This document shows, piece after piece, positions 1 to 64,000 of a stretch of 64,000 bases of DNA. Within the stretch, counting starts at the first letter, position 1, and each line of letters starts with the position of its first letter. The DNA comes from an uncultured Bacteroidales bacterium (lineage in GTDB: Bacteria > Bacteroidota > Bacteroidia > Bacteroidales > WCHB1-69): NCBI GenBank assembly GCA_946409645.1, contig CAMJXE010000002.1, forward strand, positions 15,808 through 79,807, given 5' to 3'. Made by a program: the position numbers and the translations under genes. The notes under the pieces were generated by a model. The model was not told the origin of the DNA. It was given only the letters and a program-made list of their open reading frames with translations, and did not search any database.

Positions 1-526
1 TCTCTTTTATCTTTTTCTCTATCACCGCGTTATTCAATTTGCGATGCGCATTTTGAAGGCGTGCTATATCATTGTCGTACATGGTCTTGATGATTTCATC
101 CTGATGTGCCAGGAAAAGTGCCAGACATGAATCTTGATGCGACCCGCGAATTTTCACCAACACTTGGGAGCTGGCAATGGGATTGCGGAGAATCTCAAAC
201 GTATTTCCCACATACGCAGGATTATAGTCAAACTGAACAACGTTACGATGACGCATAAATGATGCCTTGTAATCGGAATTGGAACACTGTATCACATCGA
301 ACATCGGCTCTATCTGGTTGATGGCCGGCTGTGGCTGCTGGATCACCGCATAGATGGCCTTCTTGGCCGATGTGCTCCAGTAGTTGGTGTCGAGGACTAA
401 AATCATTTCTCCGGCCTTACCTGTTGAGAAATTATCGACTTTTATGGAAGGAGTACCTGATTTCTGACGGCACGAAACCATCGTCAAAAGCAAGAATAAC
501 ACTGCAAAGTAACTGATTTTCTTCAT
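1..526 (-). CDS. putative lipoprotein, 3' end beyond window edge (DUF4837-like; family tentative)
   Basis: Not in the ORF track because it runs off the window edge. Hand translation of the reverse strand from ATG (526-524) reads MKKISYFAVLFLLLTMVSCRQKSG... and stays open to base 1. Signal peptide with a lipobox-like Cys. Confidence 0.6.
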   Translation of the reverse strand, partial: MKKISYFAVLFLLLTMVSCRQKSGTPSIKVDNFSTGKAGEMILVLDTNYWSTSAKKAIYAVIQQPQPAINQIEPMFDVIQCSNSDYKASFMRHRNVVQFDYNPAYVGNTFEILRNPIASSQVLVKIRGSHQDSCLALFLAHQDEIIKTMYDNDIARLQNAHRKLNNAVIEKKIKE

Positions 527-572
527 ATTGCTAAAATTTATTTTAAATTTCATTTATATTGGATTAATTTTT

Positions 573-580
573 TATCTTTG
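573..580 (+). promoter_or_regulatory. -7 promoter box TAtcTTTG upstream of dprA
   Basis: tatctttg matches the Bacteroidota TAnnTTTG consensus, ~54 nt before ATG 634. Confidence 0.45.
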
Positions 581-633
581 CCGCTTAGAAAGAAAACGCA
601 AAAATAAAACAAAAATTATAAACCAAAAACAAA

Positions 634-1731
634 ATGCACAAAGAAATTTATTATCGCATCGCCTTAAACAAAACCGAAGGGCTGGGAAAGTCCACAATCA
701 AACAGATTTTGACGGCTGCTGGAAGTGCGCAAAACGTTTTTGAATATCCAGAATCATGGCGGATGAAACTGCAAAACCGCAAACGCTGTGCTATGGATAT
801 TCACTTAACCGACAAAATTAAATCATTGGTTGACAGAGAATTATGGTTGATGGAAAAGCACCATGTACACTTTTGTCACTATTTGGACCTTCAATATCCT
901 CAGCGCTTGAAAAGGTGTATTGACGCGCCGGTATCGTTCTACTACAAAGGTCCTGGTGAGTTCAACTCAGCGCGGATGCTCGCTGTGGTGGGTACTCGGA
1001 ACGCCACATCATACGGGGTCAAAAGTCTCACTAAAATCCTGAACGAACTGAAAGAGAACAATATAGTTACAGTCAGTGGGTTGGCGTACGGCATCGACAC
1101 AGTGGCCCACGAAGAGTCGCTGAACCTCGGCATCACCACAATAGCCGTACTGGGGAACGGACTGCACACCATCTACCCATCCAGCAACAAACAGCTGTCG
1201 GACAGGATTTTGGAGAATGGGGGGAGTCTCGTCAGCGAGTTTGACTTTGACACAGGTCCTGACCGGATGAACTTTCCCGCGCGGAACCGAATCATCGCCG
1301 GCATGGCAGATGCCGTGCTGGTCGCCGAGAGTGGCACCAAAGGCGGCAGCATCATCACCGCCCACATCGCCAATTCCTACAATCGCGATATTTTCGCCAT
1401 TCCAGGAACCATTTTCGACGAAATGCATGCTGGCTGCCACGACCTTATCCGTAAAAACATCGCCGGAATGGTCACCTGCGGCAAAGACCTCTTGGAGATG
1501 ATGAACTGGGATTCGGCCCCGAAGTCGGTTCAAAGGCAACTGTTTCCAGATCTAACTGAGGATGAAGATCATATTTACCAGTTTTTGCTTCATGGCAAGA
1601 AAAACATTGACGAAATCTCAGAACATTGTGCTCAATTTTCACCTTCGAAACTGGCAGGATTATTGCTGACCATGGAGCTGAAAGGCGTGATTTTTGCGTT
1701 ACCGGGCAAGAGTTACAGCATCGAATTGTAA
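634..1731 (+). CDS. dprA: DNA-processing protein DprA (SMF family)
   Basis: 365-aa ORF with DprA core motifs GLAYGIDTVAHEESL and GTKGGSIITA. Confidence 0.9.
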   Translation: MHKEIYYRIALNKTEGLGKSTIKQILTAAGSAQNVFEYPESWRMKLQNRKRCAMDIHLTDKIKSLVDRELWLMEKHHVHFCHYLDLQYPQRLKRCIDAPVSFYYKGPGEFNSARMLAVVGTRNATSYGVKSLTKILNELKENNIVTVSGLAYGIDTVAHEESLNLGITTIAVLGNGLHTIYPSSNKQLSDRILENGGSLVSEFDFDTGPDRMNFPARNRIIAGMADAVLVAESGTKGGSIITAHIANSYNRDIFAIPGTIFDEMHAGCHDLIRKNIAGMVTCGKDLLEMMNWDSAPKSVQRQLFPDLTEDEDHIYQFLLHGKKNIDEISEHCAQFSPSKLAGLLLTMELKGVIFALPGKSYSIEL

Positions 1732-1748
1732 CGTATTCAAAATTTATG

Positions 1749-1756
1749 TACCTTTG
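1749..1756 (+). promoter_or_regulatory. -7 promoter box TAccTTTG upstream of PBP1A gene
   Basis: tacctttg, ~20 nt before ATG 1777. Confidence 0.45.
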
Positions 1757-1776
1757 CGCCCTCAAATATATTGAAT

Positions 1777-4086
1777 ATGTATAGTGCAAAATCCGGCTCA
1801 TCGCCGAACGACAATAAACAAAAACAACGTCAGACCACTTGGCCGAAATGGGCGAAGACTTTCTGGAAAGTCTATTTCATCCTGTTCGGTGTGGTGTGTC
1901 TCATGTTCTTATTCATTTCCTTGGGATGGATGGGGTACATGCCCTCGTTTGCGGAATTGGAGAACCCCGACTCCAACCTGGCCACGGAGGTCATCTCCTC
2001 CGACGGAGTGCTCTTAGGCACCTATTACCGCGAAAACCGTTCCAACTGCAAGTACGCCGATCTCTCAAACGAGCTGAAAGATGCCCTCATTGCCACGGAA
2101 GACTCCCGATTTTACAACCATTCCGGTGTCGATGTAAAGGCACTGTTCCGCGTGGCTGTGGGCGTGGCGACTTTCCACCGAAAGGGCGGCGGCAGTACCA
2201 TCACGCAACAATTGGCCAAGAACCTCTTCCCGCGCGATCCAAAAGCTGGAAAAATCAAAATTGTATTCACGAAATTCAAAGAATGGGTGGTGGCCACCAA
2301 GCTGGAACGCGCTTATTCGAAAGACGAAATTCTCGCCATGTACTTCAACACCGTCGATTTCGGGAACAATGCCGTGGGCATCAAGTCAGCTGCGCGCACC
2401 TACTTCGACAAAGACCCTGCCGATATCAACACCGAAGAGGCCGCACTCCTTGTCGGCATGTTGAAGGCTCCTTCGAAATACAGCCCGCGCCGCCATCCGC
2501 AGGCCGCCCTCGACCGCCGGAACACTGTGCTCGGACAGATGAAAAAATACAACTATCTGACACCTGCCGATTTCGATTCCATCAAAGCGATTCCCATTGA
2601 CATGAGCAACTTCAAGTCGCAAGCGCACACTGCCGGCATTGCCACCTACTTTCGCGAATACTTACGCATGGTGCTCAAGGATTGGTGCGACAAGAATCCC
2701 AAAAACGACGGCTCTCGTTACGACCTCTACTGCGACGGTCTGAAAGTCTATACCACCATCGACTCCCGTATGCAACGACACGCGGAAGCCGCTGTGAAAG
2801 AACACGTTTGCGATTATCTGCAACCGCTTTTCTTCAACCATATCAAAGGTGCGAAAAATGCACCGTTTGTCAATATCAGCGAGGAACAGACCCACAATAT
2901 TCTCTGGCGTGCCGTGAAACAGAGCGACCGCTATGCGCAGATGAAAGACGCCGGCAAATCGGATGCCGAAATCGAAGCCGCCTTCAACAAAACGGCGAAA
3001 ATGACCGTTTTTAGCTATAAAGGAATGGTTGACACAACGATGACCCCGATGGACTCCATCCGTTACTACAAATCGTTCCTACAGTGCGGTTTAATGTGCA
3101 TGGAGGCTGCCACTGGCCACGTGAAGGCTTACGTGGGCGGCACCAACTACGAATACTTCCAATTCGACCACGTGAAACTCTCCAAAAGGCAGGTCGGATC
3201 CACCTTCAAACCCTACGTCTATACCGTGGCCATGCAGAGTGGCGACTTCGACCCATGCACAATGGTGCCGAACGTGCCCGTGACCATCGAAGTCCCAGGT
3301 GGCACTTGGACACCACACAACTCCGGCGGTTATAAAGAGGGGCAAATGATGCCGCTACGCGAAGCTTTGGCACACTCCCTCAACCAAGTTTCCGCCTATC
3401 TCATGAAACGCTATGGTCCCAACGCTGTTATCGACTTAGTCCGCAACATGGGCATGACCTCCGATATCCCCGCGGTGCCCTCTATCTGTCTGGGCGCGTG
3501 CGAATTGACGCTGTACGAGCAGGTGGGTGCCATCAACTGCTTCCCCAACCAAGGCGTCTATGTGGAGCCCATTTTCATCACGCATATCTGCGACAAAGAG
3601 GGCAACGTGATTTATACCAAAGTACCGAAGACCAACGAAGCTATGGACCAAATCACTGCATTCAAGACGGTTCGGTTGATGCAGGGTGTGGTGGATTACG
3701 GTACGGGTGGCCGACTGCGTAGTCAATACGGCATCTCTTTCCCGTGTGCTGGCAAAACTGGCACCACCGACAACCAATCTGACGGTTGGTTCGTGGGTTA
3801 CACGCCTTTGATAACCTGCGGTGTGTGGGTGGGTTGTGAGGATCGTGCAGCGCACTTCCGCAGTACCGCGCTCGGACAAGGCGCACGCACCGCCATGCCG
3901 GTGTTCGGACTCTTCATCAACAAAGTCTATGCCGACCCGCAACTACCTTACCATGAAATTGTTACAGCTGAAAATCGATATACAAGACCTGGTTACAATT
4001 TCATTATTCCCAGTGCCTATATTGGCGACCCTTCCGGATGTAACGAGACCAAGCGCGACTCCATTATGAAACTCGACTTCGACTAA
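1777..4086 (+). CDS. mrcA: penicillin-binding protein 1A (bifunctional transglycosylase/transpeptidase)
   Basis: GT51 motifs ATEDSRFYNHSGVD and GGSTITQQLAKN. Transpeptidase motifs STFKP (SxxK), SLN and KTGTT. The track start at 1771 is TTG. The in-frame ATG at 1777 follows the -7 box. Confidence 0.9.
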   Translation: MYSAKSGSSPNDNKQKQRQTTWPKWAKTFWKVYFILFGVVCLMFLFISLGWMGYMPSFAELENPDSNLATEVISSDGVLLGTYYRENRSNCKYADLSNELKDALIATEDSRFYNHSGVDVKALFRVAVGVATFHRKGGGSTITQQLAKNLFPRDPKAGKIKIVFTKFKEWVVATKLERAYSKDEILAMYFNTVDFGNNAVGIKSAARTYFDKDPADINTEEAALLVGMLKAPSKYSPRRHPQAALDRRNTVLGQMKKYNYLTPADFDSIKAIPIDMSNFKSQAHTAGIATYFREYLRMVLKDWCDKNPKNDGSRYDLYCDGLKVYTTIDSRMQRHAEAAVKEHVCDYLQPLFFNHIKGAKNAPFVNISEEQTHNILWRAVKQSDRYAQMKDAGKSDAEIEAAFNKTAKMTVFSYKGMVDTTMTPMDSIRYYKSFLQCGLMCMEAATGHVKAYVGGTNYEYFQFDHVKLSKRQVGSTFKPYVYTVAMQSGDFDPCTMVPNVPVTIEVPGGTWTPHNSGGYKEGQMMPLREALAHSLNQVSAYLMKRYGPNAVIDLVRNMGMTSDIPAVPSICLGACELTLYEQVGAINCFPNQGVYVEPIFITHICDKEGNVIYTKVPKTNEAMDQITAFKTVRLMQGVVDYGTGGRLRSQYGISFPCAGKTGTTDNQSDGWFVGYTPLITCGVWVGCEDRAAHFRSTALGQGARTAMPVFGLFINKVYADPQLPYHEIVTAENRYTRPGYNFIIPSAYIGDPSGCNETKRDSIMKLDFD

Positions 4087-4121
4087 CGTTAGTTACAAGC
4101 TCCGAATTCTAAAAAAAAGTA

Positions 4122-4129
4122 TATATTTG
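4122..4129 (+). promoter_or_regulatory. -7 promoter box TAtaTTTG upstream of bamD
   Basis: tatatttg. It overlaps the TTG start proposed by the ORF track, which argues for the ATG at 4145. Confidence 0.45.
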
Positions 4130-4144
4130 CGCGGATTTTACAAA

Positions 4145-5110
4145 ATGGCGAAAAAGACTTGTAACATATTGATATTTATATTGTTAGCCTTCGCGATGAA
4201 AGCGCATGCGGACGTGTTTTGCGGCTCGCTATCTGCTGATTTGCAGAAAGTTTACATTGAAAAGGACACCATCAAGCCGACGGAGGACTCAAGCAAGCCT
4301 GCTAAAAGTAACACCACGCCCGCCAAAAAGGGTAAATCCACTGTCACCAGAGTACAAAATAAGCGGGTCACTTTCGAAACATTTGATCAGAACTACGAAC
4401 GCGCCCTGAAGTACTACAACAACGGTCAGTGGCTTTCCGCTGCAAGCCTTTTCGAAGAACTTTACCCGCTATCCCTTGGTACCCCCCGCGCCGACACCAT
4501 CCTCTTCCTTTTCGCTGACTCATACTATCAAAACGCCGACTACAACATGGCAGCCTTCCATTTCCGCGATTACGTGCGCCGCTACCCCAATTCCGAACGC
4601 ACCGAAGATGCCTTCTTCCGCTGCATTCAGGCTGTTTATAAAACCAGTCCTGAATATTATCTGGATCAGTCGAACACCACATACGCCATCGAGCAGATCA
4701 AATCATTCCTGCAAGCGTATCCCGAGAACAGCCATGTGGAGGAGTGCAACCTGATGCTGGATGACCTTCGACTGAAATTAGCCCGTAAAGAGTTGGAAAT
4801 AATGAAGTTGTACTATAACACCGACCAATACGAGGCATGCAGGATTGCGGCCAAGAACTTTTTCAACAAATACGCCTACTCCCCTCTCATGCCCGAAGCA
4901 GTCTATTATCTGGTGCTGAACAACTACGAATATGCCAAACGAAGTACCGAACGCAAAAAACCTGAACGTCTGAAAGTTTGCTTGGAATCCTGCCAGAGAA
5001 TGGCTCTTCACTACCCCGACTGCAAATACGCAAAAGAAGTTGAAAAAATCTCAATAGACGTCACCAAACAATTGGAAAAATATCTTCAAAAATCAAATAA
5101 TAAGTCCTAA
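4145..5110 (+). CDS. bamD: outer membrane protein assembly factor BamD (TPR lipoprotein)
   Basis: Signal peptide, TPR-like repeats (YNNGQWLSAASLFEEL..., YYQNADYNMAAFHFRDYVRRYPNS). Sits in the conserved bamD-rpoZ-coaBC-DUF4835-recN order. Confidence 0.8.
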   Translation: MAKKTCNILIFILLAFAMKAHADVFCGSLSADLQKVYIEKDTIKPTEDSSKPAKSNTTPAKKGKSTVTRVQNKRVTFETFDQNYERALKYYNNGQWLSAASLFEELYPLSLGTPRADTILFLFADSYYQNADYNMAAFHFRDYVRRYPNSERTEDAFFRCIQAVYKTSPEYYLDQSNTTYAIEQIKSFLQAYPENSHVEECNLMLDDLRLKLARKELEIMKLYYNTDQYEACRIAAKNFFNKYAYSPLMPEAVYYLVLNNYEYAKRSTERKKPERLKVCLESCQRMALHYPDCKYAKEVEKISIDVTKQLEKYLQKSNNKS

Positions 5111-5112
5111 TA

Positions 5113-5442
5113 ATGAAAGCTTTAGAGTACAAAAAGTTGAAAATTGATTTGTTTGCCAAAACAAAAGACATCCGCCAATATGACAAAGAAACGGGCAATT
5201 TCTACAAAAGCATCGTCATCATGTCGAAACGCGCTGACCAGATTGCTTCAGAGTTGAAACAGGAGTTCCAGGAGAATTCCCACCTTCAAGCTCCGCAAGA
5301 TCGTACAGGAGAGGAGATTTATGAAAATCGCGAACAAATTGAATTGTCTAAGATGTACGAGCAGCTGCCCAAACCCACCCAGCTCGCCCTCTATGAATTC
5401 GAAAACGATCAGATTTATTACAACGACGTAAACGAAAAATAA
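5113..5442 (+). CDS. rpoZ: RNA polymerase omega-subunit-like protein (Bacteroidota type)
   Basis: 109 aa. ENREQIELSKMYEQLPKPTQLA matches my recollection of the Bacteroides omega-like protein. Conserved position between bamD and coaBC. Confidence 0.6.
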   Translation: MKALEYKKLKIDLFAKTKDIRQYDKETGNFYKSIVIMSKRADQIASELKQEFQENSHLQAPQDRTGEEIYENREQIELSKMYEQLPKPTQLALYEFENDQIYYNDVNEK

Positions 5443-5452
5443 TCAGTTTGTT

Positions 5453-6649
5453 ATGGGTAAACATGTTGTCATCGGCATTACCGGAGGCATTGCGGCCTAC
5501 AAAACCATGCACCTGATCCGTCTGTTCAAGAAGAACGGCTATGAGGTGCGCGTGACCGCCACGGCAAACGCCTTGCAATTTGTCACCCCATTGACCATTG
5601 AGACCCTGTCTCAAAACAAACTTTACACTGACATGTTCGACAGTCATCGCACATTGGAGGTCGAACATATCAGCATGGCAGAATGGGCGGACGCGTTGGT
5701 TGTCGCCCCTGCCACCGCCAACATCATCGCCAAATTCGCGCTCGGCATCGCTGACGACGCACTTTCCACACTCTATCTGGCTGTCAAAAAGCCCGTGTTT
5801 GTCGCTCCAGCTATGAACAGCAACATGTTCGAAAACCCTGTCGTTCAAGAGAATATTAAAATTCTACAGAACCATGGATGTCGTCTCTTACTGCCAAACG
5901 AGGGGTTTTTAGCCTGCGGTACCACTGGCAACGGACGAATGGAGGAACCTGAAGAAATTTTCGATTCTGTGGATGAATTCCTGTCGGACGACCATACTCT
6001 TCAAGGGAAAAGAGTGCTGATTACGGCAGGTCCGACATACGAGCCCCTTGATCCCGTGCGTTTTATCGGCAACCACTCCTCTGGTCTGATGGGATTCTGT
6101 CTGGCAGAAGCTGCCGCCCGTAGAGGAGCGCGAGTTTCTATTGTTTCCGGTCCTTCCAGTTGCACCGCACATCATCAGAACATCCATCGGTATAATGTAA
6201 AAACAGCAGAGGAAATGTATCAGCAATGCATGCAATTAGTTGATGAGCAAGACATTATTATCATGTCTGCCGCTGTAGCCGACTACACACCCGCACACGT
6301 GGCACCTGAAAAAATCAAGAAGGACAACGCCCAACTCTCTATTGAATTGGTAAAGACGAAAGACATTCTCGCATCCGTCGGTAAAATCAAACGCGACAAC
6401 CAACTGCTGATTGGCTTCGCATTAGAGACAGAAAACGAGGTGGAAAACGCCAAGAAAAAATTGCATACTAAAAACGCTGACCTCATCGTTCTTAATTCTT
6501 TGCGAACCGCTGGCGCCGGCTTCCGAACCACCACCAATCAAGTGACCATTTACAGTAAGGACGGCCACGAATATGTTAGTGAACTCAAAAGTAAACAAGA
6601 AATCGCCCAAGAAATATTGCAAACGGCGCTGAAATATATTCATAACTAA
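5453..6649 (+). CDS. coaBC: bifunctional phosphopantothenoylcysteine decarboxylase / phosphopantothenate-cysteine ligase
   Basis: N-terminal flavoprotein motif [11 protein letters not shown]-terminal CoaB domain [22 protein letters not shown]. Confidence 0.9.
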
Positions 6650-6662
6650 GAAAAAAACAACT

Positions 6663-7565
6663 ATGAAACGCATCTTCGGACTTATTGTCGTCATGTTGAT
6701 GACCCTCGGGACAATGAAAGCACAAGACTTTCAATGTTCCATCTCCGTCAACTCCACCCAAATCTCAAACACAGGTAACCAACAGAGATTCAATGAATTA
6801 AGACAAAAACTATACACTTTTGTACACGACCGCAAATGGTGCCAATACAATTTGAAACAGAACGAACGTATCGAATGCTCCATCACCATCAATTTGACAA
6901 AAGCGTCGGGCGATGAATATGAAGGTACCGCCACAATAGTCTTGCAACGTCCTGTGTACAAGGCCAGTTACAAGACAACATTGATGAGTTTTCAAGACAA
7001 GAAAGTGAAATTCAGATATGCTGATGGCGACCCGATGGAATACGACGAAAACTCTAACCTTTCTGAAATCACCTCGTTGATTGCCTACTACCTCAATCTC
7101 TTCATCGCTGTGGAACTGGATTCATTCTCCCCCAATGGCGGCTCCCCTTATTTTAGCAAATGCCAAAACATTGTAAACCAAAACCTTAAAGATGTTGGTT
7201 GGAACGTTGCAGAAAGCGGCCAGAACAATCGCTACTGGATTACCGAGAATTTCACCAACGGTACCTATAGCAAAATTCACGAGTTTTACTATCAATACCA
7301 CCGCCTTGGGCTCGATGTGATGAACGAAACCCCCGATGCGGGCCGCGCCGTCATCCTCGAAAGTCTCAAACTCCTGCAACAAGTCAACGCACAGAAGTCA
7401 AATTTGGCCGTGGTTCGCATCATCCTGAATACCAAAAAAGACGAAATCATCAATATTTTCAAGGAAGGAATGCCGTCAGAAAAAACTCAGGTAATCAATA
7501 TCATGAAGCAGATTGATCCGACAAATTCTTCCGCCTACGATGCCATTAATACCGCATCCAAATAA
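6663..7565 (+). CDS. DUF4835-family secreted protein (named T9SS protein PorD in some annotation pipelines, from memory)
   Basis: Signal peptide. The N-terminus FQCSISVNSTQISNTGNQQ...NERIECSITINL resembles the Bacteroides DUF4835 family. Conserved position before recN. Confidence 0.6.
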   Translation: MKRIFGLIVVMLMTLGTMKAQDFQCSISVNSTQISNTGNQQRFNELRQKLYTFVHDRKWCQYNLKQNERIECSITINLTKASGDEYEGTATIVLQRPVYKASYKTTLMSFQDKKVKFRYADGDPMEYDENSNLSEITSLIAYYLNLFIAVELDSFSPNGGSPYFSKCQNIVNQNLKDVGWNVAESGQNNRYWITENFTNGTYSKIHEFYYQYHRLGLDVMNETPDAGRAVILESLKLLQQVNAQKSNLAVVRIILNTKKDEIINIFKEGMPSEKTQVINIMKQIDPTNSSAYDAINTASK

Positions 7566-7570
7566 TCGCA

Positions 7571-9244
7571 ATGCTAACTTCCTTACAAATAGAGAATTAT
7601 GCGATTATTCGGTCTTTAGAGATTCCATTTCAACAAGGCTTGATCGTGATTACCGGTGAAACAGGAGCCGGCAAATCCATTCTTATGGGCGCACTATCCC
7701 TTATTCTCGGTAACCGCGCCGACACAGACGTACTTTTCGACAAAACCCGAAAATGCATCGTTGAGGCCACATTTGACCTTCACTCGCTCCATATTCAACC
7801 CATTTTCCAACAATACGACCTTGATTATCAGGAAGAAACGATTATCCGAAGGGAGATTAACGAACACGGCAAGTCCCGTGCTTTCATCAACGACACTCCC
7901 GTGAACCTCACCACCCTGAAAGCCATTTCTTCTTTACTCGTGGACATCCATTCACAACACCAGACGTTGATGCTGCAAAATGCCGGTTTCCGACTTCGAC
8001 TCATTGACCAATTTGCGCAAAATCAAGAGATAATCCGCCAATACAAGGATTCTTTGCGACATTGGCAAGAAAAGAAAAATGCGCTTGAAGCACTGAAAAT
8101 ACGATGCGAAGAGGCCACAATGCGCTACGACTATAACCTATTCACCATCGAAGAGTTAGAAAAGGCTGGCTTGCAACCTGACGAACAAACAGAAATTGAA
8201 CAAAAAATACAAGAACTTTCTTACGCAGAGACGATTAAAACGCATTTGTACAATGCCACTCAACTGCTTTCGGAACAGGAAGGAGACAATATTATATATA
8301 TGTTGAAATCGTTGCAGCAAGAATGCCGAGCTTTGGAGAACTTAGGTGGAGATTATGCTAATTATAAACAACGCATTGAAAATCTGATGGTTGAAGCTCA
8401 GGATCTCTCTTATGAAATGTCCCGAAAAAACGACACAGTGGAAGTCAACCCTGCGTTGACCAACCAACTGAACGAACGGCTCGATTTGCTATATACTTTG
8501 CAGAAAAAATACCACGTTGATAATAATTCCGCTCTGATTTCCCTGCTTGAAAAGCTGCAAGAAGAAGTCTCATCTTATACCGATGACAAAGAGAAACTCT
8601 CAGCGTATGAAGCAGAAGTAAATCGTTTGGAAGACGATGTGCGCACACATGCTTCACGATTGACCTTATCGCGAAAAGAGGCCGTTCCTGCTTTGGTACA
8701 GGCGATGGAAGAACGACTATACCGTCTCGGCATGACAAGTAGCCGTTTTTCCGTGAACATGGAAACGACTCAAGAACTGCGGGAGAATGGACAGGATCTC
8801 GTCACTTTCCTCTTCTCAGCAAACGCCGGAGTAGAACCCGCCGACATTACCAAGATTGCATCTGGCGGTGAAATGTCACGTATCATGCTGTGTCTCAAGT
8901 CAATCATTACTGACACGATGTTGCTACCCACTATTATTTTCGACGAGATTGACACGGGTATTTCTGGTGAAACAGCTTCTAAAGTGGGACAAATGATGCA
9001 GCTGCTTGCCCACAACCATCAGGTGATTGCCATCACACATTTACCACAAATAGCTGCACATGGTATTCAGCACCTCTTGGTTTACAAGCAAAATATTGAC
9101 AATCAAACTTTTACAAACATCAAACAATTAGACATGCAAGAACGCGAGCAGATGATTGCCACGATGATGAGTGGAGAGAACCGCACAGAATCGGCCGTTG
9201 CAGCCGCTCGTGAAATGTTAAAATCCACACAATTGAAAAAATAA
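7571..9244 (+). CDS. recN: DNA repair protein RecN
   Basis: Walker A GETGAGKS, long coiled-coil middle, ASGGEMSRIMLCLK signature and IFDEIDTGISG Walker B. Confidence 0.92.
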   Translation: MLTSLQIENYAIIRSLEIPFQQGLIVITGETGAGKSILMGALSLILGNRADTDVLFDKTRKCIVEATFDLHSLHIQPIFQQYDLDYQEETIIRREINEHGKSRAFINDTPVNLTTLKAISSLLVDIHSQHQTLMLQNAGFRLRLIDQFAQNQEIIRQYKDSLRHWQEKKNALEALKIRCEEATMRYDYNLFTIEELEKAGLQPDEQTEIEQKIQELSYAETIKTHLYNATQLLSEQEGDNIIYMLKSLQQECRALENLGGDYANYKQRIENLMVEAQDLSYEMSRKNDTVEVNPALTNQLNERLDLLYTLQKKYHVDNNSALISLLEKLQEEVSSYTDDKEKLSAYEAEVNRLEDDVRTHASRLTLSRKEAVPALVQAMEERLYRLGMTSSRFSVNMETTQELRENGQDLVTFLFSANAGVEPADITKIASGGEMSRIMLCLKSIITDTMLLPTIIFDEIDTGISGETASKVGQMMQLLAHNHQVIAITHLPQIAAHGIQHLLVYKQNIDNQTFTNIKQLDMQEREQMIATMMSGENRTESAVAAAREMLKSTQLKK

Positions 9245-9260
9245 CCAATTATATATTCGT

Positions 9261-9881
9261 ATGAAAAAGATATTGATTATTCTCATCGCCATAATGGTTT
9301 GTTACACAGGCTATTCACAAAACCGCCGCCCCACTCCAGAACGTAAGTTCATCTATATGACTTCCCTTGGGTACGCAACCGGTTTAGGACAAATTGTGCT
9401 GGAAAACAAAACCGTCCAAAACAAAAATTTCGACGTTTCTATCAACCAACTACTTGGTTATCAATTCAATCCATATTTTCAATTGGGTTTGGGTGCTGGA
9501 TTTGACATCTGGAAGCACACCGCCTTCATCCCGATCTATCTTAACCTGACGGTTAATTTCACCGATACCAAAATCGAACCCATGTTCTATACCAACTTGG
9601 GTTACAGTTTCAAATGGTACGTTTCCTCCGTCCCTGAACCAATGGATCGGGTGGTCCATGGCACTAAGACCGGACCAATGGGAGAAGCAGGCATCGGTAT
9701 GCGCATCAACCTCAACGAAAAGCTATCTATTGTAATAGCAGCATGTTACAAAGTGCAACTCAGCGACATTCGATATACCATCCTACAGCCTAACGAGCAA
9801 GACCACTCCGCCTATTCCACCAATGCCGTAAAAGATGCCTTGTATCATTTTGCCGGCATAAGATTAGGATTTCAATATTAA
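9261..9881 (+). CDS. putative outer-membrane beta-barrel protein
   Basis: Signal peptide MKKILIILIAIMVCYTGYSQ, alternating aromatic/hydrophobic strands, C-terminal ...RLGFQY. Confidence 0.55.
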   Translation: MKKILIILIAIMVCYTGYSQNRRPTPERKFIYMTSLGYATGLGQIVLENKTVQNKNFDVSINQLLGYQFNPYFQLGLGAGFDIWKHTAFIPIYLNLTVNFTDTKIEPMFYTNLGYSFKWYVSSVPEPMDRVVHGTKTGPMGEAGIGMRINLNEKLSIVIAACYKVQLSDIRYTILQPNEQDHSAYSTNAVKDALYHFAGIRLGFQY

Positions 9882-9889
9882 TCAAGGTT

Positions 9890-10939
9890 TTACCACCCTG
9901 GAGCATCGCCACGACTCACATCAATCTTGTAACCAGTAGATGCGATTCTGACCCCGAGGCAGTTCACGCATTGCGCAGATTCGTCGCCCGTGCAAATCTT
10001 GTTGTCGTAAAGGTCGTACTTTTTACGTACGGATACTGGCGAAAGGTTCGGCATCACCACGTTTGCACCCGCCATCAGCCCTTTTTCGCGGCCCGTCTTG
10101 TCGATGGTGCCCAAAGCGGTGGTGGAGGGTAGCAGCAATTGCGGCATCATCAGTCGCAGAAGACCCAGCATGAAGAGTGTCAGCTCCACTGTGCCGCCCG
10201 ATTCGTTAGCGAACGGGGTGGCGTGATGCGGCACAAAGGGTCCGATACCGACCATCTGCGGCTGCAACTCCTTGATAAAGAGCATATCCTCAGCTAACAG
10301 TTCTGGTGTCTGGAATGGTGTGCCCACCATAAATCCTGTACCCACTTGGTAACCAATATCTTTCAAATCCCAGAGACATTGTATGCGGCGCGCGTGTGAC
10401 ATCCACGCAGGATGCAATTGCGCGTAATGCTGCGCGTTAGCCGTTTCATGACGCAATAAGTAACGATCAGCACCAGCATCAAAGAGTTTCTGGTAACGCT
10501 CTTTCGCGCGCTCACCCAAGGAGAGCGTGATGGCACAATCGGGGAAGCGAGATTTGATGTTGCCAATCAACCGTACCAGCACTTCATCGGTGAAGTGCGC
10601 ATCCTCGCCGCCCTGCATCACGAACGTCCTGAAACCCAGCTGATAACCCTCTTCACAACAGGCGAGAATGTCCTCTTCGGTGAGACGATAACGGTCTGCA
10701 GTCTCGTTGCTGCGACGTATGCCGCAGTAGTAGCAGTCGTTGGCGCAATAGTTGGAAATCTCGATGAGTCCGCGCAAATAGACGGATTTCCCGAAATAGC
10801 GTTCGCGCACGACCCGCGCCCGCTCGAACAAGTACTGGGCATCCTCTTCGGAATGAGATGCAATCAAAAAGGCAAACTCCTCTTTGCTAAGGATTTGCGT
10901 TTCTTCCAATTGGGATATTAACGTCTTGCTATTTTCCAT
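9890..10939 (-). CDS. hydE: radical SAM maturase HydE-like ([FeFe]-hydrogenase H-cluster maturase family)
   Basis: CANDCYYCGIR (CxxxCxxC), GADRYLLRHETAN, MVGIGPFVPH, GANVMPN-type motifs as in HydE. The ATG at 10939 (MENSKTL...) is preferred over the track start at 10981. Confidence 0.75.
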   Translation of the reverse strand: MENSKTLISQLEETQILSKEEFAFLIASHSEEDAQYLFERARVVRERYFGKSVYLRGLIEISNYCANDCYYCGIRRSNETADRYRLTEEDILACCEEGYQLGFRTFVMQGGEDAHFTDEVLVRLIGNIKSRFPDCAITLSLGERAKERYQKLFDAGADRYLLRHETANAQHYAQLHPAWMSHARRIQCLWDLKDIGYQVGTGFMVGTPFQTPELLAEDMLFIKELQPQMVGIGPFVPHHATPFANESGGTVELTLFMLGLLRLMMPQLLLPSTTALGTIDKTGREKGLMAGANVVMPNLSPVSVRKKYDLYDNKICTGDESAQCVNCLGVRIASTGYKIDVSRGDAPGW

Positions 10940-10991
10940 TGTGTTTTTTTTAATGCTTGACCTTTTCAAATCACAAATCACTGCTTACTCC

Positions 10992-11483
10992 TTAATACAA
11001 ATCGATCCACTCGTACGGATTCCCCATGTGTTGCAGGAATCGTTCGAAATCCTCGCGTTTCACGATGAGCGAGGCGGTGTTGATGCAGGGATGGAAACTG
11101 ACGCGCTCGGCATTCTGCAGCTGGTTGTCGAGGAAGAGATGCACATGGTGCTCGGTGTCGTTGATGAGTCCGAAGGGTGTCACCGAACCGGGCTTCACGC
11201 CGAGGTATTTCATCAGGCGCGGTTCCGAGGCAAAGCTCAACTTGCCTTGATGCAGCTGCTTTTCGATGTCGTGGATATTCATGTCTTGGTCGCAATCGAG
11301 GCAGACCAAATAGTGCTGGTTGCCCTTGTGGTTGCGGAAGAAGAGGTTCTTGCAGTGCTTGGCATCGTGCCCTGCCCAGTATTGTTTGGCAATCTCGATG
11401 GTCGGTGCGGCCGGATGCTCTAAATATTCGTATGGGATGTGCAATTCATCCAGTAATTGATATAATCTCGGATCTCCGTTCAT
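10992..11483 (-). CDS. prolyl-tRNA synthetase-associated (YbaK/ProX-type) deacylase domain protein
   Basis: 163 aa. HCKNLFFRNHKGNQHYLVCL...LGVKPGSVTPFGLIND is typical of YbaK/ProX editing-domain proteins. Confidence 0.75.
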   Translation of the reverse strand: MNGDPRLYQLLDELHIPYEYLEHPAAPTIEIAKQYWAGHDAKHCKNLFFRNHKGNQHYLVCLDCDQDMNIHDIEKQLHQGKLSFASEPRLMKYLGVKPGSVTPFGLINDTEHHVHLFLDNQLQNAERVSFHPCINTASLIVKREDFERFLQHMGNPYEWIDLY

Positions 11484-11486
11484 GAT

Positions 11487-11612
11487 GGTTGGTTCAAGGT
11501 TTAGGGTTTAGGGTTTAAGGTTTAGGGTTTAAGGTTTAAGGTTTAAGGTTCAAGGGTTAAGGTTCAAGGGTTAAGGTTCAAGGGTTAAGGTTCTGAGGTT
11601 AGGGGTTAGGTT
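11487..11612. repeat. tandem 7-mer/14-mer tract: (GGTTTAG/GGTTTAA)x7 then (GGTTCAAGGGTTAA)x3 plus degenerate tail
   Basis: Read directly. 7-mers at 11498-11546, 14-mers at 11547-11588. It fills the whole murG-stop to proX-start spacer. Confidence 0.95.
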
Positions 11613-11622
11613 CAAATGTAGG

Positions 11623-12729
11623 TCAAGATAACTTCACAATCTCCTCATATATCAAATCAATGGCGTTCGGCAGGGCGAAGGTTTTGATGTTCGTGCCGAG
11701 GGTTTCCATCCGATGCGGGTCGTTGACTAACTGTAACATCGTAGGTATCAGCTTCTCCGGTGCGTCTTTGTCGGATATGAGCAGGGCGGCGTCTTTTGTG
11801 GAGAGAGCCTTGGCGTTGAAGGTCTGGTGGTCTTCGGCGGCGTAGGGGAACGGCACGAGGATGGTGGGAGCCCCCACGATGGTCAGCTCCGCCAATGCTA
11901 ATGCGCCTGCGCGGGAGATGATGACGTCAGCCATGCTGTAGGCGTCGTTCATGTTCTTGATGAACGGCACGACATGGATGTGTTCGTCTTGTTGTTTCAG
12001 CAGCTCAGGGTCGATATTTTTGTAGAACTGTTCGCCGGTTTGCCACAACAGCTGCAGGTCGGCTTTGCGGAAAGCGTCCAAATTGGCGGCCATGGTCTGG
12101 TTGAAGGTGCGTGCGCCGAGGCTACCGCCCACCACCAGCACGGTTTTCTTGTCGGGTGAGAAGTTGAAATATTCATACGCCGCTGGTGATTTGCGCTCTA
12201 ATTGCAAGATTTCCTTGCGGATGGGGTTGCCTGTTTTGATGATTTTTTCGGGCGGGAAGAAGCGGTCGAGACCGTCGTACGCGACACAGATGGACTTGGC
12301 TTTCTTGGCCAACATCTTGTTGGTGACTCCAGGGTAGGAGTTCTGTTCTTGCAAAAGCGTGGGAATGCCGAGTTGTGAGGCGGCTTTCAGCGCGGGACCG
12401 CTGGCGAACCCGCCGACGCCGATGGCCAGGTCGGGCTTGAACTCACGCATGATTTTCTTGGCCTTACTCATGGCTTTCATCATCACCATGGGCAGCCGCA
12501 AATTGCACATCAAGCCATTGAGCGATTTCTCGCGGTGGATACCGTAAATCTCCAGTCCTTCAATAGGATAGCCAGCTTCTGGCACTCGCCGCATCTCCAT
12601 TTTATCGCTTGCCCCGATGAAGAGAATCTTGGCATCAGGGTTTTCTGTTTTAATCTTGTTGGCGATGGCCAACGCGGGGAATATGTGCCCGCCGGTGCCG
12701 CCGCCGCTGATGATGTATCTTTTTTCCAT
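11623..12729 (-). CDS. murG: UDP-GlcNAc:undecaprenyl-PP-MurNAc-pentapeptide GlcNAc transferase MurG
   Basis: GGGTGGHIFPALAIA G-loop, GT28 two-domain layout, 368 aa. Confidence 0.88.
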   Translation of the reverse strand: MEKRYIISGGGTGGHIFPALAIANKIKTENPDAKILFIGASDKMEMRRVPEAGYPIEGLEIYGIHREKSLNGLMCNLRLPMVMMKAMSKAKKIMREFKPDLAIGVGGFASGPALKAASQLGIPTLLQEQNSYPGVTNKMLAKKAKSICVAYDGLDRFFPPEKIIKTGNPIRKEILQLERKSPAAYEYFNFSPDKKTVLVVGGSLGARTFNQTMAANLDAFRKADLQLLWQTGEQFYKNIDPELLKQQDEHIHVVPFIKNMNDAYSMADVIISRAGALALAELTIVGAPTILVPFPYAAEDHQTFNAKALSTKDAALLISDKDAPEKLIPTMLQLVNDPHRMETLGTNIKTFALPNAIDLIYEEIVKLS

Positions 12730-12749
12730 AAAGGTTTGGTTTTGCGCCG

Positions 12750-12757
12750 CAAAAATA
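12750..12757 (-). promoter_or_regulatory. -7 promoter box TAttTTTG upstream of murG
   Basis: Reverse complement of caaaaata, ~20 nt before ATG 12729. Confidence 0.45.
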
Positions 12758-12832
12758 CAAAATCATTTTGCAATATCAATTATCAAGTTGTTTTGCTTTT
12801 GCTTATTCAGGAACAAATGATATATCAGCCCA

Positions 12833-15800
12833 CTACCGTTTCACCACCCGTTTGGTGACGGTGCCCTGTTCGGTGGTCACACGCACGAAATAGACACCGG
12901 AGGCATGGGCGGACAGGTCTATAACCGTCTGGTAATCACGTACAAAGTGCTGCTCTAACCGTTTTCCGTACATGTCAAATACCTCCAACTGCTCGATGAG
13001 GTCTTGCTCGTTGCGGACGATGCATTTTCCAGTCGTGGGGTTGGGGTAGAGATGCAAGAGTTGGTCGATGTCACGCTCGGGAACCCCGACATCAGGTCTT
13101 ACGGAGAACACCACGTCGTCGATGAACACCTTGCCCAGATAGGCGGGGCAGTGGTAGCGGAACGCCACATACCGTCCGTCGCCGTTGTAGTGGTCAAGGA
13201 GCACGGAATGCGGTTCCCACACTCCCCAGCTCTGGAGGGTGATGGTATCGACCGGCACGAAGGAGACGGCATCGTAAGGACTGCTCATCACGCCGATGAA
13301 CATCGTGTCCCAGCCCGGAGCAGCACCAGCTTCCTGGAAGTAGCTGAAATCCAGTTGGATGCTGTCGAAGGAGAGATTCGGGGCGAATGCGGGAGTGATG
13401 GCCCAATCATCGCTGAAGGAGTTGGCGAGGAAGAGCATCGACCCGACGCCGCTGGCGGAAACTTCGGACGAAACGATGGGGTAGTAGGAGTAGGATGCAG
13501 GGGTCAGAATGCGGCGCCAACAATCGGGGAAGGCCGTCTCACTGTCTGTTCCGTAGGTGTCGAACGTCTCCGTGTAGGGCAATTGGCTGATAATTCCACA
13601 GTCTGGGGTGATTTCTAACGACTCTGACCATTCCGAATGGCTGTTCGAGCCACAGTCGGTCCGCACGAATATGCGGTACGTTTGTCCGGGAGTCAGGTTA
13701 TCAACGACAAACGAGGTGCTGGCGGTGGCCACCAGGGTTTGGGTGTTGGGAGAAACACCCGGGGCGCAGGCCACATATTCCCATTGTGAAGCACTGCTAT
13801 GCGAGGGCTCGAACGAGATGGCAGCCGAAGTGGAGGTGAGGTCGTGGGCAGTCAAACCGGAGGGTGCATCGCAATCATCTGCTTGATAGACAATCAGATC
13901 GTCAAGCCACATGGCCATATTGGAGGAGTGTAATCCCACCTGTCGGAAGGCGATATGGCGGTTGGTGCCCGTCATCGCCGTGTTGCGGAAATCCACCGTG
14001 ACATCCTGCCAGGTATCAAAATGGGCGATGGAAATAACCTGCACGGATTCAAAAGTCGAAAGGTCGTACGGGTCGCTCATCACCCCCACTTCCATACAGC
14101 CGGCAATATATTCATGGTCAGCAGACAACCGGAACTGCGCCCGCAGCGAATGGATGTCCACCCCGAACGGCTGGGTGACAGCGGTGGCAGTCGTTGACGT
14201 GTCGGAGTGGAAGAGCAGGGCTTTGCTCTCCATGCCGTAATAGCCGTAGGTGTTCCAGTCAATTCTGGGACATTCGGCGTAGGTGACGGGGAAGATCCAG
14301 CAGTCGGGTCTCACAATATAGGAGCTCATCCACGGGTAGTCGTCGAAATTCTCCGAATAGGGCAGATCCACCACGGGGGCGCAAGTTGTCATGAAGGTGG
14401 CGGGGGTACACCACGAACTGCTCGAGCTGCCGCAATCGGACTGCACGAAGACATCGTACATCGTGTTGTCGGCCAAGCCGCCGATAACAATCGGATGAGT
14501 TCCCGTCAGCACAGGTGTGCCGCTCTCAGGTCCATTGCCGTTGGGGACGACCACCACGCGCCAAGCGGTCTCCGATCCGCCGGGTTGCCAATCCACCAAC
14601 ACGCTGTCGTGGGTGATGGGCTCTGCGGTCACATTCGTGGGCAGCGGACAGGCGGAGAGGTAATCCACCGTCAGATTGTCCATGCTGACCGGGGTGAGCG
14701 GATTGGAGAAGTTCTCCTGCATGAAGGCGAGGTAGTGACCGTTGCCGGTGTAGGAAGCCAAACTGACGGTCCTATCAATCCAAGATGTCAGCGCGTAAGG
14801 GTTCGGGAAGACCGTGTCAACAGGCGTGAACGTGGCGAAGTCGTTAGGATCGGTCATCACACCCACCACCAATATGGAGTTGGGGGCTGTCGTGTTGGCT
14901 TTGAACTTGAACGACGCCTGCAAGGTGTTCAGCGGGATAGACGAATCAAATTCGGGCGTGATGGCGACGTTGTGGCCGTTGCTGGGTTGGAAATAGAGCG
15001 AACCCGGTGAGCTGTAAAATCCGTTGGGGAAAATAAACGGATAAGGTGCGACGATATAGGAGGAGTAGAGGCGGCTCCAGCATCTCGGGAATGCGGAGTA
15101 GCCGTCCAGATTGGAGCCGGTGCCGTAGGTGTCAAAGGATTCCATGTAAGGGATATCGGTGATGGTGCCGCAGTCTGTCCTTTGGGAAGTGGAACACCAT
15201 GCACTCTGGCTGTTCCCGCAATTGGTACGCACATAGATGGTGTAGAGTCTGTCTTTGTGCAGATTGTTGAAGGTGTAAGCGGTACTTGTCAGCGCGACAA
15301 TTTGCGTGGTGTCTAAAGGTTGCCCTTCTTCCACAATGACGGCCTCCCAATTCTGGTCGCTGGTGTCGGCGGGGGTGAAGCTGATGCTGATGCTGGTTGT
15401 GGAGGTTGCGGTCACTGTCAGCGTATGAGGTGCGGCGCAGGAACCGCCGTAAATCATGATGTTATCGACGGCACCCGGCGGGTTCGTTCCCTCATAGTGG
15501 CCGTTGCTCCAGAGGAAGTAGAGCCGCTGGTGTCCCGCGTGCGTGGAATCGACCGTGAACGAATGGCTGGTCCATGCGGCATCCGTGTACAGCCCGTTGC
15601 CGAGTTCCTCCAATCCGGAAGGGATAGTGATGGAATAGGTGGCGTTGGGCTCCACAGGGACAGGAGGTCCGAGGAAGATGCGGGTGCGGTCATCGCCGCT
15701 CTGCCCAAGCCCTCGGAAGTCGAAGGCAATCTGGTATTCAGAATATCCTGGGGTGAAATAGATGTCACGATAAGCCCAGGAATTGCTCATAGAGCCATAG

Positions 15801-18800
15801 ACATTGTAGGCGTTGGTTGCACCGTTGTCGTTGGAGACGTAGAGAGCGTATTGGCCTGCTTGTTGCGCGGCCTGCCCAATATACCAGCGGTTATCGCCCA
15901 CACCCAGCAGACGCCAGTCGCGGTTCTCGTCACTCTCTTCAAAGCCGCAGAAATAGGGCAGCTGCGCTTCGGTGGCTTCCGTGAAGAAAGTGCTTACATC
16001 GCTCCACTGGCTGGCGAATGACGGCACGCAGCTCTTGCGCACGCGCCACGTGTATTGCGTGGAGGACTGCAAATTCTGCAGCAATAGGAACGTGTCGGTG
16101 GTGGAAAGCTCGTACCATCCCGTATCGCTGCTCATCCGGTAGCCGACTGAGTAGTCGTTGGTGATGCCGCACACACCGGGGCTCCAGGAGACCACCGCTG
16201 TGACATCGGCAAGGTCGGAAACGGTCAGTTCCGTCGGGATGCTGCATGGCGAACCGACGATGGAGATGTTGTCCACGGCACCGGCAAGTGGATTGTTCGT
16301 CCCTGCAACCTGCTGTCTCCAAAGGAAGTATAGACGTTGCATGCCCGCATGGGAACCGTTGATTACGAAACGGAAATGGTTCCAGTTGGCCATCCCATAG
16401 AAGTCGCCGATAACTTCTGCATTGGCGGGGGTGTAATTGCCGGAAGGGGTTGTCGGTGGTCCGAGGAACACCCTTACATAGTCCACAGATGCTCCGGGAT
16501 AACCGTAAGAGCGGATGTCGAATTCCATCAGATATTCGGAATATTGCGGATCGAAGTAGATGTCGCGATAAGCCCAGGTCTGGGCGTTCACGTTGTCGGA
16601 GAAGGTATTGGAAACGCCGTTGTTGTTGGAGACATATAGCGCGGAGTCGCCATCACAGTGCACCGCATGGCCGATGTACCACTTGTGGTTGTTCATACCA
16701 TCATCTATTATCCAACATACGTTCTCATCTGCCTCCTCAAAGCCGCAGAAATAAGGCAAAGTAGTCGTGCTGAACTGGAACTCGTCGCTCCATACGCCTT
16801 GCATAGTGTCGCAGTTGGTCCTAACTTTGGCTATATAGTTGGTCTTGGGTTGCAGGTTGGTCAGCATAACTTGAGTGCTGTTGGCGGTCAAATAACTATA
16901 GCTGCTGTCGGATTGTCGGCGGTAAGCCACCGTGTAGGAGTCGGCTTGGTAAACCGCATCCCAAGACAGCAGCGCATCGTTCTCCGACACTTGGTTGGCG
17001 GTCAGATGGCGTGGGATGCCGCAACCCTCCGGTGTGATGGAGATGTTGTCGAAGGCCGCCGGCGGGTTGGTGCCCCATGACACGTCGCTGCGCCACAGGA
17101 TGTAGATGCGCTGCAGACCGGTGAATGCGGTGTCTAAATTGATGGTGACATTGTGCCAGGTGGAATCCAAATAGATGACATCGCCCATCTGGGTTGCACC
17201 GTCGGGGACAATAATATTTGAGCTGACGGGTGTGACAGTTGGCGTCGTGGGAGGTCCTAAGAATACTTTCGCGTAGTCAACTGGATTGTTGTTATACAGC
17301 TCGCCGAAAGCTCTGCAGTCGAATGAAATCACATAATCGGTATAGCTGGGATCCAGATAGACATCGCGGTAAGCCCATATCATGGAATAGTTGGTCGTGT
17401 AGGTGTTGGTGGCGCCATTGTCATTGGATACATACAACGATGAGGTACCTCCGTTGTTCACAGCGTTTCCGATATGCCATTTGTTGGCGTAACTCCCGTT
17501 GACGAACGTCCATCGGCTGTTCTCATCCGCATCTTCGAAATCACATACGTAAGGCAGACGGGCGGTGATTGCCGGGGTCTGGAAGGTGGATTCCGCAGAC
17601 CATTGGCTGTGGTCGGTAGCGGTGCAGTTGGCCCGCACTTTCCAAACGTAGGTGGTCAGCGGAGTGAGGTTTCCGATGGTGAGATGTTCGTCAGGAACGG
17701 TGATGTACGTGAAGGCGGTGTCATATTGCAGTTTGTAGGCAACAGTGTAAGATTCGGCACTGCCGTTGTGCATAGACCACAACAGATTGGCGAGCGTGTC
17801 CATCGCCTGCGCGGTCAGTTCGTAAGGGACATCGGTACACGGGGTGCCGTCGATGGTGAGGTTGTCGATGGCGGCCGGCGGATTGGAGACTGTCCAGCCG
17901 GTGTTGCGCCACAAGAAATAGAGTCGTTGCAGACCAGCATAGGAGTGGTTCAACGTGTAGGTTTTGGTTGTCCACGCCGACATTCCGCAAAGGCTGTTTC
18001 CTAATTCGGTGGCCCCGGCGGGCGTGGTGGTGCCGTTAGGTGTGACAGGACTTCCGATGTAAACATTGGTGTAAGCAGAAATTTGGTAGCTGGTTCCTCC
18101 CACCCCTCTCATGTCAAAGGAAAGGGTATAGACGGAATCGGACGGGTCGAAATAGATGTCCCGGTAAGCCCAAACGTAAGAACTGTTATAAGGGTAAGAG
18201 TATGCGTAAGTTACACCTCCATTGTTCGATATATACAAGGAATAGTCCCCGCTCAAGCTGACCGCGTTGCCAACGTACCATTGGTTGTTATAGGTCCCAT
18301 TCACGAACTGCCAGGCATTGCGCTCGTTGGCATCTTCAAAGTCACAGATGTAGGGCAAAGCCGCAGGCATCCGGACGCTGAGGTCGCTGGACCATCCACT
18401 ATGATCGTTAGCGGAGCAATTGGCGCGCACTTTGCAGAAGTAGGCGGCGGACGGAGTGAGTCCGCTTACGGTCAAGAAAGTGTCCGTGGTCGTGTATTCG
18501 GTGGTCGTGGTGCTTCCCGCTTGTCGCACGCTCACGGTATAGGAAACCGGATTGTCAGATGTGGGTGTCCATGCCAAAGCAACCGTTTGGTCGGTCATGC
18601 CGGTTAACGCTAATTCAGACGGTATGGCACAGTCGGAGCCGACCACGGTGAGATTATCCACAGCGGCTGGAGGTTGCACCCCTAAAGAGTTGTTGTTAAC
18701 CCACAGGAAATAGATGCGCTGTATGCCTGTGTAAGAGGAGTCGAGAGTAAATACGTAGTGTGTCCAGTCGTTAACAGAGGATATGGCAGTGCCCAGTTGC

Positions 18801-21800
18801 ATTGCGCCGGCGGGTGTTGTTGTGCCAGACGGGACAGCGGGACTGCCCACAAACACCTTCATGTAGTCGGTATTGGCCTGCCCCATGCCTTTGAAATCGA
18901 ACGAAAGCTGGTATTCGGCATGGCCGTTGTCGAAGAAGACATCGCGGTATGCCCACACGGAAGCGTTTTCCGTGATGGTATATGCGTTGGTCGTGCCGCC
19001 GTCATTGGAGATGTAGAGGGCGTGGTTGTCTTCGTAGCCAGTGGCATTGCCGATGACCCATTGGTTTTCCGCTTCTCCGTTTACCATCGTCCATTGGCTG
19101 TTTTCAGCGGTGTTGTCAAAGGCGCAAACGTAGGGCAAATGATTCAGCATCTGCGTGGTGGTGAAGAACATATCTCCGCTCCATTCACTCTGTTCATTAT
19201 CTGTGCAGTTGGCGCGGATTTTCCACGTGTAAGTGGTTTCAGGAAGAAGTCCGGTCAGCACACAAGTTGTGTTTTGCACAGACATTTCCACATAGAGACT
19301 GTCGTCCAGTTTCTTGTAAGCCAAAGTGTAGGAGAGCGGGGAGCCTGCGCTGGGAGCCCAGGAAAGGATCGTGGTGGTGTCTTGCGTCTGGGCTGCCAAA
19401 TTAGCAGGGACACCGCACGTAGAGACGGTGATGGAAATATTGTCGATGGCGGCAGGTGGATTGATGCCGGAATTATTGTTGTTGTTCCACAAGATGTAGA
19501 GCCGTTGCACGCCCGCATGGGTGGAATCTACGGTGAAACTTTTGTGCACCCATTGGTCGGTCAGGTTCAATTCCTCCCCGATTTGGGTGAAGGGGATAGT
19601 AACATTATAATATTCGACAGGAGGCGTGGCAGGGGTGTCGAGGAAAAGCTTAACATAGTCCTGCCCTTCTTGTCCCACGCCTTTGAAATCCAGAGAGAAC
19701 TGGTACTGGGAGTATCCCGGTTCCAGATAGATGTCGCGGTATGCCCAGACAAATGAATAGCGTTGCATGTCATAAGTGTTAGACACACCGTCATCGCTGG
19801 AAATATACAACAGCGTATTGTCAGTAACATTTGTCGGAGTGCCGATAAACCAGCGGTTTTGGTAATCGTAGTTAAAAGAACCCCCTCCATAGTTGTTAAT
19901 TTCACAGTTTTCACCGTTTCGGATAGTCCAATTTTTATTTTCCGTAGAATCTTCAAAGTCACAGAAATAGGGAATCGAGGCCAATGTTTTGAAAGCCTTT
20001 TCGCTGCTCCATTCGCTCCATTCGTTGTTGGCATATAGGGCTTTCAGTTTCCAGGCATACCAGCTGGATGCTGCCAAGTTGGAGAACTGGAAGACTGTAT
20101 CGGATGCAGACAAGAGCGTTTCCGTATATGTCGGATCCTCCTCTGCGCGGTAGGCTAACAGATACGCCTGTGGTACCTCAACGGTGTCGGATTGCCACAT
20201 CAAACGTGCCGAGTGGGAGGTGATGTCCGTTGTGGACAATTGTCCGGGAATAGTATGGTTGATGCCCTTTATGGAGATGTTGTCGATAGCACCAGCGGGA
20301 TTCAAAGAGGTGTAGAATGTAAATTCGATGCGCAGCTGCTGGAGTCCGGCAAATGATGAATCTACCGTGATGCTGTGGTGAGTCCAGAATGGCGCATCGC
20401 TCAGAAATCCGCTCACGGCATCATAATTAAGGAAAACTTGCATAAATCCCTGCATACTACCGCCGCCTTTAACATCAAAATCAATCTGATACTTGGAGAA
20501 TCCTGGTGTGAAGTAGATTTCCCGGAAGGCATACGGCTCTCCTCCATGCGGGATGTAACTGTTGGTGAGGCTGCCATCGTTGCTGATGTACAGGGAATTT
20601 TGTCCGCCGCACGCAACGGCATTGCCAATATAAACTTGATTGTTTTCTGATTCCCAGTCAGTTACAATCTGCCAGTTACTGTTTTCCACAGCATCCTCAA
20701 AATCACAGAAATAGGGCAACCCAACATGCAGTTGGTCGGTGTAGAAATCTTCTTCATCGCTCCAGAAACTGTATTCCGAAGGGCTGCAGTTGGCGCGGAC
20801 TTTCCACACATATTCGGTGAGCGGTTGCAGGCCGCCTATTATGCAGGACGTGTCAGTTACGATCACTTCCGTGAACACGGTGTCATTCATTTTGCGATAC
20901 GCCACCGTGTAGGATTCCGGAGTTTGATTGTCGAAAGGCTGCCAAGAGAGTTCGGCTAAAGTGTCCGTAACGGTTACATTTTGTAAAGAGCCAGGTCGTC
21001 CGCAGTTAGTGGCCGACACGCAGAAATTGTCCACCGCCGCCGTGGGGTTGCACGTGTAATAGCCATAATCTTCCCAGCTGAAATAGATTCGTTCTGCTCC
21101 ATAGTATGAGGAATCAACAATGAACTCATAATGTTGCCAAACACTGTCAGGTGCTTGATAGTATTGACTGTTAAAGAAGTGAATAAATGAATTTTCTGAT
21201 GGAATGCCATTGTTGTAATTGATTGATTCTTGGATGGTTGGCCGACCAATAATGAGCTTTAGGGAAGAATAATCGCAACGGCTCTCCTTGACATCAAACG
21301 AAATCAAATATTCAGTGGCACGATGGAAATACAAATCCCGATAGGCTAACGTGTAAACACTGTAATAATCAGGATGATAGCAAGAAGTGGTTGTTCCATC
21401 GTCACTAGAAACATATAAGGAAGAGGTGCCGCTGTTATTGATAGCTTGACCAATATACCATTGCGTGTTAGTGTCTGATGCAATGAATTGCCATTGGGCA
21501 TTATCAGTGGAGTCCTCGAAGCTGCAGCAGTAGGGTAGCGGATAGACAATGGGGGCGGAGAGGAAACTTAATTCAGGACTCCAGTCGCCAACTTCCGATG
21601 CACTACAATTGCTGCGCACCTTCCACACATAGTGGGTGGAATATTCCAATCCGGTGAGCAAAACGAATGTGTCAGCGACCGTAACACTGGTGAAATCCGT
21701 TTCGTTTTTTTGCTTGTATGCTACAGTATAGCTGTTTGGTTGTCCTGTCAGCGGAGTTGACCACGTCAGCAATGCCGTTGTGCTGTCCAAAGAGGCCACG

Positions 21801-23989
21801 GATCTTTCAATAGGATAGAGACAGTGAGGCTCCACGACTGCAATATTGTCGATAGCGAAAGGTTGGTTCTGGGAGTGGTAGGAACTGGAACTTCTGTAGA
21901 AGAGGAAATAGAGTCGTTGCAATCCCCGCTGTGTGGAGTCTAACATGTAATAAGCTGATTTCCATTCGTTATATGCAGTGGCTAATGAACTTCCAAGCTG
22001 CTCGGCATTTTCTGGGACATTATTTCCGGAAGGCAAAGTAGAAGGTGGTCCCATGAACACTCTAGCGGAGTTGGCTGGGACGTGCGCATTCCGGTAATCA
22101 AAAGTGAGCAGTACATCGTTGAGGGTGGAGTCGATGTATATGTCGCGATAGGCCCAAACGGAGAAAGAACTGGGCGGTGAGTAGTTGTTGTGCTCTCCAT
22201 TGTCGTTGGTAATATACATACCCATCTCGCCTGAGGTGTGCGCGGCCGTGCTGATGCACCACTTGTTAACGCCGGTGCCGTTGACAAACTGCCAGTTGTT
22301 GTTCTCAACAGCATCCTCAAATCCGCAATGGAAGGGGACATGGGCAATGGATATCTGCGTATGGAACATCGTTTCAGAACTCCATGCACTCTGCTCTGTG
22401 GCCGAACACCGTGCTCTCACCATCCATAGGTGGTCGCTGGCCGATTGCAACGCCGGCAACACGCAGAACGTGTCCATGGTCGTTATTGTCAGATAGTTGG
22501 TGTCAGACTCCAAGTGGTAGGCCACCTCGTAGCCTGCGGTTGCGCCCGGAGAGGCGTTCCATGACACAGTGGCTGAAGAGTCGGTCACTGAAAGGAGGGT
22601 TAGCTCAGCGGGAACGGCACAATCCGAAGCTCCCACACGGATGTTGTCGATAGCGGCGGGCGGATTTGTACCGTCGGAAGCGTTGTTTACCCATAAGAAG
22701 TAAAGTCGCTGGTTTCCCGCGAAGGAGGCATCCACCGTAAAACAAAAGTGCTGCCATGCGTAAACCATACTTAAGGCATCGCCCAACTGTGTTGCTCCAG
22801 CTGGTGCTGCGGACCCAGAAGGAGTGGTTTGCGGACCCAAAAACACCTTGACATAGTCCTGTCCGTTTTGTCCCAACCCTCTGAAGTCGAAGGAGATCTG
22901 GTATTGTGCCTGTCCAGCAGGAAGTTGGATGTCGCGGTAAGCCCAAGCCACAGATGATTGGGTATTTGTATAGGCATTGTTTTCACCACCGTCATTGGAG
23001 ATGTAGAGAGATGCCTCGCCGTTCCGTGCCACGGCCTCCCCAATATGCCACTGATTGATGGAGTTCTGAGCGAAACCCCATTCCAAGTTTTCGGCATTGT
23101 CTTCAAAACCGCACTGATAGGGCAAAGTAGCAAGATGTTGCAGCGTGGTGAACGTGTTGACCGTACTCCAGTCGCTCATTCCGGCAGTGCCGCAGTGGGA
23201 GCGTGTTTTCCATTCGTAATCGGTAGAAGTCTGAAGTCCTGTCAGAGTCAGGAAAGTATCCGTGGCCACCATCTCTGTGAAAACGGAGTCGGAAATTTTC
23301 TTGTAAGCCACCGTATAGGACGAGGCAGGCAGGATGGGATCGGTATTCCATGTCAACAGCACAGTATCTGCGCCTATGTTACTCGCGTGTGTATATGTGG
23401 GCGCGAAACAGCCGCTTTCGTAGGCAAAAGTGGTTTGAGGCAGGAATGCTGCACCGTGTGTATATGTCGATACAGATGTAGTATAGGTCATATAGGAGAG
23501 TTGGGCAGTTTGGTTTGCCCCGTAGAAATAGGAGTCTTTCCACGTAGCCCCGACGGGATTCTCGAATTCTATCAGCAAGTTCCCACCGGTATATGGGAAC
23601 GGCTCATCCAGCGTGATCCCCATGGTTGACTCCGAAATGCAACTCGACAACGTGCCGGTCCAAACCGTCGTGACTGATGCATTATCATAGCCGTTTTGCA
23701 GGTTGGAGGCGGTAGTAATGCCCATGCGGACCATCTGCGTCCCACCCCATGCACCTGAGGGCAGCGAGGAGAAGTAGTAGGTCAGCCCAGTGATGTGCGA
23801 GCCCACCATGTCGGTCAGCAAATTGGCAGGATACAGCACGTGTGATTTCTGCGGCACATCCATATAATATCCATATACAGGGATGTATCGGTCGGTAGCC
23901 GTGTTGCCACCTGCAACGGTGAGGGTCTGCGCGTTCAGCCCTGCCACCAGCGTTGCTAAAATCACGAATAAGGAGATGAGGTTTTTCAT
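12833..23989 (-). CDS. giant modular T9SS-secreted surface protein (~3,718 aa)
   Basis: One uninterrupted ORF. ATG at 23989 gives the signal peptide MKNLISLFVILATLVAGLNAQ (the track start at 24016 is TTG). 13 FN3-like units alternate with 10 type-A and 3 type-B beta-sandwich-like modules. C-terminal LYPNPTTGK...GVYFVRV...KRVVKR is a T9SS sorting domain. Confidence 0.9.
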   Translation of the reverse strand: MKNLISLFVILATLVAGLNAQTLTVAGGNTATDRYIPVYGYYMDVPQKSHVLYPANLLTDMVGSHITGLTYYFSSLPSGAWGGTQMVRMGITTASNLQNGYDNASVTTVWTGTLSSCISESTMGITLDEPFPYTGGNLLIEFENPVGATWKDSYFYGANQTAQLSYMTYTTSVSTYTHGAAFLPQTTFAYESGCFAPTYTHASNIGADTVLLTWNTDPILPASSYTVAYKKISDSVFTEMVATDTFLTLTGLQTSTDYEWKTRSHCGTAGMSDWSTVNTFTTLQHLATLPYQCGFEDNAENLEWGFAQNSINQWHIGEAVARNGEASLYISNDGGENNAYTNTQSSVAWAYRDIQLPAGQAQYQISFDFRGLGQNGQDYVKVFLGPQTTPSGSAAPAGATQLGDALSMVYAWQHFCFTVDASFAGNQRLYFLWVNNASDGTNPPAAIDNIRVGASDCAVPAELTLLSVTDSSATVSWNASPGATAGYEVAYHLESDTNYLTITTMDTFCVLPALQSASDHLWMVRARCSATEQSAWSSETMFHTQISIAHVPFHCGFEDAVENNNWQFVNGTGVNKWCISTAAHTSGEMGMYITNDNGEHNNYSPPSSFSVWAYRDIYIDSTLNDVLLTFDYRNAHVPANSARVFMGPPSTLPSGNNVPENAEQLGSSLATAYNEWKSAYYMLDSTQRGLQRLYFLFYRSSSSYHSQNQPFAIDNIAVVEPHCLYPIERSVASLDSTTALLTWSTPLTGQPNSYTVAYKQKNETDFTSVTVADTFVLLTGLEYSTHYVWKVRSNCSASEVGDWSPELSFLSAPIVYPLPYCCSFEDSTDNAQWQFIASDTNTQWYIGQAINNSGTSSLYVSSDDGTTTSCYHPDYYSVYTLAYRDLYFHRATEYLISFDVKESRCDYSSLKLIIGRPTIQESINYNNGIPSENSFIHFFNSQYYQAPDSVWQHYEFIVDSSYYGAERIYFSWEDYGYYTCNPTAAVDNFCVSATNCGRPGSLQNVTVTDTLAELSWQPFDNQTPESYTVAYRKMNDTVFTEVIVTDTSCIIGGLQPLTEYVWKVRANCSPSEYSFWSDEEDFYTDQLHVGLPYFCDFEDAVENSNWQIVTDWESENNQVYIGNAVACGGQNSLYISNDGSLTNSYIPHGGEPYAFREIYFTPGFSKYQIDFDVKGGGSMQGFMQVFLNYDAVSGFLSDAPFWTHHSITVDSSFAGLQQLRIEFTFYTSLNPAGAIDNISIKGINHTIPGQLSTTDITSHSARLMWQSDTVEVPQAYLLAYRAEEDPTYTETLLSASDTVFQFSNLAASSWYAWKLKALYANNEWSEWSSEKAFKTLASIPYFCDFEDSTENKNWTIRNGENCEINNYGGGSFNYDYQNRWFIGTPTNVTDNTLLYISSDDGVSNTYDMQRYSFVWAYRDIYLEPGYSQYQFSLDFKGVGQEGQDYVKLFLDTPATPPVEYYNVTIPFTQIGEELNLTDQWVHKSFTVDSTHAGVQRLYILWNNNNNSGINPPAAIDNISITVSTCGVPANLAAQTQDTTTILSWAPSAGSPLSYTLAYKKLDDSLYVEMSVQNTTCVLTGLLPETTYTWKIRANCTDNEQSEWSGDMFFTTTQMLNHLPYVCAFDNTAENSQWTMVNGEAENQWVIGNATGYEDNHALYISNDGGTTNAYTITENASVWAYRDVFFDNGHAEYQLSFDFKGMGQANTDYMKVFVGSPAVPSGTTTPAGAMQLGTAISSVNDWTHYVFTLDSSYTGIQRIYFLWVNNNSLGVQPPAAVDNLTVVGSDCAIPSELALTGMTDQTVALAWTPTSDNPVSYTVSVRQAGSTTTTEYTTTDTFLTVSGLTPSAAYFCKVRANCSANDHSGWSSDLSVRMPAALPYICDFEDANERNAWQFVNGTYNNQWYVGNAVSLSGDYSLYISNNGGVTYAYSYPYNSSYVWAYRDIYFDPSDSVYTLSFDMRGVGGTSYQISAYTNVYIGSPVTPNGTTTPAGATELGNSLCGMSAWTTKTYTLNHSYAGLQRLYFLWRNTGWTVSNPPAAIDNLTIDGTPCTDVPYELTAQAMDTLANLLWSMHNGSAESYTVAYKLQYDTAFTYITVPDEHLTIGNLTPLTTYVWKVRANCTATDHSQWSAESTFQTPAITARLPYVCDFEDADENSRWTFVNGSYANKWHIGNAVNNGGTSSLYVSNDNGATNTYTTNYSMIWAYRDVYLDPSYTDYVISFDCRAFGELYNNNPVDYAKVFLGPPTTPTVTPVSSNIIVPDGATQMGDVIYLDSTWHNVTINLDTAFTGLQRIYILWRSDVSWGTNPPAAFDNISITPEGCGIPRHLTANQVSENDALLSWDAVYQADSYTVAYRRQSDSSYSYLTANSTQVMLTNLQPKTNYIAKVRTNCDTMQGVWSDEFQFSTTTLPYFCGFEEADENVCWIIDDGMNNHKWYIGHAVHCDGDSALYVSNNNGVSNTFSDNVNAQTWAYRDIYFDPQYSEYLMEFDIRSYGYPGASVDYVRVFLGPPTTPSGNYTPANAEVIGDFYGMANWNHFRFVINGSHAGMQRLYFLWRQQVAGTNNPLAGAVDNISIVGSPCSIPTELTVSDLADVTAVVSWSPGVCGITNDYSVGYRMSSDTGWYELSTTDTFLLLQNLQSSTQYTWRVRKSCVPSFASQWSDVSTFFTEATEAQLPYFCGFEESDENRDWRLLGVGDNRWYIGQAAQQAGQYALYVSNDNGATNAYNVYGSMSNSWAYRDIYFTPGYSEYQIAFDFRGLGQSGDDRTRIFLGPPVPVEPNATYSITIPSGLEELGNGLYTDAAWTSHSFTVDSTHAGHQRLYFLWSNGHYEGTNPPGAVDNIMIYGGSCAAPHTLTVTATSTTSISISFTPADTSDQNWEAVIVEEGQPLDTTQIVALTSTAYTFNNLHKDRLYTIYVRTNCGNSQSAWCSTSQRTDCGTITDIPYMESFDTYGTGSNLDGYSAFPRCWSRLYSSYIVAPYPFIFPNGFYSSPGSLYFQPSNGHNVAITPEFDSSIPLNTLQASFKFKANTTAPNSILVVGVMTDPNDFATFTPVDTVFPNPYALTSWIDRTVSLASYTGNGHYLAFMQENFSNPLTPVSMDNLTVDYLSACPLPTNVTAEPITHDSVLVDWQPGGSETAWRVVVVPNGNGPESGTPVLTGTHPIVIGGLADNTMYDVFVQSDCGSSSSSWCTPATFMTTCAPVVDLPYSENFDDYPWMSSYIVRPDCWIFPVTYAECPRIDWNTYGYYGMESKALLFHSDTSTTATAVTQPFGVDIHSLRAQFRLSADHEYIAGCMEVGVMSDPYDLSTFESVQVISIAHFDTWQDVTVDFRNTAMTGTNRHIAFRQVGLHSSNMAMWLDDLIVYQADDCDAPSGLTAHDLTSTSAAISFEPSHSSASQWEYVACAPGVSPNTQTLVATASTSFVVDNLTPGQTYRIFVRTDCGSNSHSEWSESLEITPDCGIISQLPYTETFDTYGTDSETAFPDCWRRILTPASYSYYPIVSSEVSASGVGSMLFLANSFSDDWAITPAFAPNLSFDSIQLDFSYFQEAGAAPGWDTMFIGVMSSPYDAVSFVPVDTITLQSWGVWEPHSVLLDHYNGDGRYVAFRYHCPAYLGKVFIDDVVFSVRPDVGVPERDIDQLLHLYPNPTTGKCIVRNEQDLIEQLEVFDMYGKRLEQHFVRDYQTVIDLSAHASGVYFVRVTTEQGTVTKRVVKR
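12836..13052 (-). other. T9SS C-terminal sorting domain of the giant protein (approximate bounds)
   Basis: LHLYPNPTTGKCIVRNEQ...LSAHASGVYFVRVTTEQGTVTKRVVKR. Confidence 0.8.
13060..15175 (-). repeat. three type-B modules, FN3-like linkers after the first two (approximate bounds)
   Basis: Modules begin IPYMESFDTYG..FPRCW, LPYSENFDDY..RPDCW and LPYTETFDTYG..FPDCW. All contain VGVM(T/S)DP. Confidence 0.7.
15440..23134 (-). repeat. ten type-A modules each followed by an FN3-like linker, period ~260-300 aa (approximate bounds)
   Basis: Ten occurrences of (L/I/V)P(Y/F)xC(x)F(E/D), with shared SLY(I/V)SN(D/N), WAYRD(I/V), FDF(R/K)G, DY(V/A/M)KVF(L/V)G, QR(L/I)YF(L)W and NPPAA(I/V)DN motifs. Confidence 0.8.
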
Positions 23990-24011
23990 AATAATATGTT
24001 TTTTTCTAATT

Positions 24012-24066
24012 TTCAAGTTTCAGGATTCAAGATTCAAAGTTCAAAGCTCAAGGTTCAAGGTTAAAA
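24012..24066. repeat. degenerate 7-8-mer tract (TTCAAG-type) forming the leader of the giant gene
   Basis: ttcaagtttcaggattcaagattcaaagttcaaagctcaaggttcaaggttaaaag. It lies between the -7 box (24077-24084) and the start codon. Confidence 0.85.
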
Positions 24067-24076
24067 GTTTTGGCGG

Positions 24077-24084
24077 CAAAGATA
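24077..24084 (-). promoter_or_regulatory. -7 promoter box TAtcTTTG for the giant gene
   Basis: Reverse complement of caaagata. It sits in a 20-nt block, tttggcggcaaagatactat, that is identical to 26811-26830. Confidence 0.5.
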
Positions 24085-26784
24085 CTATTCTTTGATGAAT
24101 TTCTTGGTGACCTCTATATCATCGCATTTGATTTGGATGAAATAAACGCCTGAGGCAAGATGCCCGAGAGGGATTCTCGCAGTTGCTTCCACCATAGATA
24201 TCTCTCCGACCTTTCGGCTTTGGCTGTCGTACAACTCGATCTGGCAAGGCCCTGATTCCTCCTCCAAAATCACGTCGATATATTGTTTGGCAGGATTTGG
24301 ATATAGCTTGATACTGCTTAGCAGATACTCGTCAACATGGTCTTCAATGGTGTCATTTTCGGGCAGGGTGGCAAAAATAGTTTCCTCACTATAATCGGTT
24401 ATACCAAAGCAAGTGATGAATGCCCTGAAGGCGTATGTTGTGTTTGCGGTTAAATTGGTCAGTTCGGCCATAAAAGCATTATTCGAGATGGAACAATCAA
24501 TCGGAGTAAACTCATTTTCCGAGATATCCTTCCATTCAAACCCCGCAGCAGAGACAGACAAGTTGTCCGGATTATGAATGGTGGCGCTAAGTGTCGCGGT
24601 TGTCTGTCCGATAGAGTCTGCGTCAACAGCCATCACAGAGGGGCGCACTGGGAGAATTGCGGTATCAACGACCTCTAATGTCAGGTCGTCAATGTGAAGC
24701 CACATTGGGCCATTAACTCTCACAAACCTTATGGCGGGATAGCCATCCGCCCAATGATAATCCGCCACGCGAAGCGTATATTCCTGGAAACTTCCGCCTG
24801 CCGCACCAATCACATCAATTGTGTCGTTAGGAATAAAGGTGGAACTGTTCTCTGGATTCGTAATCAGTCCACCGATGACCTGAACATGCCAATCGCTATA
24901 AGTTCCCATATTCTTGGCATAGAACTTAATTTGCAAATTATCAATCGGATAGAGATTCTCCTCCACTTTGGGGAGTACGACAATGTTTGACCCGTTATCT
25001 ACGTAGTACAGCCGCAGCACCCGTGTACCACTGTGAGACTCGTCCGTCCTAATGGTAGCAGATGCGGATAATGTTTTCCAACATACAGGCAACATGGTCT
25101 CATTGTTATAATATTCAAAGTCCCAAGTCGCGGGAAGCTCAACAATTGGATCGCAAAGAGTAGAAAAATCGTGGAGTTCGTGACTTGCCGCTTCGGTGCC
25201 GTCATCGCATCGTGCCGCCACATACCATTGGTAAATTGTACCCGAGGTCAGTCCCGACAAAGTGTAAACGCCATTGTTATTCAACAACACGTTCGGCACA
25301 ACCGTAAATGCATTGTTCCCCTTGATTCGGTAGTATAGGTTACAGGATGATTCTGTTCCCGTCCAACTCAAATTGATACTGTTATGCGTAGGACTGGACG
25401 ATTCCAAATTGTATGGTCTTGGACACGAAAGCGTATAGTCAAGGAGCACATCTTTCACGTATATGTCGCTGTGGTCGATACATTTGAAAGAGACTCTGTC
25501 CCCAACTCCAGTGTAACCGTTTATCGGAACCAAATAAGTCTCGTATGATGTAGTCAGGCTTAGCGTGTCAACAGCCACAAACGTGGAGTCTGCACTGGCA
25601 TCGGTCATCACACCAATGATCAAGGTGCCATTGTTCGTTTCACTTCTGGCGGAAAAGGAAACCTCCACAGTATTTATATCAATGAGCTGTCTGTTCAAAT
25701 GCGGCATCGAGATGGTGTTGGGAATCCAAAGATTGATAGCACCATAGCTAATAACAGGGTCGCAGCAGCTTCCTGGGCCTCTTTCCCAACAAACAGGAAT
25801 CGGATGCATAGTACTTGAGACAAGAGATAAGTCGCAGATGTAAGGAAGGGTGTCGATATATTCACAAAGTGTAGTGAAGGATTGTTTGATCCAGACACTG
25901 GTATCGCTACCGCAATTGCGTGCCACCCTTACCCAATATTTCGTTATAGACTGCAAACCAGTCAACGTCACAGACGTGTCTTGCACGTTCACGGTGGTGA
26001 TATAGGCATCGTCCCAATTCTGTCCATCTTTAGCATATTGGACAATATAATCAGAGGCACCACCCTCAGGCATATTCCACGACAACTCTACTGAATGGCT
26101 CTGGATGTTGGAGACGGAAAATCCGGTAAGAGGGGTACAGGTCTCTCTTTTCAAACGCAAATTGGTGATGGTAGGTGCGGGCTGGATTCCGTGATCGTAG
26201 GTGCTGCCGTAGTCATTAACCCATCCGAAAACCAGTTTTGCAATTGAGTTGGTATCGGGATTGGCAATCGGATTGTTCATCCGAACATCCAAATGGATAG
26301 TTTTGCCATCTGTCAAATTGATAATATAAGGATAGTTTGGCGTGTTGGTCATATCGAAGTGGTCGCTGAAGTTGGCTGCATAGACGGAGTTCGTACTGAC
26401 ACCCCACGAGTAGGCGATTCCACCCTCGTAGATCTGGGAAGGAGGCGCCAAAAACATTTTCAGAAAGTCTTTGTTGTACTTGCCGCCGCATTTCAGATCG
26501 AAAGAGACAATAATCTTGTCCGCATCCCCGACCACAAATGTCTTTTCGGCAGCAACATTACTCCGGGTGTAGGAATAGGTGGGAGTGGCACCGTTGTTGG
26601 TCACAAGGAGTGCATTGTTACTGCCAGAGGTACCTAATATCCAGTAATTCTGAGCATCACCATTGTTCAGCACCCAACCTTCCGACGTGGAAAAAGTGGC
26701 CGTGTAGGGAAGAGCGGGCTCCTGTGCCACAACGGTCAGCATTGAAATTAACATCAGCCATTGGATAATACACAACTTTTTCAT
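24085..26784 (-). CDS. T9SS-secreted modular surface protein (~899 aa), smaller paralog of the giant protein
   Basis: ATG at 26784 gives the signal peptide MKKLCIIQWLMLISMLTVVAQ. One type-A-like module (LPYTATFSTSEGW...), FN3-like units, two type-B-like modules (LPYICDL..PVCW, LPATWDFEYY..PVCW). C-terminal KLYPNPAKQ...GVYFIQI...KKFIKE sorting domain. Confidence 0.88.
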   Translation of the reverse strand: MKKLCIIQWLMLISMLTVVAQEPALPYTATFSTSEGWVLNNGDAQNYWILGTSGSNNALLVTNNGATPTYSYTRSNVAAEKTFVVGDADKIIVSFDLKCGGKYNKDFLKMFLAPPSQIYEGGIAYSWGVSTNSVYAANFSDHFDMTNTPNYPYIINLTDGKTIHLDVRMNNPIANPDTNSIAKLVFGWVNDYGSTYDHGIQPAPTITNLRLKRETCTPLTGFSVSNIQSHSVELSWNMPEGGASDYIVQYAKDGQNWDDAYITTVNVQDTSVTLTGLQSITKYWVRVARNCGSDTSVWIKQSFTTLCEYIDTLPYICDLSLVSSTMHPIPVCWERGPGSCCDPVISYGAINLWIPNTISMPHLNRQLIDINTVEVSFSARSETNNGTLIIGVMTDASADSTFVAVDTLSLTTSYETYLVPINGYTGVGDRVSFKCIDHSDIYVKDVLLDYTLSCPRPYNLESSSPTHNSINLSWTGTESSCNLYYRIKGNNAFTVVPNVLLNNNGVYTLSGLTSGTIYQWYVAARCDDGTEAASHELHDFSTLCDPIVELPATWDFEYYNNETMLPVCWKTLSASATIRTDESHSGTRVLRLYYVDNGSNIVVLPKVEENLYPIDNLQIKFYAKNMGTYSDWHVQVIGGLITNPENSSTFIPNDTIDVIGAAGGSFQEYTLRVADYHWADGYPAIRFVRVNGPMWLHIDDLTLEVVDTAILPVRPSVMAVDADSIGQTTATLSATIHNPDNLSVSAAGFEWKDISENEFTPIDCSISNNAFMAELTNLTANTTYAFRAFITCFGITDYSEETIFATLPENDTIEDHVDEYLLSSIKLYPNPAKQYIDVILEEESGPCQIELYDSQSRKVGEISMVEATARIPLGHLASGVYFIQIKCDDIEVTKKFIKE

Positions 26785-26818
26785 GACGAAATCATTCATT
26801 TATATCAGTTTTTGGCGG

Positions 26819-26826
26819 CAAAGATA
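26819..26826 (-). promoter_or_regulatory. -7 promoter box TAtcTTTG for the 899-aa T9SS gene
   Basis: Reverse complement of caaagata, within the same 20-nt block as 24068-24087. Confidence 0.5.
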
Positions 26827-26849
26827 CTATCTTCTGCGACACTTTTATA

Positions 26850-26890
26850 TCCCTCACGCAAAAAATATGTTCCCTCATAGTAAAAATGTG
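26850..26890. promoter_or_regulatory. direct repeat pair TCCCTCA-N3/4-AAAAA(A)T with 21-bp phasing (candidate LytTR operator)
   Basis: tccctcacgcaaaaaat at 26850 and tccctcatagtaaaaat at 26871, just upstream of the adhesin -7 box. An inverted TCCCTCA copy lies at 27006-27012. Confidence 0.35.
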
Positions 26891-27050
26891 ACCGATTTGC
26901 CAGTTTTGAACCAATATTTCGGTGGGTGGTAAAAATCTGATTTTCAATATGTTAAATAAATGTCTGATTTTTGTGCTGTTGCGAGGGTTTTAGAGGGCTT
27001 TTCTGTGAGGGATGGGGCTGTTTTCCGGGGTTTTGTTTGGATTAATTCAC

Positions 27051-27058
27051 TATCTTTG
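27051..27058 (+). promoter_or_regulatory. -7 promoter box TAtcTTTG upstream of the LytTR gene
   Basis: tatctttg, with TTTG elements ~15-20 nt upstream. ATG at 27119. Confidence 0.45.
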
Positions 27059-27118
27059 CAGCGACTTTCAGACCCGAAAACAAGAAGCATAATAATAAAC
27101 AAATATTGAAGTCCGATT

Positions 27119-28183
27119 ATGAAACACCGAAGAACCATCGTTATCGTTTTGCTGAACGTCTTGTTCTGCGCCGTGCTGCTCTACTTCTTTGTCAACAACT
27201 CCTATCTTCGTCCATGGGCGGGCAGTATCACCAATGAAGTGCTTGTGGGACTGTTGCTGTTGGCCACCGTATATGCCAACTATTTCCTGTTTTACCCCCT
27301 ACTTCATAGAAAGCATCCGGTTGTCTATTGGGTGGTGGTGGTTTTCGTTTCCATTGTGGCAGGATTGATTGAAATGATTATCGCCTGGAAATGGATCAAA
27401 TATTGTAATGCGGGGGTTATAGAGCAATTTGGTGCCTTCAGAATGTTTACCCATCATGGGAGAGTTGTAGCTGCCCGAACCTTGGCATTCAACTTCTTCC
27501 CGTTTATGTTCCGGGAACGGCAGGAACTGCGAAAGGCTCTGGACGCAGAAGTGCAGGTGGTCTATCGTGACACTCTGATGGTGGATGTCGTTGACCAAAA
27601 GAGCAACCTGCTCATGATTCCCAAAAACGACATCTACTATTGTGTTCAGGACGGGAACTTCACCCGCATCTATACAGTGGATGACCGTTGGTTTACCCGG
27701 CTTGGTTCCATGAAACATCTTGTGCAACTGTTTGGGGAAGAAGACTTTGTCCGCATTTCGCCCACCGTTTTGATTCCGTATCAGTACATTTGGTCGTGCA
27801 ACGGCAGCGAGGTGTTCCTGAAAAAGATGCCGTGGACGAAGAAGCCGCTCACGTTCACGTTGGATCCCAAAAACAGTGGCCTGATTGCCGACCAGGTCGC
27901 CGAGGGTCTTCAGCGATGCAAGGCCGAAACAGCAGGGGAACAAGCTCCGAAGAGAAAGCCCCAGTCGAAGTCCAAACGGAAGCCCGTCGTCCCCCCGCAG
28001 CAGAAACTCGACATGGTTCAATCCTGCATTCAGGCGAATCCGGGCTGCAACACCACGGATATCGTCGCCCAGACCGAGATTTCGCTGAGCACGGTCGAGC
28101 GTTGCCTTTCCGAGCTCCGCAAACGCAAGCTCGTCAAATACGTCGGCAGCAAGCGCCACGGCGGTTACCATGTTAATTCATAA
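27119..28183 (+). CDS. membrane-anchored LytTR-domain DNA-binding protein with extra C-terminal winged-helix-like domain
   Basis: Three or four N-terminal TM helices. LytTR-like core (LLMIPKNDIYYCVQDGNFTRIYTVDDRWFTRLGSMKHLVQLFGEEDFVRISPTVLIPYQYI). Lys/Pro-rich linker. C-terminal NTTDIVAQTEISLSTVERCLSELRKRKLVKYVGSKRHGGY. Confidence 0.75.
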   Translation: MKHRRTIVIVLLNVLFCAVLLYFFVNNSYLRPWAGSITNEVLVGLLLLATVYANYFLFYPLLHRKHPVVYWVVVVFVSIVAGLIEMIIAWKWIKYCNAGVIEQFGAFRMFTHHGRVVAARTLAFNFFPFMFRERQELRKALDAEVQVVYRDTLMVDVVDQKSNLLMIPKNDIYYCVQDGNFTRIYTVDDRWFTRLGSMKHLVQLFGEEDFVRISPTVLIPYQYIWSCNGSEVFLKKMPWTKKPLTFTLDPKNSGLIADQVAEGLQRCKAETAGEQAPKRKPQSKSKRKPVVPPQQKLDMVQSCIQANPGCNTTDIVAQTEISLSTVERCLSELRKRKLVKYVGSKRHGGYHVNS

Positions 28184-28200
28184 TGCATAATGCATAATTA
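28177..28200. repeat. left 24-nt inverted repeat flanking the four-helix-bundle gene
   Basis: ttcataatgcataatgcataatta. Its reverse-complement partner at 28572-28595 matches 23 of 24 positions by hand alignment. Confidence 0.75.
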
Positions 28201-28560
28201 GTTGCGGTGGGCTTTGTGTTTAACGATGGAGGTGAGTATGCGGATCAATTCTTCACATTTGTTTTTCAACTCTTCATATAGGGCATTATCCAAATAACCG
28301 CTTTTGTGTAACAATTCTAACCAATAATCTGTTTCACTTGCTTCTTTAAGAGAGATGTTGAATTTAGAATAAAAATCAGAACTGCTTTGCCCTCTTATTC
28401 CCTCTCGGATATTAGTGCCAATACTGGTGCCACTCTTCAACAATTGCTCAGAAATCACCCATTCCTTTCTCTCTTTTCGCAACCAATCACAAAATCGAAC
28501 AACATCCACGGCAAATTCAGTACTCTTCACCACAATCAGATTATCTTTATTACTTTTCAT
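28198..28560 (-). CDS. four-helix-bundle protein (23S rRNA intervening-sequence protein family)
   Basis: 120 aa. SEQLLKSGTSIGTNIREG...KFNISLKEASETDYWLELL is typical of the TIGR02436-type family, from memory. Confidence 0.8.
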   Translation of the reverse strand: MKSNKDNLIVVKSTEFAVDVVRFCDWLRKERKEWVISEQLLKSGTSIGTNIREGIRGQSSSDFYSKFNISLKEASETDYWLELLHKSGYLDNALYEELKNKCEELIRILTSIVKHKAHRN

Positions 28561-28571
28561 ATCCTACCATT

Positions 28572-28595
28572 TAATTATGCATTATGAATTATGAA
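28572..28595. repeat. right 24-nt inverted repeat flanking the four-helix-bundle gene, continuing as ATTCATA heptamers on the coding strand
   Basis: taattatgcattatgaattatgaa. A related copy (aattatgcattat...) lies at 34273-34300. Confidence 0.75.
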
Positions 28596-28606
28596 TTATG
28601 AATTAA

Positions 28607-28830
28607 TCATCTCCTACCCCAATTGTCCCTATCCAAATTCCTAAAATTGATGGCCTCGCTCAGATGCCCAATCTCGATGTTCGGGCTGCCGTCGAGGTCG
28701 GCGATGGTGCGGGCCACCGCCCACGATCGCAACATCGCTGATGGTGTGGTGCGGTGCACGGAACGGCCGCGTGGAGATGATCGAGGCGTACTCGTAGCGG
28801 TCGAGACTGTCGTTGAAGGCATGGGTCACG
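28607..28830 (-). pseudogene. mosaic mini-copy of comM made of three non-contiguous segments
   Basis: 28607-28713 aligns to 30019-30125 (C-terminal 36 codons plus the stop). 28714-28787 aligns to ~30704-30774 ([23 protein letters not shown]). 28788-28830 aligns to ~30985-31029 ([11 protein letters not shown]). The seg1/seg2 junction is out of frame. Confidence 0.85.
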
Positions 28831-28951
28831 TCTTTTTACGCGAGAAAGGGTATTACGGCACTGCCACAAATCGTTTGCATTACGCTTGCTAGATGAAGAA
28901 GATTATGAAGTGACGGACGACTAAGCCATCTTTGCTACACATTTCAACAAA

Positions 28952-29424
28952 TCATTCTACCTGTTTGAATATTTTTTGTTCGTCATATTCAACTTCGCTT
29001 TCCTCCAACAGCTTTTTGTATTCGTTCACCATGTCTTGCTGTTTGTGGTGTTCCGCCTGGTTTTCGATATATCGGATAATGGTGGGTATTTCATCTTTTG
29101 AATATGAGAAAGCACCATACCTTCCTGCCAGGAGAACCAGCCGTTGGCGAGCCTGTTCTCGTTTATCCATTTCGACGAACACCCTTTGACGTGCTGCATC
29201 AAATCGGACAACGATTGTGATGGGCGCATTCCTATCAGAATGTGGACATGATCCGCCGTTCCGCCTATGGACAGAACTTTATGGCGGTTGTTTTGGATTA
29301 TGGCAATCATGTATTTGTACAGACGCTCTCTCCAAGAATCGAGGATAAGGGATCCCCTGTTTTGAACTGCAAAAACCAGTTGGATATGGATTTGCGTGTA
29401 GGTGTTGTTTCTCATTGATTTCAT
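28952..29424 (-). pseudogene. IS200-like / REP-associated tyrosine transposase (RAYT-type, HUH Y1 family) with a 1-nt frameshift
   Basis: NTYTQIHIQLVFAVQNR, HUH motif ADHVHILIG, then ...FSWQEG. The frame breaks at ~29119-29123. The next frame continues YGAFSYSKDEIPTIIRYIENQAEHH, which holds the putative catalytic Tyr region. Confidence 0.75.
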
Positions 29425-29460
29425 AATGGTTTGATTTGTTTGTGTGATAATTGTTTTTCG

Positions 29461-30018
29461 TCTTTTGTTTCGTCCCTGAAGGGACGTTTACGGGGAACCG
29501 TGATGTTTCCCGTTCTACCGAGCTTTCGTCCCTATCGGGACGTGGGACATGGGCGGCGGCTCCCTTCTACCGAGCTTTGGCCCCTGACGGGGCTATTCGC
29601 GACCGGTACGGATTTGCACAGGCGGGTACAGCGAGGATGTATGTTCCACCGGCGTAACAGCCCCGTAAGGCTCAACGACCACGATGGATGCCTTGTCCCG
29701 AAGGGACACAAGCTCGGTAGAAACGGTGTTCCCGACCGACCCCCAATGCCCCTTCAGGGGCGAAACATGTCCCGCAGGAACACAAGCCCGGTAGAAGGTC
29801 GCCACCAGGCGGACACCTTGTCCCGCAGGGACACAAACCCGGTAGAAACGGTGTTCCCGACCGACCCCCAATGCCCCCTCAGGGGCGAAACATGTCCCGC
29901 AGGGACACAAACCCGGTAGAAGGTCGCCACCAGGCGGACGCCTTGTCCCGCAGGGACACAAGCTCGGTAGGAACGACGTTTACGGACGGGTTCCCAATGC
30001 CCCTTCAGGGGCGAAACC
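29461..30018. repeat. REP-like array of GC-rich short hairpins with inverted outer arms and a ~126-bp unit repeated ~2.6 times
   Basis: Hairpins CGTCCC-TGAA-GGGACG (29471), CGTCCC-TATC-GGGACG (29527), GCCCC-TGAC-GGGGC (29579), TGTCCC-GAA-GGGACA (29694) and GCCCC-TTCA-GGGGC (29748, 29873, 29999). Tandem units at 29691-29816 and 29817-29941, then a partial unit. The left arm carries ttctaccgagc and the right arm carries gctcggtagaa. Confidence 0.85.
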
Positions 30019-31563
30019 TCACCGCCTCCCCCAATTGTCCCGGTCCAGATTCCGGAAATTGATGGCCTCGCTCAAATGCCCGATTTCGATGTTCGGGCTG
30101 CCGTCAAGGTCCGCGATGGTGCGGGAAACCTTGAGAATGCGGTCGTAGGCACGGGCGGAGAGACCGAGGCGGTCCATCGCCTGCTTCAGGAGCAGCTGCC
30201 CCGCTTCGTCGATGCGGCAATATTCCCGCACCATCCTGCTGCTCATCTGCGCGTTGGCGAAGAGTCCCGGGTGTCCCGCGAACCGCTGCTTTTGGATTTC
30301 CCGCGCCGCCACCACCCGCTTGCGGATTTCCGCGCTCCGCTCCGATGGCTTGTCGGACGCTAACTCCTCGTGGCTGACCGGGACGACCTCTACGTGCAGG
30401 TCGATGCGGTCCATCAAAGGTCCCGAAATCTTACTCAAATAGTTCTGGACCTCGAAGGGTTTGCAGGTGCAGGCAATCGTCGGGTGGTTGTAGTTGCCGC
30501 ACGGACAGGGATTCATGGCGGCGATGAACATGAACGAGGCTGGAAACTCCACCGAATACTTTGACCGCGAGATGGTGACCCGCCGTTCCTCCAACGGCTG
30601 CCGCATCACCTCCAACACCTGCCGCTTGAATTCCGGCAATTCGTCCAGAAAGAGCACACCGTTATGCGCGAGCGAAATCTCGCCCGGCTGCGGGTGCGTG
30701 CCGCCACCCACCAACGCCACATCACTGATGGTATGGTGCGGCGAACGGAACGGCCGGGTGGAGATGATGGAGGCAAAACGGCTCATCTTGCCCGCCACGG
30801 AATGGATTTTGGTGGTCTCCAAGGCCTCTTCCAAGCACAAAGGCGGCAATATCGACGGCAACCGCTTGGCCAACATGGTCTTGCCGGAGCCTGGCGGACC
30901 GATCAGAATCACATTATGTCCGCCGGCCGCCGCAATCTCCATCGCCCGCTTGATGTTCTCCTGCCCCTTTACGTCCGAAAAGTCGTACTCGTAGCGGTCG
31001 AGACTGTCGTTGAAAGCGTTGGCCACATCAATGCGCGTCGGCTCGATGGGCGTGCCCTTGTCGAAAAAGTCAATCACCTGCTTGATATCCGTGGCTCCCA
31101 AAATGTCGATGCCATCGACGATGGCGGCCTCTCGGGCGTTCTGGACGGGCAGGATCACCCCCTTTTTCTTCCGCTTCCGCGCCTCTAAGGCAATGGGCAG
31201 CGCCCCGCGGATCGGCTGAAGACTTCCATCCAGCGACAATTCCCCGAGGATAAAATAGTCCTCTAGTTCCGCCGCCCCGGCAATCTGCTCCGACGCGGCC
31301 AAGATGCCGATGGCCAGCGTCAAATCGTAGGCCGAGCCCTCTTTGCGGATGTCCGCCGGAGCCATGTTCACTACAATTTTCCGACCCGGAATCTTGTACC
31401 CATAGGCGTTTAATGCTGTTTCGATGCGTTGTTGACTCTCTTTTACCGCACTGTCGGGTAACCCGACCAAAAAGAAGCCAATTCCATTATCTACGTTGAC
31501 TTCCACAGTGATGGGTATTGCGGCAACCCCCACCAATGCACAATTGTTCGTTCTTATCAACAT
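30019..31563 (-). CDS. comM: YifB/ComM family Mg-chelatase-like AAA+ ATPase
   Basis: 514 aa. N-terminal Lon-like domain, Walker A GPPGSGKT, Walker B LFLDELPEF, C-terminal ChlI-like domain. Confidence 0.9.
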   Translation of the reverse strand: MLIRTNNCALVGVAAIPITVEVNVDNGIGFFLVGLPDSAVKESQQRIETALNAYGYKIPGRKIVVNMAPADIRKEGSAYDLTLAIGILAASEQIAGAAELEDYFILGELSLDGSLQPIRGALPIALEARKRKKKGVILPVQNAREAAIVDGIDILGATDIKQVIDFFDKGTPIEPTRIDVANAFNDSLDRYEYDFSDVKGQENIKRAMEIAAAGGHNVILIGPPGSGKTMLAKRLPSILPPLCLEEALETTKIHSVAGKMSRFASIISTRPFRSPHHTISDVALVGGGTHPQPGEISLAHNGVLFLDELPEFKRQVLEVMRQPLEERRVTISRSKYSVEFPASFMFIAAMNPCPCGNYNHPTIACTCKPFEVQNYLSKISGPLMDRIDLHVEVVPVSHEELASDKPSERSAEIRKRVVAAREIQKQRFAGHPGLFANAQMSSRMVREYCRIDEAGQLLLKQAMDRLGLSARAYDRILKVSRTIADLDGSPNIEIGHLSEAINFRNLDRDNWGRR

Positions 31564-31589
31564 GTTATTTCATATTTCTGTCTTCGCGG

Positions 31590-31597
31590 CAAAAATA
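31590..31597 (-). promoter_or_regulatory. -7 promoter box TAttTTTG upstream of comM
   Basis: Reverse complement of caaaaata, ~27 nt before ATG 31563. Confidence 0.45.
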
Positions 31598-31642
31598 CAA
31601 AATTTTTAATCAAAATAACAAATTGATAAAATATTTTTAATT

Positions 31643-32638
31643 TTAACTGTTATTTGTTAAATTTGAACGCTCTGTGGAAACGAATGGTTGGCAGTTAGTA
31701 GTTACGTCAACAGCCACGCCCTGCCAAGTGTTTCTCCGCCGCAATTCTTCCTCAACTTTCCTCACCAATCTGTCATGTCTTAATAAATTCCACTGGGAGA
31801 CAGCAAGATAACGAGGAGGAACTTCGGCGGAAAGACGTTCAATGACGATTTCAGGGGACATGCGTTCCAAATAATCACACAGAAATTGTACGTAATCGTC
31901 AGCAGAAAGCGGATGGAAACGTTCGGGATGGTCTCGGTATTCTGCTTCCATCGCGGTGTTTTTGAAAATCTGCAACTGATGAAATTTTACAAACTGAGGC
32001 TGTAACTGATTGAGTATCTGAACATCCGAAAGCCATTGCATTCTTGTTTCGTTAGGTAAACCGAAAATAAGATGAGCGCAGGTGCTGATGTTTCGTGAAC
32101 ACAACTCCTTGAATGACTCAAATGTACACTCCACGGTGTGACCACGATGAATATGTGTAAGCGTTTCATTATGAAAACTTTCCACACCGACTTCGACGGT
32201 CAGGTGGGTGCGGGTGTTTAATCCCGACAAGTAATCCAAAACCTCTTCGGACAGGCAATCGGGACGTGTGGAAATGATAAGTCCTTTAATATCAGGCATG
32301 TTCAAAGCTGCCTCGAATTTGTCCCGAAGGATTTCTAAAGGCGCGTTTGTGTTGGTATATGATTGGAAATAAGCAAAATATCCACAATTTTTTGGATACC
32401 GTTTCTGAAAAAAAGTTTTTCCTTGCTTCAACTGTGAGACTACATCTTTTATTTCAGCAAGATAAGAAGGAGAAAAAGCATTATTGGCGCAGTAGGTGCA
32501 ACCACCCTGTGTGCGATTCAAGCGGTTCGGACAAGAAAAGCCCGCATCCACTGGCAGCTTTTGGATTCTGCCCCCGAAATGGGTGCGACAATAATGACTG
32601 TAGGCGTTGAAACGGCGCTCACCACCCCAAGGGAACAT
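31643..32638 (-). CDS. TIGR01212-family radical SAM protein
   Basis: RFNAYSHYCRTHFGGRIQKLPVDAGFSCPNR...GGCTYC matches the family N-terminus. The ATG at 32638 overlaps the upstream gene's TGA by 1 nt. The track start at 32641 is GTG. Confidence 0.8.
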   Translation of the reverse strand: MFPWGGERRFNAYSHYCRTHFGGRIQKLPVDAGFSCPNRLNRTQGGCTYCANNAFSPSYLAEIKDVVSQLKQGKTFFQKRYPKNCGYFAYFQSYTNTNAPLEILRDKFEAALNMPDIKGLIISTRPDCLSEEVLDYLSGLNTRTHLTVEVGVESFHNETLTHIHRGHTVECTFESFKELCSRNISTCAHLIFGLPNETRMQWLSDVQILNQLQPQFVKFHQLQIFKNTAMEAEYRDHPERFHPLSADDYVQFLCDYLERMSPEIVIERLSAEVPPRYLAVSQWNLLRHDRLVRKVEEELRRRNTWQGVAVDVTTNCQPFVSTERSNLTNNS

Positions 32639-33150
32639 CACTCTTCGTCCTTATACAATAAATTGTCACCGAACGGATCCAAAGTGTGCAGCGACTTTTT
32701 GTCCGCATTCACCAAAAAAGTCATATCCTGCTCTTTGCCATCCTTTACAAACGAACCTGAGACCATGTACAACAAAACGCCTTCGGTTAGGAGGTCACCG
32801 TTGTCAATCAAATCCTCAAAGTCGGCTCTTGTACGCCGTATCTCATTGAGGTACAATCCGACAACTTCGCGTTTGGAGGTGTCATTCGACTCGTCCCAAT
32901 ACATCTGTTCATACATACCTTCCATATTCCCCAACAGTTCTGATGTCAATTTGGCGTAGCTAAACTCCGTGATGGTATCCACACACCTGATTGTCAGTTT
33001 TTTATAATCTCTGACTTCTTCTTTTTCCAAATAGACTTTGGCCATCTTCTTCATTTGGCGGTTCAGCTTGTTCTGCTGCATCTTTTGACAGCCGGAGAGG
33101 CATAAAGCCACCGCCAGCATCAGCATGAGGGTATGGCTTGAAATTCTCAT
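32638..33150 (-). CDS. hypothetical lipoprotein
   Basis: Signal peptide with lipobox LCLSGC. No recognisable family. Confidence 0.6.
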   Translation of the reverse strand: MRISSHTLMLMLAVALCLSGCQKMQQNKLNRQMKKMAKVYLEKEEVRDYKKLTIRCVDTITEFSYAKLTSELLGNMEGMYEQMYWDESNDTSKREVVGLYLNEIRRTRADFEDLIDNGDLLTEGVLLYMVSGSFVKDGKEQDMTFLVNADKKSLHTLDPFGDNLLYKDEE

Positions 33151-33177
33151 CGTTATAAGTTCTGTACGGGAAATCTC

Positions 33178-34272
33178 TTAAAACACAACACCAATCTCAT
33201 CGATATTCACATTCCGGTTGGGTGAAAGGGGAATAACCTCTTCGGAACCAGCTTGATACATGTTTATCATGCCAAAGTCGTGCACTTGCTTATTGTTATG
33301 CGTCAGGGTCACGAAAACGGGACTCTGCGTGCGGGTCAACATGCCATACAACGGGTAGTCACTCGCGATTCTCGAAGTGTATTTCCCATAGAAGTGCCTG
33401 AAATGGAAGCGATAAGCATCAGAATCATTGCCTTCCATGGAGTTAAGTCCCTTGCTGTCATTAAAGTAGAAGGCAACGGCCCCAGTTGGGGAGATGTCCT
33501 TGGCATCGGGTGTGATGTAAAGCACGTAAACAATTGTGTCAGAAAGGGATACTCCTGCAAACAGACTCATATAATTGTTCTCCCAATTTTTGAGTTCCGA
33601 AAGCATAATTGCCAACGCCTCGCCGGAATAGGGGGTTTCCTGCTCGCCGGCGACCAAGTTGTACTGGTCTTTGCGGCTCTTCATGATGGCATCGGCGGCC
33701 TCACGCGCCTTGCTCTCGAAGCTCTTGGAGACCGTTTTCGTATGACTGGCAGGCACTTGCGTCACCACGCCGTCAATGATTTTGGTATCGACAAACGCCT
33801 CAGATTGTTGTGTATAGGAGATGTCGGCGTAATTCTTGAAGAAATCTGGCAAAGAGGATGTGTGCGAGGTATATGCCTTGGGAGCTGTCACAAATGGGGA
33901 GAGCTGGGCTCCATGCTCAAACCACGACTTGGCGATTTCCGCATTGGAGGTATAGGCCGTGAAACATTGTTCCATGTCGGCGGTCCTAATCGGCTCGATT
34001 TCAACAGAATTGAGTGTATAATAGGTACGGTTCTGCTGAATGATGTTCGTAAGCCCGAGGAGGCTCTCGGCATAATCCGCAAAATATCCGCGCACCTCTT
34101 GCACTTTCGACACCGTAACGGTCATCTTGAAAGTGGTCGTCGGGAGTGCGTAACTCACCTTCCCAGTGTACTTCAATTTCTCAGGAGGATTCTTATATGG
34201 GTATAACTGCACCTGCGCAAACGAAGAAAGGGATAATGCGCAAACTATCATTAATAATAAAATCTTTTTCAT
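33178..34272 (-). CDS. hypothetical secreted protein
   Basis: ATG at 34272 gives MKKILLLMIVCALSLSSFAQ (the track start at 34278 is TTG). ~364 aa, family not recognised. Confidence 0.6.
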   Translation of the reverse strand: MKKILLLMIVCALSLSSFAQVQLYPYKNPPEKLKYTGKVSYALPTTTFKMTVTVSKVQEVRGYFADYAESLLGLTNIIQQNRTYYTLNSVEIEPIRTADMEQCFTAYTSNAEIAKSWFEHGAQLSPFVTAPKAYTSHTSSLPDFFKNYADISYTQQSEAFVDTKIIDGVVTQVPASHTKTVSKSFESKAREAADAIMKSRKDQYNLVAGEQETPYSGEALAIMLSELKNWENNYMSLFAGVSLSDTIVYVLYITPDAKDISPTGAVAFYFNDSKGLNSMEGNDSDAYRFHFRHFYGKYTSRIASDYPLYGMLTRTQSPVFVTLTHNNKQVHDFGMINMYQAGSEEVIPLSPNRNVNIDEIGVVF

Positions 34273-34308
34273 GACCAATTATGCATTATAGAATATATGA
34301 ATGATGAA

Positions 34309-34998
34309 TCAATCCCGTCTGCCGAGGAAGATCATCACATAGTACAACAAGGTTGCCAGAGAGGAGATTGCGGCAACAAGGTAGGTGCGGGCGGCCCACT
34401 TGAGGGCATCCTTAGCCATCACGGTTTCATTACCAGTAGTAATAGACTGACCGTCAAGCCACTCCACAGCTCGCTCGGAAGCGTTGTACTCCACCGGAAG
34501 AGTGATGAGCGAGAATATGGTGGTGAGGGCGAAGAAGGCAATGCCGAGAAGCAACACCCAACGACCGATTCCCAACATATTGAGACTCATCAACACGATA
34601 CCGGCAAGCAGAATCCATTGCGAGAACTGCGAACCGAACTGTACGGCAGGCACCATCTGCGAGCGCATCTGAAGCCAACGATAGGCAGTGGCATGTTGCA
34701 CGGCGTGTCCGCATTCGTGTGCGGCGACGGCTGCGGATGCAATGTTGCGGCCCTCATAGACACCTTGGCTAAGGTTGACCACTTTTGTCGCCGGATTGTA
34801 ATGGTCGGTGAGGAATCCGCTGGTGCAGGTCACCTGAACGTCGTAGATGCCGTTGTCTCGCAGCATCTTCTCAGCCACCTCCTTGCCGGACATGCCGCTG
34901 CTGAGAGGTATTTTCGAATATTTTTCAATGCGCGATGTCAGGGTTTTCTGGACGATGAGGCTCGCGACCATCAGGACGATGAAAATGATAAAGTACAT
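34309..34998 (-). CDS. membrane zinc metallopeptidase (YugP/PF04298-like)
   Basis: HECGHAVQH (HExxH) between N- and C-terminal TM helices, 229 aa. Confidence 0.75.
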   Translation of the reverse strand: MYFIIFIVLMVASLIVQKTLTSRIEKYSKIPLSSGMSGKEVAEKMLRDNGIYDVQVTCTSGFLTDHYNPATKVVNLSQGVYEGRNIASAAVAAHECGHAVQHATAYRWLQMRSQMVPAVQFGSQFSQWILLAGIVLMSLNMLGIGRWVLLLGIAFFALTTIFSLITLPVEYNASERAVEWLDGQSITTGNETVMAKDALKWAARTYLVAAISSLATLLYYVMIFLGRRD

Positions 34999-35090
34999 AT
35001 TGGTTTAAGGTTTAAGATTTACTCGTTTACAAGCTTAGAAAATGAATAATTAGAAGATTGCTGGCTTAGGGGCTAAGTTTAATGTCAAGG

Positions 35091-35783
35091 TCAATTCTGT
35101 TTCTTTGCTGCTATTGACAAAAACAATCCAAGAATCACGCTGCAGAAGGCGGCGAAGAGCACTTGGAGATCCTGCGGCAAACAGAAGGTGAGCGTGTGGG
35201 CGGGAATCCAGAACAGCGGAATTGTTTTCTTGAAAACGAAGCCCCACTGAACGCCCCAGTCCATATCACAGATGTGGCGTTTGATGGGCACAGGCTTGAA
35301 CAGTGCGGAGAAGGCACCGCCGTGCTCGTTGATGTGCATGTCGGAGATTTTGTGGACAGTCATGAAGACAGGTGCGAAGGAGGTGTTCATCATCGTGCTC
35401 ACGCAGAAAGCACCGAGCAACTTCATCCACGACATCGGTCCGGACATGGCCGCAGAGATGCCATTAAAGGCAGTATAACGCTCCATAAATGCCGGAATGC
35501 CGAGACGAAACACGTTCATCGCCAAGGCAATCCACATACCCAAAAGTCCCCAAACGACAAATTTCGGCGCAAGACCGAAGCCTTTGTGGTAGTACTCTCC
35601 GGTTTTCACCCGGCAACCCAACATCTCGCCAAAAGTAGCTAAGATACCAAATTTCAAAAAAGCCATCCACAACGGAAAACGTTGATTAGCTGCACAATAT
35701 GAGTCATAAACGCCATCAAACAAGAAGAAGGGCAGCAGGCACAGAACAATAACACCTATTACAAGAATGTCCGATTTCTTCAT
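35091..35783 (-). CDS. hypothetical polytopic membrane protein
   Basis: 230 aa with ~6 hydrophobic helices. A -7 box lies at 35809-35816. Confidence 0.6.
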   Translation of the reverse strand: MKKSDILVIGVIVLCLLPFFLFDGVYDSYCAANQRFPLWMAFLKFGILATFGEMLGCRVKTGEYYHKGFGLAPKFVVWGLLGMWIALAMNVFRLGIPAFMERYTAFNGISAAMSGPMSWMKLLGAFCVSTMMNTSFAPVFMTVHKISDMHINEHGGAFSALFKPVPIKRHICDMDWGVQWGFVFKKTIPLFWIPAHTLTFCLPQDLQVLFAAFCSVILGLFLSIAAKKQN

Positions 35784-35808
35784 ATTTTCAATATTCTTTT
35801 TGAGGCTG

Positions 35809-35816
35809 CAAAGGTA
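35809..35816 (-). promoter_or_regulatory. -7 promoter box TAccTTTG
   Basis: Reverse complement of caaaggta, ~26 nt before ATG 35783. Confidence 0.45.
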
Positions 35817-35957
35817 TAAAAAATATGGCGAAAAAAATAATATGACGGAGATTCGAGAAAAAATCTTATTTTCGCGGCGTTTAGTTCAACAGAGTATTGA
35901 AAACTCTCTGGTTGGCTGCTAACGCTTATAAACGTGATGTATAAATAAATCATAAAT

Positions 35958-36932
35958 ATGAAAAAAACCGTACTATTTTTGGCAATTTTGGCCGCTTTTG
36001 TTGGCGCTCATGCTCAGACAACAATCCCCAACGGAGATTTTGAAATGTGGTCTTACGGCAAACCCGTGGGTTGGACCCCGGGTATATTGGGTAATCTTAA
36101 CGTTTCCTCATACGCCAATCTTCCGATAGAGGTCAATTTCTGCACTGAAGCTAACGATACCCATAGCGGCAACAAGGCCGTACAAATCACTTCTGGCGAA
36201 TTGACAATCCCTTACGTCGGCTTCTCTTTCGTTATTCCAGGATTTTTGCAAGTTGGTGAAGCTGAAGGATTTAACATTCCGATGCAGGATTTTCTCTCTA
36301 TCATTCAAATGTTCCAAGACACTACAAATGTACCTGTGATAGATTCTTCCTCGTTGGCCGTGTTTGCCTCTCTCTTGAAAGTTCTCTCTCCAGGCATCCC
36401 TTGCCCCTCCACACCTCGTTATGTGACGCTTTGGGCCAAATATCAGCCTCAGGAGAATGACACCATGGCGGTGATTGCTATGACCAAAAGAAATGGAGAA
36501 CTTGTGGATTTCGCTCATAAACAATTCTTTAACCTCGACCCTAACAATTACGAGAAAATTGCTGTCGAGTTTGAAAACCCGAATGCTCCAAGCGACTCTA
36601 TCATGATTATCATCTTCTCCTCCACTGCCCTAAACAGCACCTCCGTTCTTTACGTGGACGATGTCCAATTGGAATACGGCGTGGATGTGCCCGTCGTGGA
36701 GATCCAACACGACAAGATCTACCCCAACCCAGCCTCTGATGTGCTGTTTTTGCAACTCGACAATGACCAGCCTTGCAAGTGGACATTACGCGACTTGACG
36801 GGCAGAACCCTGAAATCGGGTACAATGACAGGCAAAACCTCCATTGATGTAAAACAGTACCCTTCAGGTGTTTACATGCTTACATTGAATATTGGAGGAC
36901 AAGAAAGCACTCGGAAAGTGGTCATTCGCTAA
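35958..36932 (+). CDS. T9SS-secreted protein (324 aa), unknown function
   Basis: Signal peptide, N-terminal TIPNGDFEMWSYGKPVGW motif, C-terminal IYPNPASDVLFLQL...GVYMLTL...RKVVIR sorting domain. Confidence 0.75.
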   Translation: MKKTVLFLAILAAFVGAHAQTTIPNGDFEMWSYGKPVGWTPGILGNLNVSSYANLPIEVNFCTEANDTHSGNKAVQITSGELTIPYVGFSFVIPGFLQVGEAEGFNIPMQDFLSIIQMFQDTTNVPVIDSSSLAVFASLLKVLSPGIPCPSTPRYVTLWAKYQPQENDTMAVIAMTKRNGELVDFAHKQFFNLDPNNYEKIAVEFENPNAPSDSIMIIIFSSTALNSTSVLYVDDVQLEYGVDVPVVEIQHDKIYPNPASDVLFLQLDNDQPCKWTLRDLTGRTLKSGTMTGKTSIDVKQYPSGVYMLTLNIGGQESTRKVVIR

Positions 36933-37870
36933 TGAACCCGCAACTTTGGTTAGCCCCTTTACATGGGATTACCTCCCATACTTTTAGAAACATCCTATGC
37001 CGTCATTTTGGCGGCATAGATTGTTATATGGCCCCCTTTTTGCCATCTCAGCCGCGCGGGAAACTCAACAAAAGGGTATGGCAGGATATTTTTCCTGAAC
37101 ATAACTCTGCCGTTCCGCTCACTCCGCAACTGATGGGCAACCGTCCCGATTATTTGGTGGATACGATGCAGATTCTCCACGAACTATTTGGATACGAGCA
37201 GTTTAATCTCAATATCGGTTGTCCTTCCTCACCAGTGGTGCGCCACAAGCGCGGGTGCGGATTGATGCCGCATCCAGATTTGGTGGAACGTATCGTGGCA
37301 GAGGTCACCGCGAAAACCCCGTTCCGACTATCGCTCAAAATGCGCCTCGGTCTGCACGATGCCAAGGAAGGCCGCGATTTGCTGTCACGATTGAATGGCT
37401 ATCCACTCGATTTTCTGGTCATCCATCCTCGATTGGGAGATGAACTCTATGAAGGAACGCCTCATTGGGACCTTTTTGAAGAGTTTTGCAGCATCACACG
37501 TCACAGAATCGTCTATAGCGGCGATATTTTCTCCAAAGAGGATTATAAAACACTTTCTGAAAAATTTCCGATGGTGTTCGCGTGGATGTTGGGACGCGGA
37601 ATGCTTCGCAATCCATTTTTGGCCGAAGAGATTAAGAATCAAGAGATTGGAGACAAACTATCTCGATTCGGCATCTTTTACCTTGATTTGGTTGAGGCTT
37701 TGCTTCCCATCCGTGGTGAAAACGGCACTTTGGCCAATTTGAAAGAGTTATGGCACTATTTTGCTTATTTCGCACAAATTTCTGATGAAGAATTGCATTC
37801 GCTGCTGCGAATCGTCGTTATGAAAGATTTTGTAGAGGCATCTATCCATCTACTACATATATTAAAGTAA
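36932..37870 (+). CDS. tRNA-dihydrouridine synthase family protein
   Basis: LAPLHGITSHTFRN and NLNIGCPS..V..KRGCGLM (Dus catalytic Cys region). ATG overlaps the preceding TAA (taatg). Confidence 0.75.
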   Translation: MNPQLWLAPLHGITSHTFRNILCRHFGGIDCYMAPFLPSQPRGKLNKRVWQDIFPEHNSAVPLTPQLMGNRPDYLVDTMQILHELFGYEQFNLNIGCPSSPVVRHKRGCGLMPHPDLVERIVAEVTAKTPFRLSLKMRLGLHDAKEGRDLLSRLNGYPLDFLVIHPRLGDELYEGTPHWDLFEEFCSITRHRIVYSGDIFSKEDYKTLSEKFPMVFAWMLGRGMLRNPFLAEEIKNQEIGDKLSRFGIFYLDLVEALLPIRGENGTLANLKELWHYFAYFAQISDEELHSLLRIVVMKDFVEASIHLLHILK

Positions 37871-37879
37871 GAAAAAATG

Positions 37880-37887
37880 TATATTTG
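37880..37887 (+). promoter_or_regulatory. -7 promoter box TAtaTTTG upstream of the 1,320-aa T9SS gene
   Basis: tatatttg, 68 nt before ATG 37955. Confidence 0.4.
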
Positions 37888-37954
37888 CAGTTTTGAAATA
37901 AGCCTTCGTTGATTATATAAAAAACAGAGACTCAAATAATTAAACAACAATAGT

Positions 37955-40900
37955 ATGAAAAAGAAATCTATTTTTTGCAGTGTTTTAAGTTTATGTATGA
38001 TGCTGCTTTCGTTTTCAGGATTCGCCCAAATCAACGCCAATGGCGGATTTGAAAGCTGGACGGGTACGTCTCCTGACGGTTGGTTGGGCTCCAAGAGTAA
38101 CATCGCCGCATCCAATGTGGTAAAAGTCACAACTGGTGCACATTCAGGCAATTATGCATGTCAGCTTATTAATACAACCTCGTCACACAAACGTTTTACC
38201 ACCCAAGCCACTCATGTGGACAATGGCACCCAATATGAAATCTCTTTTTGGGTGAAGGGGCAGGGTGAGATTCGTGTGGCGATGTATGACGGTCGCCAAT
38301 CAGGTAGTGGCTATTCATCATACAGCCCATATTATAGCATTAACAGTACCACTTACCAGCAATGCGTTGATACCATTGAAGCAGCCGTTACTACAGATGA
38401 GGGCGAATTTATCCTCTCCTTGCGCAACACGGAAAACGACCATTTGATTGTCGATGACGTGACCATTACGCCCATCACTCCCGAAAATTTTGTGGGGGAA
38501 CCTGTCGCAACCATCTCAGGCACCCAGCAATCCACCGACACTTATTTCGGTTCAGTTATCGTTAGTTTGAGCAGTATCACCGACAATGCCTCCATCTATT
38601 ACACCGTGGACGGTAGCGAACCCACCTCTTCTTCAACACTTTACAACGCTCCTTTCACCATCAACTCTACTACCACGCTAAAGGCTATCGCTATCTTGAA
38701 CGATAACAATAGCACGGTTATGACGAAGACTATCACTATTTTAGACTTCACCCCTATCTACTTTGAAAACTTTGAAACCAACGGGTTGAACCTGATGACA
38801 GTCGTTAACGCTTCAGGGACATATTCTTGGACCACAGGCACTAATAATGGAAACAATTATGCTTATGCCAACGCCTATAACCTCGGTGCATGCGAATCGT
38901 GGTTGATTACACCCGCTATTGTCCCGTTGAATCCCGGCGGTGTGACTATGTCATTTGAAAGTGCAACCAAATATACTGGACCAGCCCTACAAGTAAAGTA
39001 TTCCACCGATTACAGCGGTTCGGGTTCTCCTGCAACGGCTACATGGAATGATATCACCGACGAATTTGTTTTTAGTACAGGCAACAACTGGATTTGGACG
39101 AATTCTGGAGATTTTGATGTTATTGGTACCGCGCCCATCTATTTCGCATGGATCTACACCAGCACAGAATCTTCGGCGGCTGGCTGGCAAATTGACAATA
39201 TCATGGTGTTATCAGGAGCCGCTCCTGTGTTAAATCCCACGCTCACCATCAACGAACCTCAGAACGAATCGGTTTATAGCACGCTCGACACTTTGCATGT
39301 ATCCATTGATATTCAGAATTTCGCCTTGGATACAGATGGATACCTCAAAATAGAATCCAATTTCTTGGAAATCTTTTTGGGAACAAATGTCATCTATTTA
39401 AACCAAATGATGATGGATTTTGTTTCTTTATTCCCTCTTTCTCCGCTGCCTGCCGGTGAGTTCGATTTTACAGCTACTTTGGTGGGCCCGGATTCACTTC
39501 CCATCTCCCCTTCTGTCAGTGTGACCTCTTCATTTTCTGTTATCGCACCAGTGCTCGATGCACCTGTCATTACCGCCACAGGTGAGAGTGCCGGGGCAGA
39601 CAACACCTTCTATTTCAGCTCCACCGTAACCATGACTGCCGACAATAGCGCAGCCATTTACTATACGACCGATGGTACAACCCCGACAGATTCCTCCACG
39701 CTCTACACTGCGCCGTTCCAGATTACGGAGACGAGTACCATCAAGGCTATTGCTGTGAAGGAGAATTATCAGAACAGTGACGTGGCAACTTTCATGGTTA
39801 CCATCACCGCCCCGACTGTGGAGGCCCCTCTATTCACTCCAGGCACTGGCACTTACGCCGACAGTGTAACTTTCAGCATCACTTGCGCAACTGAAGGTGC
39901 GGAGATTCGCTACACCATCGACGGCACCGAACCTGCCGAAACTTCTACGCTTTATTCGGTTCCCGTTTCGTTGACCGCCACCACCACTGTGAAGGCGAAA
40001 GCATTCAAGAGCGATTGGTTCGCCAGCGAGACCGCCACTGCTGTCTATACAGTTGTGTTTGAGCCGGTTTTGACTGTCAGTACTCCTTCATTGAGCTTCA
40101 CAAGTACGCAACTAACCCAGACATTCACCGTGAGTGGCGCACATTTGGACAACCCCATTGTGTTGACTTGCAGTGACGCACATTTCACCTTGAGTCCTAC
40201 CACCATCACCAATCCGAACAGCAACACCGTCGTTACCGTCACTTTTGACGGCACCGAGCCTGCAACGGGCACTGTTTCTTTGGCTTCTGGCACTTTGAGT
40301 GTACAGGTCGCACTGACGGCAACTGCGCAGCTGCCGGCCCCAGTATTTGTACCCGCTACCGATGAAGATACACTTATCACTGTGACCATGACCTGCGCTG
40401 ACCCCACCGCTGAAATCCACTACACCACCGACGGCACCACTCCCACCGCTGCATCCGCCACTTACACGACTCCTCTCATCCTCAGCTCACCGGGAACCTA
40501 CACTCTGAAAGCCCTCGCTGTGAAGACGGGTTGGGAAAACAGCGACATCACCACTGGTAACTACACCGTCACTGTTCCGCCAGCTCCCGATACTGTTAGC
40601 GTGCCCGTGATCACACCTGCCACCAACACTTACTATGAACCGCAAACCGTGACCATCACCTGCACGGATGCCGACGCCGTGATTCGTTATACCATCGATG
40701 GTGCCGAACCGACCGATGCTTCCACTATCTATACCGCGCCGTTCACGGTGACGACCAACAGCACGATTGTGGCCAAAGCATGGAAATCCGGTATGATCCC
40801 GAGCGCCACGGCCTCAGTCTCCATCACCTTCCCCGAACAAGTGTCCAACATCGCCGCCTTCAAGGCCGCTGCCGCCACTGGTGTGGAAAAACAGATTATG

Positions 40901-41917
40901 AGCGATGTGACCTTCGTGTTCCGTAGCGGAAGATACATCTTCGTGGAGGACAACTCCGCCGCGCTGCTCATTTACGACTTCAACACTCCGGTTATCACCA
41001 CTCAATTCAACGAAGGCGATGTGATTGAGGGCGGTATCTTCGGAAAATACAAATTATACAGTGGCATGGTGGAGATGGAACCCACACACAATGCCAACGC
41101 CGCTACCGGAACGCCCGTGACCGTGATGCCGACCACTACCACCATTACAGACATTAAAACGCAATATGCTGACACATACGAGTCCAAATTTGTGAAGTTG
41201 AACGACGTGGTGTTCATCGATGATACCCGATTCGTGCAAAATGGCGATACAATGGCCATTTTCGACCGTTTCAATACCATTACCACGACAATTTCTGCAG
41301 GAGACATAGCCGATGTAACCGGTTTTGTCAGTTACTTCGCTACAAATAATGCCTATCAAATCTTCCCGCGTGACAACAACGATATCGAAATCCATTCGGC
41401 ACCAGTCCTTGACACAGTGGCCACTCCAGAATTCGATTTCTACCGCTCCGGTGAGTTCTATTTCATGAACATTACCTGTTCCACAGATGGAGCTTCTCTT
41501 TATTATACCATCGACAATACTGATCCTGACGAGAATAGTTACGAGTACACCTCTGACGTTCCGTTCTACCTGAATGTCCACTACTATATCAAAGCCATTG
41601 CCATGAAAGAGGGTATGGTCAACAGTGCTATTGCGATGTATGACTACAATCCATCAAGCATTATCACTTACGAGTTGCGCGACAATCTTGTCGTCTATCC
41701 GAATCCTGCCGAAAGCAATGTTTTCATTAATGTGAAAGAGGATGGATTGGATATCGAGAAGGTGGAATTGTACAATCTTTACGGACAACTGTTGAAGAGC
41801 GTCGAGGTCAACAGCAACACTGCGGAATTGGGCATCGGAGCTCTCGCAACGGGTACCTATTATGCGAAGGTTTTCACCAATCGTGGTGTCACTTCGCTGC
41901 CGATTATTCGTAAATAA
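37955..41917 (+). CDS. large T9SS-secreted multidomain protein (1,320 aa)
   Basis: Signal peptide and N-terminal jelly-roll-like INANGGFESWTG..GW region. Six copies of a ~75-aa unit with I(Y/R/H)YT(x)DG(x)(x)P...STLY..PF......(K/A)A(I/K)A (chitobiase/hexosaminidase C-terminal-like). OB-fold-like segment. C-terminal VYPNPAESNVFINV...GTYYAKV sorting domain. Confidence 0.85.
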   Translation: MKKKSIFCSVLSLCMMLLSFSGFAQINANGGFESWTGTSPDGWLGSKSNIAASNVVKVTTGAHSGNYACQLINTTSSHKRFTTQATHVDNGTQYEISFWVKGQGEIRVAMYDGRQSGSGYSSYSPYYSINSTTYQQCVDTIEAAVTTDEGEFILSLRNTENDHLIVDDVTITPITPENFVGEPVATISGTQQSTDTYFGSVIVSLSSITDNASIYYTVDGSEPTSSSTLYNAPFTINSTTTLKAIAILNDNNSTVMTKTITILDFTPIYFENFETNGLNLMTVVNASGTYSWTTGTNNGNNYAYANAYNLGACESWLITPAIVPLNPGGVTMSFESATKYTGPALQVKYSTDYSGSGSPATATWNDITDEFVFSTGNNWIWTNSGDFDVIGTAPIYFAWIYTSTESSAAGWQIDNIMVLSGAAPVLNPTLTINEPQNESVYSTLDTLHVSIDIQNFALDTDGYLKIESNFLEIFLGTNVIYLNQMMMDFVSLFPLSPLPAGEFDFTATLVGPDSLPISPSVSVTSSFSVIAPVLDAPVITATGESAGADNTFYFSSTVTMTADNSAAIYYTTDGTTPTDSSTLYTAPFQITETSTIKAIAVKENYQNSDVATFMVTITAPTVEAPLFTPGTGTYADSVTFSITCATEGAEIRYTIDGTEPAETSTLYSVPVSLTATTTVKAKAFKSDWFASETATAVYTVVFEPVLTVSTPSLSFTSTQLTQTFTVSGAHLDNPIVLTCSDAHFTLSPTTITNPNSNTVVTVTFDGTEPATGTVSLASGTLSVQVALTATAQLPAPVFVPATDEDTLITVTMTCADPTAEIHYTTDGTTPTAASATYTTPLILSSPGTYTLKALAVKTGWENSDITTGNYTVTVPPAPDTVSVPVITPATNTYYEPQTVTITCTDADAVIRYTIDGAEPTDASTIYTAPFTVTTNSTIVAKAWKSGMIPSATASVSITFPEQVSNIAAFKAAAATGVEKQIMSDVTFVFRSGRYIFVEDNSAALLIYDFNTPVITTQFNEGDVIEGGIFGKYKLYSGMVEMEPTHNANAATGTPVTVMPTTTTITDIKTQYADTYESKFVKLNDVVFIDDTRFVQNGDTMAIFDRFNTITTTISAGDIADVTGFVSYFATNNAYQIFPRDNNDIEIHSAPVLDTVATPEFDFYRSGEFYFMNITCSTDGASLYYTIDNTDPDENSYEYTSDVPFYLNVHYYIKAIAMKEGMVNSAIAMYDYNPSSIITYELRDNLVVYPNPAESNVFINVKEDGLDIEKVELYNLYGQLLKSVEVNSNTAELGIGALATGTYYAKVFTNRGVTSLPIIRK

Positions 41918-41942
41918 GAAACCTCTTTAGGAAGATATTGAA

Positions 41943-41971
41943 ACGGACGCACGCGTTGCGTCCGTTTTTTT
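41943..41971 (+). terminator. rho-independent terminator after the 1,320-aa gene
   Basis: ACGGACGCA-cgcgt-TGCGTCCGT 9-bp stem followed by TTTTTTT. Confidence 0.8.
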
Positions 41972-41978
41972 GTCAATT

Positions 41979-42000
41979 ACACTATATATTTATATAGTGT
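41979..42000. repeat. perfect 10-bp inverted repeat ACACTATATA-tt-TATATAGTGT
   Basis: Read directly. Followed by a T-run, and located ~20 nt upstream of the -7 box at 42019. Confidence 0.9.
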
Positions 42001-42018
42001 TTTTTATTGAAAAAATAC

Positions 42019-42026
42019 TATTTTTG
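42019..42026 (+). promoter_or_regulatory. -7 promoter box TAttTTTG upstream of the Spt-like gene
   Basis: tatttttg, ~95 nt before ATG 42121. Confidence 0.4.
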
Positions 42027-42120
42027 TGGTTTGTTTTGCAAGCTTGGACAACGAAGCGTAACTTATAATGAATCAAGCAAATAAATCTCGTTTCGAACTA
42101 AATATAAATAAGAAAGCGTA

Positions 42121-43311
42121 ATGAAAACCCATATTCTAAGAAACAAATGCGCACAATACAGGGCGCCGCAAATAGCAAAAGAAAAAGGAATTTATCCATA
42201 TTATAAGGCGATAGAGTCCGAACAAAGCACTGTGGTGAGGATAAACGGCAAAAATGTGCTGATGTTCGGCTCAAACAGCTATCTCGGTCTCTCAAACGAC
42301 CCGCGTCTGAAGGAAGCCGCAAAGGCCGCCATCGACAAATACGGCACCAGCTGCTCTGGTTCTCGCTTTCTTAACGGTACTCTTGACATTCATGTTGAAT
42401 TGGAAAATAAACTCGCCAAATTGGTAGGCAAAGATGAAGCTGTCTGTTTCAGCACGGGATTCCAAGTGAATTTGGGAGTGGTGTCCGCGCTGTGCGGCCG
42501 CAACGACTACTTGTTGCTCGACAGGCTCAACCACGCCTCCATCATAGAGGGCAGCCGTTTGGCATTTGCCAAATCGTTGAAATATGCTCACAATGACATG
42601 GGAAATTTGGAGAAGTGTTTGCAACAATGCGAACCCGAATCCATCAAGCTGATTGTCGCTGATGGGGTGTTTTCCATGGAGGGCGATATTGTTCCGCTAC
42701 CTGAAATGGTGGCATTGGCTGAGAAATATGATGCCGACATCATGCTCGACGACGCCCACTCTTTGGGTGTTTTGGGGCATCAGGGAAGAGGAACAGCTGA
42801 CTATTTCGGTTTAACCGATAAAGTCGATCTCATAATGGGTACCTTCTCGAAGTCGTTCGGCTCATTGGGCGGTTTCATCGCGGCCGATTTCGACACCATC
42901 AACTATCTGAAACACAATGCTCGCTCGTTGATATTTAGCGCCAGTATGCCGCCTTCCAACGTGGCTTCGGTGAGCAAGGCAATCGATATCATGTTGGATG
43001 AACCTGAGCGCATCCAACATCTTTGGGACGTAAGCCATTATGCCCATAAACAATTCAAAGAGAGAGGATTTGAGACGGGACGTAGCGAAACACCCATCAT
43101 TCCTCTGTTTGTGCGGAATTCGGAGAAAGCTTTCTGGCTCTGCTCACACTTGCTGGAAGATGGCGTTTTCGTCACACCGGTCATCGCACCTGCCGTGCCC
43201 GAAAACGACGTGCTGATACGATTTGCTCTGATGGCCACACACACCTACGAACAGGTGGATGAGGCTATCGACAAGATTACCAAAGCATTTAAGGAAGCCG
43301 GTGTTATTTAG
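42121..43311 (+). CDS. PLP-dependent alpha-oxoamine synthase, serine palmitoyltransferase-like (Spt / cysteate-acyltransferase family)
   Basis: 396 aa. MFGSNSYLGL, GSRFLNGTLDIHVELE, FSTGFQVNLG, DGVFSMEGD, DDAHSLG and the GTFSKS PLP-lysine motif. Closest by memory to Bacteroidota Spt rather than BioF or KBL. Confidence 0.8.
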   Translation: MKTHILRNKCAQYRAPQIAKEKGIYPYYKAIESEQSTVVRINGKNVLMFGSNSYLGLSNDPRLKEAAKAAIDKYGTSCSGSRFLNGTLDIHVELENKLAKLVGKDEAVCFSTGFQVNLGVVSALCGRNDYLLLDRLNHASIIEGSRLAFAKSLKYAHNDMGNLEKCLQQCEPESIKLIVADGVFSMEGDIVPLPEMVALAEKYDADIMLDDAHSLGVLGHQGRGTADYFGLTDKVDLIMGTFSKSFGSLGGFIAADFDTINYLKHNARSLIFSASMPPSNVASVSKAIDIMLDEPERIQHLWDVSHYAHKQFKERGFETGRSETPIIPLFVRNSEKAFWLCSHLLEDGVFVTPVIAPAVPENDVLIRFALMATHTYEQVDEAIDKITKAFKEAGVI

Positions 43312-43313
43312 TC

Positions 43314-44108
43314 ATGGTCGTTCTCATCACAGGCATTTCGTCAGGTTTTGGTTTAGAAACCGCCCGGCTTTTGTCGCAGGAAGGGCATATTGTGTATGGT
43401 ACGGTCCGTCGTGAGGTGGAACCGATTCCTGGAGTGCATTACCTGAGAGTGGATGTGCGCGACCGTGAAGCTGTGAAAAGTACTGTGCAACAGGTGTTTG
43501 ACAAAGAAGGCCGTATTGATGTGCTGGTCAATAATGCTGGCATGGGCATCGGTGGACCAGTGGAATTTGCCACCGAAGAGGAAATACGGGAGCAGATGGA
43601 TACTAACTTCATGGGATTAGTGCATTTCGTGACGGCCGTGCTACCCGTTATGCGCAATCAAGGGGCAGGCAAAATCATCGCTTTGAGCTCTATCGGAGGG
43701 GTGATGGGACTGCCGTTCCAAGGTTTTTATTCTGCCAGTAAATTCGCCATCGAAGGCTACTGCGAAGCATTGCGACTTGAAATCCAACAGTTTGGCATCC
43801 AAGTTGTTGTTGTTCGTCCTGGCGATTTTTCCACGAGTTTCACGGCCAGTCGGAAAAAGACCGTCAACACCAAAGCTATGCAAGCCTACAAAACCTACGC
43901 CGAATCCATAGGGAAGGTGGAACACGACGAAACCAGCGGATTAAAACCGCAAGTGTTAGCTCGCAAAATCAGCCAAATCATTCGTAAGAAACATCCGCAC
44001 CTCGGTTATGTAGTGGCATCGTTCGAGCAACGCCTTTCCGTACTGCTCAAACGCACTCTACCCGCACGGTGGTTCGGAAAAATTCTTGGTAGTTATTACA
44101 AATTGTAA
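43314..44108 (+). CDS. classical short-chain dehydrogenase/reductase
   Basis: TGISSGFG, NNAG and S...YSASK motifs. Starts 3 nt after the Spt-like gene's stop. Confidence 0.85.
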   Translation: MVVLITGISSGFGLETARLLSQEGHIVYGTVRREVEPIPGVHYLRVDVRDREAVKSTVQQVFDKEGRIDVLVNNAGMGIGGPVEFATEEEIREQMDTNFMGLVHFVTAVLPVMRNQGAGKIIALSSIGGVMGLPFQGFYSASKFAIEGYCEALRLEIQQFGIQVVVVRPGDFSTSFTASRKKTVNTKAMQAYKTYAESIGKVEHDETSGLKPQVLARKISQIIRKKHPHLGYVVASFEQRLSVLLKRTLPARWFGKILGSYYKL

Positions 44109-44133
44109 CCAATCAAGTCCTCCCCTCTTTACC

Positions 44134-45249
44134 TTACACATGCCGTCTATATGCTCTTCTGCGCATAAACGGATTGGTCTTGTACTCCCCGAACAGCGTC
44201 TGCACCTTGTAGTTCTCCTCCAATTGAGGGTTCATGATGATAGTCTTGATACCCCGCTTGATACAGTTCTCATGCAGGTACTTGAACAACAGCATTGGTA
44301 TTCCACATTGTTGATACTCAGGCATCACACCCATTATGAGTGCCTCCAACGTGTCGTTTTTCTTCAACGCCTTCATAATATGAATAAAGCCGAAGGGGAA
44401 AAGGCGACCGTTGGACTTCTTCACCGCTTGGGAGAGTGAAGGCACGCAGAAAAGGAAACCTACCGGCTGGTCTTTCTCGTTGACCGCCACTGCCACAAAG
44501 TCTTTGTCCAAAATGGGCACATAAGTCTTGAGGTATGCATCTATCTGCTTGTCTGTCAAGGGTGAAAAACCATGCAACGGGGCGAAAGACTCATTGTACA
44601 TGTGAAAAATCTCCATGCCGTAACGCTTGCTCAAGTCTTTCATGCTTTTGGGCTGCACAACATGAGACTTCGACCGCTCTTCTACCAAATTAGCAAAGCG
44701 GAACATGGGCGGCAGTTTGGGATTCACCTCCAAAGTTCGCTGGGTCCAATCGACTTCTTTCACAAAACCGAGTTTCTCTAACATCGGGCCGTAATAGGAA
44801 TAGTTGTAGAGGCAGGTAAACGGGCTCAAATGCTCGAAACCCTCCACCAACAAGCCTTCTTTGTCCATGTCGGTAAAGCCCCACGGACCTCGCATGTCGG
44901 TGCGACCTCGTTGTTTGCCCCATTCAGCGACAGTGTCAATCAACGCTTTCAGTACTGCTTCGTCCTCTATGAAATCGAGCCAACCGAAACGGACGAGGTG
45001 CTGATCGTCATCGGCTTTGTGGTTGATGATGGCAGCAACGCGACCCACAATCTCATTGCCACGAAACGCTAAAAAGCAATCTGCTTCACAGAAGTCGTAG
45101 GCTCCGTTTTTCTCTGGATTGAAGGTGTCGTATTCATCGCCTTCCAAAGCAGGCACCCAATTTTCACAATCTTTATAAAGATGTAGTGGAAAAGTCACAA
45201 ATTGCTTCAGCTGCTTGCGACTTTCAACTTTGACAATGTTTATATTCAT
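44134..45249 (-). CDS. GNAT-fold-like acyltransferase family protein (~370 aa), function unknown
   Basis: C-terminal GVMPEYQQCGIPMLLF resembles GNAT motif A. Clear paralog of 58703-59839. Confidence 0.6.
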   Translation of the reverse strand: MNINIVKVESRKQLKQFVTFPLHLYKDCENWVPALEGDEYDTFNPEKNGAYDFCEADCFLAFRGNEIVGRVAAIINHKADDDQHLVRFGWLDFIEDEAVLKALIDTVAEWGKQRGRTDMRGPWGFTDMDKEGLLVEGFEHLSPFTCLYNYSYYGPMLEKLGFVKEVDWTQRTLEVNPKLPPMFRFANLVEERSKSHVVQPKSMKDLSKRYGMEIFHMYNESFAPLHGFSPLTDKQIDAYLKTYVPILDKDFVAVAVNEKDQPVGFLFCVPSLSQAVKKSNGRLFPFGFIHIMKALKKNDTLEALIMGVMPEYQQCGIPMLLFKYLHENCIKRGIKTIIMNPQLEENYKVQTLFGEYKTNPFMRRRAYRRHV

Positions 45250-45309
45250 AATTTCCTATTTGTACAAAATCTAATATTAAGCAATAAGCTACTGACAATA
45301 GCTTAACCA

Positions 45310-45552
45310 TTAATCCGTCACATGCGAACTAATGTAGTCAATCACTTCGCCTACTGTATTGAATTTGGGTGTACCTTCGAACTTGAAAGCGAATTTGTTC
45401 TCAACAGCAAGGCTGAGCAACAGGATGGTGAGCGAATCAAGCCCTACATCGCGAACGAGTTGCGAATCCTCGTTTATGGAAGTCATATCCATGGAGGGTT
45501 TAATCAGGACAAGGACTTCTTTCAATCCTTCAAAGATAGTCTCTCTTTCCAT
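45310..45552 (-). CDS. acyl carrier protein (dedicated, cluster-encoded)
   Basis: 80 aa. DVGLDSLTILLL carries the phosphopantetheine-attachment Ser (DSL motif). Confidence 0.8.
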   Translation of the reverse strand: MERETIFEGLKEVLVLIKPSMDMTSINEDSQLVRDVGLDSLTILLLSLAVENKFAFKFEGTPKFNTVGEVIDYISSHVTD

Positions 45553-45555
45553 ATT

Positions 45556-47052
45556 TTATTGATTACGTGAAACTTTCAGAGCTCCAGTGCGTTTGAAATC
45601 TTCCTTGCGCACAGTGATTTTACTAACTTGGTGCGTGCTCGGGAGCGTAGCGTTGACCTTGCCGACCAAATCTTTGAAATAGGCCTCCACTTCTTCCCAA
45701 GGAGCGTTACCGAATTCATCCATGCGCGGCAGAATCTCGATGGCAATCACCTGGCGACCGTCGAGTTCGTCTTCTTTCACAAGGCAATCGCGGACTTTAT
45801 TGTCATCATAGAATGGTTCCTCGATGCTTTCGGGACAGACATTCTCCCCGTTGGAAAGGATGATGAGGTTCTTGATTCGCCCAACGATATACATAAAGCC
45901 CTCTTCGTCGAAGCGGACGAGGTCGCCAGTTTTGACCCAGCCGTCGGGTGTAAGCGTTTCGGCGGTCTTTTCGGGTTCGCCGTAGTAGCCGAGGAAGACG
46001 TTGTCGCCGCGGAACCACAATTCGCCATCGACCACCTTAGCTTCTTGTTCGGGATAGAGCTTGCCAACGGATGTGGGTCTGGATTTCACGTCGACATTGC
46101 CAGTGGTGAGGTTGGCACCCTCTGTCATGCCATAGCCGGCGAAGAGGTGGATGCCTATTTCGTCGAATTCGCCGATGAGCTTCGGGGGCACATTGGCCGC
46201 ACCAGAAATGATAACTTGCAACTCGCCACCCAGGAACTGTTTACCATACATCTTGACAAGCCCCATCATGATTTCACAAATGCCAGGAACAGCCACCAAC
46301 ATAGTGGGCTTGATAACGGGCAACTTACCGATAGTATCTTTGGTGTTACCGGCTGAATACCATGCGGCACCTTTGTAAAGGACAGACAAAGTGCTGTAAA
46401 TCAATCCAAAAACATGACTAAGAGGCAACACGCATGCATAACGGTGACAACCTAATTGGTGTCCTGGAGCATACAATCCGTTCAAAGCACCGCGTAACAA
46501 TGCACGATGCGGCAGAATAGCCCCCTTGGGTGCGCCTGTTGTGCCGCCTGTGAAAAAGATGGCAGCGGGATCGTCCTTATCTACTGTGGCGACCGGTGCG
46601 GCGTGGTCAGCGCAATCCGCAATGGCGATGACCTTGCAAGGAGCTTCTTTCATCGTTTCCATAAAGGTGGGACCGACGGCTAAGACCTTCACTCCGTACT
46701 TCATACAGCAACCTTTGATGGCTTCCGCAGGTAGCATGGCGGGAAGGTTGATGGCCACAAAGCCCGCTGAAGTGGCAGCAAGAAACATCTCCACGGCCTC
46801 AACGGTAGAGTTATCCAAAATGGCCACTTTGTCGCCTTTTTGTAACTCTAAATCGTTGAGTAATGCGCGTTTACATGCTACCGTATCGCAGACTTGCTTA
46901 TAAGTATAAGTGTTCACCGTGTCTGAAAGACAAGGCAAATCGGACCATTTCTGCTCAATCCAAGTTACAAATTCGGGAAAAGTGGGGATGTACTTCACCT
47001 GCGCGAGCTCCTCGGCGGGAAGCATAGACGGGAAATAATTATCCGCTCTCAT
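45556..47052 (-). CDS. AMP-dependent synthetase/ligase (fatty acyl-AMP / acyl-ACP synthetase-like)
   Basis: FFTGGTTGAPKGA AMP-binding motif, GYGMTE, TGD. Its stop codon lies 3 nt before the ACP ATG. Confidence 0.85.
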   Translation of the reverse strand: MRADNYFPSMLPAEELAQVKYIPTFPEFVTWIEQKWSDLPCLSDTVNTYTYKQVCDTVACKRALLNDLELQKGDKVAILDNSTVEAVEMFLAATSAGFVAINLPAMLPAEAIKGCCMKYGVKVLAVGPTFMETMKEAPCKVIAIADCADHAAPVATVDKDDPAAIFFTGGTTGAPKGAILPHRALLRGALNGLYAPGHQLGCHRYACVLPLSHVFGLIYSTLSVLYKGAAWYSAGNTKDTIGKLPVIKPTMLVAVPGICEIMMGLVKMYGKQFLGGELQVIISGAANVPPKLIGEFDEIGIHLFAGYGMTEGANLTTGNVDVKSRPTSVGKLYPEQEAKVVDGELWFRGDNVFLGYYGEPEKTAETLTPDGWVKTGDLVRFDEEGFMYIVGRIKNLIILSNGENVCPESIEEPFYDDNKVRDCLVKEDELDGRQVIAIEILPRMDEFGNAPWEEVEAYFKDLVGKVNATLPSTHQVSKITVRKEDFKRTGALKVSRNQ

Positions 47053-47081
47053 TCTTGTAAGGTTTAATTATAAATAGAGTG

Positions 47082-47089
47082 CAAATATA
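47082..47089 (-). promoter_or_regulatory. -7 promoter box TAtaTTTG upstream of the ligase-ACP genes
   Basis: Reverse complement of caaatata, ~30 nt before ATG 47052. Confidence 0.45.
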
Positions 47090-47114
47090 GCATTTTTATT
47101 TAAAAAAGGCCTAA

Positions 47115-48044
47115 CTATTTTCGAAGCACCCATTCGTGATAGGAACCGACGTTACCATTCCCGAAATCGTAGCCGAGGTAACCCAGTATGATATTGGCAA
47201 CAAATTGTTCCGGCAAACAACGGAACATCAGTTTGGCAAGTTTCTGTTTTTGCATGATTTTGCCTGCCTTTTGCTCCAGTCGTTTGAGATCTGGAAGAAT
47301 TTCTCGGGTGTAATCGGTGTCCTGTTCGATGGTCAGGCCGCTATTGGTATAATGGGCATGCATCTGCTCTAAAGATTCGATGATGGCAGCAGCTCCTCCT
47401 TTGGATATAAGCGCGATAACTTTCTGTATATGAGGATTGAACGAATCAAAGTCCGCATCAAGGGCGTAGTCATAAACAATGAACACCCCATTGGGTTTCA
47501 ATATGCGATAAACCTCCTTGTATATTTTCTCCTTGTCGGTGTTATGGACAATGGTTTCTATGGCATAAACCACATTTATGGAATTGTCCTCAAATTGAGG
47601 AAGCGTGCTGTAGTCCTGTTGGAAAGTGCAGATGTTTTGAGGCGGATTCTTCTTTTTGAGACGTTCGAGGTCGCAACCGTAGAACTGCGCGTCGGGATGC
47701 CTGTTTGCCAGATACACGATGTTTGAGCCCTGACCGAAGCCCAATTCCACAACTTTGGCGTTTTCTGTGATAAATTGGGAGATAAAGTTTGGCTGATGAT
47801 AGACATCCTGATCAGAGTAAACCCCGTTCTTGGAAATTCTGAAATGCATAAAGCCATCTTGGGAGTGGAACTTCTTGTATGCCCAATGGTTGATTCTGTA
47901 ATAAGATAAGATCTGTTTCTGAGAGTTCTTATCGCCTTTGATAAATTTCTCTAAATCAACAAATTGCGACATATAATCTATCTTGGCTTGTAGCTGATTA
48001 ATACTTTCTTGCGAACTCATAATACTATAGGAAATATCGTACAT
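47115..48044 (-). CDS. class I SAM-dependent methyltransferase
   Basis: VVELGFGQG (motif I), followed by acidic-loop and post-I motifs. 309 aa. Confidence 0.8.
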   Translation of the reverse strand: MYDISYSIMSSQESINQLQAKIDYMSQFVDLEKFIKGDKNSQKQILSYYRINHWAYKKFHSQDGFMHFRISKNGVYSDQDVYHQPNFISQFITENAKVVELGFGQGSNIVYLANRHPDAQFYGCDLERLKKKNPPQNICTFQQDYSTLPQFEDNSINVVYAIETIVHNTDKEKIYKEVYRILKPNGVFIVYDYALDADFDSFNPHIQKVIALISKGGAAAIIESLEQMHAHYTNSGLTIEQDTDYTREILPDLKRLEQKAGKIMQKQKLAKLMFRCLPEQFVANIILGYLGYDFGNGNVGSYHEWVLRK

Positions 48045-48055
48045 TCAAAAAAAAG

Positions 48056-48063
48056 CAAAAATA
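48056..48063 (-). promoter_or_regulatory. -7 promoter box TAttTTTG upstream of the methyltransferase
   Basis: Reverse complement of caaaaata, ~12 nt before ATG 48044. Confidence 0.4.
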
Positions 48064-48138
48064 CTATTTTTATGAATTGTTGTCCATAGACGATGATTGA
48101 TTTTCACCCAAGGTTTGTCATACTGGCTAAAAATTCTG

Positions 48139-48146
48139 TATCTTTG
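48139..48146 (+). promoter_or_regulatory. -7 promoter box TAtcTTTG upstream of the hemerythrin-like gene
   Basis: tatctttg, 18 nt before ATG 48164. Confidence 0.45.
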
Positions 48147-48163
48147 CGGCATATTTTACCAAT

Positions 48164-48883
48164 ATGGATTCCTTTATGAATACGAACCCGCACTTGTCGC
48201 CAAAAATGAAGATGGCCGATGCTATCAATCAGTATCACAGTTTGTTAACTGTGCTTCCGAGACTGGGAATGCCCCTTGGTTTTGGGGAGAAAAGCGTGGA
48301 ACAGCTCTGCGCGGAGCACCATGTCTCGCTACCGCTCTTCACGCTCATCAGTCGCATCTATATCCAGACCAACTATTTCCCCAGCATCGATGAACTGCGG
48401 CAATGCCCTATGCAGGATCTTTTGCAATACCTTTACCAATCGCATAAAGACTATTTAGAAAACAAATTTCCGCATATCGAGCAGCACCTCAGCAAGTTAC
48501 TCGAGCCGATGGACAAGAAATACAGCACCCTCATCGCTAACTTCTATGCAACGTTCAAGGAAAAGCTGGTAAAGCATTTCCAGTATGAAGAGGAGGTGAT
48601 TTTCCCCTACATGCGGCAGTTCATGTCCGAAAATGTGAACGCTGACAGCGACTCGCGCCACTCTAACGCTTTCCGCGAGCAACATGACGACATTGAAGAC
48701 ACGCTTAACGACCTTACAAACCTGTTACTCAAGTATATACCATCCAACAGTTCCTCTTCGGAGCGGGTTGATATGCTGATGGACATGTACTCTCTTTCGA
48801 GTGATATCGAGCGGCATGCCATGATGGAGGACCGCATTCTGCTTCCTTATATCCAGTACTTAGAATCGCAGTGCCATGATTAA
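48164..48883 (+). CDS. hemerythrin-like (HHE cation-binding) domain protein
   Basis: Repeated H..(E/D) patterns (SHKDYLENKFPHIEQH, HFQYEEEVIFPYM, EQHDDIED, ERHAMMEDRILLPYI), typical of di-iron hemerythrin/RIC-type domains. Confidence 0.6.
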   Translation: MDSFMNTNPHLSPKMKMADAINQYHSLLTVLPRLGMPLGFGEKSVEQLCAEHHVSLPLFTLISRIYIQTNYFPSIDELRQCPMQDLLQYLYQSHKDYLENKFPHIEQHLSKLLEPMDKKYSTLIANFYATFKEKLVKHFQYEEEVIFPYMRQFMSENVNADSDSRHSNAFREQHDDIEDTLNDLTNLLLKYIPSNSSSSERVDMLMDMYSLSSDIERHAMMEDRILLPYIQYLESQCHD

Positions 48884-49466
48884 GATAGCCATAGCTGAAC
48901 CATCCCAGATGCTGCGGCTTGGTCTCGGTAACATGCTGCGCGAACTGCCCGAGGTGGAGATCGTTTTCTCCACCGATAACCTCAATTCTCTGAATGCCAG
49001 GATATCCGCCCTTCATCCTGACATTTTGATTCTCAACCCGCAGCTGTACGAGTACGCCCGCCGCGCCACCATCCGTGCCGAGTTCGACCAACTTCCCAAC
49101 CTCCGTTTCGTCGGCCTCATCTCCTCCTATTGCGACTCGCAGCACCTCAAGCAATTCTCCGGTCTCATCGAACTTAATGACGATCTCCAGCGCGTGAAAT
49201 CCACCATCAACCAAGTGATCGGCGCCATTCAAAACGATTCCGACGAACCCGACACAGACCCCCTCTCCGACCGCGAAAAGGAGGTGCTCATCTGTCTTTC
49301 CAAAGGACTGAAAAACAACGAAATAGCCGACACACTCAACATCTCCGTCCACACCGTTATCACCCACCGCAAAAACATCGTCCGCAAAACCGGCATCAAG
49401 TCCGTCGCCGCCCTCACCGTCTATGCCATTCTGAACAACCTCATCGAAGAAAAAGACATTATTTAG
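48876..49466 (+). CDS. LuxR/GerE-type HTH regulator with atypical (non-phosphorylatable-looking) receiver-like N-terminus
   Basis: C-terminal LSDREKEVLICLSKGLKNNEIADTLNISVHTVITHRKNI. The N-terminus has IAIAEPS where DD is expected, and DILILNPQL where the acceptor Asp is expected. Overlaps the upstream gene by 8 nt. Confidence 0.75.
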   Translation: MIKIAIAEPSQMLRLGLGNMLRELPEVEIVFSTDNLNSLNARISALHPDILILNPQLYEYARRATIRAEFDQLPNLRFVGLISSYCDSQHLKQFSGLIELNDDLQRVKSTINQVIGAIQNDSDEPDTDPLSDREKEVLICLSKGLKNNEIADTLNISVHTVITHRKNIVRKTGIKSVAALTVYAILNNLIEEKDII

Positions 49467-49475
49467 TTAGCAGTT

Positions 49476-49571
49476 TATACCGAAAAGCCCCCATATATGA
49501 AACCACTTCCTTGAGCAGCCCCGTAGGGGCAAGAGCTAGGTAGCCAGGGGTGAGCGCAGCGAAACCCCTGG
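49476..49571 (+). repeat. ~96-bp structured intergenic element, copy A
   Basis: Near-identical to 51610-51706. Contains hairpins GCCCC-GTA-GGGGC (49518-49530) and CCAGGGG-N14-CCCCTGG (49544-49571). Confidence 0.9.
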
Positions 49572-49640
49572 GAGGGATGACGACGATGACACGATGATGC
49601 GATGACACGATGACGACGATGAATGACGATGAATAACGAA
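49572..49640 (+). repeat. GATGAC-type microsatellite abutting copy A
   Basis: gagggatgacgacgatgacacgatgatgcgatgacacgatgacgacgatgaatgacgatgaataacgaata. Confidence 0.9.
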
Positions 49641-49653
49641 TACCCACGTAAAT

Positions 49654-51573
49654 ATGAATAGAACAATCACCCTAATTATCACATTATGCCTCGCGTGGTT
49701 GGCAGCCACCGCGCAGGAACCCGACCCCTACGCCGGTTACGACCGTCTCACCCTCTATGACAGCATGACCGTGCGTATGGAGGAGAACGGTCTCAGCCAT
49801 TATGTGAACCATCAGCGATACAGAGTGTTGAGTGACGCGGGCTGCCGCGACAACAACACGGTCATCGTCGATTACGACCCTCTGTCGGCCTACTGCGAGA
49901 TCCGCGACGTGGTCGTCTATCGCCACGACGGCACCGAGGAGCACCCCGACTTCATGGTGTGCGACTATCCCGCGCCTGCCCACATGATCTACTGGGGCGC
50001 GCGACAGAAGATGGTCGCCCTCGGTCGCCTCGAAATTGGCGACGAAGTGGAGTTCCTGACCTACAAGAAGGGCTACTCATACGCATTGTTGCAGGGCGAA
50101 GACCCTGACGCGAAGTACATCCCGCCTATGAGCGGCCACTTCTACGACATCGTGCCGTTCTGGAGCAACCAACCCGTGCAGGAGAAAGTGTATCAGGTCA
50201 GTGTACTGACAAACAAGAATTTGCAGTATAAGGTTTACAACGGGAATCTTTCGGTGACCTCGAAGAAGGATGGCGACCGCACGGTTTACACCTTCTCGAA
50301 AAAGGATTACTTCCCGTTGAAGACCCCGCGCTATACAGTGGCCAACAACGACATCGAGCCGAAGCTCATCGTGACCACCGCGCAGAACTGGGAGGCCAAG
50401 TCGATGTGGTTCTACGGCGTGAACGAGGACTTCGGCAGCTTCGAGCCGACCCCTGAAATCCAGCAGAAGGTGAACGAGTTGCTGAAACCGGCGAGAACCG
50501 AGAACGACAGTCTGGACATCCTCACGCACTGGGTGGCCGACAACATTCGCTACTCGGGCATCTCGATGGGCGAGGGCGAAGGTTACACGCTGCACAAGTG
50601 CGAAATGACCTTCCGCGACCGTTGCGGTGTCTGCAAAGACAAAGCAGGGATACTCATCGGCATGTTGCGGGCGGCGGGCTTCAAAGCATACGCGGCAATG
50701 ACGATGGCTGGCGAGCGCATCGAGGACATCCCTGCCGACCAGTTCAACCACTGCATCACGGTGGTACAGCGACGCAACGGAAACTATCAACTTCTTGACC
50801 CTACGTGGGTTCCGGGCGTCAGAGGCGAGTTGTGGTCCAGCGCGGAACAGCAACAGAACTACCTCATGGGACTCCCCAAGGGCGCGAAATTGGGAACCAC
50901 GCCCGTCTCCGACCCGAAAAACCACTACGTGCGCATGACCGCTCAAAGCGAAGTCTTGAAAAACGGAACGCTCAAAGCTACCGTCACCATCACCGCAGAT
51001 CGACAATCCGACCGGACGGTGCGCGGTGTATTCCGCGGTTTCCGCACCGAATGGCGCAACAACGTGGAATCGATGCTTTACCAAGAATACCCTAACGCAA
51101 AAATCAAATCCGTGAAATATACCAGTGAAGACGACTACCTCAAGCAACCCGTCAAAATCACCTACCAGTTTGAGATTCCCGACTATGCAATTGTGACGGA
51201 TAATGAAGTGATTGCCACCCCTTTCCTCGCCAATGGCTTCTATAAGTTTGCCATGCGTCACCTCTACTACGACACCCGCCTCGAAAAGCGCGACTATCCT
51301 TTCACGGACCGCTGCTCCCGCTACGTGGCTATCACCGAAACAATGAAAGTGCCTTCGGGCTACACCCGCGTAAGCGTCCCCGAAGCCAAGCAGTTCGTCA
51401 CTCCAAACATCTCGTTCAAAGGCGGTTACAGTATCGACTACAACATGGTCACCTTCTCCGAGAACATCTCCCTCGGCAAGCGCGTCTATGATGCCTCCGA
51501 ATGGCCCGCGTTCCGCAAGGCGGTGCAATGCCAACGGGGATATATGGGAAATCCCGTGATTTTCATCAAATAA
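49654..51573 (+). CDS. DUF3857-like plus transglutaminase-like cysteine protease-fold protein
   Basis: Signal peptide. Transglutaminase core with Cys (RCGVCKDKAGILIGMLRAAGF), His (FNHCITV) and Asp (LLDPTW). Confidence 0.75.
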   Translation: MNRTITLIITLCLAWLAATAQEPDPYAGYDRLTLYDSMTVRMEENGLSHYVNHQRYRVLSDAGCRDNNTVIVDYDPLSAYCEIRDVVVYRHDGTEEHPDFMVCDYPAPAHMIYWGARQKMVALGRLEIGDEVEFLTYKKGYSYALLQGEDPDAKYIPPMSGHFYDIVPFWSNQPVQEKVYQVSVLTNKNLQYKVYNGNLSVTSKKDGDRTVYTFSKKDYFPLKTPRYTVANNDIEPKLIVTTAQNWEAKSMWFYGVNEDFGSFEPTPEIQQKVNELLKPARTENDSLDILTHWVADNIRYSGISMGEGEGYTLHKCEMTFRDRCGVCKDKAGILIGMLRAAGFKAYAAMTMAGERIEDIPADQFNHCITVVQRRNGNYQLLDPTWVPGVRGELWSSAEQQQNYLMGLPKGAKLGTTPVSDPKNHYVRMTAQSEVLKNGTLKATVTITADRQSDRTVRGVFRGFRTEWRNNVESMLYQEYPNAKIKSVKYTSEDDYLKQPVKITYQFEIPDYAIVTDNEVIATPFLANGFYKFAMRHLYYDTRLEKRDYPFTDRCSRYVAITETMKVPSGYTRVSVPEAKQFVTPNISFKGGYSIDYNMVTFSENISLGKRVYDASEWPAFRKAVQCQRGYMGNPVIFIK

Positions 51574-51600
51574 GGCAATAGGCAATAGGCAAAAGGCAAC
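51574..51600. repeat. AGGCAATA 8-mer tandem tract
   Basis: aggcaataggcaataggcaaaaggcaac, immediately after the stop codon. Confidence 0.85.
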
Positions 51601-51609
51601 AGAAATGTA

Positions 51610-51706
51610 TATGCCGAAAAGCTCCCAATATATTAAACTTCTTCCTTGAGCAGCCCCGTAGGGGCAAGAGCTTGGTAGCCAGGGGTGAGCGCAGCGAAAC
51701 CCCTGG
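51610..51706 (+). repeat. ~96-bp structured intergenic element, copy B
   Basis: Same order of blocks and hairpins as copy A (GCCCC-GTA-GGGGC at 51653-51665, CCAGGGG..CCCCTGG at 51679-51706). Followed by an ATGAC-type microsatellite at 51707-51745. Confidence 0.9.
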
Positions 51707-51755
51707 AACGAATGACGACAATGACACGATGAAACGATGAATTAACAATAATATA

Positions 51756-53222
51756 ATGAGAAACAGATGCCAACATACAACATGGTTAGTGACCATCACG
51801 ATTCTTTTGGTTATTGGTGATTTGACCTATAGCTTTTACCAGCATTCCAAATATCCGATGGATGGGGACATGGAGGAGTCCGTTCTGCCCCGCGACTATC
51901 TGCTCCCACTCTATCATGACCCTTTCGGCGTCAAGATGCTCGCCAACGGGGAGCCGCACGCCGCACCCAACCGTTTTTTCTCCCATTATCTGCTGTACAA
52001 GACCTATCGCACTGTTCCTTTTTGGCTGCAAAAGGTAGTAGAACCGCTGACAAGCATTTATTTGACTAATGCGATTTGTAAAATCTTCATGCAAATTGCA
52101 CTGTTATTGCTACTCTGTGCGCTGGCTTGCGGCGGTTTCCGATTCAAGGAGCCTCGCTTTTATCTTGCCATGCTGCTGTTCACACCACTTTTCCAAACTA
52201 ACGGTCCAGTCCGCCGCTTCGGACTGATTGACCCGTCGTTGACGTACTCCTTTTTCTATGCGCTTCCCCTTGTCTTCTTGATTTGCTGTCTGTTACCATT
52301 TATTTACGAAGAATTCTTTCACCGGAAGTTTCTTTCCAATTTATTTCTACGCACCATTTGGTTCGTGTTTTTCCTCATTCTGACCTGCTTCTCAGGGGCG
52401 GTCAATGTGGCTATCGCGCTCCTCGCAATTTTCACGTTGGTCTTGCGTTACATTATCTCATTTTGCTTTGATAAGGCACTGGAAAAGAAATCGTTACGGC
52501 TGTTTTTCAAATCTATTCCGAAGCATTATTGGTTGTATATGTTGCCATTAGGTTTGCTGTCGCTTTACTCGTTCTGGTTGGGTACTTACAACACTATATG
52601 GTGGGGTGAGACGCTGACACTGGCGGAGCGCTATCAAATGCTGCCCCAAGGTTTCTTGAAAATGTTTGATGAACCCCCATTCGTCATCTTTGTTGCGCTT
52701 TCCGTGCTGAACTTCGCGATTGTTGCGCTGAAATTTCCGAAGAAGGGTAATGCCGTGATCCAAATTTTTATCTGGATGAACGTTTTCGCATTGCTTTATA
52801 TGGTCTTGCTCCCTTTAGGCGGATACCGTTCGTACCGTCCTATTATTATTCGTTACGATGTCATGATTGGGGTTACTTTCCTATATATCTTCCACCTCGT
52901 CTATTCTACATTGTTTTTGATTGAGAATTTCAGCCAAAACAAAGTCAAGATTCCTTATTTGATTGGATGTCTGGCGTTTATGGTCTATTTTTCGGCGGTT
53001 GACAAACCCTTGCAGTTGGGTTGGGGAAACGAGAGGGAAATCGCCGCTATTCGGAAAATCCAAGCAGCGACCGAGACACCGGTGGTTCTGACGGAACTGG
53101 CGACGGTGGTGTCATGGGAACCGATATACAGTGTTGAGCAATCGCGGAATGCTTCTCAAATGCTGTACATGTGGCATATTACGGACAGTGTAAAACCCTT
53201 TTATTGTCTAAAGAAAGAATAA
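51756..53222 (+). CDS. hypothetical polytopic membrane protein (488 aa, about 10 or more TM helices)
   Basis: Long hydrophobic-helix-rich ORF between the two DUF3857-like genes. No recognised family. Confidence 0.65.
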   Translation: MRNRCQHTTWLVTITILLVIGDLTYSFYQHSKYPMDGDMEESVLPRDYLLPLYHDPFGVKMLANGEPHAAPNRFFSHYLLYKTYRTVPFWLQKVVEPLTSIYLTNAICKIFMQIALLLLLCALACGGFRFKEPRFYLAMLLFTPLFQTNGPVRRFGLIDPSLTYSFFYALPLVFLICCLLPFIYEEFFHRKFLSNLFLRTIWFVFFLILTCFSGAVNVAIALLAIFTLVLRYIISFCFDKALEKKSLRLFFKSIPKHYWLYMLPLGLLSLYSFWLGTYNTIWWGETLTLAERYQMLPQGFLKMFDEPPFVIFVALSVLNFAIVALKFPKKGNAVIQIFIWMNVFALLYMVLLPLGGYRSYRPIIIRYDVMIGVTFLYIFHLVYSTLFLIENFSQNKVKIPYLIGCLAFMVYFSAVDKPLQLGWGNEREIAAIRKIQAATETPVVLTELATVVSWEPIYSVEQSRNASQMLYMWHITDSVKPFYCLKKE

Positions 53223-53228
53223 CGCTAT

Positions 53229-54914
53229 ATGAACAAAAACATCATTTTTTCAATCATTGCGGTGTGCTTTTGTTTCGCCGCCTTCGGCAAAGCCCCCGAA
53301 AAGGACGCCGTATATCACCTCATCTCCGAGAACTACACGTTGAACACCGACGGCTCCTCGGAATTCCGCAAACGCACGGAGCTACAGATCTTCACGCGGA
53401 TGACGTTCGATGAATTCGGGGAGACATTCATTACTTACAACCCTGATTTCCAGGAGCTCATCATCAACGAGGCCTACACCATCCGCAAGGACGGCAGCAA
53501 GGTGGAAACCCCTGCCAACGCCTTCAACCCGATGCTGCCGGAGGGTTGCACGAAATGCGAGCGGCTCAACGGCATCCGCACGATGGTGGTGACCCACACG
53601 GCGTTGGAGTACGATGCCGTCATCGTCCTCGACTACACCATCCGCTCCAAGAACTTCTTCTTCCAGGAGTTGATGGAAAAAGTGGAATTATACGACGATG
53701 TGCCCATCAACAAGTATGTGGTCAGCGTCACCACGCCGGACTACAAGCCTGCGAAATTCCAGCTCAATGGGGAAAATCTTTCATACATCAAAACCGAGCA
53801 CAAAGACAAGGACTTCGTCACCACCGTCTATACTTTCACCAACCTGCCAGAGGCTCCTCTTTGCGACTTTGTCTTCCCGTCTGCATGGTCTTACCTTTCT
53901 TTCTGCACGTTGGATAACCCTGAGGCCGTCATCGGTAGGATTTCGCAACAAAACTCTATGCAGAAATTTGACAATCAGAAAATTACGGATTTTTTCCGCA
54001 GTCGTTTCACGGAAGAGATGAGCGGCATGGACAAGGTTCTGTTCGTGAGGGATTACATCCATGATTATATCCGCACCAACGAGGTGGACGCCAAAACCTT
54101 GAACTATATGTTCGCCTCACCGCAGCAAGTGTGGGAAACCAACTGCGCCACCCCGGTGGAGAAGAACATTCTTTTGGCAGGTGTGCTGCAAAGTTTGGGC
54201 TACGATGCGGAACTCGCGTTCAAAAACAACACCCTTTCGTCTGACTTGGAGACTGTTGTACGTTTGCAGTTTGACGCCAACAGTTGGACGTTTACACACT
54301 ACATTTCTGCCAATGAGGCAGAAGATTTGAGCTTGGATGCCTATTTCGCTCCCGCCTCTCTTACCCTGCAAAGTGGTAAAATAGAAAAGGTGAAAGCACA
54401 ACCGGTCAACATCAATGTGTTTTCTGGCATCACCTTTGAAAACGGACAATTGGACAATCCCAAAGTGGATGTCACGAAAAAAGAGGTCCTTTCGCCGCTT
54501 ATGTGCACGTTACAGCTGCAGGACGTCAATGTTTCAAAAGCCTCAGTCACACAACGTGGCAACAAATACTACGAGCTGGCCATCGACGACGGCAACTACG
54601 GCACAAGCGTTCACTCTGTGGACATTCCCTCAGACTTGAAATACAACATCGACACTAAAAAGTCGGACGAGACATACGTGTACGCCATCACACTGCCCGC
54701 CAACACCCGTTGCCTGACAAAACCGGCACATAAGGAAATCACCGTCGAGGGTGCCAAATTGCTGATTGAGGTGCAGATAGACGGTCAGGTGGTGAAAATC
54801 ACGCGGCAATTAAGTCTGCCTCAGGAGGGCATTTCCGCCAAATCAGCGAAAAAGTTCAAGGCAATGATGGGGGAATGGGAAACACCGGTGAAGGTGGTGT
54901 TTTCCGTCCTGTAG
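53229..54914 (+). CDS. DUF3857-like / degenerate transglutaminase-like protein
   Basis: Signal peptide and N-terminal similarity in layout to 49654-51573. The candidate core NCATPVEKNILLAGVLQSLGY has weak His/Asp partners. Confidence 0.6.
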   Translation: MNKNIIFSIIAVCFCFAAFGKAPEKDAVYHLISENYTLNTDGSSEFRKRTELQIFTRMTFDEFGETFITYNPDFQELIINEAYTIRKDGSKVETPANAFNPMLPEGCTKCERLNGIRTMVVTHTALEYDAVIVLDYTIRSKNFFFQELMEKVELYDDVPINKYVVSVTTPDYKPAKFQLNGENLSYIKTEHKDKDFVTTVYTFTNLPEAPLCDFVFPSAWSYLSFCTLDNPEAVIGRISQQNSMQKFDNQKITDFFRSRFTEEMSGMDKVLFVRDYIHDYIRTNEVDAKTLNYMFASPQQVWETNCATPVEKNILLAGVLQSLGYDAELAFKNNTLSSDLETVVRLQFDANSWTFTHYISANEAEDLSLDAYFAPASLTLQSGKIEKVKAQPVNINVFSGITFENGQLDNPKVDVTKKEVLSPLMCTLQLQDVNVSKASVTQRGNKYYELAIDDGNYGTSVHSVDIPSDLKYNIDTKKSDETYVYAITLPANTRCLTKPAHKEITVEGAKLLIEVQIDGQVVKITRQLSLPQEGISAKSAKKFKAMMGEWETPVKVVFSVL

Positions 54915-54934
54915 GGACGCGACGTTTCGCGTCC
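54915..54934. terminator. GC-rich hairpin GGACGCGA-cgtt-TCGCGTCC between convergent genes
   Basis: Perfect 8-bp stem directly after the stop at 54914. No T-run, so terminator function is uncertain. Confidence 0.35.
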
Positions 54935-54960
54935 GCACACGATATTTCGCATCCGCGTAA

Positions 54961-54978
54961 GACGTTGTGCGCAACGTC
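54961..54978. terminator. GC-rich hairpin GACGTTG-tgcg-CAACGTC between convergent genes
   Basis: Perfect 7-bp stem just downstream of the minus-strand stop at 54983. No T-run. Confidence 0.35.
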
Positions 54979-54982
54979 TCCG

Positions 54983-56920
54983 CTACTGGGCCAACTCGTG
55001 TCTTTCGGGGAAACGTTCCGACAGATCCGAAATGTAGAAATCTGACGCTTTCATGTCGGGGCTTTGGATGCGCACCACTGAAACGGGGCGCTTGTGCTGC
55101 CAATAGGCGCACGCAATCGGAATGCGATTCCATTGTCCGGCCAGCCAAACCGTGTCATGTCCGCCCAACAGAGCCTGCGCAGAATCTGTATCCAAGCGGT
55201 TGAGCATCAGTAAATAACGTTTGCTTGCGGAATGGAAATAGAGCGTGGCGCTGTCGCACAAAGCATCTACCAAAGGATTCTCCAAGGAGAGATCCCAACT
55301 GGAGGGTTTGACGGAGGCCATCGTCACGAGCATGTCGTTATGGGTCAGTCCCTCTTTCATGTCCAGGAGCACCACACGACGGGTGCTGTCCTGCGACAAT
55401 ATCTCCTTCAATTGCCCGATATTTTCACACTCTGAAAGCTGCTTTCCGGATTTCAGCAGGATATATTCATTGAAACGGTTGACCCCGATGCCGAACAGAC
55501 TGTTGCCCCACAATCCGGATTGGTACATCGACGGACAGTAAAGAATGTCGCCCTCTCCCATCTGCGAAAAGGCATCGTCGGCAATCATCTCGTCCAAAAT
55601 GGCGAAACGTTGCTGGCTGCGAGCCCATTCGTGGGAGATGTGCTCGTTGGTGGCGGTTTCGATAACCACCATGCCAAAGAGCGACAACACCAGAGCTGCG
55701 CCCACCACCGTCCGCACATATTGGATGCGGAAAACCAATTTATAGAGGGCATACCCGATCAGGAGCATGGCCAAAATCACGCCAAAGTAGGAGTAGAAAC
55801 TGGTGACATAACCGGCAAGCCAGCTGCCCCACTCAAGATTGTACTTGCTGGAGACCGCAATCAACAGATGAGCCGAAAAGGCGAACAACAATGCGGAAGC
55901 GGTGGCCACGCATAAGGCTTTCCAAGAGAGTCTGTTTTTGAAATTCTTCAGGAAATATGCGGTTAGAAAACCCACTATCAATGCATTGATATATGCAGCC
56001 AACGAAGCATGCGTAAGCATGAAACGATAATTATGGAAATGGCCAACTAAAGATTGGGAGTTGACGCTCATCACCTCAAAACCGTGCTTGAACTGGTGTA
56101 ATGGGGCCACCGCGAAGGTGCAGCGTCTAAGAATCCCGAAGAAATTTTTCCAATTCAACGAATGGGCAAAGCTGCTCCCATCGTATTGGTTGTCCACAAA
56201 TTGCCTGAACAGAAAATAGAGGGATACATACAATGTCGCAGCTATGGCTATGGGCAGCAATTCTCTGTATAACGGTTTGGTGGTAAACGCTTTCCGAATT
56301 CCCGACTTATACAAATTCCTGATGAAGATGGCGATTCCGAAAAGGAGAACGAACAGGAAGTAGTTCTCATAAAACAACATGGAAACAAAACAGAGCAAGG
56401 CCGAATAGATGATCAGGGCGTAGCGGTCGGTTTCCGTGTATTTCACAAAGAAGATGAGTGCCCAGCAGAAGAGAGCGAAGCTAACCGAAAAAAAGCAGGG
56501 ATAAGCGATGAACGGGATGTGAAGGCAAGGCGTTGCAGGGGTGCAGCACACTAATAACACGAACAATGCAACACTCAGTTTTCTTGAATGGAAGAGCTTC
56601 TGTATAAGGTAGGTGAATGAAAAATAAGAGAACAGAAGGCAGGCGTATTGGCATATTTTGAGCCCGATAAAACCGCCTGTGGCATACACTAACGAATAGA
56701 GTGGCTTGGTAATCAAGAAATAGAACCGACCGGAATAGTTGGCGTAAATCCAAGCATCCTGATAATAGTCGCCCTTCAAAAAGGTCAGATAGTTTTCCAA
56801 ATCATCCGAGATGGTGAAGCCGATTCTGAAAAAGGGGGCCAAGGAGATAGCCGTAACGAGCAGTACCAGGAAAACGAGAACGGCTTGTTCGAATTTCAGT
56901 CCGGAGATTCTATTTTTCAT
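54983..56920 (-). CDS. large polytopic membrane protein, putative partner (GT-C/YfhO/GtrC-like role) of the upstream GT2
   Basis: ~645 aa with at least 12 TM helices and a soluble C-terminal domain. The ATG at 56920 overlaps the GT2 gene end by 11 nt. The track start at 56941 is TTG. Confidence 0.55.
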   Translation of the reverse strand: MKNRISGLKFEQAVLVFLVLLVTAISLAPFFRIGFTISDDLENYLTFLKGDYYQDAWIYANYSGRFYFLITKPLYSLVYATGGFIGLKICQYACLLFSYFSFTYLIQKLFHSRKLSVALFVLLVCCTPATPCLHIPFIAYPCFFSVSFALFCWALIFFVKYTETDRYALIIYSALLCFVSMLFYENYFLFVLLFGIAIFIRNLYKSGIRKAFTTKPLYRELLPIAIAATLYVSLYFLFRQFVDNQYDGSSFAHSLNWKNFFGILRRCTFAVAPLHQFKHGFEVMSVNSQSLVGHFHNYRFMLTHASLAAYINALIVGFLTAYFLKNFKNRLSWKALCVATASALLFAFSAHLLIAVSSKYNLEWGSWLAGYVTSFYSYFGVILAMLLIGYALYKLVFRIQYVRTVVGAALVLSLFGMVVIETATNEHISHEWARSQQRFAILDEMIADDAFSQMGEGDILYCPSMYQSGLWGNSLFGIGVNRFNEYILLKSGKQLSECENIGQLKEILSQDSTRRVVLLDMKEGLTHNDMLVTMASVKPSSWDLSLENPLVDALCDSATLYFHSASKRYLLMLNRLDTDSAQALLGGHDTVWLAGQWNRIPIACAYWQHKRPVSVVRIQSPDMKASDFYISDLSERFPERHELAQ

Positions 56921-57839
56921 ATTCAACGATATCTTTGACAATATAGATTGGACGGGATTTCACCTCGTCGAAAATGTAGCCGATGTACATTCCGATGAGA
57001 CCGGTGACAAAAAGTTGGATGCCGGCGAATGCGCTCATGAAGACGACGAGCGTGGTGTATCCGGAGACGGGAGTATCCAAAATCCACATCACTAACGAAT
57101 AGATAATCAGGATGATGCTCAGCAGAACGAAGAACAATCCTGCGAAAATGCCAATCTGAAGCGGCATTTTGGAGGTGGACGAGATGGCGGAGAAAGAGAG
57201 TTTGAGCAATTTCCAGAACGAATACTTGCTCTCGCCTGCCACGCGGGGGGCCGCCACGTATTCTAACGTCGTACGCTGAAAACCAACAAGTTGTATCAAT
57301 CCTCTGAGGAAACGGGTGCGCTCGCGGTAGTCTGTCTTCAGGACTTGGGCCACCGGTTTGGAAATCAGGAAGAAGTCGGAGGCGTTTTCGGCAAGTTTCA
57401 CATCCGAGATGAGGTTCACGAATTTATAGAAAAGGGCGGAATTGAAGCGATGCAGCGGTTTGTCGTCCTCGCGGCGGGTGCGCACCATGTTGATGATGTC
57501 GAAGCCCTCTTTCCAACGTTGTACCATCTGTGGAATCATCTCTGTGGGATGCTGCAAATCGCTGTCCATGCAGATGATGGCATCGCCACGGCTATAGTCG
57601 ATGCCGGCAATCATGGCCGCCTCGTGCCCGAAGTTGCGGGCGAAATCCAAGACCCTGACATGCGGGTTTTCCGCCGCTTTTTCACGCAGAATATTCAGGG
57701 AGCCATCCGTGCTGCCGTCATTCACGAAGATCATCTCGTAAGAGGTCCCCGTCTGCTCTAATGTCCGGCTCAACGATTGATAGAAGGCCTCTATCGCCGC
57801 CTCTTCGTTAAACACCGGACATACAACACTCAATTCCAT
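56910..57839 (-). CDS. GT2 polyprenyl-phosphate glycosyltransferase (GtrB/ArnC/CsbB-like)
   Basis: VVCPVFNEE, VNDGSTDGS, MDSDLQHP (DxD region) and two C-terminal TM helices. Confidence 0.85.
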   Translation of the reverse strand: MELSVVCPVFNEEAAIEAFYQSLSRTLEQTGTSYEMIFVNDGSTDGSLNILREKAAENPHVRVLDFARNFGHEAAMIAGIDYSRGDAIICMDSDLQHPTEMIPQMVQRWKEGFDIINMVRTRREDDKPLHRFNSALFYKFVNLISDVKLAENASDFFLISKPVAQVLKTDYRERTRFLRGLIQLVGFQRTTLEYVAAPRVAGESKYSFWKLLKLSFSAISSTSKMPLQIGIFAGLFFVLLSIILIIYSLVMWILDTPVSGYTTLVVFMSAFAGIQLFVTGLIGMYIGYIFDEVKSRPIYIVKDIVEYEK

Positions 57840-57853
57840 AAGCCATTCTTTGG

Positions 57854-58567
57854 TTATTCCGCATCCTCGACGGGAGCAGCTACTTCAACAGGTTCGTTCA
57901 TCACGACTGGCTCGTTTTCTTCATCAACACCTTCAAACTCCGCACGAATCTTTTCGTAAAATTTCACTTCGGTCATCTGCAAGTAGGGCACAAGCCATAA
58001 ATAACCAATGAAAAGAGTAAGGAAGCACAAAAGAAACCAACCTATAAAGCTCAAATAGAGCAGGAAAAGATCCATTTTGTGACCTTTCATCATCATGCGG
58101 CTCTTCTGCAACACCTCAACAGGAGAAAGCTCGGGATTGTCGCGCAATACAAAAGGAACAATGGCGTATGCGAACGAAAGAATAATACCAGGAATTATCA
58201 ACAGGATCGTACCGCCAATGATGACCAATATCTCCAGAAGCATCGTACCAAGCACATTCCAAAAACGTTTATAACCGAAGAAAAGGTCGCTAATATCGGC
58301 GGGCAAATCCTGACGGGAGGAGTGCAGATGTGCCACTACAAAGCCAAACTGTATCGGAATGGCTAAAATGGTCAACAACAGTCCTGAACTCGTCATAATC
58401 AAGGCCAGCGTGGAAAAAGAGCTGCCCGTGAAAATTTCACCGAATTGGCTGGCAACGGATGCGATGCAAGCTAACAAGAAATAGATGAACGTGAGTCCTA
58501 CAAAAGAGCCCCACTTCCCTCTTAATGTGGCTAAAGCCTCTTCTTTTAAATCGTTAAAATATCCCAT
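57854..58567 (-). CDS. DUF975-family integral membrane protein
   Basis: N-terminal LRGKWG motif, several TM helices, acidic C-terminal tail. Confidence 0.65.
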   Translation of the reverse strand: MGYFNDLKEEALATLRGKWGSFVGLTFIYFLLACIASVASQFGEIFTGSSFSTLALIMTSSGLLLTILAIPIQFGFVVAHLHSSRQDLPADISDLFFGYKRFWNVLGTMLLEILVIIGGTILLIIPGIILSFAYAIVPFVLRDNPELSPVEVLQKSRMMMKGHKMDLFLLYLSFIGWFLLCFLTLFIGYLWLVPYLQMTEVKFYEKIRAEFEGVDEENEPVVMNEPVEVAAPVEDAE

Positions 58568-58603
58568 AATGTTTTAATTTTAATTGGTAAACAAAGAATG
58601 TGG

Positions 58604-58611
58604 CAAAAATA
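58604..58611 (-). promoter_or_regulatory. -7 promoter box TAttTTTG upstream of the DUF975-GT2 operon
   Basis: Reverse complement of caaaaata, ~37 nt before ATG 58567. Confidence 0.4.
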
Positions 58612-58671
58612 CAAAAAAAAATGTTTATGGGTTATGGTTGTGTATTCACTATCCACAAATCACAAAATTCG

Positions 58672-58679
58672 TATCTTTG
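58672..58679 (+). promoter_or_regulatory. -7 promoter box TAtcTTTG upstream of the second GNAT-like gene
   Basis: tatctttg, 24 nt before ATG 58703. Confidence 0.45.
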
Positions 58680-58702
58680 CTCACTGATTCAAACTTCCGA
58701 TT

Positions 58703-59839
58703 ATGACGCAAATTATTGAGATAAAAGAAGTTAAAAGCAACGAGGACTTGAAGCGTTTTATACAATTCCCCCGAAAAATATACAAAACCTGTCCGTATTA
58801 TGTCCCGGCTCTGGACAAAGGCGAGGAAAAACTGCTGACCAAACACCCCGCTTTAGCGTTCTGCGACCTACGGATGTGGCTCGCCTTCCGCAACGACGAA
58901 GTGGTCGGGCGCATCGCGGGCATCATCAACCGAAGGTGCAACGAAATCAAAGGACAAAAGCGCATCCGCTTCGCCTGGTTCGATGTCATAGAGGACTTTG
59001 AAGTGACTAAAAAGCTGTTCGAAACTGTGGAAGATTGGGGGAAGTCGGAAGGTTTGGAAGAGATTTGCGGTCCGTCGCGCTACTCCAACATGGAGAAGCA
59101 AGGCATGCTGGTGGACGGCTTCGACCACATCACCTCTTTGGGTGCCGAATATAATTACCCATATTACCCTGAATACATGGACCTTATAGGTTTCGAAAAG
59201 GAAGTGGATTATCTCCAGTACAAGGTAAAAGTCACTCCTGTTTCCGAACGTATTTCCCATATAGCCGAACTCGTAGGCCAAAAGTATCATGTTCGTTTGC
59301 GTGAAATCAAAGACAAAGCACAGTTGAAAAAAGACGGCTACGCCTTTTTGGAAGTCTTAAACGAAAGCTATCACGATATTTTCAATTTCATCCCGCTCAC
59401 CCACGAAGAAATGACTTGGATTATCGACGAAAACCTTTCCGTGGGTGTTTTGGATTTGATATCTTTTCTGGAAGATGAAAACGGTAGATTAGTCGGCATC
59501 GCCATGAGCATACCTTCATTGAATCAGGCCTTTAGAAAGGCTAACGGTCATTTGTGGCCCTTCGGTATGTTCCATCTGTTGCACGGGTTGCATCACAACA
59601 AAAACGTGGATTTGTTACTCACGGGAGTGCTGCCCGAGTACTTGCACACCGGTATCCATGCTATCTACCATAAACAACTCCACGAAGCCTTCCTGCGACA
59701 TGGATTCGAATACGCTTACACGTCGCAGCAACTCGAAAACAATATCGCTGCTCGCATCTGGCAGAAATACGACGCGGAGATCATTTCAAGACGCCGCTGC
59801 TATGTGAAAAGAATGGATGATTTGAGAATTGATAATTGA
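58703..59839 (+). CDS. GNAT-fold-like acyltransferase family protein, paralog of 44134-45249
   Basis: Colinear similarity over the full length (FPxxxYKxCxxxVPAL, LAFRxxEVVGRIAxIIN, IRFxWFDxIED, NYxYY, GFxKEVD, PFGxxH, GVxPEY). Confidence 0.6.
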   Translation: MTQIIEIKEVKSNEDLKRFIQFPRKIYKTCPYYVPALDKGEEKLLTKHPALAFCDLRMWLAFRNDEVVGRIAGIINRRCNEIKGQKRIRFAWFDVIEDFEVTKKLFETVEDWGKSEGLEEICGPSRYSNMEKQGMLVDGFDHITSLGAEYNYPYYPEYMDLIGFEKEVDYLQYKVKVTPVSERISHIAELVGQKYHVRLREIKDKAQLKKDGYAFLEVLNESYHDIFNFIPLTHEEMTWIIDENLSVGVLDLISFLEDENGRLVGIAMSIPSLNQAFRKANGHLWPFGMFHLLHGLHHNKNVDLLLTGVLPEYLHTGIHAIYHKQLHEAFLRHGFEYAYTSQQLENNIAARIWQKYDAEIISRRRCYVKRMDDLRIDN

Positions 59840-59922
59840 TAATTATTGGGGTAGTAGTTTTCTCATCGCATTATCGCATCAAAACCCAATATCCCAAATC
59901 CACAGTCATAAGTCAAAATCCA

Positions 59923-60693
59923 ATGAAAAACAGGTATGTCATAATCACAGGAGCGAGCAAAGGGTTGGGCCGAGAAATCGCGCTGGAATTAGCGCGGAAA
60001 GACTTCCCTACCCTATTGGTCAGTTCCACGGAAGCCGTGCATGCGGTGCGTGAGGAAATTATCCAAAAGTATTCGGTTGATTGCCAATCGTTTGTCGTAG
60101 ATTTATCGGACGAAAACGCAGTGCAGGAATGGACGGCTTGGGTCAATGATCATTTTGCTGTTTCTATACTTGTCAACAATGTGGGTACAGGCGGCAGCCG
60201 CGCCATCGAAACCGCCGACATGGATTACCTGCTACGCATTTTGCACCTCAACGTATTGTGTACCACTATCTTGACAAAAGCAATGCTTTCCAACCTACTG
60301 CAACACACACCCGCTCATATCCTGAACATTGGCAGCATGTCGGGATTCACGCCCTCGGCTTACAAGACAGTCTATCCTGCCTCGAAAGCCTACGTACACG
60401 CCTTTTCGAAATGTTTGCGCGAGGAATTGAAAGATACTGGCGTGTCGGTAACATTGGCCGCGCCTGGAGCAATGGCCACAAACCCGGAAATCTGCGAACG
60501 CATTGAGAAACAGGGCTTTTTCGGTCGCGCGACGCTGAAATCCACCTCGGAAACCGCCCGCAAATACGTGGACGGCATGCTCCGTGGCAAACGCCAGATT
60601 ATCCTCAACCCGATCAGCTACTCCCTCACGAAAATTCTCCCCGAACGCTGGCGCATCTCTCTTCTCTCCCGCATCCTGAAACGCGAATTGTAA
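59923..60693 (+). CDS. classical short-chain dehydrogenase/reductase
   Basis: ATG at 59923 gives MKNRYVIITGASKGLG (TGxxxGxG), NNVG, S...YPASK. The track start at 59836 looks over-extended. Confidence 0.8.
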   Translation: MKNRYVIITGASKGLGREIALELARKDFPTLLVSSTEAVHAVREEIIQKYSVDCQSFVVDLSDENAVQEWTAWVNDHFAVSILVNNVGTGGSRAIETADMDYLLRILHLNVLCTTILTKAMLSNLLQHTPAHILNIGSMSGFTPSAYKTVYPASKAYVHAFSKCLREELKDTGVSVTLAAPGAMATNPEICERIEKQGFFGRATLKSTSETARKYVDGMLRGKRQIILNPISYSLTKILPERWRISLLSRILKREL

Positions 60694-60748
60694 AAGGAAT
60701 TGATGTTATTTACAGTGAAATCGTGAAACTGTCGTGACATGACGACCG

Positions 60749-62545
60749 CTAAGAGACCGTTTTCTGTGTTTTATTCAAATATGCTTTCAAATCGGCGGCT
60801 TTTTTCGGACCGATGACTTCTGCGAGTTCTGCTTCGGTGGCGGAGGTAATCTTTGCCACGCTTCTAAACTCTTTCAACAATTTGGTTTTCAGTATTTTCC
60901 CAATCCCTGGTGCTTCATCTAAAATGGAGGCAATGCTTGTTTTGGAGCGGCGTTTCCTGTGGTGTGTGATGCCAAAGCGGTGCACCTCGTCGCGCACGTG
61001 CTGCAGCAGTTTCTGTGCTTCAGAACGTTTGTCAATATAGACGGGCAGCTCGTCGCCTACTTTATAGATATCCTCTAAGCGCTTGGCAATGCCCACCATC
61101 ATCAGCCGGTCTTCGATGTGCAGTGCTTGAATGGCGTTCCAGGCGGCGTGGAGTTGACCTTTGCCACCATCGATGACCACAAGGTCGGGGAGCGGTTTTT
61201 CCTCTTCCAAGAGACGGTGGTAGCGTCGGTAGATGACCTCCTCCATGGAGGCGAAGTCGTCGGCACCAACCACTGTTTTGATGTTGAAATGACGGTACTC
61301 GCTTTTGGCGGGTTTCCCGTCGATGAAACAGCTCATGGCAGCCACGGGCTCCTCGCCTTGCGTGTTGGAGTTATCGAAGCACTCTATGCGACGCGGAAGA
61401 GACTTCATGCCCAGTGCTTGCTGTAAAGCCTGCAATACTCGCATATTTCGGCGGTCAGGATCAGCGAGATCTTGACGCTTCTTTTTCTCTAACAGATAGA
61501 AATGGGCGTTGTGGATGGCCAATTCGAGCAGTTTGCGCTTGTCGCCACGTTGGGGGACCTGCAAATCCCAGCCTTCGGGTGCAAGTGAGGGAGCGAACGG
61601 CACCAGCAAAGTGGAAGACAGACCGCCCTGACGCTCCCGGATTTCGAGAATGCCAGCCCACAGCGTGTCTTCTCGCGACATCTCCAACCGGTTGTCAATC
61701 TCTAAGGTTTGCGCCTGCACTACCGCCCCGTCAACTACTCGCAAAAAACTGATATAAGCACAGTTGTCTTCTTCCTCCATGCCGAAAACGTCCATATTGG
61801 TCAAGGACGGGTTCACCACTACCGATTTGCCGATAAACTGCTCCAATGCCTCAATTTTCCGCTTCACTTCCGCCGCTTGCTCAAATTTCCATTCCTCGGC
61901 ATACTGCATCATCTCTTCTTTCAGTTGCCGAATCACCTCTTTACGATCACCCTTGATGATTTGCATCACCTGCTCAATGTTCTGCTGATATTTCTCTGCC
62001 GAGATGAGTTCGCAACAAGGCGCAGCACACTTCTTGATTTGGTACTGCATGCAAGGACGGTCGTTTTTTTTCAGGATTTTACAAGTGCGCAGCGGAAACA
62101 TGTCGTTGAGGAGTTCGAGGAGGATATTCATCTGTCGCACAGAGGAATAAGGGCCGAAAAGGTGCATCGTGGAAGGATCAGGACGGCGCGTGGGGAACAC
62201 CCGGGCGAAGGGCTCTTTCGTAATGGCAATCCATGGGTAGGTTTTGTCGTCCTTCAGCATGATGTTGTATTTGGGCTTAAACTCCTTTATCATGCTGTTT
62301 TCCAGCAACAAAGCATCCCATTCACTATCCACTACCACCGTCTGGATGTCACGGATTTTCGTCACTAACATCCGCACTTTCGCTGAGTCATGTTCCTTGT
62401 TGAAGTAGGAGGAAACCCGCCGCTTCAGTCGCTTCGCCTTCCCGACATAGATAACCACACCACTGTCATCGTAAAAGCGGTAAACGCCTGGCTTCTCTGG
62501 CAAGGTCTTCAGTATCAGTTTGATATGGTCTGGTGTCTCTTTCAA
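60749..62545 (-). CDS. uvrC: excinuclease ABC subunit C
   Basis: GIY-YIG N-terminus (GVYRFYDDSGVVIYVGKAKRLKRRVSSY), UvrBC-interaction region, C-terminal endonuclease and HhH motifs. The only available start is TTG at 62545, or CTG at 62554. Confidence 0.9.
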   Translation of the reverse strand: MKETPDHIKLILKTLPEKPGVYRFYDDSGVVIYVGKAKRLKRRVSSYFNKEHDSAKVRMLVTKIRDIQTVVVDSEWDALLLENSMIKEFKPKYNIMLKDDKTYPWIAITKEPFARVFPTRRPDPSTMHLFGPYSSVRQMNILLELLNDMFPLRTCKILKKNDRPCMQYQIKKCAAPCCELISAEKYQQNIEQVMQIIKGDRKEVIRQLKEEMMQYAEEWKFEQAAEVKRKIEALEQFIGKSVVVNPSLTNMDVFGMEEEDNCAYISFLRVVDGAVVQAQTLEIDNRLEMSREDTLWAGILEIRERQGGLSSTLLVPFAPSLAPEGWDLQVPQRGDKRKLLELAIHNAHFYLLEKKKRQDLADPDRRNMRVLQALQQALGMKSLPRRIECFDNSNTQGEEPVAAMSCFIDGKPAKSEYRHFNIKTVVGADDFASMEEVIYRRYHRLLEEEKPLPDLVVIDGGKGQLHAAWNAIQALHIEDRLMMVGIAKRLEDIYKVGDELPVYIDKRSEAQKLLQHVRDEVHRFGITHHRKRRSKTSIASILDEAPGIGKILKTKLLKEFRSVAKITSATEAELAEVIGPKKAADLKAYLNKTQKTVS

Positions 62546-62612
62546 GGGTTTCAGGTTTCAAGTTTCAGGTTTCAAGTTTCAAGTTTCAAGTCTTAAGTCT
62601 CAAGTCTCAAAC
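62543..62612. repeat. GTTTCAA/GTCTCAA heptamer tract forming the uvrC leader
   Basis: caagggtttcaggtttcaagtttcaggtttcaagtttcaagtttcaagtcttaagtctcaagtctcaaac, between the -7 box (62616-62623) and the start codon. Confidence 0.9.
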
Positions 62613-62615
62613 TAT

Positions 62616-62623
62616 CAAAGGTA
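62616..62623 (-). promoter_or_regulatory. -7 promoter box TAccTTTG upstream of uvrC
   Basis: Reverse complement of caaaggta. Confidence 0.45.
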
Positions 62624-62638
62624 CTTCCGGCTTAATTC

Positions 62639-64000
62639 TCAATTGTCAAATAATCGCGGAACCGGCATTACGTACAAATCTTCCAGTTTGCGGGGACGGT
62701 AAAGTTCCAACCAGCGGAAGCCCTGGAGTTTACGGTCTTCATTTCCTAATTTTTCATCGGGATATACCTGACCATTGGGAGCATCAAAGTAGCGAATCTG
62801 ACGTATATGATTGCTATCCAGATAAATACGCATTTCACTGGTGATGGAAGTGTTGATTCCGATGAGAGTGCTGTCCTCTTCTTGTACATAATAGACACAT
62901 TCGGCATTTCCTATGATATCCACTCGTTGCAGGCTCTTGTCTTCCATGAATCCTTTGATTTTCAGTCCTTTGATCTGATTGAATTCGCTATCTTCGAACA
63001 GCCCGCCAACAATGAACCCGGATTTGCAGAGTTCAATAGTGGAGTGAGTGGAATCGAGGATGCAGAACCTCACAGTGTCACCGGAGAGTTGGTAATTTTG
63101 GGACCAAAAAACGGGGTTGTAATACATCATCAACAATGAGTCGGAGACGTTGTAAGACATCGAATCGCAGGCACCCTGGATATTCTTATGTTGGAATTTA
63201 GTGTGGAAATAGGCGCGTATTAAGGTAGGATTAGAGGCAGTGTCGAAATCGACCTTGAGGGTGTCGCAGTGCAGGAACAAAGTGTCATTATTGTCATCAA
63301 TATAGATGAGCAGATTGCTGTCGGTGGCAATGGATGTGCCCCCTTCTTCATGGTGCTCAAGGTAATTACCTTTGACAATGATGTTATTGGCGGTGTCGAT
63401 GAAACTGGCGTTGTTCCAAGCCCTTCCAAAACGCAGAACTTTGTCATAATAGAGACTGTCGGCGTAAAGTTGTTGCTTGTCGCCGATGAGTTGCACGTTG
63501 CCGTGAAGTATGGAGATGTCCGCTTGGGTGTTGTAAAGCCCGTTTTCAGCAAAAATGGTATTTTCCTTACTGACCAGATGCGTGGGGGAGATGAAATAGG
63601 CGATCTTGGAAGATGCGTTGTAACGCAATGAATCACAATCCATTGTGTAACTATTACTGCGCAACAGGACCTCTTCATGCAGATAGGCGTCATCCGTGTT
63701 GGTGTAGTATTTGCCGATGACACTGGTAAGTGTGTCGTCTTCATTGAAAATCTGACCGCCAGTGAGATAGTAGCCACAGTCGGTGTTGAGGTCGTAGAAC
63801 AGACTGTCGGCCAGCAAGTAAGATTTGCCGTTTTCGAGTCGCACCCGCCCGAAAATTATCGCCTGACGGACATCGCCGTCGTAGGTGACGCGTTGACCGA
63901 ACAGATATACGGAATCACTGATGACAAAGCGCACGGGATTGCCGAAAGCGATAATATAATCATCTGCCTCATAGAGATATGCGCTGTCGCAATAGCCTAC
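62639..64000 (-). CDS. OstA/LptD-N-terminal-like repeat protein, 5' end beyond window edge (family tentative)
   Basis: The track start at 63934 is GTG. By hand translation the frame stays open to base 64000 (...VGYCDSAYLYEADDYIIAFGNPVRFV...). Repetitive beta-strand-rich sequence of the OstA-like type. Confidence 0.55.
   Translation of the reverse strand, partial: VGYCDSAYLYEADDYIIAFGNPVRFVISDSVYLFGQRVTYDGDVRQAIIFGRVRLENGKSYLLADSLFYDLNTDCGYYLTGGQIFNEDDTLTSVIGKYYTNTDDAYLHEEVLLRSNSYTMDCDSLRYNASSKIAYFISPTHLVSKENTIFAENGLYNTQADISILHGNVQLIGDKQQLYADSLYYDKVLRFGRAWNNASFIDTANNIIVKGNYLEHHEEGGTSIATDSNLLIYIDDNNDTLFLHCDTLKVDFDTASNPTLIRAYFHTKFQHKNIQGACDSMSYNVSDSLLMMYYNPVFWSQNYQLSGDTVRFCILDSTHSTIELCKSGFIVGGLFEDSEFNQIKGLKIKGFMEDKSLQRVDIIGNAECVYYVQEEDSTLIGINTSITSEMRIYLDSNHIRQIRYFDAPNGQVYPDEKLGNEDRKLQGFRWLELYRPRKLEDLYVMPVPRLFDN

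Follow-up and report, generated by a model that had tools for sequence, protein, structure and literature searches.

Can a short, non-coding remnant of a gene carry the signature of selection on its protein, and how would such a remnant come to lie beside an intact copy of the same gene? This question is raised by comM in an uncultured Bacteroidales bacterium (assembly GCA_946409645.1, contig CAMJXE010000002.1), where the analyzed DNA, hereafter the window, is a continuous stretch of 64,000 nucleotides to which all coordinates below refer. An earlier note, made from the letters alone, had described a mini-copy of comM downstream of the intact gene and had offered two origins for it: an integrative element that brought its own surrogate comM 3′ end, or an incoming allele that displaced the resident one. 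We present here an analysis of this locus and its relatives which leads us to view the mini-copy as probably a displaced and eroded comM 3′ end left behind by comM-anchored recombination.

Results

A comM-derived block of three pieces joined at microhomologies

A codon-aware alignment against the intact gene (reference 30019-31563) and BLASTN agree on the composition of the block, which occupies 28607-28832 on the minus strand (226 bp) and joins comM nt 535-579, 790-864 and 1438-1545 at an overall identity of 86.8% (30 differences over 228 aligned nt; Table 1). The three BLASTN matches are collinear, on the same strand and 85-88% identical to the intact gene, covering comM nt 1439-1545 (94/107, E 1e-35), 790-871 (70/82, E 1e-23) and 535-583 (43/49, E 7e-14), in accord with the same-orientation copy of three non-adjacent pieces that had been reported about 1.2 kb 3′ of comM. 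Segment 1 shares 94 of its 108 nt with the intact gene, from which it differs by 12 synonymous and one conservative codon changes, and in segment 2 the codon block comM 790-864 (window 28713-28787, extending 2 nt past the segment boundary at 28715) is identical to the intact gene at 64 of 75 nt. Relative to the intact gene, 210 bp are absent, in frame, between segments 3 and 2, and 578 bp, out of frame, between segments 2 and 1 if the loss was intragenic, the same sizes upon re-alignment as had been estimated by hand. The comparison of block and intact gene detected no comM homology upstream of 28832.

Table 1. Features of the window around the comM 3′ end, and layouts downstream of comM in related loci (a dot marks a feature without assigned strand).
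Feature	Position	Strand	Details
Intact comM	30019-31563	-	514 aa, YifB/Mg-chelatase-like AAA+ ATPase; full ORF
REP array	29467-30017	.	GC-rich hairpins GCCCCTGAAGGGGC, GTCCCTGCGGGAC with CTACCGAGCTT motif, both orientations
RAYT (REP-associated tyrosine transposase, IS200-like Y1)	28952-29424	-	PF01797, E 1.2e-19
Conserved 3′ flank of RAYT module	28917-28951	-	35 nt; shared with L099, L079 and L095 as far as 28917-28937
Spacer	28833-28916	-	84 nt, between RAYT module and comM remnant
Segment 3	28788-28832	-	comM nt 535-579; 40/45 nt match intact gene
Junction 1	28787-28790	-	TACG microhomology; 210 bp missing, in frame
Segment 2	28715-28787	-	comM nt 790-862
Junction 2	28706-28718	-	13-nt microhomology GGTGGC(A/C)CGCACC
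Segment 1 (comM′, displaced comM tail)	28607-28714	-	comM nt 1438-1545 with stop codon
Heptamer-repeat motif (ATTATGA/C)n	28574-28603	+	Directly after the remnant's stop codon; 6 matches vs 0.04 expected
23S-rRNA-IVP family (four-helix-bundle) gene	28198-28560	-	PF05635, E 3.5e-27
L094			REP + RAYT, then ~135-nt tail + copy of first REP hairpin
L096			AAA_14-DUF4143 ATPase gene, then ~145-nt tail
L098			PIN toxin-antitoxin pair, then 21-nt tail
L099			REP + RAYT + internally deleted ATPase (remnant), then tail ~50 nt from dprA end
L102			REP + RAYT + intact ATPase, then 137-nt tail

The shortening at internal junctions, which had been proposed together with a search for repeats, is corroborated by microhomology at both of them. 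At junction 1, comM nt 574-581 read GA(G/A) TAC GA in all alleles, and nt 784-792 read CG(T/G) TAC GCx in six of the nine full-length alleles of relatives as well as in L079. At junction 2, the L079 allele features a near-repeat, with GGTGGCACGCACC at nt 856-868 and GGTGGCCCGCACC at nt 1434-1446; an apparent T-to-P change between segments 2 and 1 was discarded as an artefact of aligning across the 13-nt microhomology. The observed three-piece mosaic, with both junctions on microhomology, fits either deletions or template switches, and junction 2 may, instead of a 578-bp intragenic deletion, reflect the loss of ~3.4 kb between an older comM′ and a resident copy of greater length. On the other side of the block, the outer joint lies at 28832/28833, where comM homology ends. 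The adjoining 84-nt spacer has no significant match in any fetched locus, and a candidate homology to the ATPase leader of L099 and L102 was rejected as no better than shuffled sequence (for the L099 spacer, 100 of 500 shuffles scored at least as high).

The intact gene encodes a protein with ChlI, Mg_chelatase and Mg_chelatase_C domains (Pfam, E 6e-98), to which 28 database proteins, all metagenomic, are 92-98% identical in amino acid sequence. The closest species-representative genome, L079, is an uncultured Bacteroidales MAG from yak, with 97% amino acid identity over residues 223-514 only, the part present on that contig; in a scan of genome contigs, the remaining species representatives are at most 68% identical to the window ComM.

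The layout recurs downstream of comM in related genomes

Relatives were gathered by a fragment-specific pattern scan of metagenome contigs and by look-ups of close ComM proteins, which together yielded ~12 distinct contexts. All compared sequences are metagenome assemblies, and three of the loci (L098, L099 and L102) were picked by ComM protein similarity only and are thus free of bias toward carrying a remnant. Five contigs other than the window, all from the same uncultured rumen Bacteroidales clade, feature the same succession of an intact comM, 0.9-2.6 kb of accessory DNA, a 5′-truncated comM tail with its stop codon and the native flank, the accessory DNA being a REP array with a RAYT, an AAA_14-DUF4143 ATPase gene or a PIN toxin-antitoxin pair (Table 1). 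The tail of L094 differs from the functional allele of L095 at a single one of 112 compared nt (in the stop codon, TAA vs TGA), and the two comM copies of L096 differ only synonymously, with homology that ends at the stop codon. REP and RAYT sequences occur without a remnant in L079, L095 and L101, and neither they nor a remnant are present in L081 and L082-L092, in the latter of which dprA abuts comM directly, tail-to-tail. No second comM copy was found in 78 more distant Bacteroidota loci. These loci mark the comM 3′ end as a place where small accessory cassettes have entered repeatedly within this rumen clade, and the synteny comparison of the comM 3′ flank that the earlier note had called for returns a recurring layout rather than a solitary oddity.

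Such a layout could correspond to the attL/attR pair of a site-specific element, namely a tyrosine- or serine-integrase island or prophage that entered at the comM 3′ end with a surrogate tail and has since been mostly deleted, as in the first of the two origins previously offered. In all six contexts the accessory DNA lies between same-orientation direct repeats of the 3′ end, both of which include a stop codon; toxin-antitoxin pairs and nuclease-ATPases are typical island content; and three junctions (L096, L102/L099 and L094) place the 5′ end of the remnant close together, at comM nt ~1402-1414, as a fixed attP arm would give. Yet gene lists and Pfam assignments place no integrase between or adjoining the copies in any of the six instances, the displaced repeat varies in length from 21 nt to at least 1011 nt (the 5′ end being at ~1525 in L098, and no later than nt 535 in the window), the inserts are small, of the sizes given above, and 2.9 million viral contigs, scanned with a degenerate pattern for the comM tail, produced 0 matches. 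The window contains both dprA and comM, and the 28 kb between them, considered as a candidate inserted island, was rejected as such since it holds PBP1a, BamD, CoaBC, RecN, MurG and similar housekeeping genes. The missing integrase in particular speaks against an element with a surrogate end, an origin that we regard as unlikely.

The clustering of remnant 5′ ends merits attention in its own right, as it is predicted neither by random illegitimate joining nor by random erosion, and suggests either a preferred site or a single ancient event common to these loci. Two ATPases that abut comM′ at nearly one comM coordinate are only 45% identical, and the DNA upstream of the remnants differs. DUF4143 belongs to the PD-(D/E)XK nuclease superfamily (PMC3424549), and a nuclease-driven, site-preferring process is conceivable.

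REP hairpins and a frameshifted RAYT lie between the two copies

The transposase remnant and REP-like array that had been noticed between the two copies are both recovered here, the former as a frameshifted RAYT and the latter by hairpin repeats and motif scans (9 and 5 matches vs 0.15 and 0.01 expected). The array includes two 125-nt tandem units and is made up of repeat families D1-D6 and inverted pairs I1-I16, with related repeats elsewhere in the window; an Rfam search of the region and of L094/L098 returned no matches. The RAYT gene is inactivated by a 1-nt deletion near 29120, located by alignment, and both of its reading frames match an intact 157-aa orthologue in L079 (PF01797, E 2e-26). 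The 28952-30017 region thereby combines a Y1 HUH transposase of the IS200 family with adjoining REP hairpin arrays, and much of it is shared with L102, at 85-100% identity (mostly 95-100%) over 29523-29942 and 85-100% (mostly 92-100%) over the RAYT gene up to ~28976. As in REPIN-RAYT systems, a single Y1-transposase gene (PF01797) thus lies beside clustered GC-rich hairpin repeats, a likeness that applies to the cargo between the comM copies and not to the comM remnant.

Could this system itself have made the duplicate, with the Y1 transposase cutting at REP hairpins and moving or copying the adjacent comM tail together with REPs? The window, L094, L099 and L102 have REP and RAYT between their two copies, a copy of the first REP hairpin follows the L094 remnant, and the homology between the window copies ends at the stop codon, precisely where the first REP starts after the intact gene. 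Against this stand L096 and L098, which share the layout without REP or RAYT, the three loci that carry both without a remnant, and the frameshift in the window RAYT. Capture of the tail would also be at odds with the known behavior of Y1 transposases, as those of the IS200/IS605 type mobilize hairpin-bounded single strands without generating long target duplications, and RAYTs are not known to copy the genes beside them. We consider this origin very unlikely.

The block diverges from comM as functional alleles do

Relative to the intact gene, the 30 differences of the block split 10/0/20 over codon positions 1, 2 and 3, with 21 codons differing synonymously and five conservatively (T/A, H/N, A/S, I/L and A/S). 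Nei-Gojobori estimates give pS 0.46, pN 0.035 and dN/dS 0.05 (Fisher P 8e-13), and none of 50,000 random-mutation simulations produced as few as the five observed amino acid changes (simulated mean 20; P < 2e-5); a premature stop arose in 39% of the simulated neutral runs, and none is found inside any of the observed segments. The codon-aware alignment and dN/dS check that the earlier note had proposed thus return changes that are far from evenly spread over codon positions. Its hand counts hold to within one codon, as segment 1 differs at 13 of 36 codons, 12 of them synonymously, in place of 14 and 13 among 37 triplets, and the figures for segment 2 (nine codons, seven synonymous) are unchanged.

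Comparisons of the window comM with functional orthologues of different lineages yield pS 0.35-0.51 and pN 0.015-0.04. Because the values for the block equal those between functional orthologues, the block resembles a working allele of another lineage. All but three of its bases occur in at least one of the 10 functional alleles sampled, and segment 1 differs at 6-7 of 112 nt from the alleles of L095 and L094 vs 15 from its own intact gene. The nearest allele switches by segment, from L095/L094 for segment 1 to L079 (89%) for segment 2, and no donor allele is evident among those sampled, to every one of which the block is 83-89% identical. No same-species genome was found, and exact-protein look-ups with the window ComM, the 71-aa fragment ORF and the IVP protein gave no match in the collection.

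A local tandem duplication of comM that decayed neutrally in place would account for the shared orientation, the 1.2-kb distance and the internal deletions at microhomologies, but is countered by the low dN/dS, by the absence of any difference at second codon positions and by the scarcity of amino acid changes relative to the simulations. Because of this synonymous bias, and because segment 1 resembles alleles from other genomes more closely than the intact gene beside it, we treat such a duplicate as excluded for practical purposes, its residual probability being very slight. Local duplication would be compatible with the data only had a foreign allele subsequently replaced the sequence of the intact gene, a scenario that converges on the displacement discussed below. 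The earlier view that the block derives from a second comM allele under protein-level selection, and not from a neutral local duplicate, is in this respect upheld. A gene remnant that is short and non-coding can show a purifying-selection signature without itself being selected, a signature which would come from origin in, and exchange with, functional alleles; this calls for caution when fragments are called "functional" on the basis of dN/dS.

Segment 1 is the positional orthologue of the L102 remnant

From 28718 to 25331, the window is collinear with L102 10172-13523 at 86.7% identity over 3.4 kb, a stretch that begins with GGTGGCCCGCACC in segment 1, takes in the stop codon and the heptamer motif, and extends across the IVP, LytTR-like and T9SS genes. 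Segment 1 aligns with L102 comM′ at 10172-10283, and the L102 tail, 137 bp long, lies ahead of the same IVP-LytTR-T9SS genes. The IVP gene is the first in the downstream block common to the two loci, with 98% amino acid identity and pS 0.26. As collinearity extends from segment 1 into the shared downstream genes, segment 1 is the positional orthologue of L102 comM′, and hence older and inherited rather than a private event of this genome. Nothing in L102 corresponds to segments 2 and 3, whose place is taken there by the ATPase gene, and the window therefore needs an extra step beyond the shared comM′ event.

An assembly artefact, in the form of a chimeric join between comM reads of two strains, is the least probable of all explanations and a minimal concern, as the window probably does come from a metagenome-assembled genome and REP arrays do break assemblies (L093 and L100 end inside the array), but assemblers do not produce two internal microhomology junctions, five independent assemblies (JGI, ENA) show the same layout, and collinearity with L102 passes through the remnant into shared downstream genes.

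comM is mosaic and acts as an apparent anchor for exchange

The comM 3′ end brings together, in a span of 3 kb, recombination tracts that differ in age. Over nt ~195-1165, the window comM is 93-100% identical to that of L093, with ~65-70% identity in the adjacent rSAM gene and saturated flanks. Relative to L102, identity is ~65% in the rSAM gene (pS 0.80), 85% in comM (pS 0.51), 95-100% across the REP array and RAYT (29942-28985; pS 0.10) and ~90% in the IVP, LytTR and T9SS genes (pS 0.23-0.26), with steps that coincide with the comM stop/REP boundary and the RAYT 3′ end. A similar step is seen between L096 and L097, whose ATPase cassettes are ~95% identical from a point 28 nt before the comM stop codon, vs ~86% in the comM sequence upstream of it. 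These identity steps in and around the gene indicate that comM serves as a conserved anchor across which diverged lineages appear to exchange DNA.

Two further candidate arguments for transfer were set aside. The high GC content of comM (58%, GC3 0.76) does not prove foreign origin, since GC3 is high as well in MurG, the Zn-peptidase gene and further genes, with a similar picture in relatives; and the lower dS of comM relative to its flanks is unsafe as proof of recent transfer, since high GC3 lowers the saturation level. The safe evidence of recombination consists of the identity steps relative to L093 and L102.

Remnants carry probable marks of gene conversion

Several relatives show signs of exchange between remnant and intact gene: the L102 remnant carries a PGIEV variant private to L102's own comM, the two copies of L099 are identical over their last ~96 nt save for a 1-nt deletion in the remnant, and in L094 the first ~90 nt are the same in both copies. 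The comM′ sequences of the window and L102 differ at ~14 of 112 nt, nearly all of them variants known from functional alleles, and the intergenic DNA nearby is 75% identical. This slow divergence of comM′ relative to nearby intergenic DNA suggests that the remnant is not evolving as unconstrained neutral DNA would. The simplest reason would be that functional comM sequence has overwritten it, a possible alternative being constraint on the remnant. Ectopic gene conversion from functional comM sequences would probably also be what maintains the allele-like state of the remnant.

Discussion

A probable displaced comM 3′ end

The second of the two origins previously offered, displacement of the resident copy by incoming DNA, is the best fit to these results, and on this reading the remnant would be the scar of a displaced gene tail at a hotspot for insertions, a type of scar already familiar from other genomes. 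The anatomy of the block, its selection signature, the recurrence in relatives, the orthology with L102 and the mosaicism are observed directly; how the DNA integrated, in which direction it was transferred, which copy was the resident one and what gene conversion contributed are points that we infer, as follows. Incoming DNA would have recombined into the chromosome with the highly conserved comM serving as the homologous anchor, bringing along its own comM 3′ part together with accessory DNA. The old comM 3′ part would thereby have been left downstream as a promoterless, 5′-truncated comM′ with its own stop codon, abutting the lineage's own downstream genes. The route may have been homology-facilitated illegitimate recombination, or else single-crossover (Campbell-type) integration of a circular fragment. 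Both copies would trace back to functional members of a pool of comM alleles that recombine, which would be why they differ almost only synonymously, and the remnant would later have been eroded by deletions at microhomologies.

Comparison with known systems

Direct repeats of gene 3′ ends flank integrase-borne islands at tRNA, tmRNA/ssrA and trmE-type attachment sites. The ssrA islands of Dehalococcoides are an example (PMC3146451). The comM loci share with these islands the order of an intact gene, accessory DNA and a displaced old 3′ end in the same orientation, with a target gene that stays functional, and direct repeats are indeed present in the window (28607-28714 vs 30019-30126, 87% identical) as well as in L094, L096, L098, L099 and L102. 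They differ in that no recombinase gene is found in the six instances (the window has only a RAYT pseudogene and REPs), and in their variable repeat length (21 nt to at least 1 kb) and tiny cargo (0.9-2.6 kb) of unrelated kinds.

Homology-facilitated illegitimate recombination accompanies the uptake of foreign DNA in Acinetobacter, Pseudomonas stutzeri and Streptococcus pneumoniae, and transformation generates merodiploids in S. pneumoniae. The window resembles its products in featuring one conserved anchor (comM), an attached foreign segment and a mosaic anchor, as comM is mosaic relative to L093 with identity steps relative to L102. Microhomology, which in such products marks the non-homologous joint, is seen in the window at the internal junctions (4 nt and 13 nt). 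Unlike them, it belongs to a set of loci with clustered remnant 5′ ends (nt 1402-1414), which random joints would not be expected to give; to our knowledge, natural transformation has not been documented for these Bacteroidales.

A third comparison concerns the AbaR/Tn6022-family resistance islands that sit in comM of Acinetobacter baumannii, Tn7-like transposons which interrupt the gene internally, generate a 5-bp target duplication and inactivate it. In both cases comM is a hotspot for acquired DNA. Here, in a different phylum, the gene remains an intact 514-aa ORF and the insert follows its stop codon, and no transposition module of that family (tniA/B/C-like) was found in the window by Pfam or in the gene list.

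Displacement by comM-anchored recombination leaves room for a more far-reaching role of the remnant, which we offer as speculation with a modest chance at best of being right. The ~140-nt comM tail copy might be a maintained homology arm, and as such a recombinase-free docking site for small cassettes such as REP/RAYT, AAA_14-DUF4143 nuclease-ATPases and PIN toxin-antitoxin pairs. Integrase-less cassettes would be released as loops when comM recombines with comM′ and would re-enter behind comM of diverged genomes via a single RecA crossover. The clustering of remnant 5′ ends at nt 1402-1414 beside two ATPases of only 45% identity, the slow divergence of comM′ and the start of cassette homology inside the comM tail point in this direction, short of proof. 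If true, a docking site of this kind would amount to integrase-free cassette mobility across species, with homology to the conserved tail of a gene as its sole driving force.

A bracketed IVP gene in the downstream flank

The downstream flank contains one more structured element, the heptamer-repeat motif that directly follows the remnant. It was considered as the end of an inversion seen in L101 and rejected, since L101 is without a copy of the motif. An inverted partner of the motif is found at 28176-28198, and in L102 the same inverted heptamer pair brackets the IVP gene.

Exchange and recombination around comM

Over window positions 28985-29942, the REP array and the gene for the REP-associated Y1 transposase (RAYT) that lie 3' of comM are 95-100% identical to positions 7623-8635 of L102, a contig from a related uncultured Bacteroidales, with identities of 85% in comM on one side and ~90% in the IVP/LytTR/T9SS block on the other. 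As the module is far closer to L102 than either flank, the alignment implies a very recent exchange limited to this ~1-kb segment. The RAYT gene lacks 1 nt near position 29120 (GGAAGG-TATGG, where the related locus L079 reads GGAAGGATATGG); the deletion shifts its frame ahead of the C-terminal part, so that the window RAYT is either a pseudogene or a gene containing a sequencing error. The window also contains two copies of another dispersed repeat of REP-like type (CCAGGGG...CCCCTGG, CTACCnAGCTCTTGCCCCTACGGGGC), with the same CTACC-AGCT motif and hairpin style as the array beside RAYT.

Within comM itself, nt ~195-1165 (window 30400-31370) are 93-100% identical to the related contig L093; the adjoining rSAM gene reaches only ~65-70% between the same two, with saturated synonymous sites. 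The comM segment is clearly an inter-lineage recombination tract.

Gene order and comM remnants in relatives

In loci L082-L092 comM adjoins dprA tail-to-tail across a 3-bp gap, and in the window dprA and the DUF4837 gene lie 28 kb away. Because the intervening 28 kb consists of housekeeping genes, an island as the origin of this separation was rejected, and the separation is a rearrangement. L101 carries an inversion of the comM-REP-RAYT block with respect to the YbaK block.

Immediately 5' of the displaced, 5'-truncated comM tail (comM'), several relatives carry an AAA_14-DUF4143 ATPase gene, DUF4143 being a PD-(D/E)XK-fold domain (PMC3424549). The ATPases of L096 and L102 are only 45% identical, and despite this divergence comM' is joined to them at a near-identical comM coordinate (nt ~1402-1409). 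A non-coding region of ~250 nt lying 3' of the remnant is common to L094 (4540-4740) and L098 (7150-7420); it contains a long inverted repeat (GTGCAATTAACACCA...TGGTGTTAATTGCGC) and had no match in Rfam.

The 23S-rRNA-IVP family gene is flanked on both sides by an inverted pair of the heptamer-repeat motif ATTATG(A/C)ATTATG(A/C)AT, in the window and L102 alike; the gene is thus a possible small cassette acquired by insertion. Single motif copies occur 5' of a YbaK-like gene in L079, L094 and L095, and at other intergenic sites in L081 and L097.

Two large ORFs of the window, of 3727 and 904 aa, encode predicted large secreted surface proteins, which are typical of the group.

Coordinates of features in the window and related loci
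Feature	Locus	Position	Strand	Remark
DUF4837 gene	window	2-526	-	
dprA	window	634-1731	+	
3727-aa ORF	window	12833-24016		single ORF
904-aa protein	window	24085-26799		fn3 and T9SS-sorting domain; after 3727-aa ORF
Heptamer-repeat motif	window	28176-28198, 28574-28603		inverted pair
Heptamer-repeat motif	L102	10294-10309, 10685-10700		inverted pair
Second REP-like repeat	window	49525-49580, 51660-51715		two copies
AAA_14-DUF4143 ATPase gene	L096	2109-3362	-	
AAA_14-DUF4143 ATPase gene	L097	8641-9246		
AAA_14-DUF4143 ATPase gene	L099	9921-10060		
AAA_14-DUF4143 ATPase gene	L102	8815-10083

Follow-up and report, generated by a model that had tools for sequence, protein, structure and literature searches.

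Hairpin repeats beside a frameshifted IS200-like Y1 transposase gene in an uncultured Bacteroidales bacterium: a probable REPtron-like locus

A stretch of 64,000 nt of DNA from an uncultured rumen Bacteroidales bacterium (hereafter the window) carries a Y1 transposase gene next to a cluster of GC hairpins of ~590 bp, and we suggest, with a probability of roughly 0.7, that together they constitute a REPtron-like locus, that is, a fixed IS200-like Y1 transposase of subclass 1.2 and, clustered beside it, its cognate hairpin repeats. The resemblance to a REP/RAYT system arises because the hairpin cluster adjoins the transposase gene and because related hairpin elements are scattered between genes. 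Among 23 loci that were fetched via the protein alone, 82 repeat modules are located within 700 bp of the Y1 gene and none in the remaining 119.5 kb, which agrees with the RAYT-plus-REP architecture put forward in a preliminary description of this DNA. REP/RAYT systems are the standard example of how a bacterial transposase is domesticated and retained together with its non-autonomous repeats, and are tied, mostly in Proteobacteria, to class-2 enzymes and GTAG-tagged REPs. Newly seen here is a repeat family beside genes of subclass 1.2, which had so far been considered to comprise non-IS relatives of IS200 transposases with no repeats.

The two ORFs of the gene (Table 1) belong, as had been proposed, to a single transposase, with a joined length of 157 aa. 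Pfam Y1_Tnp (PF01797), the HMM suggested as a check, matches the ORF 29424-29026 at 1.2e-19 and the joined protein from end to end at 1.3e-26. The joined protein contains the motifs DHVHILIG, FSWQEGYGAF and RYIENQAEHH and displays the Y1 HUH catalytic core, namely an HUH motif and a single tyrosine on a C-terminal helix. Residues D58, H59, H61, W99, Q100, Y119, Q123, H126 and H127 do not vary among 41 homologues, and neither do E135, Y136 and L140 within the C-terminal tail. In addition, an AF2 model of the protein (pLDDT 83.9) has ISDra2 and IS608 TnpA as its top Foldseek matches, so that the Y1 HUH identity stands.

The more specific label, RAYT-type, had to be abandoned. Judged by its sequence, the protein fits TnpAY1 subclass 1.2 and not the class-2 RAYTs, owing to its Y---Q--HH signature and C-terminal tail. 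The tyrosine motif is YIENQAEHH, rather than the Y---NP of class 2, and the protein scores 72.8 bits with the NCBIfam model transpos_IS200 (NF033573, cut-off 55) but only 25.8 bits with REP_Tyr_transpos (NF047646, cut-off 80). A profile search of PDB sequences retrieves every IS200/IS605 TnpA, whereas E. coli TnpAREP (4ER8) is absent from both the PDB sequence search (E <= 1) and the profile search (E <= 10) and ranks 30th by fold, after 29 IS200/IS605 TnpA chains. Homologues are encoded by Bacteroidales, Prevotella, Salinivirgaceae, Chitinophagaceae and Algoriphagus, including intact 157-aa proteins at 96% identity (P0001, P0002). Each orthologue occupies one genomic locus across many assemblies, as in a gene that is inherited vertically at a fixed place, and the window contains one copy of the gene; no second or near-identical copy was found in the assemblies of each lineage at the locus or in the 64-kb window.

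The reading frame is interrupted by a 1-nt deletion at the place previously indicated. On the minus strand the sequence is cag gaa ggt atg gtg, as against gag ggt tat ggc in intact homologues, and therefore one T is missing at 29119/29120. The tblastn alignment of the Y1 protein breaks at aa 103, and the truncated 132-aa ORF is recorded as P0056. The truncated ORF is also carried by the ENA contig L001, which aligns with the window over 711 nt without gaps and with 12 mismatches (98.3% DNA identity). Since L001 is thus a different strain with the same lesion, the deletion is a real mutation, and a sequencing error is ruled out. A programmed frameshift is ruled out as well, there being no slippery site and a single open frame in all homologues. 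The gene of the window strain is, on this comparison, a recent pseudogene, which would make the local locus a fossil and would leave the repeats orphaned unless another copy of the gene exists elsewhere in the genome; our best reading is that the REPtron-like system is inactive in the window strain. The gene decays while the repeats stay, through the frameshift in the window and L001 and through deletion of the Y1 gene in L097, where a short solo array is left after comM.

Table 1. Features of the Y1 locus and of the related dispersed elements in the window
Feature	Position	Strand	Details
Y1 HUH transposase pseudogene, 157 aa, TnpAY1 subclass 1.2 by sequence, IS200-like	28952..29424	-	two ORFs: 29424-29026, 29182-28952
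1-nt deletion, GGTTAT -> GGTAT, between WQEG and YGAF	29119..29120	-	sequence read, compared with L002
Gene-proximal arm	29467..29593	-	two hairpin-N8-GGTAG modules and terminal hairpin
Proximal-arm module hairpins	29580-29593, 29527-29542		CTACC on + strand at 29567-29571, 29515-29519
Proximal-arm terminal hairpin, CGTCCC-ttca-GGGACG and AAAC	29467-29486		~45 nt before ATG
Centre between arms	29594..29690	.	~55 nt beside proximal arm kept in L031, L097
Distal arm, inverted relative to proximal arm	29691..30018	+	125-bp unit x 2.6; abuts comM stop codon
comM/yifB	30019..31563	-	ChlI, Mg_chelatase, Mg_chelatase_C domains
Decayed comM duplicate	28607..28832	-	comM nt 535-583, 790-871, 1439-1545 at 85-88% identity
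Dispersed element copy 1	49500..49571	+	83 nt upstream of start codon of 639-aa gene
Dispersed element copy 2	51635..51706	+	upstream of 488-aa membrane-protein gene

The array (29467-30018) comprises 11 hairpins in two inverted arms, with a 125-bp unit repeated 2.6 times (Tandem Repeats Finder: period 125, 2.6 copies, 90% matches, 29691-30017); together with the recovery of the inverted-arm pairs I1-I16, this confirms the hairpin array with inverted arms and internal tandem unit that had been described. AARCYCGGTAGRA occurs seven times in the window, in each case inside the array (0.45 expected), and GCCCC-N4-GGGGC and GTCCC-N3-GGGAC, with four occurrences each, are likewise restricted to the array (0.03-0.04 expected for each). 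Folding of the array as single-stranded DNA, a proposed check, gives z = -7.2 and -7.6 relative to shuffles. Of the five hairpin-N8-GGTAG modules in the distal arm, one has an imperfect stem; the arm further contains three GCCCC-N4-GGGGC hairpins with GAAAC and has been enlarged through tandem duplication of the 125-bp unit. The last hairpin-GAAAC ends at 30017, such that the array adjoins comM as claimed but, rather than ending exactly at the stop codon (30019-30021), leaves a gap of one base. A CRISPR-like array, as the GAAAC repeat ends might suggest, is ruled out, since the would-be 'spacers' also recur, the two arms run in opposite orientations and there are no cas genes.

The repeat module is composed of a GYCCC-N3-4-GGGRC hairpin with a 5-6-bp GC stem, followed after 8 nt by GGTAG, and is accompanied by a companion hairpin that ends in GAAAC. 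Hairpin-N8-GGTAG modules flank every homologue inspected, from 96% down to 53% identity, in Bacteroidales, Chitinophagaceae and Algoriphagus and in unrelated genomic contexts, with the same module adjoining the homologues at 53-55% identity (Chitinophagaceae, Algoriphagus). The 23 loci represent four independent contexts (comM type A, comM type B, RseC/radA and pyrF/ADH), across which module orientation is consistent, and in the relatives GGTAG lies on the gene side of the inverted arms. The distance from hairpin to GGTAG, which is located 3' of the GGGRC half-stem, is 8 nt in all 183 distinct modules, and 175 of these have complementary bases at the unconstrained Y:R stem pair, where ~95 would be expected; six of the eight non-complementary pairs are T:G. 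This complementarity and the constant 8-nt spacing suggest that the hairpin is under selection. The proximal arm is nearly invariant upstream of homologues (L002, L004, L007, L013, L018, L019, L031, L116 and L126), and its second hairpin in L126 carries two compensatory pair changes (CGCTCC/GGAGCG).

The number of modules per arm varies among relatives and, in response to the suggestion that array length be compared among strains, the array was found to range from 175 to 594 bp. In L013-L017, L018, L019-L024, L116 and L126, the gene is bracketed by inverted arms. The flanking architecture that had been proposed is the usual one in relatives, but in the window, as in L002-L011, both arms are located upstream of the Y1 gene on the same side. 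With its right arm upstream of its left arm, the locus of the window lineage looks like a right-end/left-end junction.

An ordinary autonomous IS200/IS605 insertion sequence, now dead, of which the hairpins were the ends and to which the dispersed elements are unrelated or stand as ordinary MITE derivatives, would be in line with the equivalog status of the transpos_IS200 model that the protein passes, with ISDra2 and IS608 TnpA as the closest solved structures, and with the single arm per gene side in L013, L019, L116 and L126, as in IS ends. We consider this unlikely: within each lineage, all assemblies have the gene at one and the same locus, and it keeps its place beside comM even in lineages where comM is only 75% identical, neither a second or near-identical copy (window and orthologous loci) nor a tnpB was found, and inverted multi-copy arms are present instead of the single same-strand hairpins of IS608 and ISDra2. 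Moreover, the Y---Q--HH signature and C-terminal tail point to subclass 1.2, which is described as not IS-like (PMC6006769).

Outside the array, the window contains two copies of a related element (Table 1). The preliminary description had connected 96-bp elements at 49476 and 51610 with the array, and both indeed share with it the hairpin, the 8-nt spacer and GGTAG. The first copy is laid out as AAAC-cac-TTCCTTGAGCA, hairpin GCCCCgtaGGGGC, AAGAGCTA, GGTAG and a second hairpin, CCAGGGG-N14-CCCCTGG. In rumen Bacteroidales, the derived element of ~70 nt is intergenic and consists of TTCCTTGAGCA, the hairpin and AAGAGCTYGGTAG, with or without a second hairpin; the TTCCTTGAGCA left flank and the second hairpin are exclusive to dispersed copies and have no counterpart in the gene-flanking modules. 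Conservation on the left side fades ~9-17 nt before TTCC, AAA is present at -8 to -6 in 48-64 of 75 copies, and in the dispersed type an extended TTGAGC/GCTCGG stem has GGTAG at its 3' foot.

A dispersed family, as had been surmised, is borne out by each of eight rumen Bacteroidales MAGs, where elements occur in at least 5-8 separate 8-kb stretches per genome among the matches listed. Five genome-scan matches outside Bacteroidota, among the matches listed, correspond to a conserved 23S rRNA helix and not to repeat elements. The non-array modules are predominantly intergenic (97 of 107) and mostly singletons or direct doublets, and non-array elements are mainly in sense orientation to the flanking genes (50 versus 15), at a median of 78 nt upstream of the start codon. 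For both window copies, the orthologous spacers of other strains carry, vary or lack the element. These spacers combine several hairpin families with heptamer tracts in mosaic fashion, so that presence or absence alone is demonstrable.

The sense bias and the proximity to start codons could reflect a role at the RNA level rather than targeting by the transposase. Taken further, the hairpins might act mainly in RNA or transcription without the Y1 protein: downstream of comM they would be an insulator or would stabilise the 3' end, upstream of genes they would be 5'-UTR modules, and the adjacency of the Y1 gene would be historical. The first hairpin does begin 8 nt past the comM stop codon (window, L002 and L097), and T:G, which predominates among the non-complementary stem pairs, is tolerated by RNA. 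As a full account, this is nevertheless improbable, given that the hairpins lack T-tails, that a terminator/promoter scan of 28500-30200 gave no excess over shuffles and that Rfam searches of the whole window at gathering thresholds, of the array at E <= 1 and of the region 49440-51800 at E <= 10 returned only noise; the pairing of module and Y1 gene with fixed spacing and orientation in unrelated contexts and three orders would also be left unexplained. The noise matches in the Rfam searches were PhotoRC-I, at 18.6 bits, and a Dictyostelium snoRNA. REPs have acquired secondary roles of the RNA or transcription kind, and the REPtron-like and RNA-level readings are therefore not mutually exclusive.

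comM is a conserved neighbour of the Y1 gene in several rumen Bacteroidales lineages. In the window, the decayed comM duplicate, the pieces of which are joined at 7- and 13-nt overlaps, brackets the Y1 locus together with comM. The Y1 locus is situated between comM and a comM 3' copy that has been displaced; in L002-L016 this copy begins at comM nt ~1157 in every case, with the conserved motif TAATCCCAAYTTG ahead of it. The cargo between gene and remnant varies (NTP_transf_2/HEPN, AAA_14 ATPase, Fib_succ_major or none). Homology between strains stops ~17-35 nt after the Y1 stop codon, and in L005 a serine-recombinase element also splits comM. While these observations would suit the remains of a comM-targeting integrative island, with the hairpins as recombination or att machinery instead of a REP family, such an origin is the least probable of those considered, since the gene-plus-module unit also exists away from comM without a remnant (L018, L019, L126 and Algoriphagus), modules are dispersed genome-wide, the island has no integrase, and the TAATCCCAAYTTG junction motif was not found in the window or L116.

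For the REPtron-like reading, a mechanism can be proposed by analogy with IS608 and ISDra2 TnpA and E. coli TnpAREP. The enzyme would bind the hairpin on single-stranded DNA and would cut and rejoin at a site set by the GGTAG region at its fixed distance, which may mobilise the short elements in trans. We count against this reading the polarity of the motif, which is unlike that of canonical REPs, and the entry 'REP: no' in Quentin et al. 2018. Also counted against it are the dispersed elements, which share only the hairpin, N8 spacer and GGTAG and which persist in the L097 MAG, where the comM locus lacks the Y1 gene.

If subclass 1.2 has its own cognate repeats, such domestication would have arisen at least twice from IS200-like ancestors, a protein subclass without a function would gain a DNA substrate that has a precise consensus and can be tested, and the small-hairpin mosaic behind the strain-variable intergenic regions of rumen Bacteroidales would be explained. 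A broader proposal, for which we see the chances as evenly balanced, is that subclass 1.2 is the enzyme of a second REP/RAYT-like system, one that was domesticated independently, extends across Bacteroidota and has its own recognition architecture (hairpin, 8 nt, GGTAG), with derivatives in rumen Bacteroidales that were seeded or retained in sense orientation ~80 nt upstream of start codons, maybe as 5'-leader modules.

With respect to known systems, the listing of subclass 1.2 by Quentin et al. 2018 (BMC Genomics 19:475, Table 1, PMC6006769) gives a low copy number, a non-IS-like character, 'REP: no', the motifs DH[IV]H, WQ and YIKNQKEHH, ~148 aa including a C-terminal tail of ~30 aa, and a distribution in Bacteroidetes or Cyanobacteria. 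The window protein is similar in its DHVH, WQEG and YIENQAEHH motifs, its length, its distribution in Bacteroidota and the low copy number of its gene, but differs from the listing in that every member inspected here has hairpin-N8-GGTAG modules beside the gene, with related elements dispersed. The modules contradict a descriptive entry of that table and not a defining motif of the subclass, and searches of the literature turned up no account of repeats in this subclass.

REP-like systems had been called little characterised in Bacteroidota, which is correct insofar as no repeat family had been described for subclass 1.2, but overlooks the class-2 subclasses 2.4 and 2.6 (RAYT groups 4 and 5), already described with REP-like structures in Bacteroidetes (PMC6006769). 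These share the phylum with the present system and have REP-like or 'atypical' secondary structures that flank the gene, with copies elsewhere in the genome, yet they form a separate family of longer proteins (179-194 aa) with NH.H, WQ and YI..NP motifs. With the TnpA proteins of IS200/IS605 (IS608, ISDra2; subclass 1.1), the window protein shares its fold, catalytic motifs and best sequence and structure matches, as well as a chemistry that presumably depends on single-stranded DNA hairpins. Unlike those elements, the present locus has no tnpB, a fixed syntenic position, no extra copy found in the window or orthologous loci, and multi-module inverted arms in place of one same-strand subterminal hairpin per end.

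The reference REPtron, E. coli TnpAREP/RAYT with REP/BIME, is a class-2 system (Nunvar 2010; Ton-Hoang 2012; Messing 2012; PDB 4ER8). Its enzyme is distinct from that of the window in the tyrosine motif, in the RAYT model score and in sequence searches, as set out above. The repeats are not canonical REPs: where REPs have a GT[AG]G tag 0-2 nt 5' of the hairpin foot, the tag here follows the hairpin on its 3' side at 8 nt; moreover, most dispersed copies stand alone or in direct doublets rather than in inverted doublets as in REPINs, and most are located a short way upstream of genes. Shared with the REPtron are a fixed Y1 HUH gene, in one copy within the 64-kb window, that is accompanied by inverted clusters of short GC hairpins of strain-variable size, related hairpins dispersed in intergenic DNA, and a conserved short GTAG-containing tag beside the hairpin.

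The hairpin array fills the interval between comM and the Y1 gene, which encodes an IS200-like HUH transposase with a single catalytic tyrosine, and its two arms are returned by a repeat finder as inverted relative to each other. The distal arm contains a 125-bp tandem unit in 2.6 copies with 90% matches (29691-30017; Tandem Repeats Finder), and the overall architecture is that of the preliminary description. The region was read on both strands. AARCYCGGTAGRA occurs seven times, all within the array (0.45 expected), and two hairpin patterns occur four times each, also only there (0.03-0.04 expected). Folding of the array as single-stranded DNA (586 nt) gives z-scores of -7.2 and -7.6 versus shuffles; the array is far above chance expectation.

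Features of the array locus in the window and in loci of relatives (L numbers)
Feature	Position	Description
comM stop codon	30019-30021	Array order is given from here, along the coding strand of Y1
Distal arm	29691-30018	Directly after comM stop; 8 hairpins: 5 CTACC-N8-hairpin and 3 GTTTCG-CCCC-N4-GGGG-C
Centre		~97 nt, between distal and proximal arms
Proximal arm	29467-29593	2 hairpin-N8-GGTAG modules and last hairpin CGTCCCttcaGGGACG-AAAC
Gap, proximal arm to Y1 ATG		About 45 nt
Y1 gene	29424-28952, minus strand	Two ORFs in the window
L002-L011		87% identity; window synteny (radical-SAM gene, DUF5618, comM, array, Y1)
L012-L017		82% identity; comM adjoining, other outer neighbours; one arm upstream, inverted arm downstream of gene
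L018		74% identity; RseC/AAA gene on one side, radA on the other; composite arrays on both sides
L019-L024		64% identity; pyrF on one side, alcohol dehydrogenase gene on the other; 1 module per side
Solo array	L097 (ruminal_MAG_164) 4340-4590	Short
Arrays of 4-6 GGTAG modules	L124 3776-3929; L132 973-1277 (MAG RGIG1517)	~51-bp spacing
Partial comM 3' copies	window 28607-28832; L002 7701-8101; L013 7591-7991	Downstream of Y1 locus
Cargo stretches	L002 6475-7700; L004 6475-7740; L007 1563-3176; L012 5475-7590	Strain-variable
Large serine recombinase gene	L005 3094-5470	525 aa; directly upstream of comM cut to its last 238 aa
23S_rRNA_IVP gene	window 28198-28560	120 aa; PF05635, 3.5e-27 (four-helix-bundle protein); between two heptamer tracts
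7-8-nt tandem tracts	window 11491-11592, 24012-24069, 28174-28198, 28573-28605, 35002-35021, 49576-49639, 51573-51599, 51721-51741, 59822-59844, 62548-62610	GGTTTAA x14.6, TTCAAGG, TAATGCA, AATTATG, AGGCAAT, GTTTCAA x9, others

The surroundings of homologues were retrieved via the protein only, and the DNA motif therefore had no influence on the choice of loci. The 82 modules in 23 such loci are all found no more than 700 bp from the Y1 gene, with none in the other 119.5 kb, and the side of the hairpin facing the gene always carries GGTAG. The module consensus is (G)YCCC-N3-4-GGGR(C), 8 nt, GGTAG, with the 8-nt spacing present in 183 of 183 distinct modules collected and the stem pair left free by the search patterns complementary in 175 of them, compared with ~95 expected. 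Across Bacteroidales homologues there is little change in the proximal arm (hairpin, AAAGCTCGGTAGAAC, ~25 nt, hairpin, GAAAC); its second hairpin bears two compensatory pair changes in a 53% identical Chitinophagaceae homologue. In Algoriphagus homologues (~54% identity) a module lies downstream of the gene. The arrays as a whole evolve quickly: GGTAG modules are distributed 2/5 between proximal and distal arms in the window and 5/2 in L031, and the comM-to-Y1 gap ranges from 594 bp in the window through 530, 454 and 402 bp in close relatives to 175 bp in L013.

The Y1 protein passes the NCBIfam IS200/IS605 equivalog (72.8, cut-off 55) and falls far short of the RAYT equivalog (25.8, cut-off 80). 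ISDra2 TnpA is the top match among PDB sequences, at 1.7e-6 with the single sequence and 1.6e-11 with a 41-member profile, followed by the IS608 and Sulfolobus enzymes, and E. coli TnpAREP (4ER8) is not recovered in this search even at E <= 10. Against the AlphaFold2 model (pLDDT 83.9), 29 IS200/IS605 TnpA chains rank ahead of 4ER8 (rank 30, E = 3.4e-5, 15% identity). Residues D58, H59, H61, W99, Q100, Y119, I120, Q123, H126 and H127 are invariant in the family alignment. TnpAY1 subclass 1.2, kin of IS200 transposases without IS properties, is defined by the motifs DH[IV]H, WQ and YIKNQKEHH, with ~148 aa including a ~30-aa tail, low copy number and occurrence in Cyanobacteria and Bacteroidetes (Quentin et al. 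2018, PMC6006769). The signature match is exact, and judged by its sequence the Y1 protein is a member of this subclass. The class-2 enzymes (RAYT/TnpAREP) all carry Y---NP instead (PMC6006769); in terms of membership the Y1 gene thus falls outside the RAYTs, and the earlier RAYT-type label is abandoned here.

In the window, ORF 29424-29026 (132 aa) matches Pfam Y1_Tnp at 1.2e-19 and, joined to ORF 29182-28952 at WQEG/YGAF, forms a 157-aa protein matching the whole model at 1.3e-26, which bears out the proposal of one transposase split over two ORFs. At the break the minus-strand sequence is ...tgg cag gaa ggt atg gtg..., compared with ...cag gag ggt tat ggc... in homologues, and thus one T is missing at 29119/29120, where the lost nucleotide had been placed. 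A search of 5.8 billion proteins recovers many intact 157-aa homologues (top identity 96%) together with a record of the truncated 132-aa ORF (P0056), whose source is an independent 805-bp ENA contig (L001); aligned to the window over 711 nt, this contig shows 12 substitutions and is free of gaps. Since the deletion is common to two distinguishable strains, it is a real, inherited mutation rather than the sequencing error that the preliminary description had considered, the Y1 gene is a pseudogene and the window locus is a dead copy. There is no slippery site at the break, and no homologue requires a frameshift. The gene itself is dispensable, being frameshifted in the window and L001 and absent from L097, where a solo array of two modules (one inverted, one direct) and an additional hairpin comes after a near-identical comM, with neither Y1 gene nor comM remnant and an unrelated 293-aa gene next.

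The module also occurs away from the gene. The 96-bp elements at 49476 and 51610, linked to the array by their hairpin in the preliminary description, contain GCCCCgtaGGGGC, AAGAGCT[A/T] and GGTAG; they thus share not only the hairpin but also the 8-nt spacing and GGTAG, which are followed by a second hairpin, CCAGGGG-N14-CCCCTGG. When 185,579 species genomes were scanned with CTACCNAGCTNNNGYCCCN{3,4}GGGRC, at least 116 stretches were returned, most of those listed being from rumen Bacteroidales MAGs. Among the matches listed, eight such MAGs have at least 5-8 separate 8-kb stretches each, the dispersed consensus is TTCCTTGAGCA-GCCCC-N3-4-GGGGC-AAGAGCTYGGTAG followed by AA or by CC and the second hairpin (the latter in 23 of 75 copies), and non-array modules are intergenic in 97 of 107 cases by a crude ORF call, mainly between co-directional genes (50 sense, 15 antisense to them) and at a median of 78 nt from the next start codon. 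Arrays of at least five modules in these matches adjoin a Y1 gene of the same family (L031, L116, L126, L049); no such gene lies within 8 kb of the L124 and L132 arrays. Five listed matches outside Bacteroidota (L029, L041, L103, L120, L122; four other phyla) were rejected as repeat elements, since all of them fall on a single conserved helix of 23S rRNA, immediately 3' of the sarcin-ricin loop (CCAGCTGTCCCTCCAGGGGCATAAGCTGGGTAGCC). This helix and the dispersed element are identical at 20 of 23 positions (GGGGCA through GGTAGCCA.G), which is probably a coincidence; Rfam gave no LSU match for the dispersed elements.

With the 639-aa protein encoded between the two window elements as query, a metagenome scan yielded 80 orthologous loci. 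Among strains at 86-98% protein identity, the two spacers beside this gene hold the same element, variants with other hairpin modules in place of GGTAG and the second hairpin, or a heptamer tract alone (e.g. L198, L158), so that the element is polymorphic over short time spans. The spacers are too mosaic to yield its exact ends and target. In L144-L161, the spacers on both sides of the orthologue alternate between the GGTAG module and additional hairpin families, for example AAGACGCGCGAAGCGCTAATAA with CCCCACAC-N12-GTGTGGGG, which includes a GCGAAGC-type mini-hairpin, TTCCCCTTCTTTAAGAAGGGG with GCCCGAAGGGC, and TTCCTTGAAAGCCCTGTAAGGGC, forming strain-specific, BIME-like mosaics. Tandem tracts of 7-8-nt units fill many intergenic spacers of the window, several abutting a start codon, and also flank dispersed hairpin elements in other rumen Bacteroidales MAGs, with an identical unit on both sides in L032 and L128.

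On one side of the Y1 locus lies comM, on the other a second, decayed copy of its 3' part. The repeats are not accounted for by this duplication, given that the gene-plus-module unit is found away from comM too. In L002-L016 the copy always starts at comM nt ~1157, within a GACCTC-N6-GAGGTC palindrome, and is preceded by a conserved non-comM motif, TAATCCCAAYTTG, once per locus. Each copy matches the comM 3' end of its own genome at 94-95% identity, compared with 75% for comM between the two lineages, which points to gene conversion or repeated site-specific events. The window remnant lacks the junction motif; it is a composite of three comM pieces, with microhomologies of 7 and 13 nt at the joints. 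L116 has no comM remnant. Between-strain homology ends ~17-35 nt past the Y1 stop codon. What lies between the Y1 gene and the remnant differs from strain to strain: a toxin-antitoxin-like nucleotidyltransferase (NTP_transf_2), alone or together with HEPN, an AAA_14/DUF4143 ATPase, a Fib_succ_major protein or, in the window, nothing. The L005 recombinase gene suggests a separate element inserted in the comM 5' part. The 23S_rRNA_IVP gene is mostly missing from L116.

On single-stranded DNA, IS608 and ISDra2 TnpA, like E. coli TnpAREP, bind a hairpin and cut nearby at a site set by short adjacent sequences. A hairpin selected for pairing, with a tag at a fixed 8 nt, accompanies a fixed single-copy Y1 gene in three orders and is also dispersed; from this we infer that the subclass-1.2 enzyme recognises the hairpin-N8-GGTAG module. 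The enzyme probably also has spread, or still spreads, the short elements, as in the relationship of a REPtron (RAYT/TnpAREP gene plus cognate REPs) to its REPs. The window order of inverted arm, centre, direct arm and gene resembles a right-end/left-end junction before the gene, which could conceivably come from a tandem dimer and a later deletion.

Full-text literature searches found no paper assigning repeats to subclass 1.2, and what is new here is the presence of repeats beside a subclass for which Table 1 of the defining paper states 'REP: no' (PMC6006769). The functionally nearest known system is the REPtron, while the membership of the Y1 protein is TnpAY1 subclass 1.2. Compared with canonical REPs, the tag of the repeats described here differs in position and polarity, and their dispersed copies, unlike canonical REPs, form no inverted REPIN doublets and lie mostly just upstream of genes.

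Follow-up and report, generated by a model that had tools for sequence, protein, structure and literature searches.

Do the six neighboring genes analyzed here form a single lipid pathway, and which enzyme does the ACP encoded among them serve? The window, i.e., the whole 64,000-nucleotide stretch of DNA that was analyzed, comes from an uncultured rumen Bacteroidales bacterium whose three core ceramide-type genes, judged from the genes alone, adjoin ligase and ACP genes. An earlier note had placed six ORFs in two convergent groups here. The ORF listing of the window recovers all six at the same positions, and Pfam and NCBIfam profile matches bear out the families assigned to them.

Layout of the Locus

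The plus strand encodes an Spt-like synthase (42121-43311, 396 aa) and, after a 2-nt spacer from its stop, a classical KdsR-like SDR (43314-44108, 264 aa). The minus strand encodes a class I SAM methyltransferase (47115-48044, 309 aa), an adenylate-forming ANL ligase (45556-47052, 498 aa, PF00501), an ACP (45310-45552, 80 aa, PF00550), and GNAT1, a tandem-GNAT protein of the YghO/CC_1154 family (44134-45249, 371 aa). The ligase stop and the ACP start codon (ATG) are 3 nt apart. The two groups converge with a stop-to-stop gap of 25 nt, and the ACP gene is transcribed in the same direction as GNAT1 and opposite to Spt. The catalytic motifs of Spt, SDR, ligase, and ACP are intact on inspection.

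Synthase and Reductase

By its sequence, the synthase is a bona fide Bacteroidota serine palmitoyltransferase (Spt). It passes the cut-off of the NCBIfam equivalog SerpalmtaseCFB (NF047600; 658 bits, cut-off 640) and is 59% identical to the Sphingobacterium multivorum SPT (3A2B/8GUH). The latter alignment scores 529 bits, versus 231 for SulA (7U7H) and 242 for CapB. The PLP-binding lysine K244 is present, along with H213 and H138. Ala274 occupies the position of SulA Lys281, the residue diagnostic of SulA (PMC9304779). On the strength of this residue, the equivalog match, and the bit scores, a SulA/CapB identity was rejected. The protein nests within the Bacteroidota Spt clade and outside BioF and KBL, identities that were likewise rejected; the Spt-type assignment of the earlier note thus holds. 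The acyl-CoA dependence of Bacteroidota Spt is disputed, and Bacteroidetes Spt/SulA and N-acyltransferases have been argued to use acyl-ACP instead (PMC9304779).

The SDR is probably a 3-ketodihydrosphingosine reductase, as had been suggested. Its top NCBIfam match is KdsR (NF049977), full length at 332 bits, which is below the equivalog cut-off of 400; the next family scores 228. The TGxxxGxG, NNAG, Ser, and Y139xxxK motifs are intact. Sequence comparison finds it unrelated to the epimerase-type CerR.

The GNAT Protein

Comparison of the approximately 370-aa GNAT, named earlier as a candidate N-acyltransferase, with ceramide synthase identifies GNAT1 as a homologue in the bacterial YghO/CC_1154 family. 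Residues 3-371 share 29% identity with E. coli BL21 YghO (E = 8e-42), which is listed as an orthologue of CC_1154 (CerS) (PMC9386255). The AF2 model has a tandem-GNAT fold (pLDDT 89). In sphingomonad loci, spt has full-length homologues of GNAT1 at a distance of 6-9 kb; in Chitinophaga, Pedobacter, Mucilaginibacter, and Anaerophaga, homologues come immediately after Spt or Spt-SDR. The CerS position in the sphingomonad, Chitinophaga, and Pedobacter spt clusters is filled by such homologues. GNAT1 itself belongs to a separate clade that co-diverges with the ligase. Characterized CerS enzymes are described as acyl-CoA N-acyltransferases (PMC9386255), and ACP dependence would therefore be new.

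The YghO family is large, with more than 6,600 clusters at 90% identity, and genomes carry several paralogues each. A second member is found in the window (58703-59839, plus strand; 35% full-length identity to GNAT1), and it overlaps the start of a second SDR gene (59836-60693, plus strand; PF00106) that is not KdsR-like. This pair (58703..60693) has no counterpart among the 80 surveyed Spt loci. It possibly belongs to related lipid chemistry outside the cluster proper.

Ligase and ACP

The ligase retains core motifs A3, A5, A7, A8, and A10, including the A10 lysine, and belongs to a distinct subfamily of ~500 aa. Subfamily members adjoin ACPs and lipid acyltransferases (PlsC-type) or DegV. 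This association with ACPs, PlsC-type acyltransferases, and fatty-acid-binding DegV suggests fatty acids as substrates and the loading of an ACP, and the ligase would thus be an acyl-ACP synthetase for the adjacent ACP.

The 80-aa protein matches PF00550, along with sub-threshold matches to ACP families of NCBIfam, and carries a DSL motif with Ser40. Its helix II is less acidic than that of AcpP or AcpR. In relatives whose ligase is as little as 43% identical, an ACP gene still follows the ligase gene. These features support the earlier proposal, made from sequence, of a dedicated ACP that is paired with an adenylating ligase. Orthology with the rhodobacterial pair was rejected, because the alignment of the ligase to E. 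coli BL21 AasR reaches only 60 bits and 26% identity and contains 97 gaps, and that of the ACP to AcpR covers 44 aa at 32% identity.

Conservation across Genomes

The linkage survey covered the Spt loci of 80 species-representative genomes. Genes for GNAT1, ACP, and ligase adjoin Spt in 19 of the 80, and the SDR is also present in 18 of these 19; the adjacency is thus conserved in relatives. L022 has a single tight co-directional operon of Spt-SDR-ligase-ACP-GNAT. L030 has the order GNAT2-Spt-SDR-ligase-ACP, in which the GNAT is a different paralogue from GNAT1 and a PlsC-type gene lies downstream of the ligase and ACP. Since these orders differ from that of the window, the linkage survives rearrangement. 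Given the 19 linked loci, the L030 variant, and a linkage that outlasts rearrangement, the five-gene arrangement is not due to chance. Observations of two Spt loci per genome could be affected by MAG chimerism.

The conserved unit consists of five genes: Spt, KdsR-like SDR, tandem-GNAT, 80-aa ACP, and ~500-aa ligase. Of the six-gene pathway that the earlier note had called complete-looking, these five stand, and the methyltransferase falls outside. Spt-SDR adjacency is kept across Bacteroidales, Marinilabiliales, and Prolixibacteraceae, and in the surveyed loci both Spt-SDR and Spt-GNAT adjacency are widespread in Bacteroidota. The description of Bacteroidota Spt as an orphan therefore fits Bacteroides and Porphyromonas but not the phylum. 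Published accounts have the sphingolipid genes dispersed in Bacteroidota (PMC11334938, PMC9278070), and the clustered Bacteroidales pathway contradicts them.

Within the unit, the ligase, ACP, and GNAT form an autonomous, co-diverging triad. Their identities (GNAT/ligase/ACP) fall in step, from 100/100/100 to 60-63/58-63/49-57 and then to 39/44, where the ACP is below the detection threshold. The triad is intact in L180, L181, and L184, where the surrounding 11-17 kb contain neither Spt nor SDR, and it lies beside Spt-SDR only in the rumen clade of the window's organism. The only GNAT1-type gene lacking the ligase and ACP is that of L021, where GNAT1 is split into two ORFs. The conserved partner of the ligase and ACP is thus the GNAT and not Spt.

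Comparison with Known Systems

The rhodobacterial cluster (Caulobacter CC_1154/CC_1162-1165; BL21(DE3) yghO-aasR-cerR-acpR-spt) follows the same five-function logic as the window, i.e., Spt, a reductase, a YghO-family CerS, a special ACP, and an ACP-loading ligase. The window GNAT is a true full-length YghO homologue. In contrast, the window Spt falls in the Bacteroidota subgroup, at 38% identity to its sphingomonad counterpart, and a classical KdsR-like SDR stands in place of the epimerase-type CerR. The ligase, of ~500 aa, is an ANL enzyme of non-FAAL type and not an AasR orthologue, and the ACP is neither an AcpR orthologue nor encoded upstream of spt. The alphaproteobacterial analogy drawn earlier therefore holds for function but not for orthology or for the conserved partner. 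Rhodobacterial cerS never shares an operon with aasR, cerR, acpR, and spt (PMC11324152); in the window, it is the CerS homologue, not Spt, to which the ligase and ACP are genetically coupled.

Bacteroides and Porphyromonas (BT_0870 Spt, BT_0972 KDSR) share the Spt subfamily of the window (NCBIfam CFB equivalog) and, at family level with KdsR as best match, its reductase subfamily. The Bacteroides genes are dispersed, with no dedicated ACP or ligase described (PMC9278070, PMC11334938), whereas those of the window are clustered and joined to the ligase-ACP-CerS triad. The same GNAT family lies beside the same Spt subfamily in the Spt-CerS-CerR-like-MIPS operon of Chitinophaga and Pedobacter and in Bacteroidales loci with GNAT2 and a GlsA-like O-acyltransferase. 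These Spt-adjacent YghO-family proteins are 26-41% identical to GNAT1 and fall in other clades, and none of their loci except L030 has the ligase-ACP pair.

Alternative Explanations

The strongest alternative, though unlikely, is that Spt receives its acyl group from the ligase-loaded ACP, as with AcpR, and that the GNAT uses acyl-CoA or housekeeping acyl-ACP. Long-chain-base synthesis follows this logic in Caulobacter, E. coli BL21, and Sphingomonas. Rhodobacterial Spt prefers AasR-made acyl-AcpR (PMC9386255), and SulA, an Spt relative of a Bacteroidales member, takes acyl-ACP (PMC9304779). In L022 and L030, the ligase and ACP also come immediately after Spt-SDR within one operon. However, orthology of the ligase and ACP to AasR and AcpR was rejected, the ACP gene differs from acpR in position and is co-directional with the GNAT, and the ligase-ACP pair stays and co-diverges with the GNAT where Spt is absent within 11-17 kb.

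Ranked below this, and also improbable, is a triad that makes a non-sphingolipid N-acyl amine lipid (e.g., an N-acyl amino acid), with two functionally independent convergent operons. The autonomy of the triad in other lineages, the size of the YghO family with its second member in the window, and the ligase-ACP relatives that serve PlsC-type acyltransferases are consistent with it. Against it, the Spt linkage persists across 19 species-level genomes and three gene orders, one being the single operon of L022, and the functionally described family members in the searchable literature are ceramide synthases. Triads without an adjacent Spt say little, because in Bacteroidales the genes for sphingolipids are usually scattered.

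Very unlikely is a six-gene pathway to a methylated amino-lipid or sphingoid product. The methyltransferase is co-directional with the ligase and only 62 nt upstream of it. It has Pfam methyltransferase domains and weakly resembles lipid methyltransferases such as Mtf2, phthiotriol methyltransferase, and CFA synthase, with scores well short of each cut-off; no NCBIfam family match reached its cut-off. However, among the related loci it occurs on the window's contig (L001) alone: every other ligase-bearing locus lacks it, and the gene upstream of the ligase differs in nearly every one. A TAnnTTTG promoter-like (-7-like) motif also lies in the gap, ~35 nt upstream of the ligase. The methyltransferase is thus a neighbor and not a conserved member of the unit, contrary to the earlier note.

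A sulfonolipid (capnine) pathway of a SulA/CapB-type cysteate acyltransferase and a CapC-type reductase, suggested by the adjacency of an AOS-family condensing enzyme and an SDR as in CapB-CapC and by the use of acyl-ACP by SulA (PMC9304779, PMC10191378), is ruled out as nearly as can be by Ala in place of the marker Lys, the Spt-CFB match, and the far closer likeness to Spt, and no cysteate synthase is seen among the called neighbors.

A Proposed Two-Module Dihydroceramide Unit

The favored explanation, held with somewhat better than even confidence, is a five-gene dihydroceramide-synthesis unit of two modules with the GNAT as the acyl-ACP client. In the first module, Spt would join serine and a long-chain acyl thioester to give 3-ketosphinganine, which the KdsR-like SDR would reduce to sphinganine, before or after N-acylation. 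The second module would be the triad. The ligase would adenylate a free fatty acid and attach it to the dedicated ACP at its phosphopantetheine arm, and the GNAT would move the acyl group to the amino group of a sphingoid base, generating (dihydro)ceramide. The client of the ACP is most likely the ceramide synthase and not Spt; the searchable literature describes no such arrangement for sphingolipid synthesis in bacteria.

Several observations weigh against this two-module unit. The dedicated ACP of the analogous rhodobacterial system feeds Spt, not CerS, and the SDR scores below the KdsR cut-off. In L030, another GNAT lies upstream of the ligase and ACP and a PlsC-type gene lies downstream of them, which means that the client of the ACP could vary. 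The triad is also found without Spt nearby, and the acceptor therefore need not be a sphingoid base.

On genomic context, the ceramide unit would be a variant of the known pathway. A private ACP pool would keep the N-acyl chain apart from housekeeping fatty-acid synthesis. If this is true, exogenous rumen fatty acids could enter ceramide directly.

Gene organization

The locus opens on the plus strand with an Spt-like synthase gene (42121-43311), followed by an SDR gene (43314-44108) that starts 2 nt past the Spt stop. Facing these on the minus strand are a GNAT-like gene, here called GNAT1 (44134-45249), an ACP gene (45310-45552) whose start lies 3 nt past the ligase stop, the ligase gene itself (45556-47052), and a methyltransferase gene (47115-48044). 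An earlier note had described these six open reading frames, and all are present with the coordinates and spacings it gave. Their families are confirmed by Pfam and NCBIfam, and the catalytic motifs of the locus enzymes are all intact. The RUG, RGIG, and deer series of MAGs from uncultured rumen Bacteroidales supply the nearest genomes, and the same or near-same contigs are seen in several rumen and gut metagenomes.

Upstream of Spt, the plus strand encodes a 1320-aa protein (37955-41917) with CBM_4_9, Fn3_assoc, and CHB_HEX_C domains. Its C-terminal tail resembles a T9SS sorting signal, a likeness without domain-hit confirmation. A GC-rich hairpin with a T-run (GGACGCACGCGTTGCGTCCGTTTTTTT) follows this gene at 41935-41970 and is likely a terminator that insulates the Spt operon.

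The methyltransferase, originally counted as part of the pathway, is removed from the cluster by synteny. It is absent from all related Spt loci and is found only on the window's own contig. The gene upstream of the ligase differs in nearly every related locus. A simple motif search, chosen over a sigma-70 scanner in view of the different promoters of Bacteroidetes, also places TAnnTTTG, the Bacteroidetes-type -7 motif, in the gap separating methyltransferase from ligase; this result is only suggestive. The conserved unit is therefore five genes, not six. Divergent from the methyltransferase is a pair of overlapping plus-strand genes (48164-49466), one for a hemerythrin-domain protein and the other for a GerE/LuxR-type regulator, and the common intergenic region holds TAnnTTTG motifs for both this pair and the methyltransferase.

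Synthase

The synthase is of the serine palmitoyltransferase type, as first proposed. It passes the NCBIfam equivalog for Bacteroidota serine palmitoyltransferase, NF047600 (658.4 bits against a cut-off of 640), and matches PF00155 (AOS) with E = 2.9e-56. It is 59% identical (529 bits) to the crystal-structure protein of Sphingobacterium multivorum SPT (SmSpt). In an ungapped alignment, the PLP-binding K244 in TFSKS, H213, N137/H138, and A274 in FSASM are the same in both. Members of the NF047600 family condense L-serine with a C15-C17 acyl thioester, and the same reaction is predicted here. BioF (387 bits, cut-off 426), KBL (396 bits, cut-off 460), and CqsA-type (217 bits, cut-off 428) identities are rejected.

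The active site of the sulfonolipid enzyme SulA differs from that of Spt by one residue, Lys281, located 30 residues past the PLP-lysine (Radka et al., PMC9304779). The equivalent position in the window synthase is A274, as placed by spacing and the published SmSpt alignment (PMC9304779), not by direct alignment with SulA. Since K244 and A274 in FSASM match SmSpt, the enzyme is an Spt and not a cysteate acyltransferase. Scores against SulA (7U7H, 231 bits) and 28eh, a CapB-type entry named Cysteate-C-fatty acyltransferase (242 bits), are far below the 529 bits to SmSpt. The capnoid or sulfonolipid product that had been left open is thus dropped.

Reductase

The best NCBIfam family of the SDR is KdsR, NF049977, the 3-ketodihydrosphingosine reductase of the BT_0972 type. 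The match covers the full length at 331.9 bits, which misses the equivalog cut-off of 400 but still leads the next family by more than 100 bits. The motifs TGxxxGxG, NNAG, Ser125/126, and Y139xxxK143 are present. Adjacency of Spt and SDR is kept across many orders, including Bacteroidales, Marinilabiliales, and Prolixibacteraceae; the pair is old. The reductase is a classical SDR, unlike the epimerase-type CerR of Rhodobacteria. It shows no similarity to CerR of E. coli BL21(DE3), and the window cluster has no protein of the NAD-dependent epimerase/dehydratase family.

GNAT1 and the YghO family

Pfam GNAT matches to GNAT1 are faint, and a sequence search of the PDB gives no match. The tandem-GNAT placement comes from a fold search only, using an AlphaFold (AF2) model (pLDDT 89.1, pTM 0.86). 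The best PDB matches are the tandem-GNAT N-acyltransferases 5KF1, 2WPW, 7Q3A, and MshD at a TM of about 0.6, and the search finds no solved structure for the family itself. The names attached to homologues in database searches say little, for example 'N-acetyltransferase' and, for the ligase, 'acyl--CoA ligase'.

Residues 3-371 of GNAT1 align end to end with residues 8-380 of BL21 YghO (29% identity, E = 8e-42), which bears out the suggested kinship of the ~370-aa protein with bacterial ceramide synthase. The assignment rests on the equivalence of yghO (ECD_02850) and Caulobacter CC_1154, a ceramide-synthase N-acyltransferase of which yghO is listed as the orthologue (PMC9386255). Across 15 diverse members, the YghO family has 19 invariant columns. 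From membership in this family, GNAT1 is predicted to N-acylate 3-ketosphinganine or sphinganine.

GNAT1 homologues are also found near Spt elsewhere. In Chitinophaga, Pedobacter, Mucilaginibacter, and Anaerophaga, one lies directly 3' of Spt or of the Spt-SDR pair; in sphingomonad loci from metagenomes, full-length homologues occur at a distance of 6-9 kb from spt. No proteobacterial spt clusters are found in the plasmid collection. In the family tree, ligase-linked GNATs form a separate clade. Outside it fall GNAT2 (a different Spt-adjacent paralogue, found in other Bacteroidales), a third paralogue in the window, and a proteobacterial and Chitinophagia clade.

This third paralogue is a 378-aa protein, 35% identical to GNAT1, whose gene ends within the first codons of another classical SDR gene (285 aa, not KdsR-like); together the two genes span 58703-60693 on the plus strand. 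The two might be another N-acyltransferase/reductase pair for lipid synthesis; the pair has no counterpart among the 80 Spt loci surveyed.

Conservation across Spt loci

The survey covers the Spt loci closest to that of the window, 80 in all, taken from species-representative genomes. Ligase, ACP, and the window-type GNAT adjoin Spt in 19, of which 18 also have the SDR (L015 does not), so the adjacency noted in the window is conserved in related genomes. Across the survey, ligase and ACP are confined to one terminal rumen-Bacteroidales clade. Gene order varies while linkage is kept. In the window and most relatives, Spt-SDR converges on GNAT-ACP-ligase; in L022, Spt-SDR-ligase-ACP-GNAT is one tight operon. 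In the slightly more basal L030, another GNAT paralogue accompanies ligase and ACP, in the order GNAT2-Spt-SDR-ligase-ACP followed by a PlsC-like gene.

L021 has Spt-SDR and the sole GNAT1-type gene lacking both ligase and ACP. This gene (12024-13156, minus strand; 72% identity) is split into two ORFs of 160 and 217 aa, which may reflect decay after ligase-ACP loss or an assembly error. Two Spt loci occur per assembly in L015 and L021 (CAJODA01), L022 and L029 (CACXXW01), and L071 and L073 (Chitinophaga filiformis ZLX-1), which suggests Spt paralogy or, for MAGs, chimerism. In at least two MAGs (L022 with L029, and L015 with L021), one locus links Spt to ligase, ACP, and GNAT1, while a further Spt-SDR locus contains GNAT2 or a GNAT1 copy that has decayed. 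This hints at two parallel ceramide routes, though MAGs can be chimeric.

Sphingolipid genes of Bacteroidota have been reported as not clustered (PMC11334938, PMC9278070). In Chitinophaga, Pedobacter, and Mucilaginibacter (L059 9998-18082, L062, L053), a conserved operon opens with Spt and a YghO-family CerS. It is recognizably a sphingolipid operon because an epimerase-type (CerR-like) reductase and myo-inositol-1-phosphate synthase come next; GtrA and DUF5686 genes lie further on. The genes of an inositol-sphingolipid pathway are clustered here, which contradicts the unclustered claim for the phylum.

Other loci, from related Bacteroidales, pair an Spt-adjacent GNAT2 with a GlsA/OlsF-N-like lyso-lipid O-acyltransferase, PF19576 (L029 8036-10023, L030 6072-8059, L026 4445-6429, L034 11977-13986). 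A confirmed CDP-alcohol phosphatidyltransferase follows the SDR in L026, and a 234-aa gene holds the same position in L029. Taken together, these genes resemble an operon that would make acyloxyacyl phospho-dihydroceramides like those of P. gingivalis.

Ligase and ACP

In the rhodobacterial system, AasR is a FAAL-type ligase of ~560 aa, and acpR lies directly upstream of spt in one operon. The ligase is selective for the specialized ACP, and Spt prefers that acyl-ACP. Bacteroidetes Spts are said to use acyl-CoA, whereas Rhodobacteria use AcpR loaded by AasR (PMC11324152, PMC9386255).

The window ligase has all ANL core motifs; in the ACP, the DSL serine is present and helix II is less acidic than that of AcpP or AcpR. 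Direct comparison with the BL21(DE3) proteins rejects orthology to AasR and AcpR. A 454-aa alignment of the ligase with AasR shows 26% identity, 97 gaps, and a score of 60 bits, a superfamily-level likeness only. The ACP is 32% identical to AcpR over 44 aa, only around the DSL attachment site. No match to the ligase is found in 80 sphingomonad spt loci, where aasR is distant (per PMC9386255). These weak matches argue for independent recruitment. The analogy drawn earlier with alphaproteobacterial ceramide synthesis is one of homology for the YghO-type GNAT and of function only for the ligase and ACP.

An exhaustive HMMER scan places the ligase in a distinct ~500-aa subfamily whose full-length relatives grade from 59% to about 35% identity. 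Genomic context was viewed for nine relatives. An ACP is immediately 3' of the ligase in six and nearby in one more; on the short contig P0242, the ligase is followed by an uncharacterized partial ORF and the contig end. Three kinds of partner occur: a ~372-aa YghO-family GNAT where ligase identity is 59% and 44%, a PlsC-type acyltransferase where it is 45% and 43%, and the fatty-acid-binding protein DegV where it is 38%. The PlsC-type gene precedes the ligase-ACP relatives (43-45% identity) in L170 (4122-7913) and L178 (3654-5991); in L170, a radical-SAM/SPASM protein also precedes the pair. From these loci, ligase and ACP may together supply acyl donors more generally, to lipid acyltransferases of several types.

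Ligase, ACP, and GNAT1 behave as a triad. GNAT/ligase/ACP identities drop in step, from 100/100/100 to 60-63/58-63/49-57, and then to 39/44 for GNAT and ligase. Three 11-17 kb contigs (L180, L181, L184) carry the complete triad with the GNAT gene divergent from ligase and ACP (ACP<-ligase <-> GNAT), and neither Spt nor a KdsR-like SDR turns up on them by tblastn. From these Spt-free contigs and the parallel fall in identity, the triad is an autonomous, co-evolving module that came to be joined to Spt-SDR in the window's clade.

Proposed route to ceramide

The most economical reading of the gene content would have three steps. Spt and SDR would provide the sphingoid base. The ligase would adenylate a free fatty acid and load it onto the private ACP. 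The acyl-ACP would then be the donor for N-acylation by the CerS-family GNAT. We infer all three of ACP loading, ACP client, and amine acceptor. Use of an acyl-ACP donor by GNAT1 agrees with the case made elsewhere that Bacteroidetes build their lipids without CoA thioesters and draw N-acyl chains from acyl-ACP (PMC9304779). In the literature on bacterial ceramide synthase with acyl-ACP, only Caulobacter work is found, and nothing relevant on YghO.

The loaded ACP could instead feed Spt, as AcpR does. This alternative is weakened by the triads that lack Spt and by gene order: AcpR is encoded directly before spt, whereas the window ACP sits between ligase and GNAT on the strand opposite Spt. 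The triad could also acylate a non-sphingoid amine and be a mere neighbor of Spt-SDR, an explanation weakened by a linkage to Spt that survives rearrangements and by the known function of the YghO family. N-acylation of the sphingoid base from acyl-ACP is the moderately favored reading. We tentatively propose, as a possibility short of an even chance, that the triad is a hitherto unrecognized ACP-dependent ceramide-synthase branch widespread in gut and rumen Bacteroidales, which would pass free fatty acids, dietary or biohydrogenation-derived, through a private carrier to the ceramide N-acyl position.

Significance

The components are of known kinds, and the combination, of which no description was found in the searchable literature, is new in three respects. 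Spt, KdsR, and CerS are clustered in Bacteroidales; the dedicated ACP and ligase are non-orthologous to the known pair; and the ACP is genetically coupled to a ceramide-synthase paralogue, not to Spt.

In the host, both immunity and metabolism respond to sphingolipids made by Bacteroidota, yet little is settled about what follows Spt in this phylum, whose genes for the pathway have been described as unclustered. The locus is a compact five-gene set for a complete ceramide core in an uncultured, abundant rumen lineage, and candidate CerS paralogues in Bacteroidales are now identified. It also points to recruitment of a dedicated carrier into sphingolipid synthesis on a separate occasion from that in Rhodobacteria, to serve another step. 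Comparative genomics offers, in this way, an acyl-donor hypothesis for bacterial ceramide synthases. If acyl-ACP does feed the ceramide synthase, the donor of this family would be a dedicated acyl-ACP and not the assumed acyl-CoA. This would account for a possible routing of exogenous fatty acids into specific ceramide species, and rumen Bacteroidales would run a second, salvage-type ceramide pathway beside the standard one.
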